Shown: piece by piece, positions 1 through 32,000 of the stretch
Layout: each line of letters opens with the position of its first letter
How positions within the stretch are numbered: position 1 is the first letter of the stretch
DNA from: Kineococcus radiotolerans SRS30216 = ATCC BAA-149
GTDB taxonomy: Bacteria > Actinomycetota > Actinomycetes > Actinomycetales > Kineococcaceae
Assembly (NCBI RefSeq): GCF_000017305.1
Contig: NC_009664.2
Span: forward strand, 3,000,001-3,032,000
Length of the DNA stretch: 32,000 nt
Direction: 5' to 3'
Notes under the pieces: generated by a model
The model's database searches: none
What the model was told of the DNA's origin: nothing
The model's input: the letters and a program-made list of their open reading frames with translations, nothing else
Translations under genes and position numbers: made by a program

Positions 1-1
1 C

Positions 2-325
2 GGCCTGCGGCTGTCCGGCGGGCAGCGCCAGCGCCTGGGGATCGCCCGCGCCCTCTACACCGACCCCAAGGTCCTCGTGCTCGACGAGGCCACCTCGGCG
101 CTGGACGCCTCCACGGAGGCCGCGGTGACCGCGACGGTCGCCGCCCTGCGCGCCGAGGTGACCGTCCTCGTCGTCGCGCACCGCCTCGCCACGGTCCGCG
201 ACTGCGACGCCGTGGTGCTGCTGGAGGACGGGCGCGTCGTCGACGTCGGGACCTTCGACGAGGTCGTGGCGCGGGTCCCGGACTTCGCGGTGCAGGCCCA
301 GCTGTCCGGGCTGGCCGGCGCCTGA
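2..325 (+). CDS. ABC transporter ATP-binding domain, C-terminal fragment (5' end outside window)
   Basis: The frame starting at nt 2 reads [35 protein letters not shown]...VVAHRL. That gives the ABC signature LSGGQ, Walker B and the H-loop. TGA at 323-325. ORF-track entry 77..325 is its tail. Confidence 0.85.
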
Positions 326-332
326 GGGCCGG

Positions 333-1907
333 TCAGCCCCCCGCGGGGGGCTCCACCGGCAGCGCGGGGTGCTCCACCGGCAGCGCCGGGGCGAGCCGGC
401 GCAGCGCGGTGTACGTGGGGACCAGCGCCGCGTAGAGGTCGGTGAACACCGGCCGCAGCTGGGCGTAGACGCCGGCCGCCGCGGGGTCGGGCGCCACCCG
501 CGACTGCACGGTGACGAGGTCGGCGGCCACCTCCACCGAGGGCACCATCCCCAGCGCCTCCATCCCCAGCAGCGCCGCGCCGAAGCTGGAGCCCTCGTAG
601 CCGGCGGCGAAGCCGACCTCCATGTCCAGGGCGTCGGCCAGGACCTGGCGCCACAGCGGGCTGCGGGCGAAGCCGCCGGTGGCGCGCAGCCCTTCCACGC
701 GCAGCCCGGCCAGGCGCATCGACTGCAGGACCACCGACAGCTGCAGGCACACCCCCTCCACCGCGGCCCGCACCAGGTGCTCGCGCCGGTGCGCGCGGGT
801 CAGGCCCACGTAGGCCCCGCGCGGCAGGGAGCTCCAGTGCGGCGCCCGCTCGCTGAGCAGGTACGGCAGCATCAGCAACCCCCCGGAGCCGGCCGGGACG
901 CGCCCGGCGAGCTCCAGGAGGGCCTCGTGCGGCTCCTCGCCCAGGTCGGGGGCCAGCGCGTCGCCGGCCCACTCCAGGACGACCCCGCCGTTGTTGATCG
1001 CACCCCCGACGACCCACCGCCCCGGGGTGAGGGCGTAGCAGAACACCTGCCCCAGCGGGTCGACCACGGGGCGGTCGACGACGACACGCAGGGCGCCGGA
1101 GGTGCCGATGGAGCAGGCGGCCACCCCCGGCCGCACCGCCCCGAGCCCCAGGTTGGCCAGCGGGCCGTCGCCGGCCCCCACCACGAGCGGGGTCGCGACG
1201 GGCAGGCCCGTCGCCGCGGCCGCGGCGTCGGTCAGCCCGGGCAGGACGTGCGTCGTGGTCACCGGTTCGGGCAGCTGCTCCAGCTGCACCCCGGCCAGCT
1301 GCAGGGCCTCCGCGTCCCAGCGCAGCGCGGCGAGGTCGAACAGCCCCGTGGAGGAGGCCGTGGAGTGGTCCACGACGAGGGCGCCGGCCAGGTGCAGCAG
1401 CACCCAGTCCTTCACCCCGATCCAGAAGCTGACCCGCTCGCACAGCTTGGGTTCCTGCTCGCGGAACCAGACCAGCTTGGGCAGCGGGGACATCGGGTGC
1501 AGCGGCGTCCCGGTGCGCCGGTGCAGCGCGAGCCCGCCCGGGGCGGCGCGCAGCCGTTCCGCCTGGGTGCCGGCGCGGGTGTCCGCCCAGGTGATCACCG
1601 GGGTCAGCGGGCGGTGCTCGGCGTCCAGGCCCAGCAGGCTGTGCATGGCGGTGCTGAAGGACAGCCCCGCCACCCGCCCGGCGCCGACCGCCTCGACGAC
1701 GGCCCGCACCGAGCGCTGGACGGCGTCCAGGATGAGGTGGGGGTCCTGCACGGCGTGGCCGGGCTCCGGTTCCTCCAGCGGGTAGCCCACCGAGTGCTGC
1801 GCCGTCGCGGTGCCGGCGGTGTCGTAGGCGACGACCTTGGTGCTCGTGGTGCCGATGTCGACGCCGAGGACGAGGTCCGCACCCCCCGCGGTGCCCGCGC
1901 CGCTCAC
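333..1907 (-). CDS. gntK: FGGY-family carbohydrate kinase, gluconokinase-like (524 aa)
   Basis: N-terminus VLGVDIGTTSTKVVAYD (FGGY phosphate-1 motif). Later GAGDGPLANLG, GGAINNGG and ATGGFARSPLWRQVLADAL are typical of FGGY gluconate/xylulose kinases. The GTG start at 1907 overlaps the upstream permease stop (GTGA, 1904-1907). The ORF-track 812-aa version is a read-through extension. Confidence 0.85.
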   Translation of the reverse strand: MSGAGTAGGADLVLGVDIGTTSTKVVAYDTAGTATAQHSVGYPLEEPEPGHAVQDPHLILDAVQRSVRAVVEAVGAGRVAGLSFSTAMHSLLGLDAEHRPLTPVITWADTRAGTQAERLRAAPGGLALHRRTGTPLHPMSPLPKLVWFREQEPKLCERVSFWIGVKDWVLLHLAGALVVDHSTASSTGLFDLAALRWDAEALQLAGVQLEQLPEPVTTTHVLPGLTDAAAAATGLPVATPLVVGAGDGPLANLGLGAVRPGVAACSIGTSGALRVVVDRPVVDPLGQVFCYALTPGRWVVGGAINNGGVVLEWAGDALAPDLGEEPHEALLELAGRVPAGSGGLLMLPYLLSERAPHWSSLPRGAYVGLTRAHRREHLVRAAVEGVCLQLSVVLQSMRLAGLRVEGLRATGGFARSPLWRQVLADALDMEVGFAAGYEGSSFGAALLGMEALGMVPSVEVAADLVTVQSRVAPDPAAAGVYAQLRPVFTDLYAALVPTYTALRRLAPALPVEHPALPVEPPAGG

Positions 1908-3367
1908 AGGACCAGGTACCCGAGGAAGGCCAGCGCGAAGCCGACGAGGCCGATGAGGGTCTCCATGACCGTCCACGTCCGCAGCGTCGTGGGCACGTCC
2001 ATGCCCAGGAAGCGCCCCACGAGCCAGAAGCCGGAGTCGTTGACGTGGCTGAGCGCGGTCGCGCCGGCGGCGATGGCGATGACGATGAACGCGGGGTCGA
2101 GGCTGGACAGGCCCGCGGTCGCCTCGACGGTGGGGGCCATCAGCCCGGCGGTGGTGGTCAGCGCCACCGTCGCCGAGCCCTGCGCCACGCGCAGGCCCAG
2201 GGAGATGATGAACGCGGCCACGATGACGGGCAGGCCGGTCGCGGCCAGGGTGTCGGCCAGGGCGCCGCCGATGCCGCTGGCGCGCAGGACCCCGCCGAAC
2301 ATGCCGCCGGCGCCGGTGATGAGGATGACGGCGCAGACCGGCCCGAGGGAGCTGTTGGCCAGGTCCTCGACCTCGCCGCGCGTCAGCCGGCCCCGGCTGA
2401 GGACGACCATGGTGACGAGCACGGCGATGAGCAGCGCGATGGGCGTCTGCCCCACCAGGCGCAGCACCTGCACCCAGGTCGCCTCGCCGTCGACGGCGCC
2501 GGCGGTGGCCAGCGTGTTCAGGCCCGTGTTGAGGAAGATCAGCACCAGGGGCAGCAGCAGCACGAGGAGGACGGTGCTGAAGCGCGGGGCGGCCGGGCCC
2601 GGGGTGCCCGTCCCGCCCGTCGCGCCCGGGGCGGTGGCGGCGCCGGCGGTGCCGGAGGGCCCGGCCTGCCCGGCCGTGTTCGCGGCCAGGCGCTCGGCCC
2701 ACTCCGCGGGCAGCGGCACGTCGGTGCGGCGCCCGGCCCACAGGCCGAAGAGGTAGCTGGCGGTGAACCACGTGGGGACGGCGAGGACGAGGCCCACGAG
2801 GATGAGGACGCCGATGTCGGCGCCGAGCAGCTCACCGGCCGCGACCGGGCCGGGGTGCGGGGGCACGAAGGCGTGCATGACGGCGAAGGCGCCCGCGGCG
2901 GGCAGGGCGTACGTCAGGACGGAGCCGCCGAAGCGGCGGGCCACCGAGAAGATGATCGGCAGGAAGACCACGAGCCCGGCGTCGAAGAAGATCGGGAACC
3001 CGAAGATCAGCGAGGCGACGCCGAGGGCGAGGGGGGCGCGCTTCTCGCCGAAGCGGGCCACGAGGGTGTCGGCGAGCACCTGCGCGCCGCCGGTGACCTC
3101 CAGCAGGCGCCCGATCATGACGCCGAAGCCGACGAGCAGGGCGACGCTGGCCAGCGTGCTGCCGAAGCCGGCGGTCAGGACGTCGACGACGTCGAGCAGG
3201 CTCCCGTCGGGACCGACGGTGACGACGGCGGTGACGGCGCTGACGAGCACGAGCGCGACGAACGCGTGCAGCTTGAAGCGGATGATCAGCAGCAGCAGCA
3301 GGGCCACGGCGGCGGCGGCGATGAGCAGCAGCGTGCTCGTGCCGTAGGCGGGTGTGACGGTCTCCAT
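1904..3367 (-). CDS. gntP: GntP-family gluconate:H+ symporter (487 aa)
   Basis: Polytopic protein METVTPAYGTSTLLLIAAAAV...FKLHAFVALV...GFGSTL...FGEKRAPLALGVASLIFGFPIFFDAGLVVFLPIIF, characteristic of the GntP permease family. ATG at 3367 is preceded by GGAGGA (reverse complement of 3371-3376). It sits directly upstream of the kinase. Confidence 0.9.
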   Translation of the reverse strand: METVTPAYGTSTLLLIAAAAVALLLLLIIRFKLHAFVALVLVSAVTAVVTVGPDGSLLDVVDVLTAGFGSTLASVALLVGFGVMIGRLLEVTGGAQVLADTLVARFGEKRAPLALGVASLIFGFPIFFDAGLVVFLPIIFSVARRFGGSVLTYALPAAGAFAVMHAFVPPHPGPVAAGELLGADIGVLILVGLVLAVPTWFTASYLFGLWAGRRTDVPLPAEWAERLAANTAGQAGPSGTAGAATAPGATGGTGTPGPAAPRFSTVLLVLLLPLVLIFLNTGLNTLATAGAVDGEATWVQVLRLVGQTPIALLIAVLVTMVVLSRGRLTRGEVEDLANSSLGPVCAVILITGAGGMFGGVLRASGIGGALADTLAATGLPVIVAAFIISLGLRVAQGSATVALTTTAGLMAPTVEATAGLSSLDPAFIVIAIAAGATALSHVNDSGFWLVGRFLGMDVPTTLRTWTVMETLIGLVGFALAFLGYLVL

Positions 3368-3420
3368 CGATCCTCCAGGGACGGCGGTGTCTCGCGGGGG
3401 AGGGTAGCCCACCCGGGCAT

Positions 3421-3460
3421 TACGTCGTACCTTTCCGGTGCGTTCCGGCGATACGTGTAC
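3421..3460. promoter_or_regulatory. Candidate GntR operator boxes in the gntR / gntP-gntK divergent region
   Basis: TACGTCGTA (3421-3429) is a perfect 9-bp palindrome containing GT-N3-AC. The related box TACGTGTAC lies at 3452-3460. Direct repeats TTCCGGTG / TTCCGGCG lie between them (3433-3450). GntR/FadR-family operators usually follow a GT-Nx-AC pattern. Confidence 0.3.
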
Positions 3461-4226
3461 GGAGGAGGCCGGGCAGTATGGGGACGTGCCCGACCCCACC
3501 CCGCAGCCGCGGGCCGACTCCCCCCGCGACGGCGGCCCCTACGACCGCGTCCTGGAGCGCCTCGGCCGGCGCGTCGTGGACGGCGAGCTGCCCCCCGGCA
3601 CCGTGCTCGCCCTGGAGGGCATCGCCGCCGAGCACGGCGTCTCGCGCACCGTGGCCCGCGAGGTCGTCCGCGTCCTGGAGTCCCTCAACCTGCTCGTCAG
3701 CCGCCGCCGCGTCGGGGTCGTCGTCCGCCCGCGGGAGCAGTGGACCGTGCTCGACCCGCGCATCGTGCGCTGGCGCCTGGCCGGCCCCGGGCGCCAGGCC
3801 CAGCTGCTCGCCCTCAGCGAGCTGCGCCTCGCCGTCGAACCGGTCGCCGCCGCCCTCGCCGCCCGCCACGCCACTCCCGAGCAGTGCGGCGCGCTGGTCG
3901 AGGCCGTCGTCGGGATGACCGTCACCGCCCGCACCCCCGACCTGACCGCCTACCTCCAGCACGACGCCCGCTTCCACCGCACCCTGCTGGGGGCCACCGC
4001 CAACGACGCGTTCGCCGCGCTGGCCGGCACCCTCACCGAGGTGCTCGCCGGGCGCACCGAGCACCGGCTGATGCCCGCCCGGCCCGCCGCCCAGGCCATC
4101 GCCTGGCACCGCGAGGTCGCCGAGGCCGTCAGCGTCGGCGACGCCGACGCCGCCGAGGACGCCATGCGCTCGATCGTGCGGGAGGCCACCGCCGCGATGG
4201 CCGCCGCCTCCGCCCCCGGCGCCTGA
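3438..4226 (+). CDS. GntR/FadR-subfamily transcriptional regulator (wHTH + FCD domain)
   Basis: YDRVLERLGRRVVDGELPPGTVLALEGIAAEHGVSRTVAREVVRVLESLNLLVSRRRVGVVV is the GntR winged HTH. The all-helical C-terminus (LRLAVEPVAAALAA...FHRTLL...) is FCD-like. It is divergent from gntP-gntK. The start is ambiguous between GTG 3438 (ORF track) and in-frame GTG 3486. Confidence 0.85.
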   Translation: MRSGDTCTEEAGQYGDVPDPTPQPRADSPRDGGPYDRVLERLGRRVVDGELPPGTVLALEGIAAEHGVSRTVAREVVRVLESLNLLVSRRRVGVVVRPREQWTVLDPRIVRWRLAGPGRQAQLLALSELRLAVEPVAAALAARHATPEQCGALVEAVVGMTVTARTPDLTAYLQHDARFHRTLLGATANDAFAALAGTLTEVLAGRTEHRLMPARPAAQAIAWHREVAEAVSVGDADAAEDAMRSIVREATAAMAAASAPGA

Positions 4227-4231
4227 CCCCG

Positions 4232-4254
4232 CCCCGGGGCGTGGCGCCCCGGGG
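4232..4254 (+). terminator. GC-rich hairpin after gntR (10-bp perfect stem, 3-nt loop)
   Basis: ccccggggcg-tgg-cgccccgggg sits 6 nt after the gntR stop. There is no U-tract, which is common for intrinsic terminators in high-GC actinobacteria. Confidence 0.4.
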
Positions 4255-4270
4255 GAGCGCCCGCACTGGG

Positions 4271-4276
4271 TAGGGT
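4271..4276 (+). promoter_or_regulatory. Candidate -10 hexamer TAGGGT for a leaderless glycan-operon transcript
   Basis: A TAnnnT hexamer lies 8 nt upstream of the GTG at 4285. No Shine-Dalgarno sequence lies between them, whereas most other genes here have GGAGG-like sites or coupled starts. Confidence 0.3.
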
Positions 4277-4284
4277 CGCGGACC

Positions 4285-5466
4285 GTGCCGCCCCTCGTCC
4301 GCATCGCGACGCGGACCTACCCCCCGGACGTGGGGGCCGCCCCCTTCCGCCTGCGCGCCCTGGCCCGCGCCCTCGTCGAGGCCGGCTGCGAGGTCGAGGT
4401 CGTCACCACGAGCGCCACCGCCCCCGAGACCGCCGACCCCGGTGTCGCGACCCGGCGCCGCCCCGTCCTGCGCGACGCCGACGGCGCCGTCCGCGGGTAC
4501 GTGCCCTACCTCTCCTTCGACGTCCCCCTCGCCGCGCGGCTGCTGACCGGCGCCCGCCCCGACGTCGTCGTCCACGAACCCCCGCCGACCACCGGGGTCG
4601 TCACCCGCGTCACCTCCGCGCTGCGCCGGGTCCCCTACGTCTCCTACCTGCCCGACGTCTGGTCGCAGGGCGCCGTCGCCGCCGGGGCGCCCGCCCCGGT
4701 GCTGCGGGCCGTCGCGCTGGCCGAGCAGGCCGCGCTGCGCGGGGCGGCCCGGGTCCTGGCCGTCACCGCGGGGATGGCCGAGGAGGTCGTGCGCGGGGGC
4801 GTGGACCCCGCCCGGGTCCGCGTCGTGGGCAACGGCGTGGACGTCGACGTCTTCCGGCCCGCCGCCGACCCCGCCGCCGACCCCGCCACCGCCGACCCGG
4901 GCCCGCCGGCCGGGGACCTGCGCGTCGTCTACAGCGGGACCATGTCGGAGTGGCAGGGGGCGGAGGTTCTCCTCCGCGGCTTCGCGCGGGTCCTGCGCGA
5001 GCGGCCCGGGGCCCGGCTCACCCTGGTCGGCGGCGGCGTCGACGTCCCCCGGCTGCGGGCGCTGGCCGCCGAGCTCGCCCCGCACGCCATCGACCTGCCC
5101 GGCACCGTCGCCCCCGAGCGGGCCGCGCGGCTGCTGGCCGGCGCCGACCTCGCGCTGGCCTCCCTCGTCCCCGGCACCGGCTACGACCTCATGTCGCCCA
5201 CGAAGATCTACGCGGCCACGGCCTGCGGCACCCCCGTCCTCTTCGCCGGGGTCGGCACCGGCGCTGCGGTCGTGCGCGAGCACGGGCTGGGGGTCGTCGT
5301 GGACCACGACCCCGACGCGGTGGCCGCGGCCCTGCGCGCGGCCACCACCCCGGACCCGGCCACCCGGGCCCGGCTGCGGGAGTGGGCGCTGGCGCACGGC
5401 TCCCTCGCCGCGGCGGCCCGCCGGGCCGCCGACGCGGTGCTCGAAGCGCTGCGGCCCCCGCGGTGA
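4285..5466 (+). CDS. GT4-family (GT-B fold) glycosyltransferase (393 aa)
   Basis: N-terminal Rossmann half (RIATRTYPPDVGAAPFRLRALARALVEAGCEVEVVT). C-terminal half with RVVYSGTMSEWQGAEVLL...LTLVGGG...PTKIYAATACGTPVLFAG, typical of WcaI/GT4 enzymes. GTG start at 4285. Confidence 0.85.
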   Translation: MPPLVRIATRTYPPDVGAAPFRLRALARALVEAGCEVEVVTTSATAPETADPGVATRRRPVLRDADGAVRGYVPYLSFDVPLAARLLTGARPDVVVHEPPPTTGVVTRVTSALRRVPYVSYLPDVWSQGAVAAGAPAPVLRAVALAEQAALRGAARVLAVTAGMAEEVVRGGVDPARVRVVGNGVDVDVFRPAADPAADPATADPGPPAGDLRVVYSGTMSEWQGAEVLLRGFARVLRERPGARLTLVGGGVDVPRLRALAAELAPHAIDLPGTVAPERAARLLAGADLALASLVPGTGYDLMSPTKIYAATACGTPVLFAGVGTGAAVVREHGLGVVVDHDPDAVAAALRAATTPDPATRARLREWALAHGSLAAAARRAADAVLEALRPPR

Positions 5467-7505
5467 TCCCGGCGACTCCCGCGATGGCCCCCGCGGTCCC
5501 CGGGTTCACCGTCGTCACCGGCGGGAGCCCCGCCTCCGACGCGCTCACCCTCGCCCTGGCCGCGGCCTGGGTCCTGCTGCCGGGGGCCCTCGTCCTCGCC
5601 GCCGCCGGGGTCCGCCGGGTCCCCGTGCTGCTCGGGGCCGCGCCGGCCACCTCGATCGGCGTCAGCACCGTCGTCGCGACCCTCACCGGGCTCAGCGGCA
5701 CCCGCTTCACGTGGTGGGGGGTCCTCGCCGCGACCGCCGTCCTCGCCCTGCTCGTCGCCGCGGTCCGCGGGCGGGGACGCGAACCGTTCGAGACCGGCCG
5801 GACCCCGCGCGGCCCGGCGATCGCCGCGGGGGTCCTGGTCCTCGCCGCGGGCGCCACGGCGTGCGAGCTGTTCCGGCGGGGGCTGGGCGCGCTCGCCACC
5901 CCGACGCAGGAGCACGACGCCCTCACCCACACCCTCGTCGCCGCCCGCGTCCTGCGCGCCGGGGACGCCGCGCCGTGGCGCGGCCAGGCCCTCGACGTCG
6001 TCACCGGCGTGCCCGCGCAGTACTACCCCAACGGGCTGCACCAGTGGGCGGCCCTCGTCGCCGGCACCGGCGACGTCAGCGTCGTCAGCGGCCTCAACGC
6101 CACGAGCGTCCTCGTCCTCGCCCTCGTCCAGCCGCTGGGCCTGCTCGCCCTGGCCGCGCGCACCCTGCCGCGGGCGTGGCTGCCCGCCGGCGGGGTCGCC
6201 GCCGTCGCCTCCGCGCTCGCCTACCAGCCGCTGCAGGCCATGCACCACGACTCCGGCGCCCTGCCGAACGCGGCCGCGATCGCCTTCGCCCCCGGCGTCG
6301 TCGCCCTGCTGCTGCCCCCGCCGAGCACCCCCGCCCGCGCCGTCGGGGGCCTCGTCCCCGCCCTGGCCCTGGCCTGCGCCGGAGCGGTCACCGTCCACCC
6401 CAGCGCCGCCCTCACCGTCGGCGGCGGGGTCCTCGGCTGGTTCGTCCTCGACGCCGTCGTCGGCCGGCGCAGCCCCTGGCGCGGGACGTGGTTCGCCGGC
6501 CTCGCCGGGGCCGGCGCGCTGGTCGCCGCCCTCGTGGGGACGGCGCTGGCCCGCGCCGCGGCCACCGGCGGGGGGTCCAGCTCCCGCTTCGTGCGCGACG
6601 TCGACCCGCAGTCCCTGCCCGACGCGCTGCACCGCGTCCTCACCCTGCCCCTGCAGGGCGGGATCGACCCCGCCGCGACCCGCGAGCAGTGGTGGCTGGC
6701 CGTCCCGGTGCTGCTGGGGGTGCTGCTGGCGGGACGCCGGGCCGGCGCGGCGGCGCTGACCTGGCTGGTGTGGACGGCGATCGCCGTGGCCTACCTCGTG
6801 GACCTGCGCGGCCCCGGCCTGGACCTGGTGTGGGACAGCGCCTGGAACTCCTACTACCGCGTCGTCGCCCACGGCAGCCCGTGGGCGTGGCTGCTCGCCG
6901 GGGTCGCGGTGGTCCGGCTCGCCGACCTGCTCACCGGCCCGCTCCCCGCGCGGGTCGCGCCCCGCGGCGCGCCCCTGCTGGCCGGGGCGCTGGGGCTCGC
7001 GCTCCTGGCCGGGGCCGGCTCCGACGTCCTGCCCACCGAGGTCCGCGCCCTGCGCGAGCGCTACGCCGACCCCGCCTACCAGCGCGTCGACGCCGACGAC
7101 GCGGCCGCCGCGCGCTTCCTCGCCGAGCACGTCCGCCCCGGCCAGCGCGTCCTGAACTCCGGCAACGACGGCTCCACCTACGCCTACGTCCTGGAGGGGG
7201 TGCCCGTCCTCGCCACCACCGCCGTCCCCACCGCCCCGCTGCCGGACCTGCGGACCCTGCTCAAGCGGTTCCGCGACCTGCCCACCGACCCCGAGGTCCA
7301 GGACCTCGTGCGCCGCCACGACGTCGCCTGGGTCGTCGTCGACGCCGACGCCCCCGGACTGCCCCTGCGCCCGGCCGACGCCGCGTTCTTCGGCGTCCCC
7401 GGCTACTCCGTGCCGCCGGGCCTGGTGGACCTCGACGCCGTCGCGGGCCTGCGCCGGGTCTTCACCAGCGGCACGGTGGGCGTGTGGCAGGTGACCGGGC
7501 CGTGA
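5463..7505 (+). CDS. Large polytopic membrane protein with a C-terminal extracytoplasmic domain, family not recognised (680 aa)
   Basis: GTG 5463 overlaps the GT4 stop (GTGA); ATG 5484 is an alternative start. About 430 aa of repeated hydrophobic helices are followed by a roughly 200-aa soluble region (RERYADPAYQRVDADDAAAARFLAEHVRPGQRVLNSGNDGSTYAYV...). It is embedded in the glycan operon. Confidence 0.7.
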   Translation: MIPATPAMAPAVPGFTVVTGGSPASDALTLALAAAWVLLPGALVLAAAGVRRVPVLLGAAPATSIGVSTVVATLTGLSGTRFTWWGVLAATAVLALLVAAVRGRGREPFETGRTPRGPAIAAGVLVLAAGATACELFRRGLGALATPTQEHDALTHTLVAARVLRAGDAAPWRGQALDVVTGVPAQYYPNGLHQWAALVAGTGDVSVVSGLNATSVLVLALVQPLGLLALAARTLPRAWLPAGGVAAVASALAYQPLQAMHHDSGALPNAAAIAFAPGVVALLLPPPSTPARAVGGLVPALALACAGAVTVHPSAALTVGGGVLGWFVLDAVVGRRSPWRGTWFAGLAGAGALVAALVGTALARAAATGGGSSSRFVRDVDPQSLPDALHRVLTLPLQGGIDPAATREQWWLAVPVLLGVLLAGRRAGAAALTWLVWTAIAVAYLVDLRGPGLDLVWDSAWNSYYRVVAHGSPWAWLLAGVAVVRLADLLTGPLPARVAPRGAPLLAGALGLALLAGAGSDVLPTEVRALRERYADPAYQRVDADDAAAARFLAEHVRPGQRVLNSGNDGSTYAYVLEGVPVLATTAVPTAPLPDLRTLLKRFRDLPTDPEVQDLVRRHDVAWVVVDADAPGLPLRPADAAFFGVPGYSVPPGLVDLDAVAGLRRVFTSGTVGVWQVTGP

Positions 7506-9403
7506 CCTGGCACCCTGTCCCGGTGCCCGCGAACGCGCCCGACACCCCGGAGGACAAGGTCGTCGCGGTGGTCGTCGCCTACGACCGCCGGGACCTCCTG
7601 CTCGCCGGTCTCGACGCGCTCGCCGCCCAGACCCGCCGCCCCGACCTCGTCGTCGTCGTCGACAACGCCTCCTCCGACGGCTCCCCGCAGGCCGTGCGGC
7701 GGTGGGCGGAGGGGCACGACCTGCCCCTCGACCTCGTCGTCCTGCCCCGCAACACCGGCGGCGCGGGCGGGTTCACCGCCGGCCTGGCCCGCGCGGTGCA
7801 CCGCCACGGCGCCGGCGCGGTCTGGCTCATGGACGACGACACCGTGCCCCGCCCCGACGCGCTCGCGGCCTCGCTGACGGCGATGCGCCGCACCGGTTCC
7901 GCCCTCGTCGCCAGCCGGGTCGTGTGGACCGACGGGCGCGACCACCCGATGAACACCCCCCGCGAGCGCCCCGGGGTCACCGCCGCCGAGCGCGCCGCGG
8001 CCGCGGCGGCGGGCTGCCTGCCCGTGCGCTCGGCGAGCTTCGTGGCGCTGCTGCTGGACGCCCGCGCCGTGCGCGAGGACGGGCTGCCCGAGGCCGCGTT
8101 CTTCCTCTGGAACGACGACTTCGAGTACACGACCCGCCTGCTGCGCCACCGCCGCGGGGTCTCCTGCCCGGACAGCGTCGTCGAGCACCGCACGAGGGTC
8201 TTCGGCGGCGCCGACGCCGACCCGGGGGAGCGCTTCGCGCTGGAGGTCCGCAACAAGCTGTGGACCTTCACCCGCTCCCGCCCCCTCGGCGCGCGCGACA
8301 CCGTCCTCTACGGCGGGGCGACGCTGCGCCGCTGGGTCCGGACGGTGGCCCGCTCCCGCCGCCGCGACGTGCTGGTGCGGGGGCTCGCGACCGGTCTGCG
8401 CCAGGGCGCGGAGCGGCCCGAGCCGACCGCCGCCGTCCTGCGCGACCTGCCCGAGGTCGCCGCCGACGTCCGCGCGGTGGAGTCCGCGGCCGGGCGCGAC
8501 CTCGGCGCCGCCGCGCGGGTGGAGCCCACCGCCCCCCGCGAGGGGCTGCCGGCGTTCTCGGTGCTGCTGCCGGTGTGGGCCCGCGACGACGCCGCGCAGC
8601 TGCGGCGCGCCGTCGCCAGCGTCACCACCGAGCAGGAGCTGCGCCCCGACGAGGTCGTCGTCGTCCGCGACGGTCCCGTGCCGCCGGCCCTGCAGGAGGT
8701 CCTCGACGAGCTCTCGCGCGGGCCGGGGACCCGGGTGCACCCGCTGCCGCGCAACGTGGGGCTGGCCCGCGCCCTGGAGGCCGGGCTCGCCGTCTGCACC
8801 CACGACGTGGTGGCCCGGATGGACGCCGACGACGTCAGCCTGCCCACCCGCTTCGCGCGCCAGCTGCCCGTCATCGCCGCCGGCGCCGACCTCGTCGGGG
8901 CCGGGCTGCTGGAGATCGGCGCCGACGAGGACGACGTCGTGGGCCGGCGCGTCCCGCCCACCGGGGCCGCCGAGATCGCCCGCTACGCCCGCTTCCACGA
9001 CCCCTTCAACCACCCCACGGTCGTGTACCGCCGCTCCGCGGTCGCCGCGGCGGGCGGGTACCGCGACCTGGAGCTGATGGAGGACTACTGGCTCTTCGCC
9101 CGGATGATCGCCGCCGGCGCCCGCGTGGAGAACCTGCCCGAGCCGCTGGTGAAGTACCGCGTCGGCGCGAGCCCGGACGCGGGGTCCTACGCCCGCCGCG
9201 GGGGCCTGCGGCTGTTCCGCTCCGAGCTCACCCTCCAGCGCCACCTGCGCCGCGAGGGGTTCACCACCCCCGTCCAGGCCGTGCGCAACGTCGTCGTCCG
9301 CGGCGGGTACCGCTTCGTGCCGACCCGGGTCCGCACCGCCGCCTACCGCGCCCTCATCGCCACGACGAACGAGACGACGCACGAGCAAGGAGGTGGACGG
9401 TGA
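7502..9403 (+). CDS. Two-domain GT2 glycosyltransferase: GlfT1-like galactofuranosyltransferase fused to a second GT-A/GT2 module (633 aa)
   Basis: Domain 1: VVAVVVAYDRRDLL..QTRRPDLVVVVDNASSDGS..RNTGGAGGFTAGL..VWLMDDDT, which resembles M. tuberculosis GlfT1 (Rv3782). Domain 2: FSVLLPVWARDD...VVVVRDGP...ARMDADDVS...MEDYWLFARM, a classic GT2 DxD/ED pattern. GTG 7502 overlaps the upstream stop (GTGA). Confidence 0.85.
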   Translation: MTWHPVPVPANAPDTPEDKVVAVVVAYDRRDLLLAGLDALAAQTRRPDLVVVVDNASSDGSPQAVRRWAEGHDLPLDLVVLPRNTGGAGGFTAGLARAVHRHGAGAVWLMDDDTVPRPDALAASLTAMRRTGSALVASRVVWTDGRDHPMNTPRERPGVTAAERAAAAAAGCLPVRSASFVALLLDARAVREDGLPEAAFFLWNDDFEYTTRLLRHRRGVSCPDSVVEHRTRVFGGADADPGERFALEVRNKLWTFTRSRPLGARDTVLYGGATLRRWVRTVARSRRRDVLVRGLATGLRQGAERPEPTAAVLRDLPEVAADVRAVESAAGRDLGAAARVEPTAPREGLPAFSVLLPVWARDDAAQLRRAVASVTTEQELRPDEVVVVRDGPVPPALQEVLDELSRGPGTRVHPLPRNVGLARALEAGLAVCTHDVVARMDADDVSLPTRFARQLPVIAAGADLVGAGLLEIGADEDDVVGRRVPPTGAAEIARYARFHDPFNHPTVVYRRSAVAAAGGYRDLELMEDYWLFARMIAAGARVENLPEPLVKYRVGASPDAGSYARRGGLRLFRSELTLQRHLRREGFTTPVQAVRNVVVRGGYRFVPTRVRTAAYRALIATTNETTHEQGGGR

Positions 9404-10587
9404 CCGCCGTCACCGACACCCAGCCCCCCGCCGACACCGCCGTCGCGAAGCGGCTGCCCGAGGTCCGCTCCATCACCGGCCTGCGGATCGTCGCGGCCGT
9501 CTGGGTCCTGCTCTTCCACTGGAAGTTCACCCCGCTGCCCGACTGGGGCGGGGTGCGCGCCTTCCTCACCCCCGTCACCGACTCCGGGCACCTCGGCGTC
9601 GACCTCTTCTACGTGATCTCCGGCTTCGTGATCACCCTGACCTACCTGGACACGATGGGGCGCCGGCCCCGGCTGCGCGGCTGGCTGGACTTCTGGTGGG
9701 CCCGGGTCTGCCGGGTCTGGCCCGCCTACGCCGTCGTCGTCGTGCTCTTCGGCTGCTGGCTGCTGTGGCGGCGCAGCATCGACCCCGCCTTCTACGCCTA
9801 CCAGGGCGTGCAGCCGGACCTGGGGCCGTGGGCCTGGGTCGAGCAGCTGCTGCTGGTGCAGCTGTGGCACCGCCCCGACTTCGACGGCGCCAGCTTCGTG
9901 GGCGCGACCTGGTCGGTGTCGGCGGAGATGGCCGCCTACGTCGCCTTCCCCGTGCTGGCCCTGGTGCTGTTCCGGCTGCGGCGGCTGCCCTGGTGGCTGC
10001 TGGTCGCCGGGGCGGTGGCGCTGATGGTGCCCGCGGCGCTGCGCAGCTACCAGACCGGGGTCATCTACTGGGACTACAGCTGGCTGGAGCGGATCGGCAC
10101 CTGCTTCGGCGCCGGGGCGCTGGTGTGCCTGGCGGTGCGGCGGTTGCAGGCGGGCGCGGTGTCCTCCGAGCGCGCCGCGCGGTGGGCCCCGACCCTCGCG
10201 TGGGTCCTGGTGCTGGAGTGCGTGCTCGTCGTGGGCTGGGCCGCGGGACGCCCCTACGACCGTTTCGCCGTGGTCGCGGTCCTCTTCCCGCTGCTCGTGG
10301 GGGCGCTCGCCCTGACCGAGCGCGGGCCCTCGGCGTTCCTGTCCCGCCCGGCGGTCGTGCTGGGCGGGCGGATCTCCTACAGCGTCTACCTCGTCCACGT
10401 GCCGGTGTACGAGGTCTTCTGGACCTTCCAGCGGGAGGTCCCGCAGATCGCCCCCGGCGGGCCGTGGACGGGCTTCCTCGTGCCGAACCTGCCGGTCGTG
10501 GCCATCGGTCTCGGGTGGGTCCTGTGGAGGTTCGTCGAGGAGCCCGCCCGCCGCCGCCTGCGCGCGCTGGGACGCGCGCGCCGGTGA
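9400..10587 (+). CDS. Acyltransferase_3 family membrane O-acyltransferase (395 aa)
   Basis: SITGLRIVAAVWVLLFHW...GHLGVDLFYVISGFVIT...R(V)WPAY...ISYSVYLVHVPV are the hallmark motifs of the OafA/WecH-type acyltransferase 3 family. AGGAGG at 9389-9394. GTG 9400 overlaps the upstream stop. Confidence 0.85.
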   Translation: MTAVTDTQPPADTAVAKRLPEVRSITGLRIVAAVWVLLFHWKFTPLPDWGGVRAFLTPVTDSGHLGVDLFYVISGFVITLTYLDTMGRRPRLRGWLDFWWARVCRVWPAYAVVVVLFGCWLLWRRSIDPAFYAYQGVQPDLGPWAWVEQLLLVQLWHRPDFDGASFVGATWSVSAEMAAYVAFPVLALVLFRLRRLPWWLLVAGAVALMVPAALRSYQTGVIYWDYSWLERIGTCFGAGALVCLAVRRLQAGAVSSERAARWAPTLAWVLVLECVLVVGWAAGRPYDRFAVVAVLFPLLVGALALTERGPSAFLSRPAVVLGGRISYSVYLVHVPVYEVFWTFQREVPQIAPGGPWTGFLVPNLPVVAIGLGWVLWRFVEEPARRRLRALGRARR

Positions 10588-10662
10588 GCGCGGGGTGACG
10601 GGGCCGGGGCCGCGGGGCGGCTACGCTGACGCCACCATGCCCGAGCACAGTCACGCCCATGA

Positions 10663-13895
<3,233 letters not shown>

Positions 13896-13897
13896 CG

Positions 13898-14788
13898 GTG
13901 CCGGCGGCCACGACCGCCCCGGCACCGCTGCTCGCCCCGGGCCACGGCTCGGGGCTGCTGGACGTGGTCCGCTACCGCTACCTGCTGAAGCTGCTGGTCC
14001 GCAAGGAGATGCGGGTCCGCTACCGCGGGTCCGTCATGGGCCTGCTGTGGTCCTACGTGAAGCCGGGCGTGCAGTTCGCCGTCTTCTACTTCGCGATGGG
14101 GGAGTTCCTCAAGCTCAACGAGAGCGTCCCCAACTTCGCGGTGTACCTGTTCTCCGGCATCGTGGTCATCAACTTCTACACCGAGGCGTTCGGCAACGCG
14201 ACGCGCTCGGTGGTGGGCAACGCGCCGCTGATCAAGAAGATCTTCCTGCCCCGCGAGCTGTTCACGGTGTCCTCGGCGTGGGTGGCCTCGATCCACTTCC
14301 TGCCGCAGCTGGTGGTGCTGCTCGTGGCGTGCCTCGTCACCGGCTGGCGGCCGCTGCCGCAGCAGCTCGCCGGGGCGCTGCTCGGGTTCGCCATCGTCGC
14401 GGTCCTCGCCGTCGGGCTCGGGCTGCTCTTCGGCGCGATCAACGTGCTCTACCGCGACTTCGAGAACATCGTCGACCTGCTGCTGATGATCGTGACCTGG
14501 ACCTCGCCGGTCCTCTACGACTGGCGGAAGGTCGCCGACGCCGTCGGCGGCCCGGACTCCTGGTTCATGACCCTCTACCAGCTGAACCCGGTGACGGCCG
14601 CCGTCGAGCTGTTCCACTGGGCGTTCTGGTACCCCACCGGCGACGTCCGCACCGCCGAGGTCCCCGTCGTCCTGCCGCCGCACCTGCTGTGGTCGGGCCT
14701 GTGGGGCCTCCTCATCGCCCTCGTGCTCCTCGCGCTCGGACAGCTCGTGTTCCGCCGCATCGAGGGCCGTTTCGCGCAGGAGCTGTGA
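13898..14788 (+). CDS. wzm: ABC-2 type polysaccharide export permease (296 aa)
   Basis: RYLLKLLVRKEMRVRYRGSVMGLLWSYVKP...FSGIVVINFYTEAF...PLIKKIFLPRELF is the Wzm/RfbD ABC-2 signature. GTG lies 2 nt after the glfT2 stop. Confidence 0.9.
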   Translation: MPAATTAPAPLLAPGHGSGLLDVVRYRYLLKLLVRKEMRVRYRGSVMGLLWSYVKPGVQFAVFYFAMGEFLKLNESVPNFAVYLFSGIVVINFYTEAFGNATRSVVGNAPLIKKIFLPRELFTVSSAWVASIHFLPQLVVLLVACLVTGWRPLPQQLAGALLGFAIVAVLAVGLGLLFGAINVLYRDFENIVDLLLMIVTWTSPVLYDWRKVADAVGGPDSWFMTLYQLNPVTAAVELFHWAFWYPTGDVRTAEVPVVLPPHLLWSGLWGLLIALVLLALGQLVFRRIEGRFAQEL

Positions 14789-15582
14789 TGAGCGTGACGA
14801 GTTCCCCCGGCACCCCGGCCTCCGACACCCCCCGCCCGGGCACCCCCGCCGCCGGGGCGCCCACCGCGATCGAGGTCCACGGCCTGGTCAAGGACTTCAC
14901 CCTGCGCCACAACCGCTCCCTCAAGGAGCTGGTCATGGCGAAGATCCGCAAGAAGCCGATCTCGGACAGCTTCCGGGCCCTGCACGGGGTCGACCTGGAG
15001 GTCCGCCAGGGCGAGGCCCTCGCCCTGCTCGGCTTCAACGGCTCGGGCAAGTCGACGCTGCTGAAGCTGATCTCCGGGGTCATGCGCCCCGACGAGGGCA
15101 CGATCGGCGTCCGCGGCCGGATCGCCGGGCTCATCGAGGTCGGGGCCGGGTTCCACCCCGACCTGACCGGGCGCGAGAACGTCTACCTCAACGGCGCCAT
15201 CCTCGGGATGGACGAGGCGACGATCAACGCCCGCTTCGACGACATCGTCGCCTTCAGCGAGATCGAGCGCTTCATCGACACCGAGGTGAAGTTCTACTCC
15301 TCGGGGATGTTCCTGCGGCTGGCCTTCGCCGTCGCGGTGCACACCGACCCCGAGGTCTTCCTCATCGACGAGATCCTCTCCGTCGGCGACGAGCCGTTCC
15401 AGAAGAAGTGCCTGGCCCGCATCGAGGAGCTGCGCGCCGAGGGCCGCACGCTGGTCATCGTCAGCCACGACCTCGACATGGTCGCCGGCCTCTGCACCCG
15501 CGGGATCCTCCTGGAGCAGGGCCGCGTCGTCGCCGACGACACCGCCGAGCGGGTCGTGGCCCGGATGCGCGGTCAGGCGTGA
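14788..15582 (+). CDS. wzt: Polysaccharide ABC exporter ATP-binding protein, short form without a C-terminal carbohydrate-binding domain (264 aa)
   Basis: Walker A GFNGSGKSTLLK, GFHPDLTGRENVYLNG, signature YSSGMFLRLAFAVA, Walker B VFLIDEILSVGD and H-loop VSHD. The ATG shares one nt with the wzm stop (TGATG). Confidence 0.9.
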   Translation: MSVTSSPGTPASDTPRPGTPAAGAPTAIEVHGLVKDFTLRHNRSLKELVMAKIRKKPISDSFRALHGVDLEVRQGEALALLGFNGSGKSTLLKLISGVMRPDEGTIGVRGRIAGLIEVGAGFHPDLTGRENVYLNGAILGMDEATINARFDDIVAFSEIERFIDTEVKFYSSGMFLRLAFAVAVHTDPEVFLIDEILSVGDEPFQKKCLARIEELRAEGRTLVIVSHDLDMVAGLCTRGILLEQGRVVADDTAERVVARMRGQA

Positions 15583-17141
15583 CCGCCACGGCGTCGCGCA
15601 CCCGGCGCCCCCCGGCCCCCGGCCCGGCCGTCCCGCGCTCGCGGGCCCTGCTGCCCGCCCTGGGGGTGGGGGCCCTCGCCGCGGGGACCTTCGTCCTGGT
15701 GCACCGGGCGCTGGTCGACGACGCCTACATCACCCTCGCCTACGCGCGGAACCTCGCCCTGCACGGGACGTGGGGCCTGCTCTCCGACGTGGAGTCCAAC
15801 ACCGCCACCTCCCCGCTGTGGGTGCTGCTGCTGGCCGCCGTGACCGCGGTGGTGCGCCGGCCGGTGGTGGCGCTGGGGGTCCTGCACGTCCTCATGGCCG
15901 TCGGCCTCACCCTGTCGCTGACCTCCGCGGCCCGGCGCACCGGGCTGCCCGCGTGGGTGGGTCCCGCCGCGGCCGTGGCGGTGGGGGTCAACCCGCTGCT
16001 GCTGAGCTCCGTCGGCCTGGAGTCGGGCTTCCTCGTCCTGCTGCTGTCGCTGCTGCTGCTGGCCGCCGTCCGCGGCGCCGCGCTGCCGTACGGGCTGGCC
16101 GCGGGCGCGGTCGTGCTGACCCGGATGGACGCCGCCGTCGTCGTCGCCGTCCTCACCCTGCTCACCCCGGCCGTGCTGCGGCGGCTGCACGTGGCCGTCC
16201 CCGCCGCGCTGCTCGTCGTGGTGCCGTGGATGACCTGGAGCTGGTTCCACCTGGGCTCCGCCGTCCCCGACACCGTCGTCATCAAGACGCTGCAGGAGTC
16301 GTGGGAGCAGTACGACGTCCGCAACGGCATGCAGCTCTACGTCGAGGTCTACGGGCTGACCGCGGTCCTGGCGTTCCTGCCGGTGGTGCTCGGCGGGCTG
16401 GGGTGGTTCGTCCTCGCCGCCCTGGGCTGGACCTCGCGCCGCTCGGCCACCGCCCCGCCCAGCGGGCTGCGGGTGTGGCCGTGGCTGGCGGTGGGGGTCG
16501 CCGGCGTGGCGCACTACCTCGCGCTGAGCGTCCTCGGCGTCCCCCCGTACCACTGGTACTACGCCGTCCTCGTGGCGCTGTCGACGGTGGTGGGGGTCGC
16601 CGCCCTCGGCGCGCTCTTCCCCCGGGTCGAGCTGCGCCCCGTCGGCCTCGGGGCGTCGGCGGCCGCGGTCGTCCTCCTCGTGGCCAGCGCCGGGGTCGAC
16701 CTGCGCGCGGGGCTGCCCTGGTCGATCGCGCCCATCCAGACCAACTGGGCCCACCCCGCGCGCTACACCGAGATCGCCCGCGACGTGCAGGCCGTCCTGG
16801 AGCAGCGCGGCGGCCCCCAGCACGTCACCTCGCCCGGCGAGGTCGGCCACCTCGCCTACGTCTGCGACTGCGTCGTGGACTACTTCGCCGACCCGGCCCG
16901 CGTGCAGCCGATGATCGACCAGGTCGAGGCCGAGTCCTCGCCGCTGGGGCGGCGGCTGCTGGAGTGGAACTTCACCCACCGCGACGCGGACGCCGCGCCG
17001 GTCCCGGTGTCGGGGGAGCTCTTCCGCTACGACCGCGGCACCCAGCCGCCCGCGGCCCGGGGTCTGCCGACGTGGCCGATCACCACGACCTGGGACATGG
17101 TGCCCAGCGACATCGTCCTGCAACCGGTGGGTGGCGCGTGA
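15579..17141 (+). CDS. Polytopic membrane protein, candidate GT-C glycosyltransferase (520 aa)
   Basis: After the first TM helix there is a VDDAYITLAYARN motif, a DD-aromatic-I first-loop motif like those of GT-C/Emb-type enzymes. It is followed by about 11 hydrophobic segments and a C-terminal soluble region of roughly 110 aa. GTG 15579 overlaps the wzt stop. Confidence 0.65.
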   Translation: MTATASRTRRPPAPGPAVPRSRALLPALGVGALAAGTFVLVHRALVDDAYITLAYARNLALHGTWGLLSDVESNTATSPLWVLLLAAVTAVVRRPVVALGVLHVLMAVGLTLSLTSAARRTGLPAWVGPAAAVAVGVNPLLLSSVGLESGFLVLLLSLLLLAAVRGAALPYGLAAGAVVLTRMDAAVVVAVLTLLTPAVLRRLHVAVPAALLVVVPWMTWSWFHLGSAVPDTVVIKTLQESWEQYDVRNGMQLYVEVYGLTAVLAFLPVVLGGLGWFVLAALGWTSRRSATAPPSGLRVWPWLAVGVAGVAHYLALSVLGVPPYHWYYAVLVALSTVVGVAALGALFPRVELRPVGLGASAAAVVLLVASAGVDLRAGLPWSIAPIQTNWAHPARYTEIARDVQAVLEQRGGPQHVTSPGEVGHLAYVCDCVVDYFADPARVQPMIDQVEAESSPLGRRLLEWNFTHRDADAAPVPVSGELFRYDRGTQPPAARGLPTWPITTTWDMVPSDIVLQPVGGA

Positions 17142-17668
17142 GCCTGTTCGAGAAGATCGCCGCGGTGGACCTCCGGGTGCTGCGGGGGGTGCAGGGCGGG
17201 GTCCGGTTCCCCGGGGCGGTGCCCGTCGCGACGGGCCTCTCCCACGCCGGGGAGCACGCCGCGGCGTGGATCGGGACCGGGGTCGCGGGCTTCGTCCTGG
17301 ACCGCCGCCGCCGGCGGGAGTGGGCGGTCGCCACGGGCGCCGTCGTCGCCGCGCACGGCGCCTCCGTCGTCCTCAAGCGCGTCGCGCGCCGGCACCGCCC
17401 GCTGGACCACCACGTGCAGGTGCGGGTGGGCACCCCCAGCCGATGGAGCATGCCCAGCTCGCACGCCACGTCGACGACGGCCGCCGCGATCGCCTTCGCG
17501 CCGCTGCTGCCCGCCCCCGCCCGGCCGCTGGTCGTCGCGCTGCCGGGGGCCATGGCGCTGTCCCGGCTCGTGCTGGGCGTCCACTACCCGACCGACGTCA
17601 CCGCGGGCGCGCTGCTCGGCGCGGCGACGGCCGTCGCGGCGCGCCGCGTCGCGGGGAGGACCTCGTGA
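17138..17668 (+). CDS. PAP2-family phosphatase, Rv3807c-like decaprenylphosphoryl-5-phosphoribose phosphatase (176 aa)
   Basis: The three PAP2 motifs are present: KRVARRHRP, PSSHA and SRLVLGVHYPTDV. Its position immediately upstream of the UbiA-type gene matches M. tuberculosis Rv3807c-Rv3806c. Confidence 0.8.
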   Translation: MSLFEKIAAVDLRVLRGVQGGVRFPGAVPVATGLSHAGEHAAAWIGTGVAGFVLDRRRRREWAVATGAVVAAHGASVVLKRVARRHRPLDHHVQVRVGTPSRWSMPSSHATSTTAAAIAFAPLLPAPARPLVVALPGAMALSRLVLGVHYPTDVTAGALLGAATAVAARRVAGRTS

Positions 17669-18567
17669 GCACCCGGGAGCAGACGGTGTCGACCCCCTCC
17701 ACCCGGTCGCCCGCCTGGCTGCGCGCCATGCGCCCGCGGCAGTGGGTGAAGAACGTCCTCGTCCTCGCGCCGGTGTTCCCCGCCGGCCAGCAGGTGGGCC
17801 TCGACACCCTCACCGGGGTCGGGGTCGCCTTCGTGCTGTTCTGCGTGCTGTCGAGCTCGATCTACCTGATCAACGACGCCAAGGACGTCGAGGCCGACCG
17901 CGCGCACCCGCGCAAGCGGTTCCGGCCCATCGCGGCGGGGGAGCTGCCGGTCCGCACCGCCGTCGTCCTCGCCGTGGTCCTGGCCGCGGTCGCGCTGGGC
18001 GCGGGCACGCTCTGGCAGCCGATGCTGGGGGTGGTGCTCGGGGTCTACTTCGTCATCCAGCTCGCCTACTGCTTCGGCCTCAAGCACGAACCCGTCCTCG
18101 AGCTGGCCTGCGTCGCCTCCGGGTTCCTGCTGCGCATGCTCGCCGGCGGCACCGCCGGCGACATCCCCCTCTCGGGCTGGTTCCTGCTGACCACGGCGTT
18201 CGGCTCGCTGTTCATGGCCGCCGGCAAGCGCTACGGGGAGGCCCGCCGCGGGGAGCTCACCGGGGAGCCCGTGCGCCGGGTGGTGCAGCGGTACACCCCG
18301 ACCTACCTGCGCTTCGTGTGGACCCTCGCCGCGACGGTCGTCGTCACCACGTACGCGTTGTGGGCGATCGAGGTCCTCGTCGCCCAGACCGGCACGAGCC
18401 TGGCGACCCTGACCATCGTCCCCTTCGTCCTCGCCGTGCTGCGCTACGCGGTGGACGTGGACAGCGGGAACGCCGAGGAGCCCGAGGAGATTGCCCTGCA
18501 CGACCGGGTGCTGCTCGGCCTGGCGGGCCTGTGGTGCGCCTCCCTGCTGCTGGCGGTGTGGCTGTGA
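17665..18567 (+). CDS. ubiA: UbiA-family decaprenyl-phosphate 5-phosphoribosyltransferase (DPPR synthase), Rv3806c-like (300 aa)
   Basis: LRAMRPRQWVKNVLVLA, YLINDAKDVEADRAHPRKRFRPIAAG, LAYCFGLKHEPVLE, FGSLFMAAGKRYGE, YLRFVWTL and LRYAVDVDSGNAEEPEEIALHDRVL closely parallel Rv3806c. Confidence 0.88.
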   Translation: MSTREQTVSTPSTRSPAWLRAMRPRQWVKNVLVLAPVFPAGQQVGLDTLTGVGVAFVLFCVLSSSIYLINDAKDVEADRAHPRKRFRPIAAGELPVRTAVVLAVVLAAVALGAGTLWQPMLGVVLGVYFVIQLAYCFGLKHEPVLELACVASGFLLRMLAGGTAGDIPLSGWFLLTTAFGSLFMAAGKRYGEARRGELTGEPVRRVVQRYTPTYLRFVWTLAATVVVTTYALWAIEVLVAQTGTSLATLTIVPFVLAVLRYAVDVDSGNAEEPEEIALHDRVLLGLAGLWCASLLLAVWL

Positions 18568-19007
18568 GCGCCCCGGTGCGGACCCTGCTGGCCTCCGAGC
18601 GCGCGGGGGAGGTCGTGCGGTTCCTCGTCTCCGGCGGGATCGCCTACCTCGCCGACCTGGTGGTCTTCAACGTCCTGCTCCTCGCCGGGGTCGGCTCGGT
18701 CTGGTCCAAGGTCGTCTCCAGCGTCATCGCGATCTTCATCGCGTTCCTGGGCAGCCGGTACTACACCTGGCGCGACCGCCGCAGCGAGCACCCGGGCCGC
18801 GAGTACGCCATGTTCTTCCTGTTCTCCGCGATCGCCGCCGGGCTGCAGCTGCTGTGCCTGGCGATCACGCACTACGGGTTCGGCTGGACCTCGGCCCTGG
18901 CCGACAACCTCTCCGGCAACGTCGTCGGGATGGCCATCGCCATGGTGTTCCGCTTCCTGACCTTCCGGACGTTCGTCTTCCCGGACCGCTCCGCGACCAG
19001 TGCGTGA
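18564..19007 (+). CDS. gtrA: GtrA-family small membrane protein, Rv3789-like (147 aa)
   Basis: VVRFLVSGGIAYLADLVVFNVL...FLGSRYYTWRD...VFRFLTFRTFVF has four TM segments and the typical GtrA pattern. GTG overlaps the ubiA stop. Confidence 0.85.
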   Translation: MSAPVRTLLASERAGEVVRFLVSGGIAYLADLVVFNVLLLAGVGSVWSKVVSSVIAIFIAFLGSRYYTWRDRRSEHPGREYAMFFLFSAIAAGLQLLCLAITHYGFGWTSALADNLSGNVVGMAIAMVFRFLTFRTFVFPDRSATSA

Positions 19008-20127
19008 CCCCAGGACCCTGATCCCCGTCCTGCTGGGGATCGTGCTCGCGGTCGTCGTCGTCCGCAGCGGTGTCGGGCAGGCGTCCTGGGAGGTCGGGTA
19101 CGACCTCTCCGTCTACCGCGACGGCGCCCGGGACCTGCTGGCCGGCCGTGACCTCTACGGGCGCGAGACCTACCGCGGGCACTGGTTCGTGTACCCGCCG
19201 TTCGCGGCGATCCTCTTCGTGCCCCTGCTCCTGCTGCCCGCGGCGGTGGACCTCGTCCTGTGGGACGCGGTGCTGGTCGCGGTGGCGACGTGGGGGTGCT
19301 GGCGGGTCCTGCGCTCCGTCGCCGGCCCCGGGTGGTGGCTGGGGACGGGGATCGCGTTCGTCCTGCTCAGCGACCCGTTCCGCGAGGCGCTGGTGCTGGG
19401 GCAGATCAGCCCCCTCGTCGTGCTGGGGCTCGTGCTCGGCTGCCTCTACGGCGGGCGCGGGGGGGCCCTGCTCGCCGCGCTGTCGGGGGCGGTGAAGGTG
19501 ACCCCGGCCCTGGTGATCGCCTCGCTGCTGAACCGGCGGGCCCGGGGGTGGTTCGCGCTGCCCGTGGTCGTCGTGGGGGCGGTGGTGACGCTGCTCGGGG
19601 CCCTGGTGGCCCCGCGCTCGGCGGTGTCCTACTTCGGGGGCCTGCTCTGGGACCCCGACCGCGTCGCGGAGCCGCGGACGACGACGAACAACTCGCTGGC
19701 GGGGGCGTTCGCGCACGCGGGGACGTCGTCCTCGCTGGCCTCGGCGCTGGGGGTGGTGTGCGCGGTCCCGCTGCTGGTCCTCGTCGTCGTCGTCGCCCGG
19801 CGCTGCGACTGGCTGGACCGCTCCGCGCGGCTGCGCTTCGGGCTGCTCGTCTCCGTCGTGACCTGCCTGGTGTCGCCGGTGACGTGGTCGCACCACGCGC
19901 TGGCCGCCCCGATCGCGGTGGTGGTGCTGCTGGCCGGGCGGCGCCACGGCCCCCTGCTGGTGCTGGCGGGTCTCCCGTGGCTGCTGCCGGTGCTGCACTG
20001 GGGGCCGGTGCTCGCCCAGACCCGGCCGCTGTCGCTGCTGGTGCTCGTCGTCCTGCTCAGCGCGCGCCCGTCGCGCACCGCGCGGGCGCCGCGCTCCGAG
20101 CTGGACGGGGCCGCCCGGGAGGTCTGA
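19000..20127 (+). CDS. DUF2029 / GT87-type polyprenyl-phosphate-sugar dependent membrane glycosyltransferase (375 aa)
   Basis: DLSVYRDGARDLLAGRDLYGRE...WFVYPPFAAILFVPL and KVTPALV are characteristic of the GT87 family (PimE/AftC/Mpt-like). GTG 19000 overlaps the gtrA end by 8 nt. Confidence 0.8.
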   Translation: MRDPRTLIPVLLGIVLAVVVVRSGVGQASWEVGYDLSVYRDGARDLLAGRDLYGRETYRGHWFVYPPFAAILFVPLLLLPAAVDLVLWDAVLVAVATWGCWRVLRSVAGPGWWLGTGIAFVLLSDPFREALVLGQISPLVVLGLVLGCLYGGRGGALLAALSGAVKVTPALVIASLLNRRARGWFALPVVVVGAVVTLLGALVAPRSAVSYFGGLLWDPDRVAEPRTTTNNSLAGAFAHAGTSSSLASALGVVCAVPLLVLVVVVARRCDWLDRSARLRFGLLVSVVTCLVSPVTWSHHALAAPIAVVVLLAGRRHGPLLVLAGLPWLLPVLHWGPVLAQTRPLSLLVLVVLLSARPSRTARAPRSELDGAAREV

Positions 20128-20140
20128 GCCGCGGGCGGCC

Positions 20141-20177
20141 GGCGGCACCGGGCGGGGTCACCCGCGCCGGTGCCGCC
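20141..20177. terminator. Bidirectional GC hairpin between convergent operons
   Basis: ggcggcaccgggcggg-gtca-cccgcgccggtgccgcc forms a roughly 16-bp stem with one bulge and a 4-nt loop. It sits in the 61-bp gap between the stops at 20127 (+) and 20189 (-). Confidence 0.5.
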
Positions 20178-20188
20178 GCGCCACCGGC

Positions 20189-22183
20189 TCAGGCGCGGGC
20201 GACCTTCCCGGTCCGGGGGTCGTAGGACAGCGTGCCGCCCTGGAAGGTCTGGGTCAGGGTGGCCCCGCGCCACTGCTCGCCGGCGGTGGGCATCCCCAGG
20301 GGGCCGTTCTCCCACCCCTGCGCGGCCCAGGTGTCGAGGATCCCGCCGCGCACGGCGTGGGCGCCGGTCGCGCCCGACCAGTAGATCGAGCCGCCCTGGA
20401 ACCTCGTGAACCACCCGCGCCCGCCGGGGAGGGGGGTGTCGCTGCTGGTGGGGAAGCCGAGGCCGTTCTCCCAGCCCAGGGCGGCCCACTCCTGCCGGAT
20501 CGCCCCGCGCAGGGCCTGGGCGCCGGTGGAGGGCGACCAGTAGATCGAGCCGTTCTGGAAGTGGGTGTAGTACCCGACGCCGTTGGGGGTGCGGGTGTCG
20601 CTGGTGGTGGGGAAGCCGAGGCCGTTCTCCCAGCCCAGGGCGGCCCACTTCTGCTGGATCGCGCCGCGGACGGCCTGGGCGCCGGTGGAGGGCGACCAGT
20701 AGATCGAGCCGTTCTGGAAGTGGTTGTAGTACCCGGCGCCGTTGGGGGTGCGGGTGTCGCCGGTGGTGGGCAGCCCCATCCCGTTCTCCCAGCCCAGCGC
20801 CGCCCACCGGCTGCGGATCGCGCCGCGGACGTCGTGGGCGCCGGTGGCGGGGGAGGCGTAGATCGAGCCCCCGGCGAAGTGCTGGTAGGCGGCCCGGCCG
20901 TCGGGGGTGGTGAGCTCCGCGGAGGCCGCCGCCCCCAGGGGGCCGTTCACCCCGCCGAGGGCGCCGTGGGCGAGCTGCACGGCGCTGACGAGCGCGAAGT
21001 AGTCCGAGCGCAGCCCGCCCAGCTGCCGCAGCTTCGTGCCGGTGACCGCGACGGTGCCGTTGGTGCAGACGAGGGTCGCGTCCTTGACCCGGCCGCCGAA
21101 GTCGCCGCGCCCGTCGCGGCCCTTCACGACGATCCCGGTGGCCGCGCCGCCGGGCGCGCAGCCGGCGTCGAAGCTCGCCGCGCGCACGGTGGTCGTCCAG
21201 GCGGCGACGCTGTCGCCGGGGGCGGTGCGCCCGGGCCCGGAGAACGGGTCCTCCTTGGCCACCAGGTACGGCTTGGACCCCGCGACGGTCCAGCCGCCGT
21301 TGGAGGAGGAGAACTGGGTGAACGCGACCTTGCCCTCGTGGCTGCGGATCTCCCCGGCGGTCGCGGCGATGGCCGCGTTCGTCGACGCGGGCGTCGACCA
21401 GGTCGTCGCGCCGGCCGCGTCCCGGACCTCCGCGCCCCGGTAGACCTGGCAGGCGGTCGTGTCGCAGATGTCGGTCTGGGCCTGCGGGTTCAGCACGGCC
21501 ATCGCGTAGCTGCGGGCGGCCACCGACTGGGCCTTGAGCGCTTCCGCGTTCCAGGAGGCGGGGGACTCGGCGGGGACGACCCCGCGCAGGTAGGTCTCCA
21601 GCGGGACGTCGTTGACGACGGTGAGCCTGGGCCCGGTGACGATGCGGACGACGCCGTCGTAGCGGACGGAGGTCCCGTCGCCCTTCTGCAGCAGGACCCC
21701 GTCCGGGCCGCTGAGGGTGACCGTCCCGCCCCAGGTCTCGTTCCAGGCGCCGTCGACGGTGCCGGTCAGCCCGGACCCGCTGGGGGCCACGACCAGGCGC
21801 TGCCCGGCCTCGACCTTCCGGCCGCTGGAGCTGATGGTCAGCGGGCTGCCCGAGGGGGCGCGCACGGCGACGGCGGCGTTGGCGAACGCCGTCAGCCCCA
21901 CCCGCAGCGTCCGGTCCGGTTGGTTCCCCACCGAGGTGCCGGGGTAGTAGAAGTCCAGGATCGTGCGGTAGCCCTGGCCGGCGACGGCGCGCGACTGGGC
22001 CCCCCACTGCGACATGCCGATCCCGTGCCCGAACCCGTGCCCGACGACGGTGAAGGAACCCCCGGTGGCCGGGCGGACCTCGTCGGCGGAGGCGGGCACC
22101 GCGGTCAGCGTCCCCGCCGTCAGGGCCAGCGCCGTGCCGGCCACCAGGCCGGTCACGAGGCGGGAGATCCTGGTGCGTGTCAT
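20189..22183 (-). CDS. Secreted SpoIID/LytB-domain protein (lytic transglycosylase/amidase enhancer type) with 5 C-terminal LGFP repeats (664 aa)
   Basis: Signal peptide ending ASA/DE. SpoIID motifs GHGFGHGIGMSQWGA, LETYLRGVVPAESP, EALKAQSVAARSYA, CDTTACQVYRG and FSSSNGG. LGFP repeats follow. GGAGGA lies 4 nt before the ATG at 22183. Confidence 0.9.
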   Translation of the reverse strand: MTRTRISRLVTGLVAGTALALTAGTLTAVPASADEVRPATGGSFTVVGHGFGHGIGMSQWGAQSRAVAGQGYRTILDFYYPGTSVGNQPDRTLRVGLTAFANAAVAVRAPSGSPLTISSSGRKVEAGQRLVVAPSGSGLTGTVDGAWNETWGGTVTLSGPDGVLLQKGDGTSVRYDGVVRIVTGPRLTVVNDVPLETYLRGVVPAESPASWNAEALKAQSVAARSYAMAVLNPQAQTDICDTTACQVYRGAEVRDAAGATTWSTPASTNAAIAATAGEIRSHEGKVAFTQFSSSNGGWTVAGSKPYLVAKEDPFSGPGRTAPGDSVAAWTTTVRAASFDAGCAPGGAATGIVVKGRDGRGDFGGRVKDATLVCTNGTVAVTGTKLRQLGGLRSDYFALVSAVQLAHGALGGVNGPLGAAASAELTTPDGRAAYQHFAGGSIYASPATGAHDVRGAIRSRWAALGWENGMGLPTTGDTRTPNGAGYYNHFQNGSIYWSPSTGAQAVRGAIQQKWAALGWENGLGFPTTSDTRTPNGVGYYTHFQNGSIYWSPSTGAQALRGAIRQEWAALGWENGLGFPTSSDTPLPGGRGWFTRFQGGSIYWSGATGAHAVRGGILDTWAAQGWENGPLGMPTAGEQWRGATLTQTFQGGTLSYDPRTGKVARA
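20192..20944 (-). repeat. In-frame tandem array encoding 5 LGFP repeats (about 159-bp period)
   Basis: The protein repeat GWENGLGFPT..F.NGSIYWSPSTGAQA.RGAI...WAAL recurs five times. Units 20436-20594 and 20595-20753 differ at only about 8 of 159 nt by hand alignment. Confidence 0.85.
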
Positions 22184-22208
22184 GTCGTCCTCCGGGTGCT
22201 TCCGCGGA

Positions 22209-23432
22209 TCAGTGGTTCAGCGAGATCGAGGTCGTGCGGCGGGTCGCGTCCCAGGTCAGCGAACCGCCCTGGAAGTCCAGGCGCAAGCCCCCCGGGACGG
22301 GGCGCTCGTCGGCGACGGGGAAGCCCAGCGGGCCGTTCTCCCAGCCGGTCGCGGCCCACGTCTCGCGCAGCGCGCCGCGGACGGCGTGCGCGCCGGTCGC
22401 GGGGGACCAGTAGACCGACCCGCCCTCGAAGTGGGTGTAGGCGCCGGGCTTGCTGGGGGTCCGGCGGTCGCCGGTGGTGGGGAACCCCAGGCCGTTCTCC
22501 CAGCCGAGGGCGGCCCACCGGTCGCGGATCGCCCCGCGCAGCTCGTGGGCCCCCGTCGCGGGGGACCAGTAGACCGAGCCGCCCTGGAAGTGGTTGTAGG
22601 CCCCCGCCCGCCGCGGGGTGCGCAGTTCGTCGGTCAGGGGGACCCCGAGGGCGGCGGGGCCGCCGAGTTCGCCGTAGCGGCCGGCGATGGCGCCGTGCAC
22701 CTCGCGCACCGGGGTCGTGGGGGAGGCGTAGACGCTGCCGTGGCGGTAGTCGCGCCGGGAGACCCCCGCCGAGGACGTGGTGCGCCGGGCGCCCACGTCG
22801 CCGCCGAGGACGGAGCGTTCCCCGCCGAGGGCGATCCAGTGCCCGGTGAGGGGGTCGGCCGTCCCGGTCCACCACGACGTCTCGCGGGCGGCGCCGGAGA
22901 AGGTGAGCGACAGGTGGACGTGGTCGGTGTGCGGGTCGGGACCGGTGTAGGGCTGCCACCCGGCGGCGGGGTCGTAGGCCTTCCACACCGCGCGGTCCCA
23001 GATGACGTACATGACCCCGAGGCGGCGGGCGTTCGCGGCGGCGTTGCCGTTCGCGTCGGGGGCGAGCAGCCAGGTGGTGAACTCCCGGGCGAGGGCGGCC
23101 TCCGCGGGCACGGCGGCGTCGAGCATCCAGTCCAGCGCGCGGCCGTCGTGGTGCTCGGAGGTGGGGGGGCCGCCGACGGGGCAGGCGCGGGCGGTCCCCA
23201 CGTCCTGCGGGCCGTAGGCGTCGCGGATCAGCCGGGCGACGGCGAGGGTCCCCGGTTGCGGTGCGGCGCAGGAGATCGGCGCCTGGTACCGGGGGGCGAG
23301 GGCGTCGACCTCGGCGGGCAGCCCGCCCGGGGCGCGGGGGGCGGCCGAGGCGGCGGGCCCGACCAGGCCGGCCAGCGCCGCGACGAGCAGGCCCGCCACC
23401 ACCGGCGCCGCGCCGGGACCCCGCCGCCTCAC
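22209..23432 (-). CDS. Secreted LAS/M15-like zinc peptidase (VanY-type motif) with 4 C-terminal LGFP repeats (407 aa)
   Basis: Signal peptide MRRRGPGAAPVVAGLLVAALAGLVGPAASAA. SEHHDGRALD fits the SxHxxGxAxD metal-binding motif of D-Ala-D-Ala carboxypeptidase-like LAS enzymes, and HTDHVHLS supplies an HxH. LGFP repeats follow. GAGGAAG lies before the GTG at 23432. Confidence 0.75.
   Translation of the reverse strand: MRRRGPGAAPVVAGLLVAALAGLVGPAASAAPRAPGGLPAEVDALAPRYQAPISCAAPQPGTLAVARLIRDAYGPQDVGTARACPVGGPPTSEHHDGRALDWMLDAAVPAEAALAREFTTWLLAPDANGNAAANARRLGVMYVIWDRAVWKAYDPAAGWQPYTGPDPHTDHVHLSLTFSGAARETSWWTGTADPLTGHWIALGGERSVLGGDVGARRTTSSAGVSRRDYRHGSVYASPTTPVREVHGAIAGRYGELGGPAALGVPLTDELRTPRRAGAYNHFQGGSVYWSPATGAHELRGAIRDRWAALGWENGLGFPTTGDRRTPSKPGAYTHFEGGSVYWSPATGAHAVRGALRETWAATGWENGPLGFPVADERPVPGGLRLDFQGGSLTWDATRRTTSISLNH
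22212..22826 (-). repeat. In-frame tandem array encoding 4 LGFP repeats
   Basis: Repeats such as GWENGLGFPTTGDRRTPSKPGAYTHFEGGSVYWSPATGAHAVRGALRETWAAT. The DNA is visibly related to the arrays at 20192-20944 and 23437-24195. Confidence 0.8.
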
Positions 23433-23433
23433 G

Positions 23434-25398
23434 TCACTTCCTCTTCGCGGTGGTCTGGCCGGTGGACCGGTTCCAGGTGAGGGTCCCGCCCTCGAACTCC
23501 ATCCGCAGCCCGCCGTCGACGGCGTACTCGTCCTTGGTGGGGAAACCCAGCCAGGAGTTCTCCCAGCCCATCGACGCCCAGGTCTCGCGGAACGCCCCGC
23601 GGACGGCGTGGGCCCCGGTGGCGGGGGACCAGTAGACCGACCCGCCCTGGAAGTGGTTGTACCAGCCCTTCCCGCCGGGGGTGGGGGTGTCGTCGATCGT
23701 GGGGAAACCCATGCCGCGTTCCCAGCCGAGCGCGGCCCAGCGGTCCCGGATGGCGCCGGTCGTCCAGCGCGCCCCGGTCGCGGCGGAGTAGTAGATGGAC
23801 CCGCCCTGGAAGTGGGTGTACCAGCCGCCGGCGGCGCGGGAGTCGCCGGTCACCGGGAAACCGGCGGGGCCGCCCTCCCAGCCCATCGACGCCCACTTGG
23901 TCCGGATCGCCCCGCGCACGTCGCGGGCCCCGGTGGCGGGGCTCCAGTAGATGGAACCGTTCTGGAAGTGGTTGTAGAAACCGCCCTTGGCCCGGGAGTC
24001 GTCGGTGGTGGGGAAACCGAGGCCGTTCTCCCAGCCGAGCCGGCCCCAGGCGGCGAGGATCTCCCCGCGCACGGTGTGGGCGCCGGTCACCCGGTTCCAG
24101 TAGATCGCCCCGCCGGTGTAGAACCGGTAGGAACCGTCACCGCGGGGGGTGTCGAGTTCCGCGGTCGTCGGGGTGCCGAACGCGGCGGCCCCGCCGACGG
24201 CGGCGTACTTGGCGTCGATCGCGGTGCCCGTGGCGGCGTTCATCAGTTGCGCGACCCGGGCGCGGATGGTGTCCATCCGGGTGAAACCGACGTTGCCCGG
24301 GCAGGCGGTGAAACCGACGTCCCGGTGGGCGTTGATCGTGCGCAGCTTCACGGTGCTGCCCGCGGCGTAGCGGGCCGTCCCGCCGCCGGCGGAGGTGAGG
24401 TACGCGGCGCCGTCGGCGGGCAGGCCGTACATCGACAGCTTCCAGGCGATGACCCGGGCGACGGATTCGAGGCACTCGGCGCTGGGGGCGACGGAGGTGT
24501 AGTCGCCCATCATCGAGACCCCGAAGGTGTCGGCGTTGAAACCCCCGGCGTGCGCGCCGACGACGGGCTGGGAGATCCCCCCGGCGCGCCCCTCCCAGAT
24601 CCCGCCGAAGCGGTCGACGACGAAGTTGTAGCCGAGGTCGGCCCAGCCCAGGGACACCGTGTGGTAGCGGTACATGCCGCGGATGACCGAGGGGACCTCG
24701 GCCTGGCTGTAGGTCCCGCCGTCGGCGGTGTGGTGGACGACGACGGCCTTGATGGTGGTGCTGTAGCTCGCCCCGCCCTGGCGCAGCGACTCGTCGGCGC
24801 CCCAGGCGGCGCGGGAGCGGATCGTCGGCTGCGGGACGGCCCGGGGGCTGGCCTTGGTGCCGGAGGGGGAGGCGAGGGTGGTGCGGGTGTCGAGCGCGGA
24901 GCTCTCGCCGGCGTCGACGAGCTGCAGGTGGGCGTCGGCGACGTCGGTGCGCGGCAGGCGGACCTGGACGGTGGCGGTCCCGAGGGCGCCGACCCACAGC
25001 GGGTCGGAGGCGGTGACGGAGCGGCGGCCCTCGGCGGTGTCCGGGTCGGGTTCGGAGTCGTTGAGGGGCAGGTCGCTCCACGCCGTCCAGTCCGCGCCGG
25101 CGCGGCGCACGCGCACGGAGACGGTGTCGGTGGAGGCGCCGGAGGGGAACGTCACCCCGACCATGTGCCCGCCCTCGACGTCCACCGCGACGACCGCGAG
25201 GTCGCCGGTGGAGAGCAGGGTGGCGGAGCGCTGCTGGCCCAGGGCGAAGGCGCGGGTCGAGCCGGCGACCTGCAGGGCCGCGGGGGCCAGGGCGCTCGCG
25301 GGGGCCCCCGCGCACAGCAGGGCCGCGCCGGTGAGGCCACCGGCGGCACCGCCGGTGAGCAGGGCGCGACGGGACACGGGGGTGGTGACGGACCGCAT
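23434..25398 (-). CDS. Tat-exported N-acetylmuramoyl-L-alanine amidase (Amidase_2/PGRP type) with 5 C-terminal LGFP repeats (654 aa)
   Basis: Twin-arginine signal MRSVTTPVSRRALLTGGAAGG...APASALA. Amidase_2 core AVVVHHTADGGTYSQAEVPSVIRGMYRYHTVSLGWADLGYNFVVDRFGGIWEGRAGG..GAHAGGFNADTFGVSMMG. LGFP repeats follow. ATG at 25398 with GAAGGAGGAA at 25408-25417. The longer ORF-track start at 25494 was rejected. Confidence 0.9.
   Translation of the reverse strand: MRSVTTPVSRRALLTGGAAGGLTGAALLCAGAPASALAPAALQVAGSTRAFALGQQRSATLLSTGDLAVVAVDVEGGHMVGVTFPSGASTDTVSVRVRRAGADWTAWSDLPLNDSEPDPDTAEGRRSVTASDPLWVGALGTATVQVRLPRTDVADAHLQLVDAGESSALDTRTTLASPSGTKASPRAVPQPTIRSRAAWGADESLRQGGASYSTTIKAVVVHHTADGGTYSQAEVPSVIRGMYRYHTVSLGWADLGYNFVVDRFGGIWEGRAGGISQPVVGAHAGGFNADTFGVSMMGDYTSVAPSAECLESVARVIAWKLSMYGLPADGAAYLTSAGGGTARYAAGSTVKLRTINAHRDVGFTACPGNVGFTRMDTIRARVAQLMNAATGTAIDAKYAAVGGAAAFGTPTTAELDTPRGDGSYRFYTGGAIYWNRVTGAHTVRGEILAAWGRLGWENGLGFPTTDDSRAKGGFYNHFQNGSIYWSPATGARDVRGAIRTKWASMGWEGGPAGFPVTGDSRAAGGWYTHFQGGSIYYSAATGARWTTGAIRDRWAALGWERGMGFPTIDDTPTPGGKGWYNHFQGGSVYWSPATGAHAVRGAFRETWASMGWENSWLGFPTKDEYAVDGGLRMEFEGGTLTWNRSTGQTTAKRK
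23437..24195 (-). repeat. In-frame tandem array encoding 5 LGFP repeats
   Basis: Repeats such as GWERGMGFPTIDDTPTPGGKGWYNHFQGGSVYWSPATGAHAVRGAFRETWASM, with 51-53 aa per unit. Confidence 0.8.
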
Positions 25399-25660
25399 CT
25401 GGGCTCGTTCCTCCTTCTGGCGTGGGGCGGCGAGCGCCCCGTGGGTCACACCCACACGGGTGAACGCTCGGCTCCGGCATCGGCTGACGGACACCGGACC
25501 TTGAGCGTGTCGCTACCGTCCCGTGCGCCTTCCGTCACGCAAAGTAGGTGAGGATGCCTGAGGTGTACAAGGTGCCCGAGTGCACAACTGGGTAACACCT
25601 CTGTGTTCACTCGTGCACTCTACGTCACAATCGTCCATCGCACCCCAGTTCTGAGTCGCG
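25399..25660 (-). promoter_or_regulatory. Promoter plus long structured 5' leader of the LGFP-hydrolase operon (class unassigned)
   Basis: This is the only visibly lower-GC stretch in the window and has no coding potential. It contains a possible -10 TAGAGT (minus strand, 25622-25617), a cluster of GTGNAC repeats, competing short hairpins at 25419-25466, and a stem that ends 6 nt upstream of the SD box. Confidence 0.35.
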
Positions 25661-25693
25661 CCCGCGAACCCCGGGGAACCCCGGGAACGACGA

Positions 25694-25725
25694 GACCCCC
25701 CGATCCGCAGCGGGTTCGGAGGGTC
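25694..25725 (-). terminator. Hairpin downstream of the DUF1501 gene
   Basis: The minus-strand RNA GACCCUCCGA-(12 nt)-UCGGGGGGUC gives a 10-bp stem including one G-U pair. It starts 46 nt after the stop at 25772 and is followed by UCGUCGUU. Confidence 0.4.
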
Positions 25726-25771
25726 CGTCCAGAACGCTCTCAGGTCGCGGTCAGGTCACCGCCGGTGCCCG

Positions 25772-27049
25772 TCACCGCGAACGGACGACCCCCAGCGGGG
25801 CGCCGGAGAAACCGGGGAAGATCGCCGACAGCGACCCCGCCCCGCACCGCTTCTGCAGCACCTCGCCGATGACCGAGCGGTAGTCCGTCGTGCCGGCGAG
25901 GTCGCCGTCGACGAGTCGGTCCGCGCCCAGACCGGGCCACACCCCGTGCACGCGGCCCCCCACGACCCCGCCGCCCAGCAGCAGGACGGCGTTGCCGTGC
26001 CCGTGGTCCAGCCCGCCGGAGGCGTTCTCCCCGACCCGGCGGCCGAACTCCGAGAGGGTCACCAGGGTCGTGGAGGCGAAGGACCCGCCGAGGTCGGTGG
26101 CGAAGGCGGCCAGCGCCGAGGACAGCTCGGTCAGCTTGTCGCGCATCCAGCCGCCGTCGACCCGGCCCAGCCCCGCGTGCATGTCCCAGTCGCCGTAGTC
26201 CAGGGCGATGACCTGCACCGGGGCGCCGGACTTCTTCAGGACCGCGGCCTCGGCCAGGGCCCGGCCGAGGTCGGAGTCGGGGTAGACCGCCCCGTTCGCC
26301 GGGCCCGAGGCGGTGCCCCGCAGCCCCGCCACGTCCTCCATCGCCGTCAGCAGCGTCGAGGCGGGCTGGGCGACCTCGGGACGGGCGCCGGTGTGCATGC
26401 GGCGCAGCGCGGCGTGCCAGGTGGGGCGGTCGTCCCCGGGGCCGATGAGGCTGAAACCGTCCAGCGACGTCATCGTCGTCTCCTGGGCGGGACCGGCGAA
26501 CGCGCGCGCCGGGGTGTTCGAGATGCCCACGGCGTTGAGCACCGAACCGGTGCCCAGCGACCCCAGGGTCCGGTCGATCCAGCCCGTGCGCACCGACGAA
26601 CCCGGCGCGGCGAGTTCCATCCGCTCCATCGCCGCGAAGTGCGAGCGGGTCGGCTCGGCCTGCCCGACGGCGTGCACGACCCCGAAGGTCCCGTTGCGCC
26701 ACAGCGGCATCAGCGGGGCCATCGCCGGGTGCAGGCCGAACGTCTGGTCCAGGCCGAGCAGGGTCGAGCGCGGGACGGCGATGTTCGGCCGCGCCGCGTA
26801 GTACCCGGCGTCCCCGCCGGGGACCACCGCGGACAGCCCGTCGAAACCGCCGTGCAGGCTCAGCACCACCAGGGTCTCGCCGTTCCAGCCCGTCCCCGCG
26901 AACGAGACCTGCGTCGAGACGTCGCCCACGGCGTAGGTGGTGACGCCGGCGGCGGCCGCGGCCAGCGCCGCGCGCAGCACGCTGCGGCGCGAGACCAGCT
27001 TCGAGCCTTCGTCGCAGCCGCAGCGGGCGTCGTCCTTGAACTTCGACAC
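25772..27049 (-). CDS. DUF1501-family protein (sulfatase/phosphatase-like fold), Tat signal (425 aa)
   Basis: VSKFKDDARCGCDEGSKLVSRRSVLRAALAAAAAG is the Cys-containing N-terminus plus twin-arginine motif typical of DUF1501. LSLHGGFDGLS, DWDMH, SEFGRRVGENASGGLDHGHGN and the C-terminal FPG are also present. GGAGGA lies 8 nt before the GTG at 27049, directly after the upstream stop. Confidence 0.85.
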   Translation of the reverse strand: MSKFKDDARCGCDEGSKLVSRRSVLRAALAAAAAGVTTYAVGDVSTQVSFAGTGWNGETLVVLSLHGGFDGLSAVVPGGDAGYYAARPNIAVPRSTLLGLDQTFGLHPAMAPLMPLWRNGTFGVVHAVGQAEPTRSHFAAMERMELAAPGSSVRTGWIDRTLGSLGTGSVLNAVGISNTPARAFAGPAQETTMTSLDGFSLIGPGDDRPTWHAALRRMHTGARPEVAQPASTLLTAMEDVAGLRGTASGPANGAVYPDSDLGRALAEAAVLKKSGAPVQVIALDYGDWDMHAGLGRVDGGWMRDKLTELSSALAAFATDLGGSFASTTLVTLSEFGRRVGENASGGLDHGHGNAVLLLGGGVVGGRVHGVWPGLGADRLVDGDLAGTTDYRSVIGEVLQKRCGAGSLSAIFPGFSGAPLGVVRSR

Positions 27050-27063
27050 GAGAGCAGTCCTCC

Positions 27064-28536
27064 TCAGCGGATCGTGAAGGTCGGGCCGTCGAGCGTGAGC
27101 GCGACGAGGTAGCGGAGGTTGTTCTGGATCCAGCGGTCGTTCACCGAGCACGGGGCCCCGGCCTGCCGGCCGGCGTACATCAGCAGCGCCGCCTTCTCGT
27201 CCGCGGTCAGCGGGCTGCCCGTCAGCCGCACCCCCAGGGCGTCCACCAGCGCGCCCCAGGTGCCGGGGAAGGGGGAGAGCAGGTCCGTGGGCCTCGCGAA
27301 CCGCAGTTCCGTCGGGTACCAGCCCGCGGCGAAGTCCATGTGCCGGTTCCAGCGCGAGAGCGTCCCGCTGGGGGAGACCCAGGCCGTGGCCACGTCGGGG
27401 TAGCCGTTGGGGGCCCCCCAGGCCATCGGGGCGTGGCCCTGGTCCAGGACGTGCCAGAACAGCTTGGTGATCCCCGCGGTCCCGCTGGGCTCCATCCCGG
27501 TGCCCAGGGTCCGCAGGGTGGCGACGTAGTCCTCCTGCGGGGTGCGCACCTTCTGCCCCGCCGAGGCCCAGAACTCGCCGGAGTCGAAGAGGGTGCGCAG
27601 CACCGGGACGACCTGCCCGCCGGTGCTGGTCCAGGTGCGCGCCATCCGGTCCACCAGCGCGGCGGGGGGAGCGTCGGAGACGAAGCGGGTGGCCAGCTTG
27701 TGGCTGATCCGGCGGGCCGTGGCCGGGTGGACGGCCAGCCAGCGCAGGTAGGCGTCGATCCAGCCGTTCCCCTCCGCCGGGCGGTGCGGGGGGACGACGA
27801 AGCCGAAGACGGAGCGGCCCCCGCCGTCGTGGCGGCCCGCGTCGAAGACCGACGCGCCGTCGCGGGCGATGGTCAGCCCCGTCAGCAGGCGCGCGGAGTT
27901 CTTGACGTCCTCCTCGGAGTAGCCCGCCTCGACGCCGACGGTGTGCAGCTCCAGCAGCTCCCGCCCGTAGTTCTCGTTGGGGTGGGCCGCGGTGGAGCTG
28001 GTGTTGTCCAGGTAGGTGAGCATCGCCTGGTGGCGGGCGGAGGCGACGAGCATGTCGGCGAAGCTGCCGAAGGCGTGGCGGCGGATCACCGTGCGGTCGT
28101 AGTCCTGCCGGCTCCACCAGACCTCGGAGCTGGGGTTGGTCACGTGCAGGACGTTGTTGAAGACGTCGACGACGACCTCGAACAGCTGCCGGTTGCTCCA
28201 GATCTGGCGGGCCAGGGTCAGCCGCCCCGTCTCCAGCATCGCGTTCCACCCGGTGGGCTCGTAGCCCCCGCCCCACAGGTCCTGGGGGGTGCGGCCGTAG
28301 AAGGCCATCCGGCCGGCGAAGGCGTCGACCGCGCCGTCCTCGACGCGGGCGGGGTCGAGCTGGCGGTCCAGCCAGGCCGCGGTACCGAGCTGGGCGACCT
28401 CGGCCAGCGCGGCCGGGGTCGGGCCCCACGTCGCCCGGCGCAGCAGGTGCAGGCGGTCGGCGGCGGTCTCGTGCGCGTACGGGGCCGTCGCGGCGCGTCG
28501 GCCGCCCCGGGTCACGGTGGCGTCGGAGGAAGGCAC
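27064..28536 (-). CDS. DUF1800-family protein (490 aa)
   Basis: LHLLRRATWGPTP, LFEVVVDVFNNVLHV, NENYGRELLELHTVGV..GYSEEDV, FWHVLDQGHAPMAWGAPNGYPD are the conserved DUF1800 blocks. It is always partnered with DUF1501. GTG start at 28536; the alternative GTG at 28515 cannot be excluded. Confidence 0.85.
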   Translation of the reverse strand: MPSSDATVTRGGRRAATAPYAHETAADRLHLLRRATWGPTPAALAEVAQLGTAAWLDRQLDPARVEDGAVDAFAGRMAFYGRTPQDLWGGGYEPTGWNAMLETGRLTLARQIWSNRQLFEVVVDVFNNVLHVTNPSSEVWWSRQDYDRTVIRRHAFGSFADMLVASARHQAMLTYLDNTSSTAAHPNENYGRELLELHTVGVEAGYSEEDVKNSARLLTGLTIARDGASVFDAGRHDGGGRSVFGFVVPPHRPAEGNGWIDAYLRWLAVHPATARRISHKLATRFVSDAPPAALVDRMARTWTSTGGQVVPVLRTLFDSGEFWASAGQKVRTPQEDYVATLRTLGTGMEPSGTAGITKLFWHVLDQGHAPMAWGAPNGYPDVATAWVSPSGTLSRWNRHMDFAAGWYPTELRFARPTDLLSPFPGTWGALVDALGVRLTGSPLTADEKAALLMYAGRQAGAPCSVNDRWIQNNLRYLVALTLDGPTFTIR

Positions 28537-28602
28537 GCGACCTGTTCGGCAGGGGATCTCCAGAGCTTGAGCCGACCGGGTGGGAGGTGCTCAGGACGGG
28601 GA

Positions 28603-28628
28603 CCTGCGGGCCCGCACGGGCCCGCGGG
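28603..28628 (-). terminator. GC hairpin immediately after the GT-C gene stop
   Basis: gcgggccc-gcac-gggcccgc is an 8-bp perfect stem, extendable to about 11 bp. It starts 3 nt beyond the stop at 28631 and is followed by about 65 nt before the DUF1800 start. Confidence 0.45.
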
Positions 28629-28630
28629 GC

Positions 28631-30202
28631 TCAGCCGGCGGCCGGCTCCGTCCGGACGTAGAGCCGCACGCTGAACGCCCGCTTCTCCTCCGTGGACACC
28701 AGCCGGTACCCCTCGGACAGCAGCCGGACGGCCTCGCGGTCCTCGGGGGTCCTCACCACGACCGGGCCGACCCCGCCGATCACCCAGATCCGCTGCACCC
28801 CGGCCAGCGCGGCCCCCAGGTCCCGGGCCGGCACGGTGGTGCCCACCAGCGTCGCCGAGGGGGCGGCGGGCTCGGCCAGCGCGAGGTCGTCCAGCCCGGC
28901 GAAGGCCTCCGGGTACACCTGGGTGAGGACCCGGTAGCGGTACTCCCCGTCGGGGACGAAGAGGAGCCCGTCCCCGGGCCGGGCGTGGGCCGCGACGTGC
29001 TCCGCGGTGCCCCGCAGGTCCTCGCCGTGCCCGATCGAGGGGGAGCGGAAGACGAGCTGCAGGTGCAGCCCCGCCAGCGCCACCGCCAGCACCAGCCCCG
29101 CGCCGAGGACGCCCGCCCGGCGCGCCCGCACCGCCACCGTCACCGCGGCGGCCAGCAGCAGGCACGTCCCCGGCGCGACGAAGACCAGGTAGCGCGTCGT
29201 CCACAGCGGGTGGACCTGCGAGAGGCCCCACAGCAGCGGCCACGGCAGCACCCCCCACAGGACGCCCAGCAGGACCAGCCGGCGCGCCCGCGCCGCCACC
29301 AGCGCCACCAGCGCCGCGAGGCCCGCCACCGCGAGCGCGGCGGGGGAGGACCCCAGCGCGAAGTCCACGTGCGCGAGGAGCTCACCCGGCGCGGGCCGCT
29401 GCAGGAAGGCGACCTGCCCGCTCTGCCGGCCCTGGGCCACGACCAGCGGCAGGGCCAGCACGACCCCCGTCCCCGCCGCGAGCGCGGCCCGCCACCGCAC
29501 CCGCGGCCCGGCCGCCAGGGCCCACCCGGCGTGCGCCAGCAGCACCAGCGCCGCGACGGTGTTCAGCGACACCAGCACCGGCAGGCTCAGCGCGTAGCCC
29601 ACCCACCAGCCCGCCCGGCGCCCGGAACCCGCCCGCAGCAGCAGGTAGGTGCTCAGGGTCGCCACGAGGGTCACCAGGGCGTAGGGCCTGGCCTCCTGCG
29701 CGTAGCGGCTGACGAAGGGCGTGGCGACGAACAGGGCCGCCGCGGTCGCCCCGGTGAGCCGGGACACCGCCGGCCCCACCGCGACCGCCGCCGCGCGCCG
29801 CCCCACGCCGTGCAGCGCCGCGGCCGTCAGCGCCGCCGCGACCACCGAGATCCAGCGCACCTGCACCACGTCGACGGAGGGGCCGAACAGCGCGTGGGCG
29901 AGGAAGTAGAACGGCGCGTGCACGAGGTCGACGTGCTGGACGAGCGCCCGGATCTGCTCGGGGGTGCGGGCGGCGACGGCGACCGAGACGGCCTCGTCGC
30001 GCCACGGGCTCGGCGTCCCGACCCGCCAGGAGAACACGAGCCCGCCCAGGAGCGTGGCGACCAGCCCGATGACGACGTCGGCGCGGGTCCCCGCCCCGGA
30101 CCGCAGCAGCGTCGGCGCGGGAGCGGCGCCGCGCGCGGCGGGGACCGCGCCGGCGGGGGGCCCGGGGTCCGCGCGGGTGCTCGACAGGTCGACCTCGCTC
30201 AA
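28631..30202 (-). CDS. PMT_2/ArnT-like GT-C membrane glycosyltransferase with a C-terminal soluble domain (523 aa)
   Basis: The first loop reads SPWRDEAVSVAVAAR, a DE motif of GT39/GT83-like enzymes. About 10 TM segments are followed by a roughly 150-aa soluble tail (GEDLRGTAEHVAAHARPGDGLLFVP...RIWVIGG). The TTG start at 30202 lies 8 nt after the dprE2 stop and is uncertain. Confidence 0.72.
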   Translation of the reverse strand: MSEVDLSSTRADPGPPAGAVPAARGAAPAPTLLRSGAGTRADVVIGLVATLLGGLVFSWRVGTPSPWRDEAVSVAVAARTPEQIRALVQHVDLVHAPFYFLAHALFGPSVDVVQVRWISVVAAALTAAALHGVGRRAAAVAVGPAVSRLTGATAAALFVATPFVSRYAQEARPYALVTLVATLSTYLLLRAGSGRRAGWWVGYALSLPVLVSLNTVAALVLLAHAGWALAAGPRVRWRAALAAGTGVVLALPLVVAQGRQSGQVAFLQRPAPGELLAHVDFALGSSPAALAVAGLAALVALVAARARRLVLLGVLWGVLPWPLLWGLSQVHPLWTTRYLVFVAPGTCLLLAAAVTVAVRARRAGVLGAGLVLAVALAGLHLQLVFRSPSIGHGEDLRGTAEHVAAHARPGDGLLFVPDGEYRYRVLTQVYPEAFAGLDDLALAEPAAPSATLVGTTVPARDLGAALAGVQRIWVIGGVGPVVVRTPEDREAVRLLSEGYRLVSTEEKRAFSVRLYVRTEPAAG

Positions 30203-30209
30203 GGGTCCG

Positions 30210-30971
30210 TCAGAGGGGGAGCTTGCGGAACACGGGCGCGGGCACGTGGCGCAGCGCCGACATGACCCAGCGCATCGGCTCGGGCGCCCAGACGGTCTCC
30301 TTGCCGCTGCGCACCGCGTCCACGGCCACCTCCGCCACCTGCTCCGCCGACACCGACAGGGGGGCCGCCTTGAGCCCCTCGGTCATCTTGGTGGTGACGA
30401 AGCCGGGACGCACGACGACCACGCGCACCCCGCCCGGGCGCAGGGCCTCGCGCAGGCCGGTGAAGAAGGCGTCGAAGCCGGCCTTGGAGGAGCCGTAGAC
30501 GAAGTTGGAGCGCCGGGCCCGCTCGCCGGCGACGCTGGACAGCGCCACCAGGACCCCGTGGCCCTGCTGCTGCAGCCGCGCGGCCAGGTGCACCCCGAGG
30601 TTCACCGGGGCGGTGTAGTTGACCGTCGCGACCCGCACGGCCTCGGAGGCGTCCTGCCAGGACACCTCGTTGTCCCCGAGGACGCCGAAGGCCAGCACCG
30701 TGACGTCCACGTCGCCGAAGGGCCCCTCGAAGCACTCCTGCACGACGCGGGCGTGCCCCTCGAGGTCGGTGGCCTCGAAGTCCACCGCGCGCACCTCGTG
30801 CCCGCGCCGGTGCAGCCGGTCCACCGCGGCCTCCCGGCGCGCGCCGGGGCGGGCCGCCAGGGTCACCCGCAGCGGGCGCTCGGGGCTGAGGCGCTCGACG
30901 ATGGCGAGGCCGATGTCGGAGGTGCCCCCGAGGAGGAGGACGGAGCGCGGGTTCCCGAGGGCGTCGATCAC
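30210..30971 (-). CDS. dprE2: Decaprenylphosphoryl-2-keto-beta-D-erythro-pentose reductase (SDR), DprE2/Rv3791-like (253 aa)
   Basis: VIDALGNPRSVLLLGGTSDIGLAI, VDVTVLAFGVLGD, NYTAPV, SSVAGERARRSNFVYGSSKAG, VRVVVVRPGFV and VWAPEPMRWVMSALRHVPAPVFRKLPL are collinear with M. tuberculosis DprE2 (254 aa). The GTG at 30971 was chosen on that alignment. The ORF-track start at 30989 (TTG) adds 6 aa. Confidence 0.9.
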   Translation of the reverse strand: MIDALGNPRSVLLLGGTSDIGLAIVERLSPERPLRVTLAARPGARREAAVDRLHRRGHEVRAVDFEATDLEGHARVVQECFEGPFGDVDVTVLAFGVLGDNEVSWQDASEAVRVATVNYTAPVNLGVHLAARLQQQGHGVLVALSSVAGERARRSNFVYGSSKAGFDAFFTGLREALRPGGVRVVVVRPGFVTTKMTEGLKAAPLSVSAEQVAEVAVDAVRSGKETVWAPEPMRWVMSALRHVPAPVFRKLPL

Positions 30972-31126
30972 AGGGCTCGACACTAGCAACGGCGGCCGCG
31001 GGCCCCGGACGCGACGACGCGCGCCCCGGGATCGTCACCCGACGGTGACCTGGTCCGCGGGGGACCCCCGCGCCCGTCGTAGCCTCCGGGGGTGATCCCC
31101 CCGCGCCGGCCCCCGCACCGCGCCCG

Positions 31127-32000
31127 GTGAGCGGTGTCCTGACCGGGTTCACCGTCGTCGCCTGCCTCGTCCTCGTCGGCTACGTCGTGGGCCGCACCGG
31201 GGTCCTCGGGCCCTCGGGGCAGGTGGTCCTGTCGCGGCTGGTGTTCTTCGTGGGGTCCCCGGCGCTGCTGGTGCAGACCCTGGCCGGCGCCGACGTCCAC
31301 GTGCTGCTCTCCGCGCAGCTGCTCGTCACCGGCGGCGGCGTCGCCGCCTGCGTCCTGGTGTGGGCGCTGCTGGCCCGCTACCGCTGGCGGATGCCGCGCG
31401 AGGACCTCGTCATCGGCGCGCTGGCCAGCTCCTTCGTCAACGCCGCCAACATCGGCCTGCCCGTCGCGGCCTACGTCCTGCAGGACCTCACGGCCGTGCT
31501 GCCGGCGATGCTCCTGCAGATGGTCGTGCTCAGCCCCGTCGCGCTGGGGATCCTCGACGTGGGCCGCCACCGCGGCGACGGCAGCCGCCGGGCCGCGGCG
31601 AAGCGGCTGCTGACCCCGCTGGTCAACCCCGTCCTGCTCGCCAGCGCCGTCGGGGTCCTGCTCTCCGCCACCGGCTGGGACCTGCCCGCGGCGCTGGCGC
31701 AGCCGCTGGACCTGCTGGCCGGCTTCGCCATCCCCGGGGCGCTGGTGGCGTTCGGGATGTCCCTGCACGGGCGCGGCCTCGCCGGCTGGCGCGACCCGCG
31801 GGTCCTCACGGCCAGCGCGCTGAAGTCCGTCGTGCAGCCCTGCGTCAGCTACCTCGTGGCCCGCCTGCTCGGCCTGGACGACGCCGCGGTCTTCGCCGCC
31901 ACCGTGGTCGCCGCGCTGCCCACCGCGCAGAACGTCTTCACCTACGCCGTCCGCTACGGCGTCGGGCGCGACCTGGCCCGCGACACCGTGCTGGTGACGA
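31127..32000 (+). CDS. AEC-family (auxin efflux carrier-like) membrane transporter, 3' end outside window
   Basis: My own translation from the GTG at 31127: VSGVLTGFTVVACLVLVGYVVGRTGVLGPSGQVVLSRLVFFVGSPALLV...SSFVNAANIGLPVAAYVL...LLTPLVNPVLLASAVGVLLS...AIPGALVAFGMSL...AALPTAQNVFTYAVRYG. It is open to the window end and is missing from the ORF track because no stop is reached. Confidence 0.8.
   Translation, partial: MSGVLTGFTVVACLVLVGYVVGRTGVLGPSGQVVLSRLVFFVGSPALLVQTLAGADVHVLLSAQLLVTGGGVAACVLVWALLARYRWRMPREDLVIGALASSFVNAANIGLPVAAYVLQDLTAVLPAMLLQMVVLSPVALGILDVGRHRGDGSRRAAAKRLLTPLVNPVLLASAVGVLLSATGWDLPAALAQPLDLLAGFAIPGALVAFGMSLHGRGLAGWRDPRVLTASALKSVVQPCVSYLVARLLGLDDAAVFAATVVAALPTAQNVFTYAVRYGVGRDLARDTVLVT

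Follow-up and report, generated by a model that had tools for sequence, protein, structure and literature searches.

A run of 13 genes at positions 4285-20127 of the analysed window, a 32,000-nt stretch of the Kineococcus radiotolerans SRS30216 genome, is probably the core cell-wall arabinogalactan (AG) operon of this organism, with gene functions assigned by homology, genomic neighbourhood and structure prediction. The genus is said to have been defined by Yokota in 1993 by meso-DAP together with wall arabinogalactan and, from the genus descriptions, we take it to lack mycolic acids. An earlier, sequence-only reading of this DNA had raised the possibility of a non-mycolate actinomycete as the host, which fits K. 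radiotolerans, matched exactly by proteins of strain SRS30216 and belonging to a genus whose wall contains meso-DAP and arabinogalactan according to the title of Yokota 1993. The cluster is consistent with the known wall chemistry of the genus and several of its genes have already been named by automated annotation; a literature search combining Kineococcus with GlfT2, DprE1 or galactofuranosyltransferase, the genome paper included, found no description of the cluster.

The block is an unbroken + strand run, and the GenBank gene calls agree with the number of 13 (ABS05343 to ABS05355, corresponding to g13 to g01). The sequence-only reading had counted 12 genes, with ten of 11 junctions overlapping or abutting, but its own list contains 12 junctions, so that the genes are 13 and stop and start overlap or abut at 11 of the 12 junctions. 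A recheck of the sequence bore out its strand assignment and all its junction coordinates: GTGA overlaps at 5463-5466, 7502-7505, 9400-9403, 15579-15582, 17138-17141, 17665-17668 and 18564-18567, an ATGA overlap at 11886-11889, a TGATG at 14786-14790 (stop at 14786-88, ATG at 14788-90), a 2-nt gap between g06 and g07 (13895/13898) and an 8-nt overlap between g12 and g13 (19000-19007). The sole real gap, as had been claimed, is a non-coding stretch of 114 nt before glf (10588-10701). Overlaps of 4 nt are commonplace in this genome, and an unrelated DUF1800/DUF1501 pair downstream is also joined at -4 nt. Each of the 13 proposed frames has a GC3 of 0.98-0.99 and zero internal stops, and a sliding codon-position GC analysis placed the frame switches exactly at the junctions given above. 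Horizontal transfer, suggested by a step in GC content (78-81% versus 69-73%), was rejected because GC3 stays at these values throughout. The window is 99.4% identical to a second strain. At least 10 further Kineococcus species share the gene order and the GTGA/ATGA overlaps of 4 nt, and the junction spacings of -4, -1, +2 and -8 recur despite differing flanking bases, so the overlaps are not due to chance. With its single strand and its conserved stop/start overlaps, the block has the predicted layout of a translationally coupled operon.

The assignments to galactan and decaprenyl-phosphate-arabinose (DPA) synthesis were based on domain content and on scores against curated models and solved structures. 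The product of g05 (10702..11889, +; 395 aa) scored 316.7 bits with the UDP-galactopyranose mutase (Glf) model TIGR00031, whose equivalog cut-off is 303.75, and 604 bits with the M. tuberculosis enzyme UGM (1v0j), and carries an N-terminal FAD/NAD Rossmann domain (NAD_binding_8) followed by a GLF domain in Pfam, a solid prediction of Glf. Equally solid is the assignment of g06 (11886..13895, +; 669 aa) to the GlfT2-type (Rv3808c) galactofuranosyltransferases, given its match to all three parts of the Pfam architecture (Glft2_N, GT2 and GlfT2_domain3) and 483 bits with M. tuberculosis GlfT2 (4fix) over residues 76-656; polymerase activity is predicted. By sequence, g11 (17665..18567, +; 300 aa) is likewise a solid candidate for the UbiA-family decaprenyl-phosphate phosphoribosyltransferase (DPPR synthase) of Rv3806c type, with 441.9 bits for NF008978 (cut-off 207) and 296 bits for M. 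tuberculosis Rv3806c (8j8j). The gene directly upstream of ubiA, in Kineococcus as in Pseudonocardiaceae, encodes a PAP2 phosphatase (g10, 17138..17668, +; 176 aa; PF01569); M. tuberculosis presumably shares this order (Rv3807c-Rv3806c), and g10 is the positional equivalent of Rv3807c. Next to ubiA lies g12 (18564..19007, +; 147 aa), a small membrane protein of the GtrA family (PF04138, 84.8 bits).

The remaining cytoplasmic and export functions were less closely related to the mycobacterial ones. Pfam divides g03 (7502..9403, +; 633 aa) into two fused GT2 domains, at residues 20-231 and 353-555. An orthologue of GlfT1 (Rv3782) would have one domain, a length of about 300 aa and a score of at least 330 bits with the model NF050113; g03 reached 83 bits, through its N-terminal domain only (model positions 1-191), so that this orthology is not supported by the score. 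The N-terminal half shares 60-65% identity with stand-alone GT2 proteins of ~310 aa from many actinobacteria, no glf being located within 8 kb of their genes at the two loci inspected, and in Quadrisphaera two neighbouring genes encode the counterparts of the two halves separately. The Wzm-type ABC-2 permease g07 (13898..14788, +; 296 aa; PF01061) scored 66 bits with the galactan Wzm model (NF050109; cut-off 380), and the Wzt-type ABC ATPase g08 (14788..15582, +; 264 aa; PF00005) 167 bits with the galactan Wzt model (NF050108; cut-off 400) and 182 bits with a TagH-like model. In addition, g07 gave comparable scores of 35-41 bits with Aquifex Wzm (the highest), TarG and 9qfx, deposited as 'Probable O-antigen/lipopolysaccharide transport integral membrane protein ABC transporter' and which we take to be the mycobacterial Wzm. 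These values do not support orthology to the galactan exporter Rv3783/Rv3781 and characterize g07/g08 as a predicted generic pair for ABC-2 polysaccharide export. Thus, among the resemblances to M. tuberculosis proposed by the sequence-only reading, those to Glf, GlfT2 and UbiA held by score and those to PAP2 and GtrA by family, and an ABC exporter is indeed in the block, whereas the identities as GlfT1, Wzm and Wzt were not sustained. The first gene, g01 (4285..5466, +; 393 aa), encodes a GT4 (GT-B) glycosyltransferase according to Pfam (Glyco_trans_4_4, Glyco_transf_4, Glyco_trans_1_4), and no equivalog was matched in the NCBIfam search. The Acyl_transf_3 membrane O-acyltransferase g04 (9400..10587, +; 395 aa; PF01757, 98.9 bits) is an accessory tailoring gene, since the operons of two Kineococcus species (L014 and L015) lack it.

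Three membrane proteins, which had been described as having no obvious mycobacterial counterpart, turned out to have analogues at the level of fold or family: AftA-like for g02, ArnT/AftB-like for g09 and GT87 for g13. In Pfam, the polytopic protein g02 (5463..7505, +; 680 aa) matches DUF6541 only (PF20176, 374 bits), and searches of the PDB sequences with the single sequence and with a profile gave no real match, AftA included. Its AF2 model (pLDDT 82, pTM 0.87) found M. tuberculosis AftA (8if8) as the top Foldseek match (E 1e-6, TM 0.48-0.54), followed in order by OST, DPY19, ArnT and AftD, which predicts a GT-C enzyme with an AftA-like fold, the likeness to AftA (GT85) being at fold level and not in sequence homology. 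The second protein, g09 (15579..17141, +; 520 aa), had zero Pfam or NCBIfam matches. Its AF2 model (pLDDT 87, pTM 0.88) matched ArnT (5f15, E 7e-6) and AftB (9dlf, E 1.5e-5, TM 0.51), with a Foldseek probability of 1.00 for ArnT, AftB, ALG9/12, PglB and OST; for both g02 and g09, TM-scores near 0.5 are to be read as predicted evidence of fold class and not of donor specificity. Two aspartates just after TM1 (D47-D48) are invariant in 18 sequences of the g09 family, and in GT-C_A enzymes the catalytic Asp, including D62 of AftB, lies where the first juxtamembrane helix begins after TM1 (PMC12041299). The polytopic GT-C fold and the Asp after TM1 mark g09 as a predicted GT-C_A glycosyltransferase. 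Membership in the AftB family (GT89) is not seen in sequence: the profile of the 18 sequences returned only a chance match at E <= 1 among the PDB sequences and did not find AftB, which is contained in the PDB copy used in the g09 structure search. Among 64 non-Kineococcus loci with a g09 homologue, 35 have an AG or DPA gene within 10 kb of it, and in Pseudonocardiaceae and related MAGs the homologues follow glf-(glfT2)-PAP2-ubiA, with dprE2 next door. The third protein, g13 (19000..20127, +; 375 aa), belongs to GT87, the PimE/AftC family (PF09594, 131.8 bits; gathering score 25), a family that also includes mannosyltransferases; its sole NCBIfam match was to the PimE-type model, at 88 of the 413 bits required of an equivalog, it scored 34 bits with PimE (9dm5), and its UniRef name is alpha-1,2-mannosyltransferase.

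Several functions of the pathway were not found in the block. The product of 30210..30971 on the - strand (253 aa) scored 371.6 bits with NF053786 (cut-off 250), a solid prediction of the DPX 2-reductase DprE2, which is needed for DPA synthesis; the gene calls of K. radiotolerans include one for precisely this 253-aa product. No dprE1 turned up in the window or in the 10 kb that follow DprE2 on the K. radiotolerans contig. Directly downstream of dprE2, a GT-C-like membrane protein of 523 aa (28631..30202, -) has a weak PMT_2 match, scored 94 of 900 bits with an MT1671-type mannosyltransferase model and is named 'glycosyltransferase family 39 protein' at NCBI. Profile comparisons among g02, g09, g13 and this protein revealed no sequence relation, so recent paralogy was rejected. 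In none of the window proteins scanned was a WecA-type or LCP-type domain matched, which leaves initiation and attachment to peptidoglycan unaccounted for here. Judging from these gene assignments, the operon is not self-sufficient, with DprE2 encoded 10 kb outside the block on the opposite strand and DprE1, WecA-type and LCP-type proteins not found among the window proteins scanned. Beside the operon, three LGFP-repeat wall proteins (20189..25494, -) comprise a SpoIID/LytB protein, an LGFP-only protein and an Rv3811_N plus amidase_2 protein (Pfam, precomputed domains), and are probable wall-glycan-anchored hydrolases; they are kept next to the operon across Kineococcus and are associated with it by neighbourhood only, not as members.

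In the pathway that we propose, Glf (g05) would form UDP-Galf at the cytoplasmic face, where a polyprenyl-PP-linked primer, begun by an enzyme encoded outside the block, would be extended by the fused GT2 (g03) and perhaps by the GT4 (g01), and the galactofuranan would be polymerised by GlfT2 (g06). The lipid-linked galactan would then be exported by Wzm/Wzt (g07/g08). In parallel, UbiA (g11) would make decaprenyl-P-5-phosphoribose, PAP2 (g10) would dephosphorylate it, and epimerisation to decaprenyl-P-arabinose would be carried out by DprE1 and DprE2, with GtrA (g12) assisting the reorientation of the lipid across the membrane. At the outer face, the three unrelated GT-C enzymes (g02/DUF6541, g09 and g13/GT87) would add pentofuranose from the lipid donor, and g04 would O-acylate the polymer.

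The overlapping or abutting stop/start pairs would allow the 13 products to be made from one mRNA with coupled translation. At its 3′ end the operon is bounded by a convergent gene and a GC-rich hairpin (20125..20192; MFE -63.2 kcal/mol, z = -7.69), as stable as which 0 of 200 shuffles folded; it is likely a bidirectional terminator, as predicted by folding, and was missed by a simple terminator scan because it has no T-run. Consensus scans, uninformative for an actinomycete of 75% GC, gave no sigma-70-like promoter inside or beside the block and a single terminator-like match, at 12889-12904, within chance expectation; the 58-nt region upstream of g01 folded no better than shuffles (z = -0.65), the Rfam scan of the whole window had zero matches, and a literature search for transcriptome data found only irrelevant papers. 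Public Logan contigs end at 4215, 8495, 8773 and 20475, and these ends were rejected as transcript boundaries, the run types being unknown; the end at 20475 falls in LGFP repeat DNA and the other three in ~80% GC sequence. The 114-nt gap before glf could house an internal promoter, and a division of the cluster into two or more transcripts, for instance g01-g04 and glf-g13, would also fit the absence of g04 in two species, where the g02/g03 junction is widened to 88-111 nt, and the extra genes inserted after g09 in L008 and L018. We regard such a division as unlikely, as the gap contains no terminator-like structure and folds no better than shuffles (z = +1.78), three species (L007, L011 and L012) have a 4-nt overlap in its place, and the other 11 junctions are too tight for promoters outside coding sequence.

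Two further readings concern the product rather than the transcript. The cluster might make another glycopolymer with Galf, for example a lipoglycan or a galactofuranan that is capsular or secreted, instead of peptidoglycan-linked arabinogalactan, a reading favoured by the lack of an LCP ligase and a WecA-type initiator in the window, by an exporter equally close to TagH/TarG, O-antigen Wzm and the galactan exporter, and by the two inspected clusters of the g03 N-terminal family that have no glf within 8 kb. It appears quite improbable in a genus with wall arabinogalactan, where only one Glf/GlfT2/UbiA set is found in the window, these three enzymes are close to the M. tuberculosis AG enzymes, and the operon has LGFP-repeat wall hydrolases and an Rv3811-like amidase as neighbours. 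Within an arabinogalactan pathway, the donor is a separate matter. Tentatively, and at somewhat less than an even chance, DUF6541 (g02) and the unnamed g09 family could be two new families of DPA-dependent arabinofuranosyltransferases which, with the GT87 enzyme, would form a minimal arabinan-building set free of Emb and AftD, g09 taking the place of AftB in Kineococcus and Pseudonocardiaceae. At least one of g02, g09 and g13 may instead use polyprenyl-P-mannose, -ribose or -hexosamine, which would give a glycan decorated differently from what the sequence-only reading had assumed: besides the PimE-type match and UniRef name of g13, the structural matches of g09 include non-Araf transferases, namely ALG9 and ALG12, whose structures were determined with Dol-P-Man, and the aminoarabinose transferase ArnT, and neither g02 nor g09 has a sequence-level link to a characterised arabinosyltransferase (AftA, AftB or Emb). 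This use of another donor seems rather improbable, considering that the three genes are coupled in one unit to the genes for DPA precursors (PAP2, ubiA and gtrA), that g09 homologues adjoin ubiA and dprE2 in many Pseudonocardiaceae and that the window contains no polyprenyl-P-mannose synthase.

The preferred reading, an AG operon, can be compared with the corresponding region of M. tuberculosis, which we take to include glf, glfT2, Rv3807c, ubiA, aftB, embCAB, aftA, dprE1/E2, Rv3789, glfT1 and wzm/wzt. Glf, GlfT2, PAP2, UbiA, GtrA, DprE2 and an ABC-2 exporter are common to both, as are an Rv3811-like LGFP amidase nearby and GT-C enzymes for the periplasmic steps. The mycobacterial AG genes had been called dispersed; they form one region, rv3779-rv3809c, of ~30 genes in both orientations (PMC7168186), and the true contrast lies in the single orientation and tight packing of the 13 Kineococcus genes. 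Unlike M. tuberculosis, Kineococcus has a fused double GT2 (g03) in the GlfT1 position, only distantly related Wzm/Wzt, a separate dprE2 with no dprE1 found nearby, and GT-C proteins of DUF6541, an unnamed family and GT87, whereas Pfam and NCBIfam gave no Emb-type (EmbA/B/C) or AftD-type match in any window protein scanned. The Pseudonocardiaceae clusters (Amycolatopsis, Saccharopolyspora and related MAGs) share the g09-family GT-C (39-46% identity), the PAP2-ubiA pair, Glf and GlfT2-like genes, and in Amycolatopsis a DUF6541 homologue adjoins glf; unlike in Kineococcus, their genes occupy both strands, dprE2 being encoded on the opposite one, Wzm/Wzt, GtrA and GT87 are outside the run, and g09, whose paralogues are often in tandem, comes directly after ubiA, presumably the aftB position in M. 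tuberculosis, instead of after wzt. AftB (GT89) and AftA (GT85) have the GT-C fold predicted for g09 and g02, being the second-best match of the former and the best of the latter, and the DD motif of g09 is predicted at the position of the catalytic D62 of AftB; in contrast, homology was not detected even by family profiles, the TM values of ~0.5 are near those for ArnT/OST, and g09 is smaller than AftB (520 versus about 600-620 aa). As in the Wzm/Wzt-dependent O-antigen and wall teichoic acid pathways, with whose TagH-type models and Aquifex Wzm g08 and g07, respectively, score highest, the polymer would be finished in the cytoplasm while bound to a polyprenyl carrier, before ABC-2 export, but a lipid-linked pentose donor is expected to supply the exported Kineococcus chain with further sugars outside the membrane.

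In tuberculosis, the synthesis of arabinogalactan is one of the major pathways targeted by drugs, and to our knowledge its genetics come almost entirely from Mycobacterium and Corynebacterium. The operon described here shows how the genes for Glf, GlfT2, an ABC exporter and the enzymes of DPA-precursor synthesis fit into a single unit of 16 kb in a distant, mycolate-free actinomycete. Its main interest is in two uncharacterised GT-C families, DUF6541 and the Pfam-less g09 family, as candidate arabinosyltransferases. If this is true, the known repertoire of arabinan-building enzymes would grow, and K. radiotolerans would become a compact, non-pathogenic experimental model for arabinogalactan assembly.

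The window has a GC content of about 75% and open reading frames are plentiful in all six frames, so the real genes were picked by codon-position GC. Each frame proposed by the sequence-only reading for the plus-strand block at 4285-20127 has a GC3 of 0.98-0.99 and zero internal stops, and in sliding codon-position GC the change of frame coincides exactly with the proposed junctions. The junction coordinates, checked on the sequence, were all correct and comprise, on the plus strand, seven GTGA overlaps, an ATGA overlap (11886-11889), a TGATG overlap (14786-14790), a 2-nt gap (13895/13898), an 8-nt overlap (19000-19007) and a 114-nt gap directly before glf. Twelve junctions imply 13 genes (g01 to g13) and not the 12 originally counted, in agreement with GenBank (ABS05343 to ABS05355).

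At its 3′ end the operon is marked by a highly stable hairpin (20125-20192, -63.2 kcal/mol, z = -7.7), next to which lies a convergent gene; its 5′ end is preceded by the GntR gene of a gluconate-utilisation group. This group (333-4226) comprises an FGGY kinase and a GntP permease, both encoded on the minus strand, plus a plus-strand GntR/FCD regulator whose gene stops 58 nt ahead of g01; it is probably unrelated to the operon. The inverted repeat CCCCGGGGCG/CGCCCCGGGG located 3′ of gntR (4234-4256) folds no better than shuffled sequence. A TAGGGT motif 8 nt 5′ of the g01 GTG start (within 4271-4284) could be a -10 box, and the g01 mRNA could thus be leaderless or near-leaderless.

GC content steps from 78-81% across g01-g03 (4000-9000) to 69-73% across glf-wzt (10000-15000). 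A foreign origin for this step was rejected, since GC3 is 0.98-0.99 in both segments and the step reflects the amino-acid composition of conserved enzymes. Public Logan assemblies of strain SRS30216 break repeatedly at 4215, 8495 and 8773, in sequence of roughly 80% GC, and at 20475, inside LGFP repeat DNA; we did not take these breaks as transcript ends, the run types not being given.

Five products, GlfT2 among them, match K. radiotolerans SRS30216 proteins exactly. A second K. radiotolerans assembly is 99.4% identical to the window, and a profile search with the 520-aa membrane protein g09 retrieved 80 genomic loci. At least 10 further Kineococcus species share the gene set and its order, with the gap before glf replaced by a 4-nt overlap in three species, the g04 acyltransferase absent in two and an additional g09 paralogue inserted in two others. 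Across the genus, the junctions that have 4-nt and 1-nt overlaps are the same although the flanking bases differ, and therefore the tight packing is kept by selection. Similar overlaps are common elsewhere in the K. radiotolerans genome, as in a DUF1800/DUF1501 pair.

The M. tuberculosis equivalences that had been proposed held for three products: Glf (g05; TIGR00031, 317 bits against a cut-off of 304; 604 bits to M. tuberculosis 1v0j), GlfT2 (g06; all three GlfT2 Pfam domains; 483 bits to PDB entry 4fix) and UbiA (g11; NF008978, 442 bits against 207; 296 bits to Rv3806c, 8j8j). PAP2 (g10), encoded immediately 5′ of ubiA, and GtrA (g12) match at the level of Pfam families only. The equivalence was not supported for Wzm (g07; 66 of the 380 bits set for NF050109) and Wzt (g08; 167 of 400, NF050108), Wzm being as similar to Aquifex Wzm and TarG as to 9qfx, which we take to be the mycobacterial Wzm, and also for GlfT1, whose model NF050113 scores g03 at 83 of 330 bits and in the first domain only.

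The g03 product (7502-9403, 633 aa) carries two GT2 domains, and the N-terminal half shares 60-65% identity with GT2 proteins of about 310 aa that stand alone in Actinomadura, Spirillospora, Georgenia, Quadrisphaera and others. In Quadrisphaera (L089, 8001-9802 of that locus) the two halves are separate adjoining genes, and in Actinomadura madurae the homologue lies beside an ABC-2 exporter and a PMT_2 GT-C; glf was not found within 8 kb at either of the two g03-homologue loci inspected (L089 8001-9802 and L090 8001-9068). We conclude that g03 is a fused gene from a GT2 enzyme family that is widespread and devoted to wall glycopolymers; the GlfT1 label is unproven. The Quadrisphaera GT2 genes also adjoin a DUF1501/DUF1800 pair (L089, 3839-6603), the same pair that in the window occupies 25775-28536 on the minus strand, with a 4-nt overlap, between the LGFP genes and a GT-C/DprE2 pair, indicating a recurrent association with wall-glycan genes.

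The operon is not a self-sufficient unit. DprE2 (NF053786, 372 bits against 250) is encoded 10 kb away on the opposite strand (30210-30971); the neighbour of its gene is a Mem_trans gene on the opposite strand, not dprE1, and DprE1 was found neither in the window nor within 10 kb beyond DprE2. WecA-type and LCP-type domains had no match among the window proteins scanned. On the minus strand (28631-30971), a gene for a 523-aa GT39-like GT-C membrane protein lies 7 nt downstream of dprE2; in M. tuberculosis, aftA comes after dprE2.

Three membrane proteins had been described as lacking an obvious mycobacterial counterpart. This does not apply to g13, which matches GT87 (132 bits), a family that includes PimE and AftC, nor to the predicted folds of g09 and g02. 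The g09 protein matches no Pfam or NCBIfam model, and its AlphaFold model, built on 18 homologues (pLDDT 87), adopts a GT-C_A fold with ArnT (E 7e-6) and AftB (E 1.5e-5, TM 0.51) as best structural matches, followed by ALG9/12, PglB, OST, AftD and Emb. Its D47-D48 pair is invariant immediately after TM1, where the catalytic Asp of GT-C_A enzymes sits, D62 of the DD motif in AftB (PMC12041299). The g02 (DUF6541) model (AlphaFold, pLDDT 82) best matches M. tuberculosis AftA (8if8, E 1e-6, TM 0.48-0.54). No sequence homology of g02 or g09 to any solved protein was found, family profiles included, and by profile comparison the window's four GT-C-like proteins are mutually unrelated.

Genomic context supports a role of g09 in arabinan synthesis, because homologues in Amycolatopsis, Saccharopolyspora and related MAGs come after glf-(glfT2)-PAP2-ubiA and have dprE2 alongside, and an arabinogalactan or decaprenyl-P-arabinose gene lies within 10 kb at 35 of the 64 non-Kineococcus g09 loci. 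The post-ubiA position is that of aftB in M. tuberculosis. Amycolatopsis (L035, L039, L045, L053) carries the family in tandem arrays of 2-3 paralogues. In a few mycobacteria, such as Mycolicibacterium stellerae (L066, 7382-17690), it has a GlfT2-like gene (34%) and a Wzt-like gene as neighbours, a hint that these species have a second cluster for a Galf polymer.

Convergent with the operon (20189-25494, minus strand) are three consecutive genes for LGFP-repeat wall proteins, kept beside it in Kineococcus species: a SpoIID/LytB protein with five LGFP repeats, a four-LGFP protein with a VldE domain in precomputed Pfam hits, and an Rv3811_N-amidase_2 protein with five. Rv3811 adjoins glf in M. 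tuberculosis. These three proteins may anchor to the glycan made by the operon, and their probable function is to bind or remodel that same layer of the wall.

From homology, predicted structure and gene context, we infer every step of the following pathway. Glf would supply UDP-Galf; g03, perhaps also the GT4 enzyme g01, would extend a polyprenyl-PP primer started by an enzyme encoded outside the operon, and the galactan would be polymerised by GlfT2 and exported by Wzm/Wzt. UbiA, PAP2, DprE2 and a still unlocated DprE1 would provide decaprenyl-P-arabinose, which GtrA would help to present at the outer face, and g02, g09 and g13 would add pentofuranose outside the membrane. The product would be acylated by g04; in mycobacteria, arabinogalactan is succinylated by SucT/Rv1565c (PMC10503756).

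The proposal of an arabinogalactan-like glycan in a non-mycolate actinomycete was right and agrees with 30-year-old chemotaxonomy. The mycobacterial genes, earlier called dispersed, form one arabinogalactan region, rv3779-rv3809c (PMC7168186), compared with which Kineococcus is distinctive in its single orientation and tight packing and not in a gathering of scattered genes. We found no description of this cluster in the literature; the GlfT2, GT87 and GT39-like products are already named in public annotation. The most interesting lead is offered by DUF6541 and the g09 family, which may represent new arabinofuranosyltransferase families.

Follow-up and report, generated by a model that had tools for sequence, protein, structure and literature searches.

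Our data make it probable that the window, the whole 32-kb stretch of DNA analyzed here, is an arabinogalactan cluster from a Kineococcus-type actinobacterium in which a 520-aa GT-C_A protein uses decaprenyl-phospho-arabinose (DPA) in the manner of AftB, a 375-aa GT87 protein may be AftC-like, and both operate alongside AftA and Emb. From sequence comparison and synteny, the 520-aa protein is most likely a DPA-dependent arabinofuranosyltransferase of an unnamed AftB-like family. For each of the three proteins queried, the closest homologues came from Kineococcus, and the genus description (Yokota 1993, as cited in PMC7601052) gives arabinogalactan as part of the Kineococcus wall. The features concerned are as follows:

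5463..7505, + strand: DUF6541 polytopic protein, AftA-related (PF20176, 374 bits)
10702..11889, + strand: Glf, UDP-galactopyranose mutase (PF03275, 270.8 bits); stop overlaps the glfT2 start
11886..13895, + strand: GlfT2-type galactofuranosyltransferase (PF19320, 172.7 bits; PF17994, 100 bits; GT2 domain)
13898..14788, + strand: ABC-2 permease, Wzm-type polysaccharide exporter (PF01061, 57.7 bits)
14785..15582, + strand: ABC ATPase, Wzt-type (PF00005, 74.7 bits); stop overlaps the next start (GTGA)
15579..17141, + strand: 520-aa predicted GT-C_A enzyme, putatively of an unnamed AftB-like family (AF2 model, Foldseek, family profile, DPA-gene synteny)
17138..17668, + strand: PAP2 phosphatase, Rv3807c-type partner of DPPR synthase (PF01569, 59.3 bits; all three PAP2 motifs)
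17665..18567, + strand: UbiA-type decaprenyl-phosphate phosphoribosyltransferase, DPPR synthase (NF008978, 444 bits; cut-off 207)
18564..19007, + strand: GtrA-family small membrane protein, Rv3789-like (PF04138, 84.5 bits)
19000..20127, + strand: 375-aa GT87 GT-C enzyme (PF09594, 131.8 bits)
28631..30193, − strand: PMT_2-like GT-C enzyme, encoded by the next gene downstream of dprE2 (PF13231, E = 7e-4)
30210..31022, − strand: DprE2, second enzyme of DPR-to-DPA epimerisation (NF053786, 371 bits; cut-off 250)

We observed that nine genes, glf–glfT2–wzm–wzt–[520 aa]–PAP2–ubiA–gtrA–[GT87], form one tightly coupled run on the + strand, in which neighbours always overlap at start and stop by 4-8 nt or lie 2 nt apart. 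The run starts at glf (10702), upstream of the five genes (520-aa, PAP2, UbiA, GtrA and GT87) that the first-pass annotation had described as contiguous and coupled. The junctions confirmed that description, the five genes lay at the coordinates given for them, and the codon-position GC of the five genes was typical of real genes (GC3 0.95-0.99). All motifs quoted for them were found in the translations: VDDAYITLAYARN; KRVARRHRP, PSSHA and SRLVLGVHYPTDV (PAP2); NDAKDVEADRAHPRKRFRPIAAG; and WFVYPPFAAILFVPL. Galactan-export genes adjoin the 520-aa gene on one side and DPA genes on the other. The DPA-donor module proposed earlier is present as far as PAP2, UbiA and GtrA are concerned but is not complete in the window: DprE2 is encoded 10 kb away, and no DprE1 was found in the 32 kb. 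Both DPPR synthase and DprE2 exceeded their curated cut-offs.

As a single query, the 520-aa protein gave no Pfam (Arabinose_trans and AftA included), NCBIfam or PDB sequence match. Its AF2 model (pLDDT 93.5) has ~10-11 TM segments and a C-terminal extracytoplasmic domain of ~145 aa. Foldseek analysis of this model showed a GT-C_A fold, with matches to ArnT, AftB, PglB, ALG9/12 and Emb; by fold, ArnT (E = 4e-7) was slightly ahead of AftB (E = 1e-5, 19-20% identity). A DD motif that is near-invariant across the family (D47-D48) marks the tip of the first juxtamembrane helix, where helix 47-62 begins. Because it follows TM1 directly in the model, it is predicted to fall in the first extracytoplasmic segment, where it had been placed before. 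The modeled fold and this motif put the 520-aa protein in GT-C, also in agreement with the earlier assignment.

A family profile (100 sequences) matched AftB alone among 177,635 PDB sequences (E = 4.9e-5, AftB 35-321), a weak match that was unseen with the single sequence and with a narrower profile, was confined to the N-terminal ~55% of its length, and carried a large HMMER compositional-bias correction. The hhalign probability was 90.9% for AftB, 15% for GT87 and 0.4% for Emb, and the real AftB fragment scored 27.8 bits, whereas 2000 local shuffles of it reached 3.1 at most. AftB D61/D62, T91, E172, R221, T274 and K278 aligned with D47/D48, T77, E148, R182, T232 and K236 of the 520-aa family, all at least 90% conserved. 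These AftB residues (e.g. D62, T91, E172, R221, T274) comprise the catalytic nucleophile and donor-analogue contacts (PMC12041299). The AftB phosphate ligand R372 fell outside the aligned region, and its equivalent was not identified. Together with the shared gene position, these data do not support the earlier view of the 520-aa protein as a novelty outside the Aft enzymes: by profile it is distantly homologous to AftB, and by gene order it is the positional counterpart.

The assignment of the 375-aa protein to GT87 held up, as it passed the Pfam threshold for PF09594 and gave a PimE-like model (pLDDT 93.1; best structural match PimE, TM 0.73, 25% identity). The protein is all-membrane, without a C-terminal domain. 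Orthologues at ≥48% identity occurred only in Kineococcus, with a sharp fall to ≤38% outside the genus. By these comparisons it is an ordinary GT87 member of a Kineococcus-specific subfamily. We excluded it as a PimE orthologue (88 bits against the PimE equivalog model, cut-off 413). GT87 also includes the DPA-dependent AftC. M. tuberculosis AftC has 433 aa and likewise no C-terminal domain (PMC2610374), so the earlier statement that the flanking proteins are neither Emb- nor Aft-sized does not hold for the GT87 protein. The 520-aa protein has half the length of Emb.

The GT87 gene is translationally coupled to gtrA and ubiA, which points to AftC-like DPA use by its product, with a mannosyl donor nearly as likely. 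The gene overlaps gtrA by 8 nt within the DPA operon, an arrangement kept in every Kineococcus cluster examined. This, the AftC precedent and the distance from the PimE equivalog cut-off argue against a polyprenyl-phospho-mannose-dependent mannosyltransferase (PimE/Rv2181-like) that adds mannose to lipoglycan or arabinan. We nevertheless give that alternative somewhat less than an even chance, with several observations on its side. PimE (9dm5) was both the closest solved structure and the only PDB sequence match (phmmer E = 1.5e-7), and the sole NCBIfam match was a mannosyltransferase model. The PimE catalytic and phosphate-binding residues were all kept (D35, Y39, Y65, Q135, K166, W296, H298, H299), although the conserved residues bind phosphate and do not specify the sugar. 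The gtrA-GT87 pairing was confined to Kineococcus, and no GT87 gene was found in the DPA clusters examined outside the genus.

We next considered the donor of the 520-aa protein in light of synteny. DPA genes lay within 10 kb in 43 of 80 species loci of its family; no sugar genes were nearby in 32 of the 80, two of which were short contig fragments. Homologues adjoined ubiA, PAP2, dprE1/E2 or Emb genes in Kineococcus, Amycolatopsis, Saccharomonospora, Saccharopolyspora and Geodermatophilus, and at several of these loci they took the mycobacterial aftB position. In a MAG (L035) and in Amycolatopsis the gene order was glf-glfT2-PAP2-ubiA-[520-aa family], the counterpart of the M. tuberculosis order, in which aftB comes last. 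DPA-linked members were distributed over the whole family tree. This linkage spans at least three actinobacterial orders, and DPA use by the 520-aa protein is therefore likely. The earlier claim that both flanking proteins consume DPA is thus upheld as likely for the 520-aa protein, while for the GT87 protein it is split between arabinose and mannose.

It is unlikely that the 520-aa protein is instead a GT-C enzyme with another lipid donor (polyprenyl-phospho-mannose, -ribose or other) or a decorator of exported galactan, next to DPA genes only through a shared wall-polysaccharide operon. Its location at the galactan-export/DPA boundary, the lack of DprE1 in the window and the best fold match to ArnT, which handles a different sugar, are consistent with such a role. 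So are paralogues that adjoin GlfT2-like genes and ABC transporters and lack DPA genes within 10 kb (Amycolatopsis L002/L003, Mycolicibacterium stellerae L053). Against it, AftB, which is DPA-dependent, is the one solved structure related to the protein at sequence level, with conserved arabinose-phosphate contacts, and no synthase for any other polyprenyl-phospho-sugar was found next to the loci examined. In Geodermatophilus, moreover, no transferase other than the family member accompanies PAP2-ubiA-gtrA and dprE2-dprE1, and galactan genes are absent from the vicinity.

The 32-kb window contained no Emb, AftA or AftD homologue, and in the nine closest Kineococcus genomes none was found up to 10 kb from the cluster. 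The first-pass annotation had inferred, from the window only, that Emb-type enzymes play no part in making the arabinan here. This was not borne out. K. gypseus encodes AftA (AftA_N 307 bits, AftA_C 155 bits) and Emb (PF04602 234 bits; EmbB 7bvf_B, E = 2.5e-54) 2-7 kb downstream of its ubiA-gtrA-GT87 genes; its 520-aa family gene is unlinked from that cluster. In the Pseudonocardiales Saccharopolyspora and Saccharomonospora, the 520-aa family is back-to-back with Emb. The 520-aa and GT87 enzymes probably act alongside classical AftA and Emb, not in their place. An organism without Emb/Aft-type enzymes, whose arabinan comes entirely from the two flanking uncharacterized transferases, would fit the negative searches but is very improbable given K. 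gypseus, the coexistence with Emb, the 32 kb of genome examined and two more GT-C candidates in the window.

Those two candidates are the DUF6541 and PMT_2-like proteins. The DUF6541 protein is an additional candidate membrane transferase of the same gene run; the true AftA of K. gypseus also matches DUF6541 (30.4 bits), and a DUF6541 gene adjoins glf in Amycolatopsis (L042). The PMT_2-like protein has an RDE motif after TM1 and scored 94.6 bits against NF052499 (Rv1635c-type mannosyltransferase; cut-off 900).

In the pathway that we infer, Glf and GlfT2 would synthesize galactan in the cytoplasm for export via Wzm/Wzt. UbiA and PAP2 would supply decaprenyl-phospho-ribose, which DprE1 (encoded elsewhere) and DprE2 would convert to DPA. 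The 520-aa protein would draw DPA out of the membrane and bind it so that T77, E148, R182 and T232 surround the sugar-phosphate, and its D47-D48 pair would transfer arabinofuranose onto the exported glycan at the outer face of the membrane. The GT87 protein, with its full PimE-type catalytic set, could use DPA in an AftC-like way.

EmbA/B/C (GT53) and AftA (GT85) are DPA-dependent GT-C enzymes of the arabinan pathway. They show weak fold similarity to the 520-aa protein, and differ in size (Emb) and as separate genes in K. gypseus. ArnT (undecaprenyl-phospho-L-Ara4N transferase, PDB 5f15; TM 0.51) resembles it in size and overall architecture, and some database records of family members carry an ArnT-type name. 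However, single-sequence and profile searches of the PDB found no sequence-level similarity to ArnT, no Ara4N pathway genes lie near the 520-aa gene, and the host is Gram-positive, without lipid A. The GT87 protein shares its all-membrane form of about 400 aa with AftC (Rv2673), and its superposition, catalytic Asp and phosphate-binding Lys/Trp/His with PimE; its gtrA-ubiA operon context differs from those of mycobacterial aftC and pimE.

Termini made by AftB have a role in mycolate attachment. Unlike AftB, the 520-aa family extends to non-mycolate actinomycetes, where that role does not apply, and in M. stellerae both are present, as distinct families. Identity to AftB is ~19-20% only, detectable only by the broad profile, and the protein is shorter (520 aa; the AftB chains deposited for M. 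chubuense have 617-669 aa), its C-terminal domain being far smaller than the AftB cap domain. Nonetheless, it shares with AftB (Rv3805c; terminal beta-1,2-arabinofuranosyltransferase; PDB 9dlf/9dlh) the GT-C_A fold, the DD at the tip of the first juxtamembrane helix, the aligned donor-contact equivalents, an architecture in which an extracytoplasmic C-terminal domain follows a polytopic N-terminal module and, in Amycolatopsis and several MAGs, the gene position directly after PAP2-ubiA.

The window has a G+C content of 69-81%, and codon-position GC gave an unambiguous gene set. Nine consecutive + strand genes (10702-20127) encode glf, glfT2, an ABC-2 permease, an ABC ATPase, an unnamed 520-aa polytopic protein, PAP2, UbiA, GtrA and a 375-aa GT87 protein. 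Model searches with Pfam and NCBIfam gave clear assignments for glf and glfT2. Each pair of neighbours in this run either overlaps by 4-8 nt at stop and start or is separated by 2 nt, which bears out the description of the flanked genes in the first-pass annotation as contiguous and coupled. All motifs quoted there were found in the translated ORFs. Upstream of the run, in the same orientation, lie genes for a GT4, a DUF6541 protein, a double GT2 protein and an acyltransferase. Downstream, on the opposite strand, are three LGFP-repeat wall hydrolases, DUF1501/DUF1800, a PMT_2-like GT-C protein and DprE2. The features used below are as follows.

5463-7505, + strand: DUF6541 protein (374 bits)
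7451-10587, + strand: double GT2 protein and Acyl_transf_3 membrane acyltransferase, preceding glf
15579-17141, + strand: unnamed 520-aa ORF, predicted GT-C_A fold (model)
17138-17668, + strand: PAP2, above the Pfam threshold
17665-18567, + strand: UbiA-type decaprenyl-phosphate phosphoribosyltransferase (NF008978, 444 bits vs cut-off 207)
18564-19007, + strand: GtrA, above the Pfam threshold
19000-20127, + strand: GT87 protein (PF09594, 131.8 bits)
20189-25326, - strand: three LGFP-repeat wall proteins in succession (SpoIID+LGFP, LGFP only, Amidase_2+LGFP)
28631-30193, - strand: PMT_2-like GT-C protein with an RDE motif after TM1, immediately downstream of dprE2
30210-31022, - strand: DprE2 (NF053786, 371 bits vs cut-off 250)

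The decaprenyl-phospho-arabinose (DPA) donor module reported between the two transferases was confirmed, with a correction. UbiA and PAP2 are present; the module is incomplete in the window, with DprE2 10 kb away on the - strand and no DprE1 found in the 32 kb, a result that refers to the window rather than the whole genome. The occurrence of dprE2 (30210-31022, -) without an adjacent dprE1 is unusual. The first half of the double GT2 protein is weakly GlfT1-like (82.9 bits vs cut-off 330) and is encoded with the acyltransferase before glf, an arrangement pointing to genes for galactan priming and for O-acylation within this run. A promoter and terminator scan across 3300-20400 gave nothing informative. 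In a close relative, the amidase of the LGFP set additionally bears an Rv3811_N domain, echoing M. tuberculosis, where the Rv3811 gene is situated near glf.

We searched the 520-aa protein as a single sequence against Pfam, NCBIfam and PDB and obtained no match; a narrow 63-sequence profile (A1) also had no match in PDB. When the 63 family members were scanned one by one against Pfam, four gave weak GT87 matches (best E 4e-4) and none matched PMT_2. The database names "ArnT-like" and "RgtA/B/C/D-like" carried by some members therefore lack Pfam backing.

The N-terminus of the protein is Arg-rich. An AlphaFold model built from 63 homologues (pLDDT 93.5, pTM 0.92) placed TM1 at residues 20-44 and a juxtamembrane helix after it (residues 47-62), with about 10-11 hydrophobic or membrane segments in all, followed by an alpha/beta C-terminal domain of ~145 aa (residues 376-520). 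Foldseek of this model against PDB gave 20 matches at E<=1e-3, all of them GT-C enzymes. These included ArnT (E 4e-7, TM 0.51), AglB, PglB and ALG9/12 (E 4e-6 to 1e-4) and AftB (E 1e-5, 19-20% identity, a low rmsd of 6.8–7.1 Å in a 476-column alignment). EmbC (E 9.5e-4), AftD (E 1.8e-3) and AftA (E 4.8e-3) were weaker. The model thus supports the earlier assignment of the protein to GT-C, with a predicted GT-C_A fold. It likewise places the DD motif in the first extracytoplasmic segment, with D47-D48 at the tip of juxtamembrane helix 1, after TM1; across the family, conservation of both residues is complete or at least 90%. In the C-terminal extracytoplasmic domain, the cysteine pair C429-x-C431 (window 16863-16871) is invariant in the close family, and E421 is invariant even across the broad family. 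This site is possibly a disulphide or metal site.

We observed a relation to AftB at the profile level. AftB (GT89) is a retaining enzyme that makes terminal beta-1,2 linkages with Araf taken from DPA. A broad profile (A2) of 100 representatives drawn from homologue-search clusters was run against 177,635 PDB sequences. It matched AftB of M. chubuense (9dlf, E 4.9e-5, AftB residues 35-321), and the sole other match was a designed peptide, attributable to chance. In a shuffle control, 2000 locally shuffled AftB sequences peaked at 3.1 bits compared to 27.8 bits for real AftB. By hhalign, the family matched the AftB segment with 90.9% probability, the GT87 alignment with 15% and a genuine Saccharopolyspora Emb with 0.4%.

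Within AftB residues 35-321 as aligned by HMMER, to which the comparison is confined, AftB D61-D62, T91, E172, R221, T274 and K278 pair with D47-D48, T77, E148, R182, T232 and K236 of the 520-aa protein, each at least 90% conserved in the family. Cryo-EM of AftB identified D62 as the catalytic nucleophile and T91, E172, R221, T274 and R372 as contacts of the donor analogue 2F-FPA (PMC12041299). Five of these six residues have aligned conserved counterparts (D48, T77, E148, R182, T232), and R372 falls outside the alignment. These sequence comparisons suggest that the 520-aa protein is a member of an unnamed AftB-like GT-C family. It probably works like an Aft-type arabinofuranosyltransferase, with AftB as its nearest relative and a fit to that group that is not clean. 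Pfam searches found neither the Emb (GT53) domains Arabinose_trans, Arabino_trans_N and Arabino_trans_C in the 520-aa protein nor the AftA (GT85) domains AftA_N and AftA_C in the 520-aa or the 375-aa protein.

The family is large. In a profile search of 1.84 billion representative proteins, the threshold E<=1e-30 was passed by 424 clusters (50% identity), a lower bound for the family, and E<=1e-10 by 2925. Neither Pfam nor NCBIfam has a model for it, and we found no characterised member. We surveyed 10-kb flanks in 80 species-representative genomes carrying a homologue. DPA genes (ubiA, dprE1 or dprE2) lay within 10 kb in 43 of them, and DPA, Emb or galactan genes were near the homologue in 48 of the 80. 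The gene order in Kineococcus is wzt-[family]-PAP2-ubiA-gtrA-GT87. Amycolatopsis, Saccharomonospora and several MAGs have glf-(glfT2)-PAP2-ubiA-[family], with dprE2-dprE1 and glfT2 close by. One MAG locus (L035) equals, gene for gene, the M. tuberculosis order glf-glfT2-PAP2-ubiA-aftB, with a family member in the place of aftB. The family gene of Saccharopolyspora is divergent from two Emb genes, with two dprE1, dprE2 and gtrA close; in Geodermatophilus africanus, a 38%-identical homologue is the sole transferase beside PAP2-ubiA-gtrA and dprE2-dprE1.

DPA-linked members occurred in almost all major branches of a neighbour-joining tree. Unlinked members were mostly Amycolatopsis paralogue expansions, some as three tandem copies, and some paralogues adjoin GlfT2-like genes and ABC transporters. 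Tandem arrays of two or three paralogues were seen at the Amycolatopsis loci L031, L034, L045 and L082 (about 8470-13000), at L014:10001-13050 and at L005. No sugar-pathway genes lay within 10 kb of the Amycolatopsis triple arrays; the surroundings of these arrays encode, among others, an MFS transporter and a protein with a LigD primase-polymerase domain. We rejected the idea that paralogue arrays carry their own donor genes, as none were found around L045 or the Kineococcus gypseus locus L021.

The second flanking transferase, the 375-aa protein, is a further member of the known GT87 family, as had been proposed: PF09594 scored 131.8 bits vs a gathering cut-off of 25 with the full model (1-237) covered, and its structural model (pLDDT 93.1) superposed on PimE with TM 0.73 and 25% identity, other families being far behind. 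PimE residues D58, Y62, Y92, Q163, K195, W319, H321 and H322 have catalytic and phosphate-binding roles (PMC12041525). Six residues of the 375-aa protein align directly (Y65, Q135, K166, W296, H298 and H299 to Y92, Q163, K195, W319, H321 and H322), and D35 and Y39 correspond by position to D58 and Y62, in front of the alignment; all eight are invariant or nearly so. Such residues serve phosphate binding and acceptor activation and so say nothing about which sugar is transferred. The protein is not a PimE orthologue (NF009915, 88.1 bits vs equivalog cut-off 413), and sorting it between AftC and PimE through a Rhodococcus GT87 match (P0208, the single Corynebacteriales match looked at) failed, as the neighbourhood of P0208 is not an aftC locus. 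AftC (Rv2673 / NCgl1822) is a GT87 enzyme that transfers Araf from DPA in alpha-1,3 linkage. The claim that it is not Aft-sized was wrong, since M. tuberculosis AftC has 433 aa and likewise lacks a C-terminal domain (PMC2610374). Orthologues with at least 48% identity were found in Kineococcus only; beyond the genus, identity was at most 38%. A GT87 gene follows gtrA in all Kineococcus clusters seen, and none was found in the DPA clusters of other orders among the surveyed loci.

Searches of the window, and of 10 kb around the cluster in the nine Kineococcus genomes closest to it, found no Emb, AftA or AftD. In Kineococcus gypseus, AftA and Emb are encoded at L086:14430-19686, 2-7 kb downstream of ubiA-gtrA-GT87 and after an LGFP gene. 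Both are genuine (AftA_N 307 bits, AftA_C 155 bits; PF04602 234 bits, M. tuberculosis EmbB E 2.5e-54), so the genus has the classical enzymes. The homologue of the 520-aa protein in this species lies elsewhere (L021:9896-11398) in an unrelated neighbourhood. The first-pass view that arabinan here is made solely by uncharacterised enzymes is therefore not supported: K. gypseus has AftA and Emb, and 32 kb cannot carry such a claim.

The window holds two further GT-C candidates that the first reading had passed over, the DUF6541 and PMT_2-like proteins. The DUF6541 model is matched by the genuine K. gypseus AftA (30.4 bits) and a DUF6541 gene adjoins glf in Amycolatopsis, so this looks like an uncharacterised AftA-related membrane transferase family. 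The PMT_2-like protein has a weak relation to the Rv1635c-type mannosyltransferase (94.6 bits vs cut-off 900); its gene lies downstream of dprE2, the position held by aftA in M. tuberculosis. Both proteins gave only chance matches against PDB sequences (E ≥ 0.88).

For the 520-aa protein, the GT87 protein and UbiA alike, the closest homologues belong to Kineococcus (65-94% identity), and no Corynebacteriales were among the best 120 matches of UbiA. The Kineococcus wall is described as containing meso-diaminopimelate and arabinogalactan (Yokota et al. 1993, as cited in PMC7601052). In a review on how the envelope evolved, the only groups listed with arabinogalactan are Corynebacteriales, Pseudonocardiales and Actinopolysporales (PMC6194230). 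The window is thus an arabinogalactan cluster of a lineage largely ignored by the biosynthetic literature. No publication on Kineococcus arabinan enzymes or Pseudonocardiales AftB-like proteins came up in our literature search, nor any description of the 520-aa or 375-aa protein. Arabinogalactan genes of the Kineococcus or Amycolatopsis type also occur in public records (L013, L043; P0138, P0413) whose titles read "Janthinobacterium lividum" MAG, "Candidatus Melainabacteria" MAG and "Paenibacillus sp. TRM 82003"; these assemblies are probably mis-binned or mislabelled.

In the mechanism we propose, GlfT2-type enzymes would build galactan on a lipid carrier, Wzm/Wzt would export it, and UbiA, PAP2, DprE1 and DprE2 would produce DPA. 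The 520-aa enzyme, acting on the outer face, would take DPA laterally from the membrane, with R182, T77, E148 and T232 surrounding arabinose-phosphate. D48 (or D47) would then act as nucleophile, as proposed for retaining AftB, or as base. The GT87 enzyme would act likewise through D35 and K166/H299, on DPA or polyprenyl-phospho-mannose. The 520-aa gene often lies beside both galactan and DPA genes, which would fit a priming role as well as a capping role.

We tentatively suggest, with somewhat more doubt than belief, that the family is a widespread group of glycosyltransferases and the compact, ancestral partner of the actinobacterial DPA pathway, with mycobacterial AftB as its sister lineage. 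It might catalyse an arabinosylation whose acceptor or linkage is particular to it, in the non-mycolate arabinogalactan walls of Kineosporiales, Pseudonocardiales and Geodermatophilales, with the Amycolatopsis paralogue expansions diversifying the arabinan.

Arabinan synthesis is a validated tuberculosis drug target, and what is known about it comes almost entirely from mycobacteria and corynebacteria. A highly conserved, compact enzyme of AftB-like type accompanying DPA genes in non-mycolate actinomycetes could be a simpler model of how GT-C enzymes recognise DPA. The family could also offer a view of how arabinogalactan machinery evolved prior to mycolic acids and a genome marker to predict arabinan-containing walls. 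It is sizeable and occurs in well-sequenced antibiotic producers (Amycolatopsis, Saccharopolyspora), still without a Pfam or NCBIfam model. Overall, the outcome, which would be no surprise for cell-wall specialists, is a sizeable uncharacterised family with a clear, testable predicted function and a correction of the Emb-free arabinan idea.

Compared to known systems, the 520-aa protein does not fit Emb, which has about 1050-1100 aa. AftB has eleven TM helices and a large periplasmic cap domain (PMC12041299). The 520-aa protein differs from AftB in being shorter, with a much smaller C-terminal domain (~145 aa), and in having no assigned counterpart of one donor ligand (R372); moreover, in a Mycolicibacterium genome the 520-aa family exists alongside as a separate family. 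Its homology to AftB shows only at the profile level, another point on which its fit to that group is not clean.

Follow-up and report, generated by a model that had tools for sequence, protein, structure and literature searches.

A conserved, probable autolysin operon of three LGFP-bearing peptidoglycan hydrolases in Kineococcus radiotolerans

Three neighbouring ORFs on the minus strand of Kineococcus radiotolerans SRS30216 (25398-23434, 23432-22209, and 22183-20189 within the window, the 32,000-nt stretch of DNA analysed here) raise the question of why three different wall hydrolases should share one repeat module and stand beside an operon for a wall glycan. These genes, hereafter A, B, and C, coincide exactly with the GenBank models ABS05340.1, ABS05341.1, and ABS05342.1, with identical protein lengths of 654, 407, and 664 residues. 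On balance, they rather probably form a chromosomal autolysin operon, whose wall hydrolases are held by LGFP repeats on the producer's own wall and act there in sequence.

Gene arrangement and the neighbouring glycan operon

Gene A starts with ATG at 25398, preceded by the Shine–Dalgarno (SD) sequence GAAGGAGGA, and stops with TGA at 23436-23434. A single base (23433) separates it from gene B, which runs from a GTG at 23432, with AAGAGGAAG as the SD in front, to a TGA at 22211-22209. The following spacer of 25 nt contains GGAGGA, and gene C extends from ATG 22183 to TGA 20191-20189. ORF coordinates and junctions therefore agree with the original prediction of three consecutive minus-strand genes with gaps of 1 and 25 nt, each with its own SD and signal peptide; all three also end in LGFP repeats. 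No terminator-like hairpin appears along A-B-C until past gene C, where a GC-rich hairpin (20124..20192, assigned to neither strand; fold energy −65.9 kcal/mol, z −5.2) lies between the convergent stops of gene C and a GT87 gene. A terminator consensus scan requiring a T-run found nothing at this convergence, and the hairpin is likely to be a bidirectional terminator lacking a U-tract. From this layout, co-transcription of the three genes is most likely.

Upstream of gene A, on the same strand, lies a leader or promoter region of 341 nt (25399..25739). An alignment of four Kineococcus species shows strong conservation over about 200 nt of it. The region holds GTnAC direct repeats and a promoter-like pair, TTGTAC-18-TACTTT, picked by eye only, while a consensus promoter scan of the region found none. 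No Rfam family matched the leader, and covariation analysis gave no support for an RNA structure in it.

The convergent operon on the plus strand (10702..20127, delimited by Pfam and frame analysis) encodes Glf, GlfT2, an ABC-2 permease with its ATPase, a membrane protein, PAP2, a UbiA of the DPPR-synthase type, GtrA, and GT87, and is preceded, from 4285, by genes for GT4, DUF6541, a double GT2, and an acyltransferase. Its gene content identifies it as a predicted wall-glycan operon, with a glf/glfT2/ubiA cluster of the mycobacterial arabinogalactan type, in line with the adjoining wall-glycan operon already proposed. Judging by the title of a 1993 paper by Yokota, to which PMC7601052 refers, arabinogalactan is present in the Kineococcus wall.

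Three catalytic modules with different predicted targets

Gene A (23434..25398, minus strand) encodes a secreted N-acetylmuramoyl-L-alanine amidase of the Rv3811/Ami3 type. The twin-arginine signal proposed for it was recovered as a Tat-like signal with SRRALL at residues 9-14 and ASALA at 34-38, and the SRRxL[LIV] motif is kept in all six Kineococcus orthologues examined. Precomputed Pfam annotation assigns an Rv3811_N domain (PF27503), which is followed by the Amidase_2 catalytic domain (residues 214-369; 24292..24759, minus strand) and by five LGFP repeats at residues 394-654. The Amidase_2 call stands at 60.8 bits against a Pfam cutoff of 26, and the motifs on which it had been based were located (VVHHTAD at 220-226 and GYNFVV at 256-261). 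Alignments with PGRPs and T7 lysozyme place H222, Y257, H358, and C366 in position, so that the His/His/Cys zinc site is intact and its ligands align with those of catalytic PGRPs; the zinc-site Cys is what distinguishes catalytic from non-catalytic PGRPs.

M. tuberculosis Ami3/Rv3811 (Csp) and M. smegmatis Ami3 are built from the same three parts as gene A (Rv3811_N, Amidase_2, and C-terminal LGFP). The genomic context is also shared: gene A is linked to the glf/glfT2/PAP2/ubiA arabinogalactan cluster as Rv3811 is to Rv3805c-Rv3809c in M. tuberculosis, and the amidase-LGFP gene beside glf that had been noted for that species is mirrored here. Gene A, however, belongs to a host of the Kineosporiales, which is not known to have mycolic acids, and heads a three-gene operon, whereas we know of no VldE-type or SpoIID-type genes following mycobacterial Ami3.

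Gene B (22209..23432, minus strand) consists of a signal peptide, a LAS zinc peptidase of the VldE/MT3 type at residues ~36-190 (22863..23327, minus strand, from profile comparison with the PDB and Foldseek), and four LGFP repeats at 195-402, the first of them degenerate. The prediction of a LAS/M15-type zinc peptidase stood as regards the LAS fold, the zinc residues, and the motifs (SEHHDGRALD at 92-101 and HTDHVH at 168-173), but not as regards M15: no M15 Pfam family matched gene B even at E<=10, and membership was rejected in favour of PF26571 (VldE/MT3), to which precomputed Pfam annotation assigns the protein. Its profile matches PDB 9flh with an E of 1.9e-6, and the best Foldseek matches of its AF2 model (pLDDT 89) are VldE structures (probability 1.0, TM 0.76-0.80). 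R82, H94, D101, H168, D170, H171, and H173 correspond to R294, H301, D308, H370, D372, H373, and H375 of VldE, so that gene B retains every residue essential in VldE, together with the transition-state Arg.

VldE/MT3 was characterised in 2024 as a LAS zinc L,D-endopeptidase with demonstrated activity on L-Ala-D-iGlu, a specificity established with pneumococcal peptides of the Lys type rather than with meso-DAP walls (PMC11667670). Gene B shares the LAS fold of the S. pneumoniae enzyme (Spr1875; MT3; PDB 9flh-9fln; PF26571) at about 23-27% identity, although the wall-binding module of VldE is a LysM at the N-terminus and that of gene B a C-terminal LGFP array. The actinobacterial domain is also the larger of the two, with two conserved cysteines (C55 and C84), and its predicted substrate is a meso-DAP wall. 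The pneumococcal protein further has a four-zinc reservoir state and acceptor-strand specificity, which gene B may share.

Gene C (20189..22183, minus strand) encodes a signal peptide, a SpoIID/LytB domain, and five LGFP repeats. The SpoIID/LytB call was upheld by Pfam (93.2 bits, cutoff 23) and TIGR02669 (177 bits, cutoff 83), while the spore_II_D equivalog scored 115 bits, under its cutoff of 235. The variant is circularly permuted: the domain spans residues 34-400 with a beta-sandwich insert, ahead of LGFP repeats at 402-663; its GHGxGMSQ segment is at the N-terminus, and the SpoIID structures 4rwr, 5i1t, and 5txu are matched in two stretches of swapped order. By these sequence features, the module is a permuted, non-sporulation form of SpoIID. 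Foldseek places 5i1t as the best match of the AF2 model (pLDDT 90; probability 1.0), the motifs GVVPAESP (201-208) and CQVY are present, and E206 falls in the alignment on E101, the catalytic Glu of SpoIID from C. difficile (PMC6221140). The active-site residues are hence intact in all three enzymes, in agreement with three distinct modules whose targets would be the MurNAc-L-Ala bond for gene A, the stem peptide for gene B, and the glycan strand for gene C.

LGFP repeats and their ligand

Pfam finds 5, 4, and 5 LGFP repeats in A, B, and C (E 3e-89, 1e-64, and 2e-94), at 23437..24219, 22227..22850, and 20195..20980 on the minus strand. A custom repeat HMM returns the same 14 units, of 48-54 residues each, with a DNA period of 159 nt, which bears out the 14 copies, four to five per protein, counted before; the first unit of gene B is weak. 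The arrays are homologous between the three genes unit by unit in position, and units C2 and C3 of gene C are 95% identical in DNA. The array of gene C matches the PS1/MytA LGFP structures 6swz and 6sx4 (E 3e-36). MytA of C. glutamicum likewise carries five repeats of this family, joined to a mycoloyltransferase, while the Kineococcus arrays are joined to wall hydrolases.

MytA LGFP is reported in PMC11299179 to pull down peptidoglycan-arabinogalactan. By analogy, the Kineococcus arrays probably bind this same complex, which would fit the fixed place of the operon beside arabinogalactan biosynthesis genes. The original prediction had described LGFP as known mainly from Corynebacteriales, which did not hold: the repeats are abundant in Kineosporiales and Geodermatophilaceae, are joined to many other enzymes, and also occur in Myxococcota and cyanobacteria and at Knoellia and Terrabacter loci. 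We know of no arabinogalactan synthesis in Myxococcota and cyanobacteria, and this distribution argues against a ligand limited to arabinogalactan. What the arrays recognise may be the polymer of the adjacent operon, as originally suggested, or the peptidoglycan itself.

Families of hydrolases that share an anchor and are encoded beside polymer genes are also known from pneumococcus (the choline-binding LytA/B/C) and from C. difficile (Cwp proteins with CWB2, by the PSII locus). The trio follows the same concept (varied bond specificities, a common repeat module, and genes beside wall-polymer genes) with another anchor, LGFP, another enzyme set, and one compact three-gene operon.

Sequential action and its alternatives

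Under the sequential reading, the operon would export three hydrolases, each kept on the own wall by a C-terminal stalk of 4-5 LGFP repeats. Gene A would strip stem peptides from MurNAc, gene B, by homology to VldE, would cut L-Ala-D-iGlu within cross-linked stems, and gene C would act on the glycan as a SpoIID/LytB-type lytic transglycosylase. SpoIID is inactive on peptidoglycan until an amidase has made denuded strands (PMC6221140). Since it cannot cut peptide-bearing glycan, gene C is placed last, degrading the strands that B and A have unlinked and stripped, and this requirement makes a sequential machine for peptide stripping and glycan cutting the best reading. The three would work like the sporulation pair SpoIIP/SpoIID. 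The engulfment (DMP) machinery of Bacillus/Clostridioides follows the same logic of an amidase/endopeptidase and a SpoIID that requires denuded glycan, and its SpoIID shares the catalytic Glu (E206) of gene C. However, the trio has no SpoIIM or SpoIIP homologue, its amidase is an Amidase_2 enzyme and its endopeptidase a separate LAS enzyme, gene C is permuted and carries the beta-sandwich insert, the proteins are soluble, exported, and LGFP-anchored instead of membrane-anchored, and the host forms no endospores.

The complete Ami-VldE-SpoIID trio, always with LGFP, is also found in K. rhizosphaerae, K. rubinsiae, and K. sp. SYSU DK003, with gene gaps of −4 to 54 nt. In all four species it is flanked by DUF1800-DUF1501 on one side and GT87-GtrA-UbiA-PAP2 on the other. 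In another Kineococcus clade, a GH43-LGFP gene stands third after Ami-VldE, and SpoIID-LGFP lies ~7 kb away on the opposite strand, so that the three genes need not occur together. This variation suits a possible but rather unlikely alternative, in which the hydrolases share an anchor but work independently in growth, division, or turnover, their clustering reflecting common regulation or descent of the LGFP module. It is also favoured by Rhodococcus sp. X156, where SpoIID-LGFP stands by itself, by Blastococcus, where VldE is missing from the pair of Ami-LGFP and SpoIID-LGFP, and by a survey of 80 VldE-anchored species loci with our own ORF caller, most of which have neither amidase nor SpoIID nearby. 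Nevertheless, Amidase_2 and SpoIID form one ORF at 10 of these loci and adjacent genes at 4, Pfam bearing out a fusion at one (L057) and three consecutive genes at another (L075), and adjacency or overlap recurs across several families, the Blastococcus Ami-LGFP and SpoIID-LGFP genes overlapping by 4 nt. The dependence of SpoIID on denuded glycan offers a mechanistic reason for the link (PMC6221140). Beyond Kineococcus, in other actinobacteria, the amidase and SpoIID are adjacent or fused near a VldE gene without LGFP, and the partnership, as read from these loci, is much wider than its LGFP version.

The enzymes might also be bacteriolytic weapons against competing actinobacteria, whose LGFP repeats recognise the wall of the prey instead of the producer's. 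All three are predicted from their signal peptides to be exported, and the predatory Myxococcota Archangium and Hyalangium have Amidase_2-LGFP and M23-LGFP proteins; this reading is nonetheless improbable, given the syntenic position beside the host's own arabinogalactan genes in four species, the housekeeping or developmental roles of the nearest characterised relatives (Ami3, VldE, and SpoIID), and nearby genes that include neither an immunity nor a secretion-system gene. A lysis cassette of a prophage or other mobile element would recall mycobacteriophage endolysins, which employ Amidase_2 and in occasional cases LGFP (PMC3314691), and the MT3 motif, originally recognised in the tape-measure protein of a phage. 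It is very improbable indeed, as the window contains no phage, integrase, or holin genes, its GC content is even at about 75%, synteny is kept between species, and each protein has its own signal peptide, with no holin dependence.

The claim that such a three-enzyme LGFP operon is undescribed stands in part: no paper on an Ami-VldE-SpoIID LGFP trio was found, but the domain annotation of all three genes is already known from GenBank. The A-B-C operon is real and conserved, but a fairly ordinary autolysin operon; its enzymes are likely to serve in wall turnover, septum splitting, or the separation of cell clusters.

Organization and predicted transcription of the operon

The trio occupies the minus strand in the order gene A (25398-23434, 654 aa, ABS05340.1), gene B (23432-22209, 407 aa, ABS05341.1) and gene C (22183-20189, 664 aa, ABS05342.1), as delimited by six-frame ORFs and GC3 frame analysis, and the lengths of the three products equal those of the GenBank models. 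Gene C is 100% identical to the GenBank SpoIID/LytB protein of K. radiotolerans SRS30216 (4.76-Mb chromosome). The GenBank names stay at the domain level: 'N-acetylmuramoyl-L-alanine amidase / LGFP repeat protein' for A, 'LGFP repeat-containing protein' for B and 'SpoIID/LytB domain-containing protein' for C. At the first junction, a single base separates the TGA of gene A from the GTG of gene B, with AAGAGGAAG just upstream of this start codon, while at the second, the TGA of gene B is followed by 25 nt holding GGAGGA and then the ATG of gene C. The ATG of gene A lies approximately 9 nt downstream of GAAGGAGGA. The ORFs and the junction sequences therefore bear out the original prediction of three consecutive minus-strand genes with gaps of 1 and 25 nt. 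Their common strand, these short gaps, the lack of an internal terminator and an adjacency kept in three other species are all features expected of an operon, and the three genes most likely form a single one, with one predicted mRNA.

The only hairpin detected by folding in the region of the trio lies downstream of gene C. This very stable GC-rich structure (20124-20192; fold energy -65.9 kcal/mol, z -5.2), which covers the stop codons of the SpoIID-LGFP gene C and of the GT87 gene converging on it, is a probable bidirectional terminator lacking a U-tract. A scan for consensus promoters and terminators found nothing, as expected at a GC content of 75%.

Upstream of gene A, a leader of 341 nt (25399-25739) is conserved in an alignment of four Kineococcus species far above the level expected for neutral intergenic DNA. 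It contains the direct repeats GTGAC/GTGAA/GTGACC/GTGTTAC, approximately 10 nt apart, followed by TTGTAC-18 nt-TACTTT, which could represent a response-regulator site and a promoter. An MtrA-associated promoter element has been reported for ami3 from M. tuberculosis (PMC10480492). A riboswitch upstream of the hydrolases, of the ydaO type or any other, was also considered and rejected, given that no Rfam family was found in the whole window at gathering thresholds, or in the leader at E ≤ 1. A structured RNA is not supported either, because the covariation term of RNAalifold is unfavourable, with a compensatory change in one pair only.

Three families of peptidoglycan hydrolases

The product of gene A holds an Amidase_2 domain (PF01510) at residues 214-369, and the profile check of this call was positive, with 60.8 bits against a Pfam cutoff of 26. 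The protein aligns with catalytic PGRPs and T7 lysozyme, and PGRP structures match it at E 1e-19. The zinc ligands and the catalytic tyrosine are in place, as H222 (VVHH), Y257 (GYNF) and H358-x7-C366 (AHRDVGFTAC), which correspond to H17, Y46, H122 and C130 of T7 lysozyme. Since the precomputed Pfam record of the exact protein also contains PF27503 ('Rv3811_N'), the combination of Rv3811_N, Amidase_2 and C-terminal LGFP repeats defines an Ami3/Rv3811-type architecture, identical in its domains to that of Ami3/Rv3811 from M. tuberculosis. Gene A thus encodes a PGRP-type N-acetylmuramoyl-L-alanine amidase, with predicted activity on the MurNAc-L-Ala bond. Its N-terminus consists of SRRALL, a hydrophobic stretch and ASALA, and SRRxL[LIV] is kept in six Kineococcus orthologues, a pattern suggestive of a Tat-like signal.

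Gene B had been read as an M15-type or LAS peptidase, of which only the superfamily level stands. Its N-terminal domain (window 22830-23432) gave no Pfam or NCBIfam match even at E ≤ 10, a result that includes the Pfam M15 families (VanY, Peptidase_M15_2/3/4 and VanX). The Pfam set scanned was without PF26571 and PF27503, and the null result is a false negative because PF26571 ('VldE') is the family recorded for the exact protein in the precomputed annotation. The same family is present in 120 of the 120 homologues listed, out of at least 120 retrieved from the database. The lack of profile support for M15, which on its face counts against the original prediction, is therefore misleading, since gene B belongs to VldE/MT3. 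A single-sequence phmmer search against the PDB gave only a marginal match to VldE (E 0.11). Significance came with a profile built from 37 homologues, which matched 9flh and 9fln, structures of the pneumococcal VldE, at E 1.9e-6 over both motifs. The AF2 model of the protein (pLDDT 89) leads to the same family, as the top five Foldseek matches are all VldE structures (probability 1.0, TM-target 0.76-0.80), followed by weaker matches to other LAS members, namely hedgehog-N, the Streptomyces Zn DD-peptidase 1lbu, LdcB and MepA.

The zinc L,D-endopeptidase VldE acts on cross-linked stems, in which it cleaves L-Ala-D-iGlu of the acceptor strand (PMC11667670). Its authors describe an M15-like active site on a LAS fold, and equate the domain with the 'MT3' motif of the tape-measure protein of phage TM4 (PMC11667670). 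VldE requires each of H301, D308 and H375, which bind zinc, and each of H370, D372 and H373; a role in stabilising the transition state has been proposed for R294 (PMC11667670). Their counterparts in gene B are H94, D101, H173, H168, D170, H171 and R82, respectively, which are invariant or nearly so in the 37 homologues, with the exception of D170, kept in most of them. The actinobacterial family has in addition two nearly invariant cysteines, C55 and C84, for which the published account of VldE gives no counterpart. Gene B is, on residues and modelled fold, a LAS peptidase of the VldE/MT3 family, and its likeness to M15 is confined to the LAS superfamily and the active site. The pneumococcal enzyme is the only one known to cut L-Ala-D-iGlu of the acceptor strand (PMC11667670), and this specificity is a prediction for gene B.

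The SpoIID/LytB call for gene C holds, with 93.2 bits for PF08486 (cutoff 23) and 177.2 for TIGR02669 (cutoff 83.3). Its score against the sporulation equivalog TIGR02870 is 115.5 bits, below the cutoff of 234.75. Compared to the SpoIID of Bacillus and Clostridioides, however, the domain is circularly permuted. It aligns with solved SpoIID structures in two pieces of swapped order, where residues 186-314 correspond to the N-terminal catalytic part and residues 39-89 to the C-terminal GHGxGMSQ part, and the canonical order, with the GHGxGMSQ segment at the C-terminus, is absent from gene C. Within the permuted domain (window 20984-22084, residues 34-400), GHGxGMSQxGA comes first; a beta-sandwich insert separates it from the segment with the catalytic glutamate, approximately 150 residues further on. 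The same swapped order is found in all 43 SpoIID-LGFP homologues that hold both motifs. In the AF2 model (pLDDT 90), SpoIID 5i1t is the only significant PDB match by Foldseek, and its probability of 1.0 together with a sequential TM-score of only 0.32-0.41 fits a circular permutation with an insert. The catalytic glutamate of C. difficile SpoIID is E101 (PMC6221140), with which, in 5txu, E206 of gene C aligns; this residue (numbered E173 in the trimmed query) is invariant in 37 homologues. A limited literature search found no paper on a permuted actinobacterial SpoIID.

LGFP arrays and the neighbouring wall-glycan genes

The 14 LGFP copies initially counted are confirmed by Pfam (PF08310), which places five stretches in A, four in B and five in C, as tandem repeats of approximately 53 aa. 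The arrays match the solved LGFP structure of PS1/MytA from C. glutamicum (6swz) at E 3e-36. In the repeat alignment, the first repeats A1, B2 and C1 resemble one another, as do the terminal repeats A5, B4 and C5; internal repeats are 57-83% identical, and B1 is degenerate. Because the repeats are homologous position by position, the array must have been inherited or transferred as a block. Within gene C, repeats C2 and C3 (window 20458-20576 and 20617-20735) share 95% DNA identity, compared to 64-82% for other repeat pairs, which points to a recent tandem duplication or gene conversion.

The five LGFP domains of MytA are described in PMC11299179 as a stalk that pulls down peptidoglycan-arabinogalactan, where earlier literature had only proposed 'cell wall anchoring' (PMC3314691). 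MytA is the only protein for which LGFP binding to this wall fraction is on record. Arabinogalactan is thus a natural candidate ligand, and the surroundings of the trio are in line with it. A plus-strand wall-glycan operon (window 4285-20127, assigned by Pfam) converges on the trio and encodes, in this order, GT4, DUF6541, a double GT2, an acyltransferase, Glf, GlfT2, an ABC-2 permease and its ATPase, a membrane protein, PAP2, UbiA, GtrA and GT87. On the other side, a DUF1800-DUF1501 pair (25772-28536, minus strand) directly precedes the trio in each of the four genomes of the radiotolerans clade; the N-terminus of DUF1501 is Tat-like (SRRSVLRAALAAAAAG). Beyond this pair are a weak PMT_2-like GT-C gene (28631-30202) and a minus-strand short-chain dehydrogenase (30210-30989), the latter read as DprE2-like by its position and family. 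The mycobacterial arabinogalactan region has the same gene content, with Rv3811 adjoining glf. With Glf, GlfT2, a Wzm/Wzt-like ABC transporter, PAP2, UbiA, GtrA, GT87 and the DprE2-like dehydrogenase, the neighbours of the trio reproduce this toolkit outside Mycobacteriales. AftA and Emb are absent from the window and lie beside the hydrolases in other Kineococcus genomes. The Kineococcus wall has been described as containing arabinogalactan, according to the title of Yokota 1993 (cited in PMC7601052). This gene context also led to the rejection of a prophage or lysis cassette as an explanation for the trio.

Arabinogalactan as the exclusive ligand was nevertheless downgraded, since LGFP is also found in Myxococcota, cyanobacteria and Intrasporangiaceae. 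Arrays 45-51% identical to that of gene C occur in Archangium and Hyalangium, where they are fused to Amidase_2, M23 or SH3, and in one cyanobacterial MAG, and the module as a whole, which occurs in Myxococcota and cyanobacteria, is also fused to GH25, YkuD, M23 and deacetylase domains. This distribution does not agree with the earlier view of LGFP as mainly a Corynebacteriales module, and weakens the case for its specificity for arabinogalactan. The ligand may instead be peptidoglycan rather than the arabinogalactan of the adjacent operon.

Conservation of the module and a possible degradation relay

The complete trio, with LGFP in all three proteins and identical flanks, is conserved in K. 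rhizosphaerae, K. rubinsiae and K. sp. SYSU DK003, with 75-81% identity to the proteins of the latter and gaps from -4 to 54 nt between genes of the relatives. In DK003, the DUF1800-DUF1501 pair sits between two paralogous pairs of amidase and VldE genes. The trio is not obligate, as the third gene and the partners vary among relatives. A second Kineococcus clade (K. gynurae, K. terrestris, DK004 and K. xinjiangensis) holds amidase-LGFP, VldE-LGFP and GH43-LGFP genes in a row, the last with four LGFP repeats (L002:11187-13061, L005:11204-13087 and L008:9228-10928, in three loci from this clade). In K. terrestris (L005), genes for Emb-type and AftA arabinosyltransferases adjoin GH43-LGFP, an enzyme on the same tether that may trim arabinan or galactan. 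In K. gynurae and K. terrestris, SpoIID-LGFP is located apart from the other hydrolases, beside AftA or Emb and GT87, and in Rhodococcus sp. X156 it is found alone. In Blastococcus, a PMT protein O-mannosyltransferase gene (L088:3844-5349) lies directly upstream of an amidase-LGFP gene that overlaps SpoIID-LGFP by 4 nt, and an unannotated gene of GT-C size occupies the equivalent position in K. gynurae, K. terrestris and DK004. Pmt-mediated mannosylation has been reported to stabilise Ami3 in mycobacteria (PMC12735335).

A genome scan anchored on the VldE domain returned at least 593 loci, of which 80 species loci were kept. By a GC3-based ORF caller and tblastn, Amidase_2 and SpoIID share one ORF in 10 of the 80, approximately 2 kb from the VldE gene, and are separate neighbouring genes in another 4. 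The fusions belong to Phycicoccus, Terrabacter, Ornithinibacter and related MAGs, and measure approximately 1000-1300 aa, with an Rv3811-like amidase part. That of Phycicoccus jejuensis (L057:2799-6065) shows by Pfam an Amidase_2 domain (247-406), a SpoIID domain (611-710) and FG-GAP repeats; the others are in loci L040, L049, L053, L054, L064, L067, L073, L077 and L084. The VldE protein near the fusion carries PG_binding_1 repeats rather than LGFP (five in L057). For a Mycobacteriales MAG (L075), an arrangement of three consecutive genes is confirmed by Pfam. LGFP is absent from all of these loci. The anchor module is therefore interchangeable, and the link between amidase and SpoIID, and in part VldE, is older and wider than its LGFP version.

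Three exported proteins, each with intact catalytic residues on alignment, are encoded by the operon of K. radiotolerans; the characterised enzymes of their three families target MurNAc-L-Ala, L-Ala-D-iGlu and the glycan strand. SpoIID cannot digest peptidoglycan before an amidase makes denuded strands (PMC6221140). One review interchanges the activities of SpoIID and SpoIIP (PMC7985256), and PMC6221140 was followed here instead. We infer that the operon probably works as a sequential degradation relay, where the VldE-type gene B would unlink the stems, the Ami3-type gene A would strip the stem peptides and the SpoIID-type gene C would cleave the bare glycan, with the LGFP stalks holding all three enzymes on the wall for its turnover or for cell separation. 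The main comparative support for this relay comes from the Amidase_2::SpoIID fusions and the gene overlaps. A more tentative reading, and one that we consider rather unlikely as a whole, is that Ami3-type amidase, permuted SpoIID and VldE form the actinobacterial counterpart of DMP, the SpoIID/SpoIIP engulfment machinery of Bacillus and Clostridioides. Such a module would be ancient (adjacent or fused across several orders), coupled and sequential, and would have been re-tethered by LGFP in Kineococcus and Geodermatophilaceae to the arabinogalactan-bearing mature wall, confining degradation to old glycan-decorated peptidoglycan, for example during the separation of daughter cells or clusters.

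All three proteins add new members to known families, and several hydrolases with one anchor module beside wall-polymer genes are a known theme. Regarding the claim that the trio had not been described, a limited literature search indeed found no paper on an Ami3-VldE-SpoIID module or its fusions; the genes are, however, already domain-annotated in GenBank, and the link between amidase and SpoIID extends beyond LGFP proteins.

Autolysins need tight control, and their targeting in actinobacteria covered with arabinogalactan is poorly understood. Ami3/Rv3811 is toxic upon accumulation in mycobacteria. With the present comparison, hundreds of actinobacterial genomes are added to the range of the VldE family, whose characterisation dates only from 2024. 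If the proposed module is real, K. radiotolerans, a non-pathogenic species with three different enzymes that bear LGFP, would be a test system for the binding of these repeats, the natural partners of Ami3/Rv3811 would be a lytic transglycosylase of the SpoIID type and an endopeptidase of the VldE type, and SpoIID would have a role beyond endospore formers, with the fusions providing 'Rosetta-stone' support for an amidase-to-SpoIID relay in non-sporulating bacteria. Were it truly the counterpart of DMP, the mycobacterial Ami3 would be a remnant of such a module.
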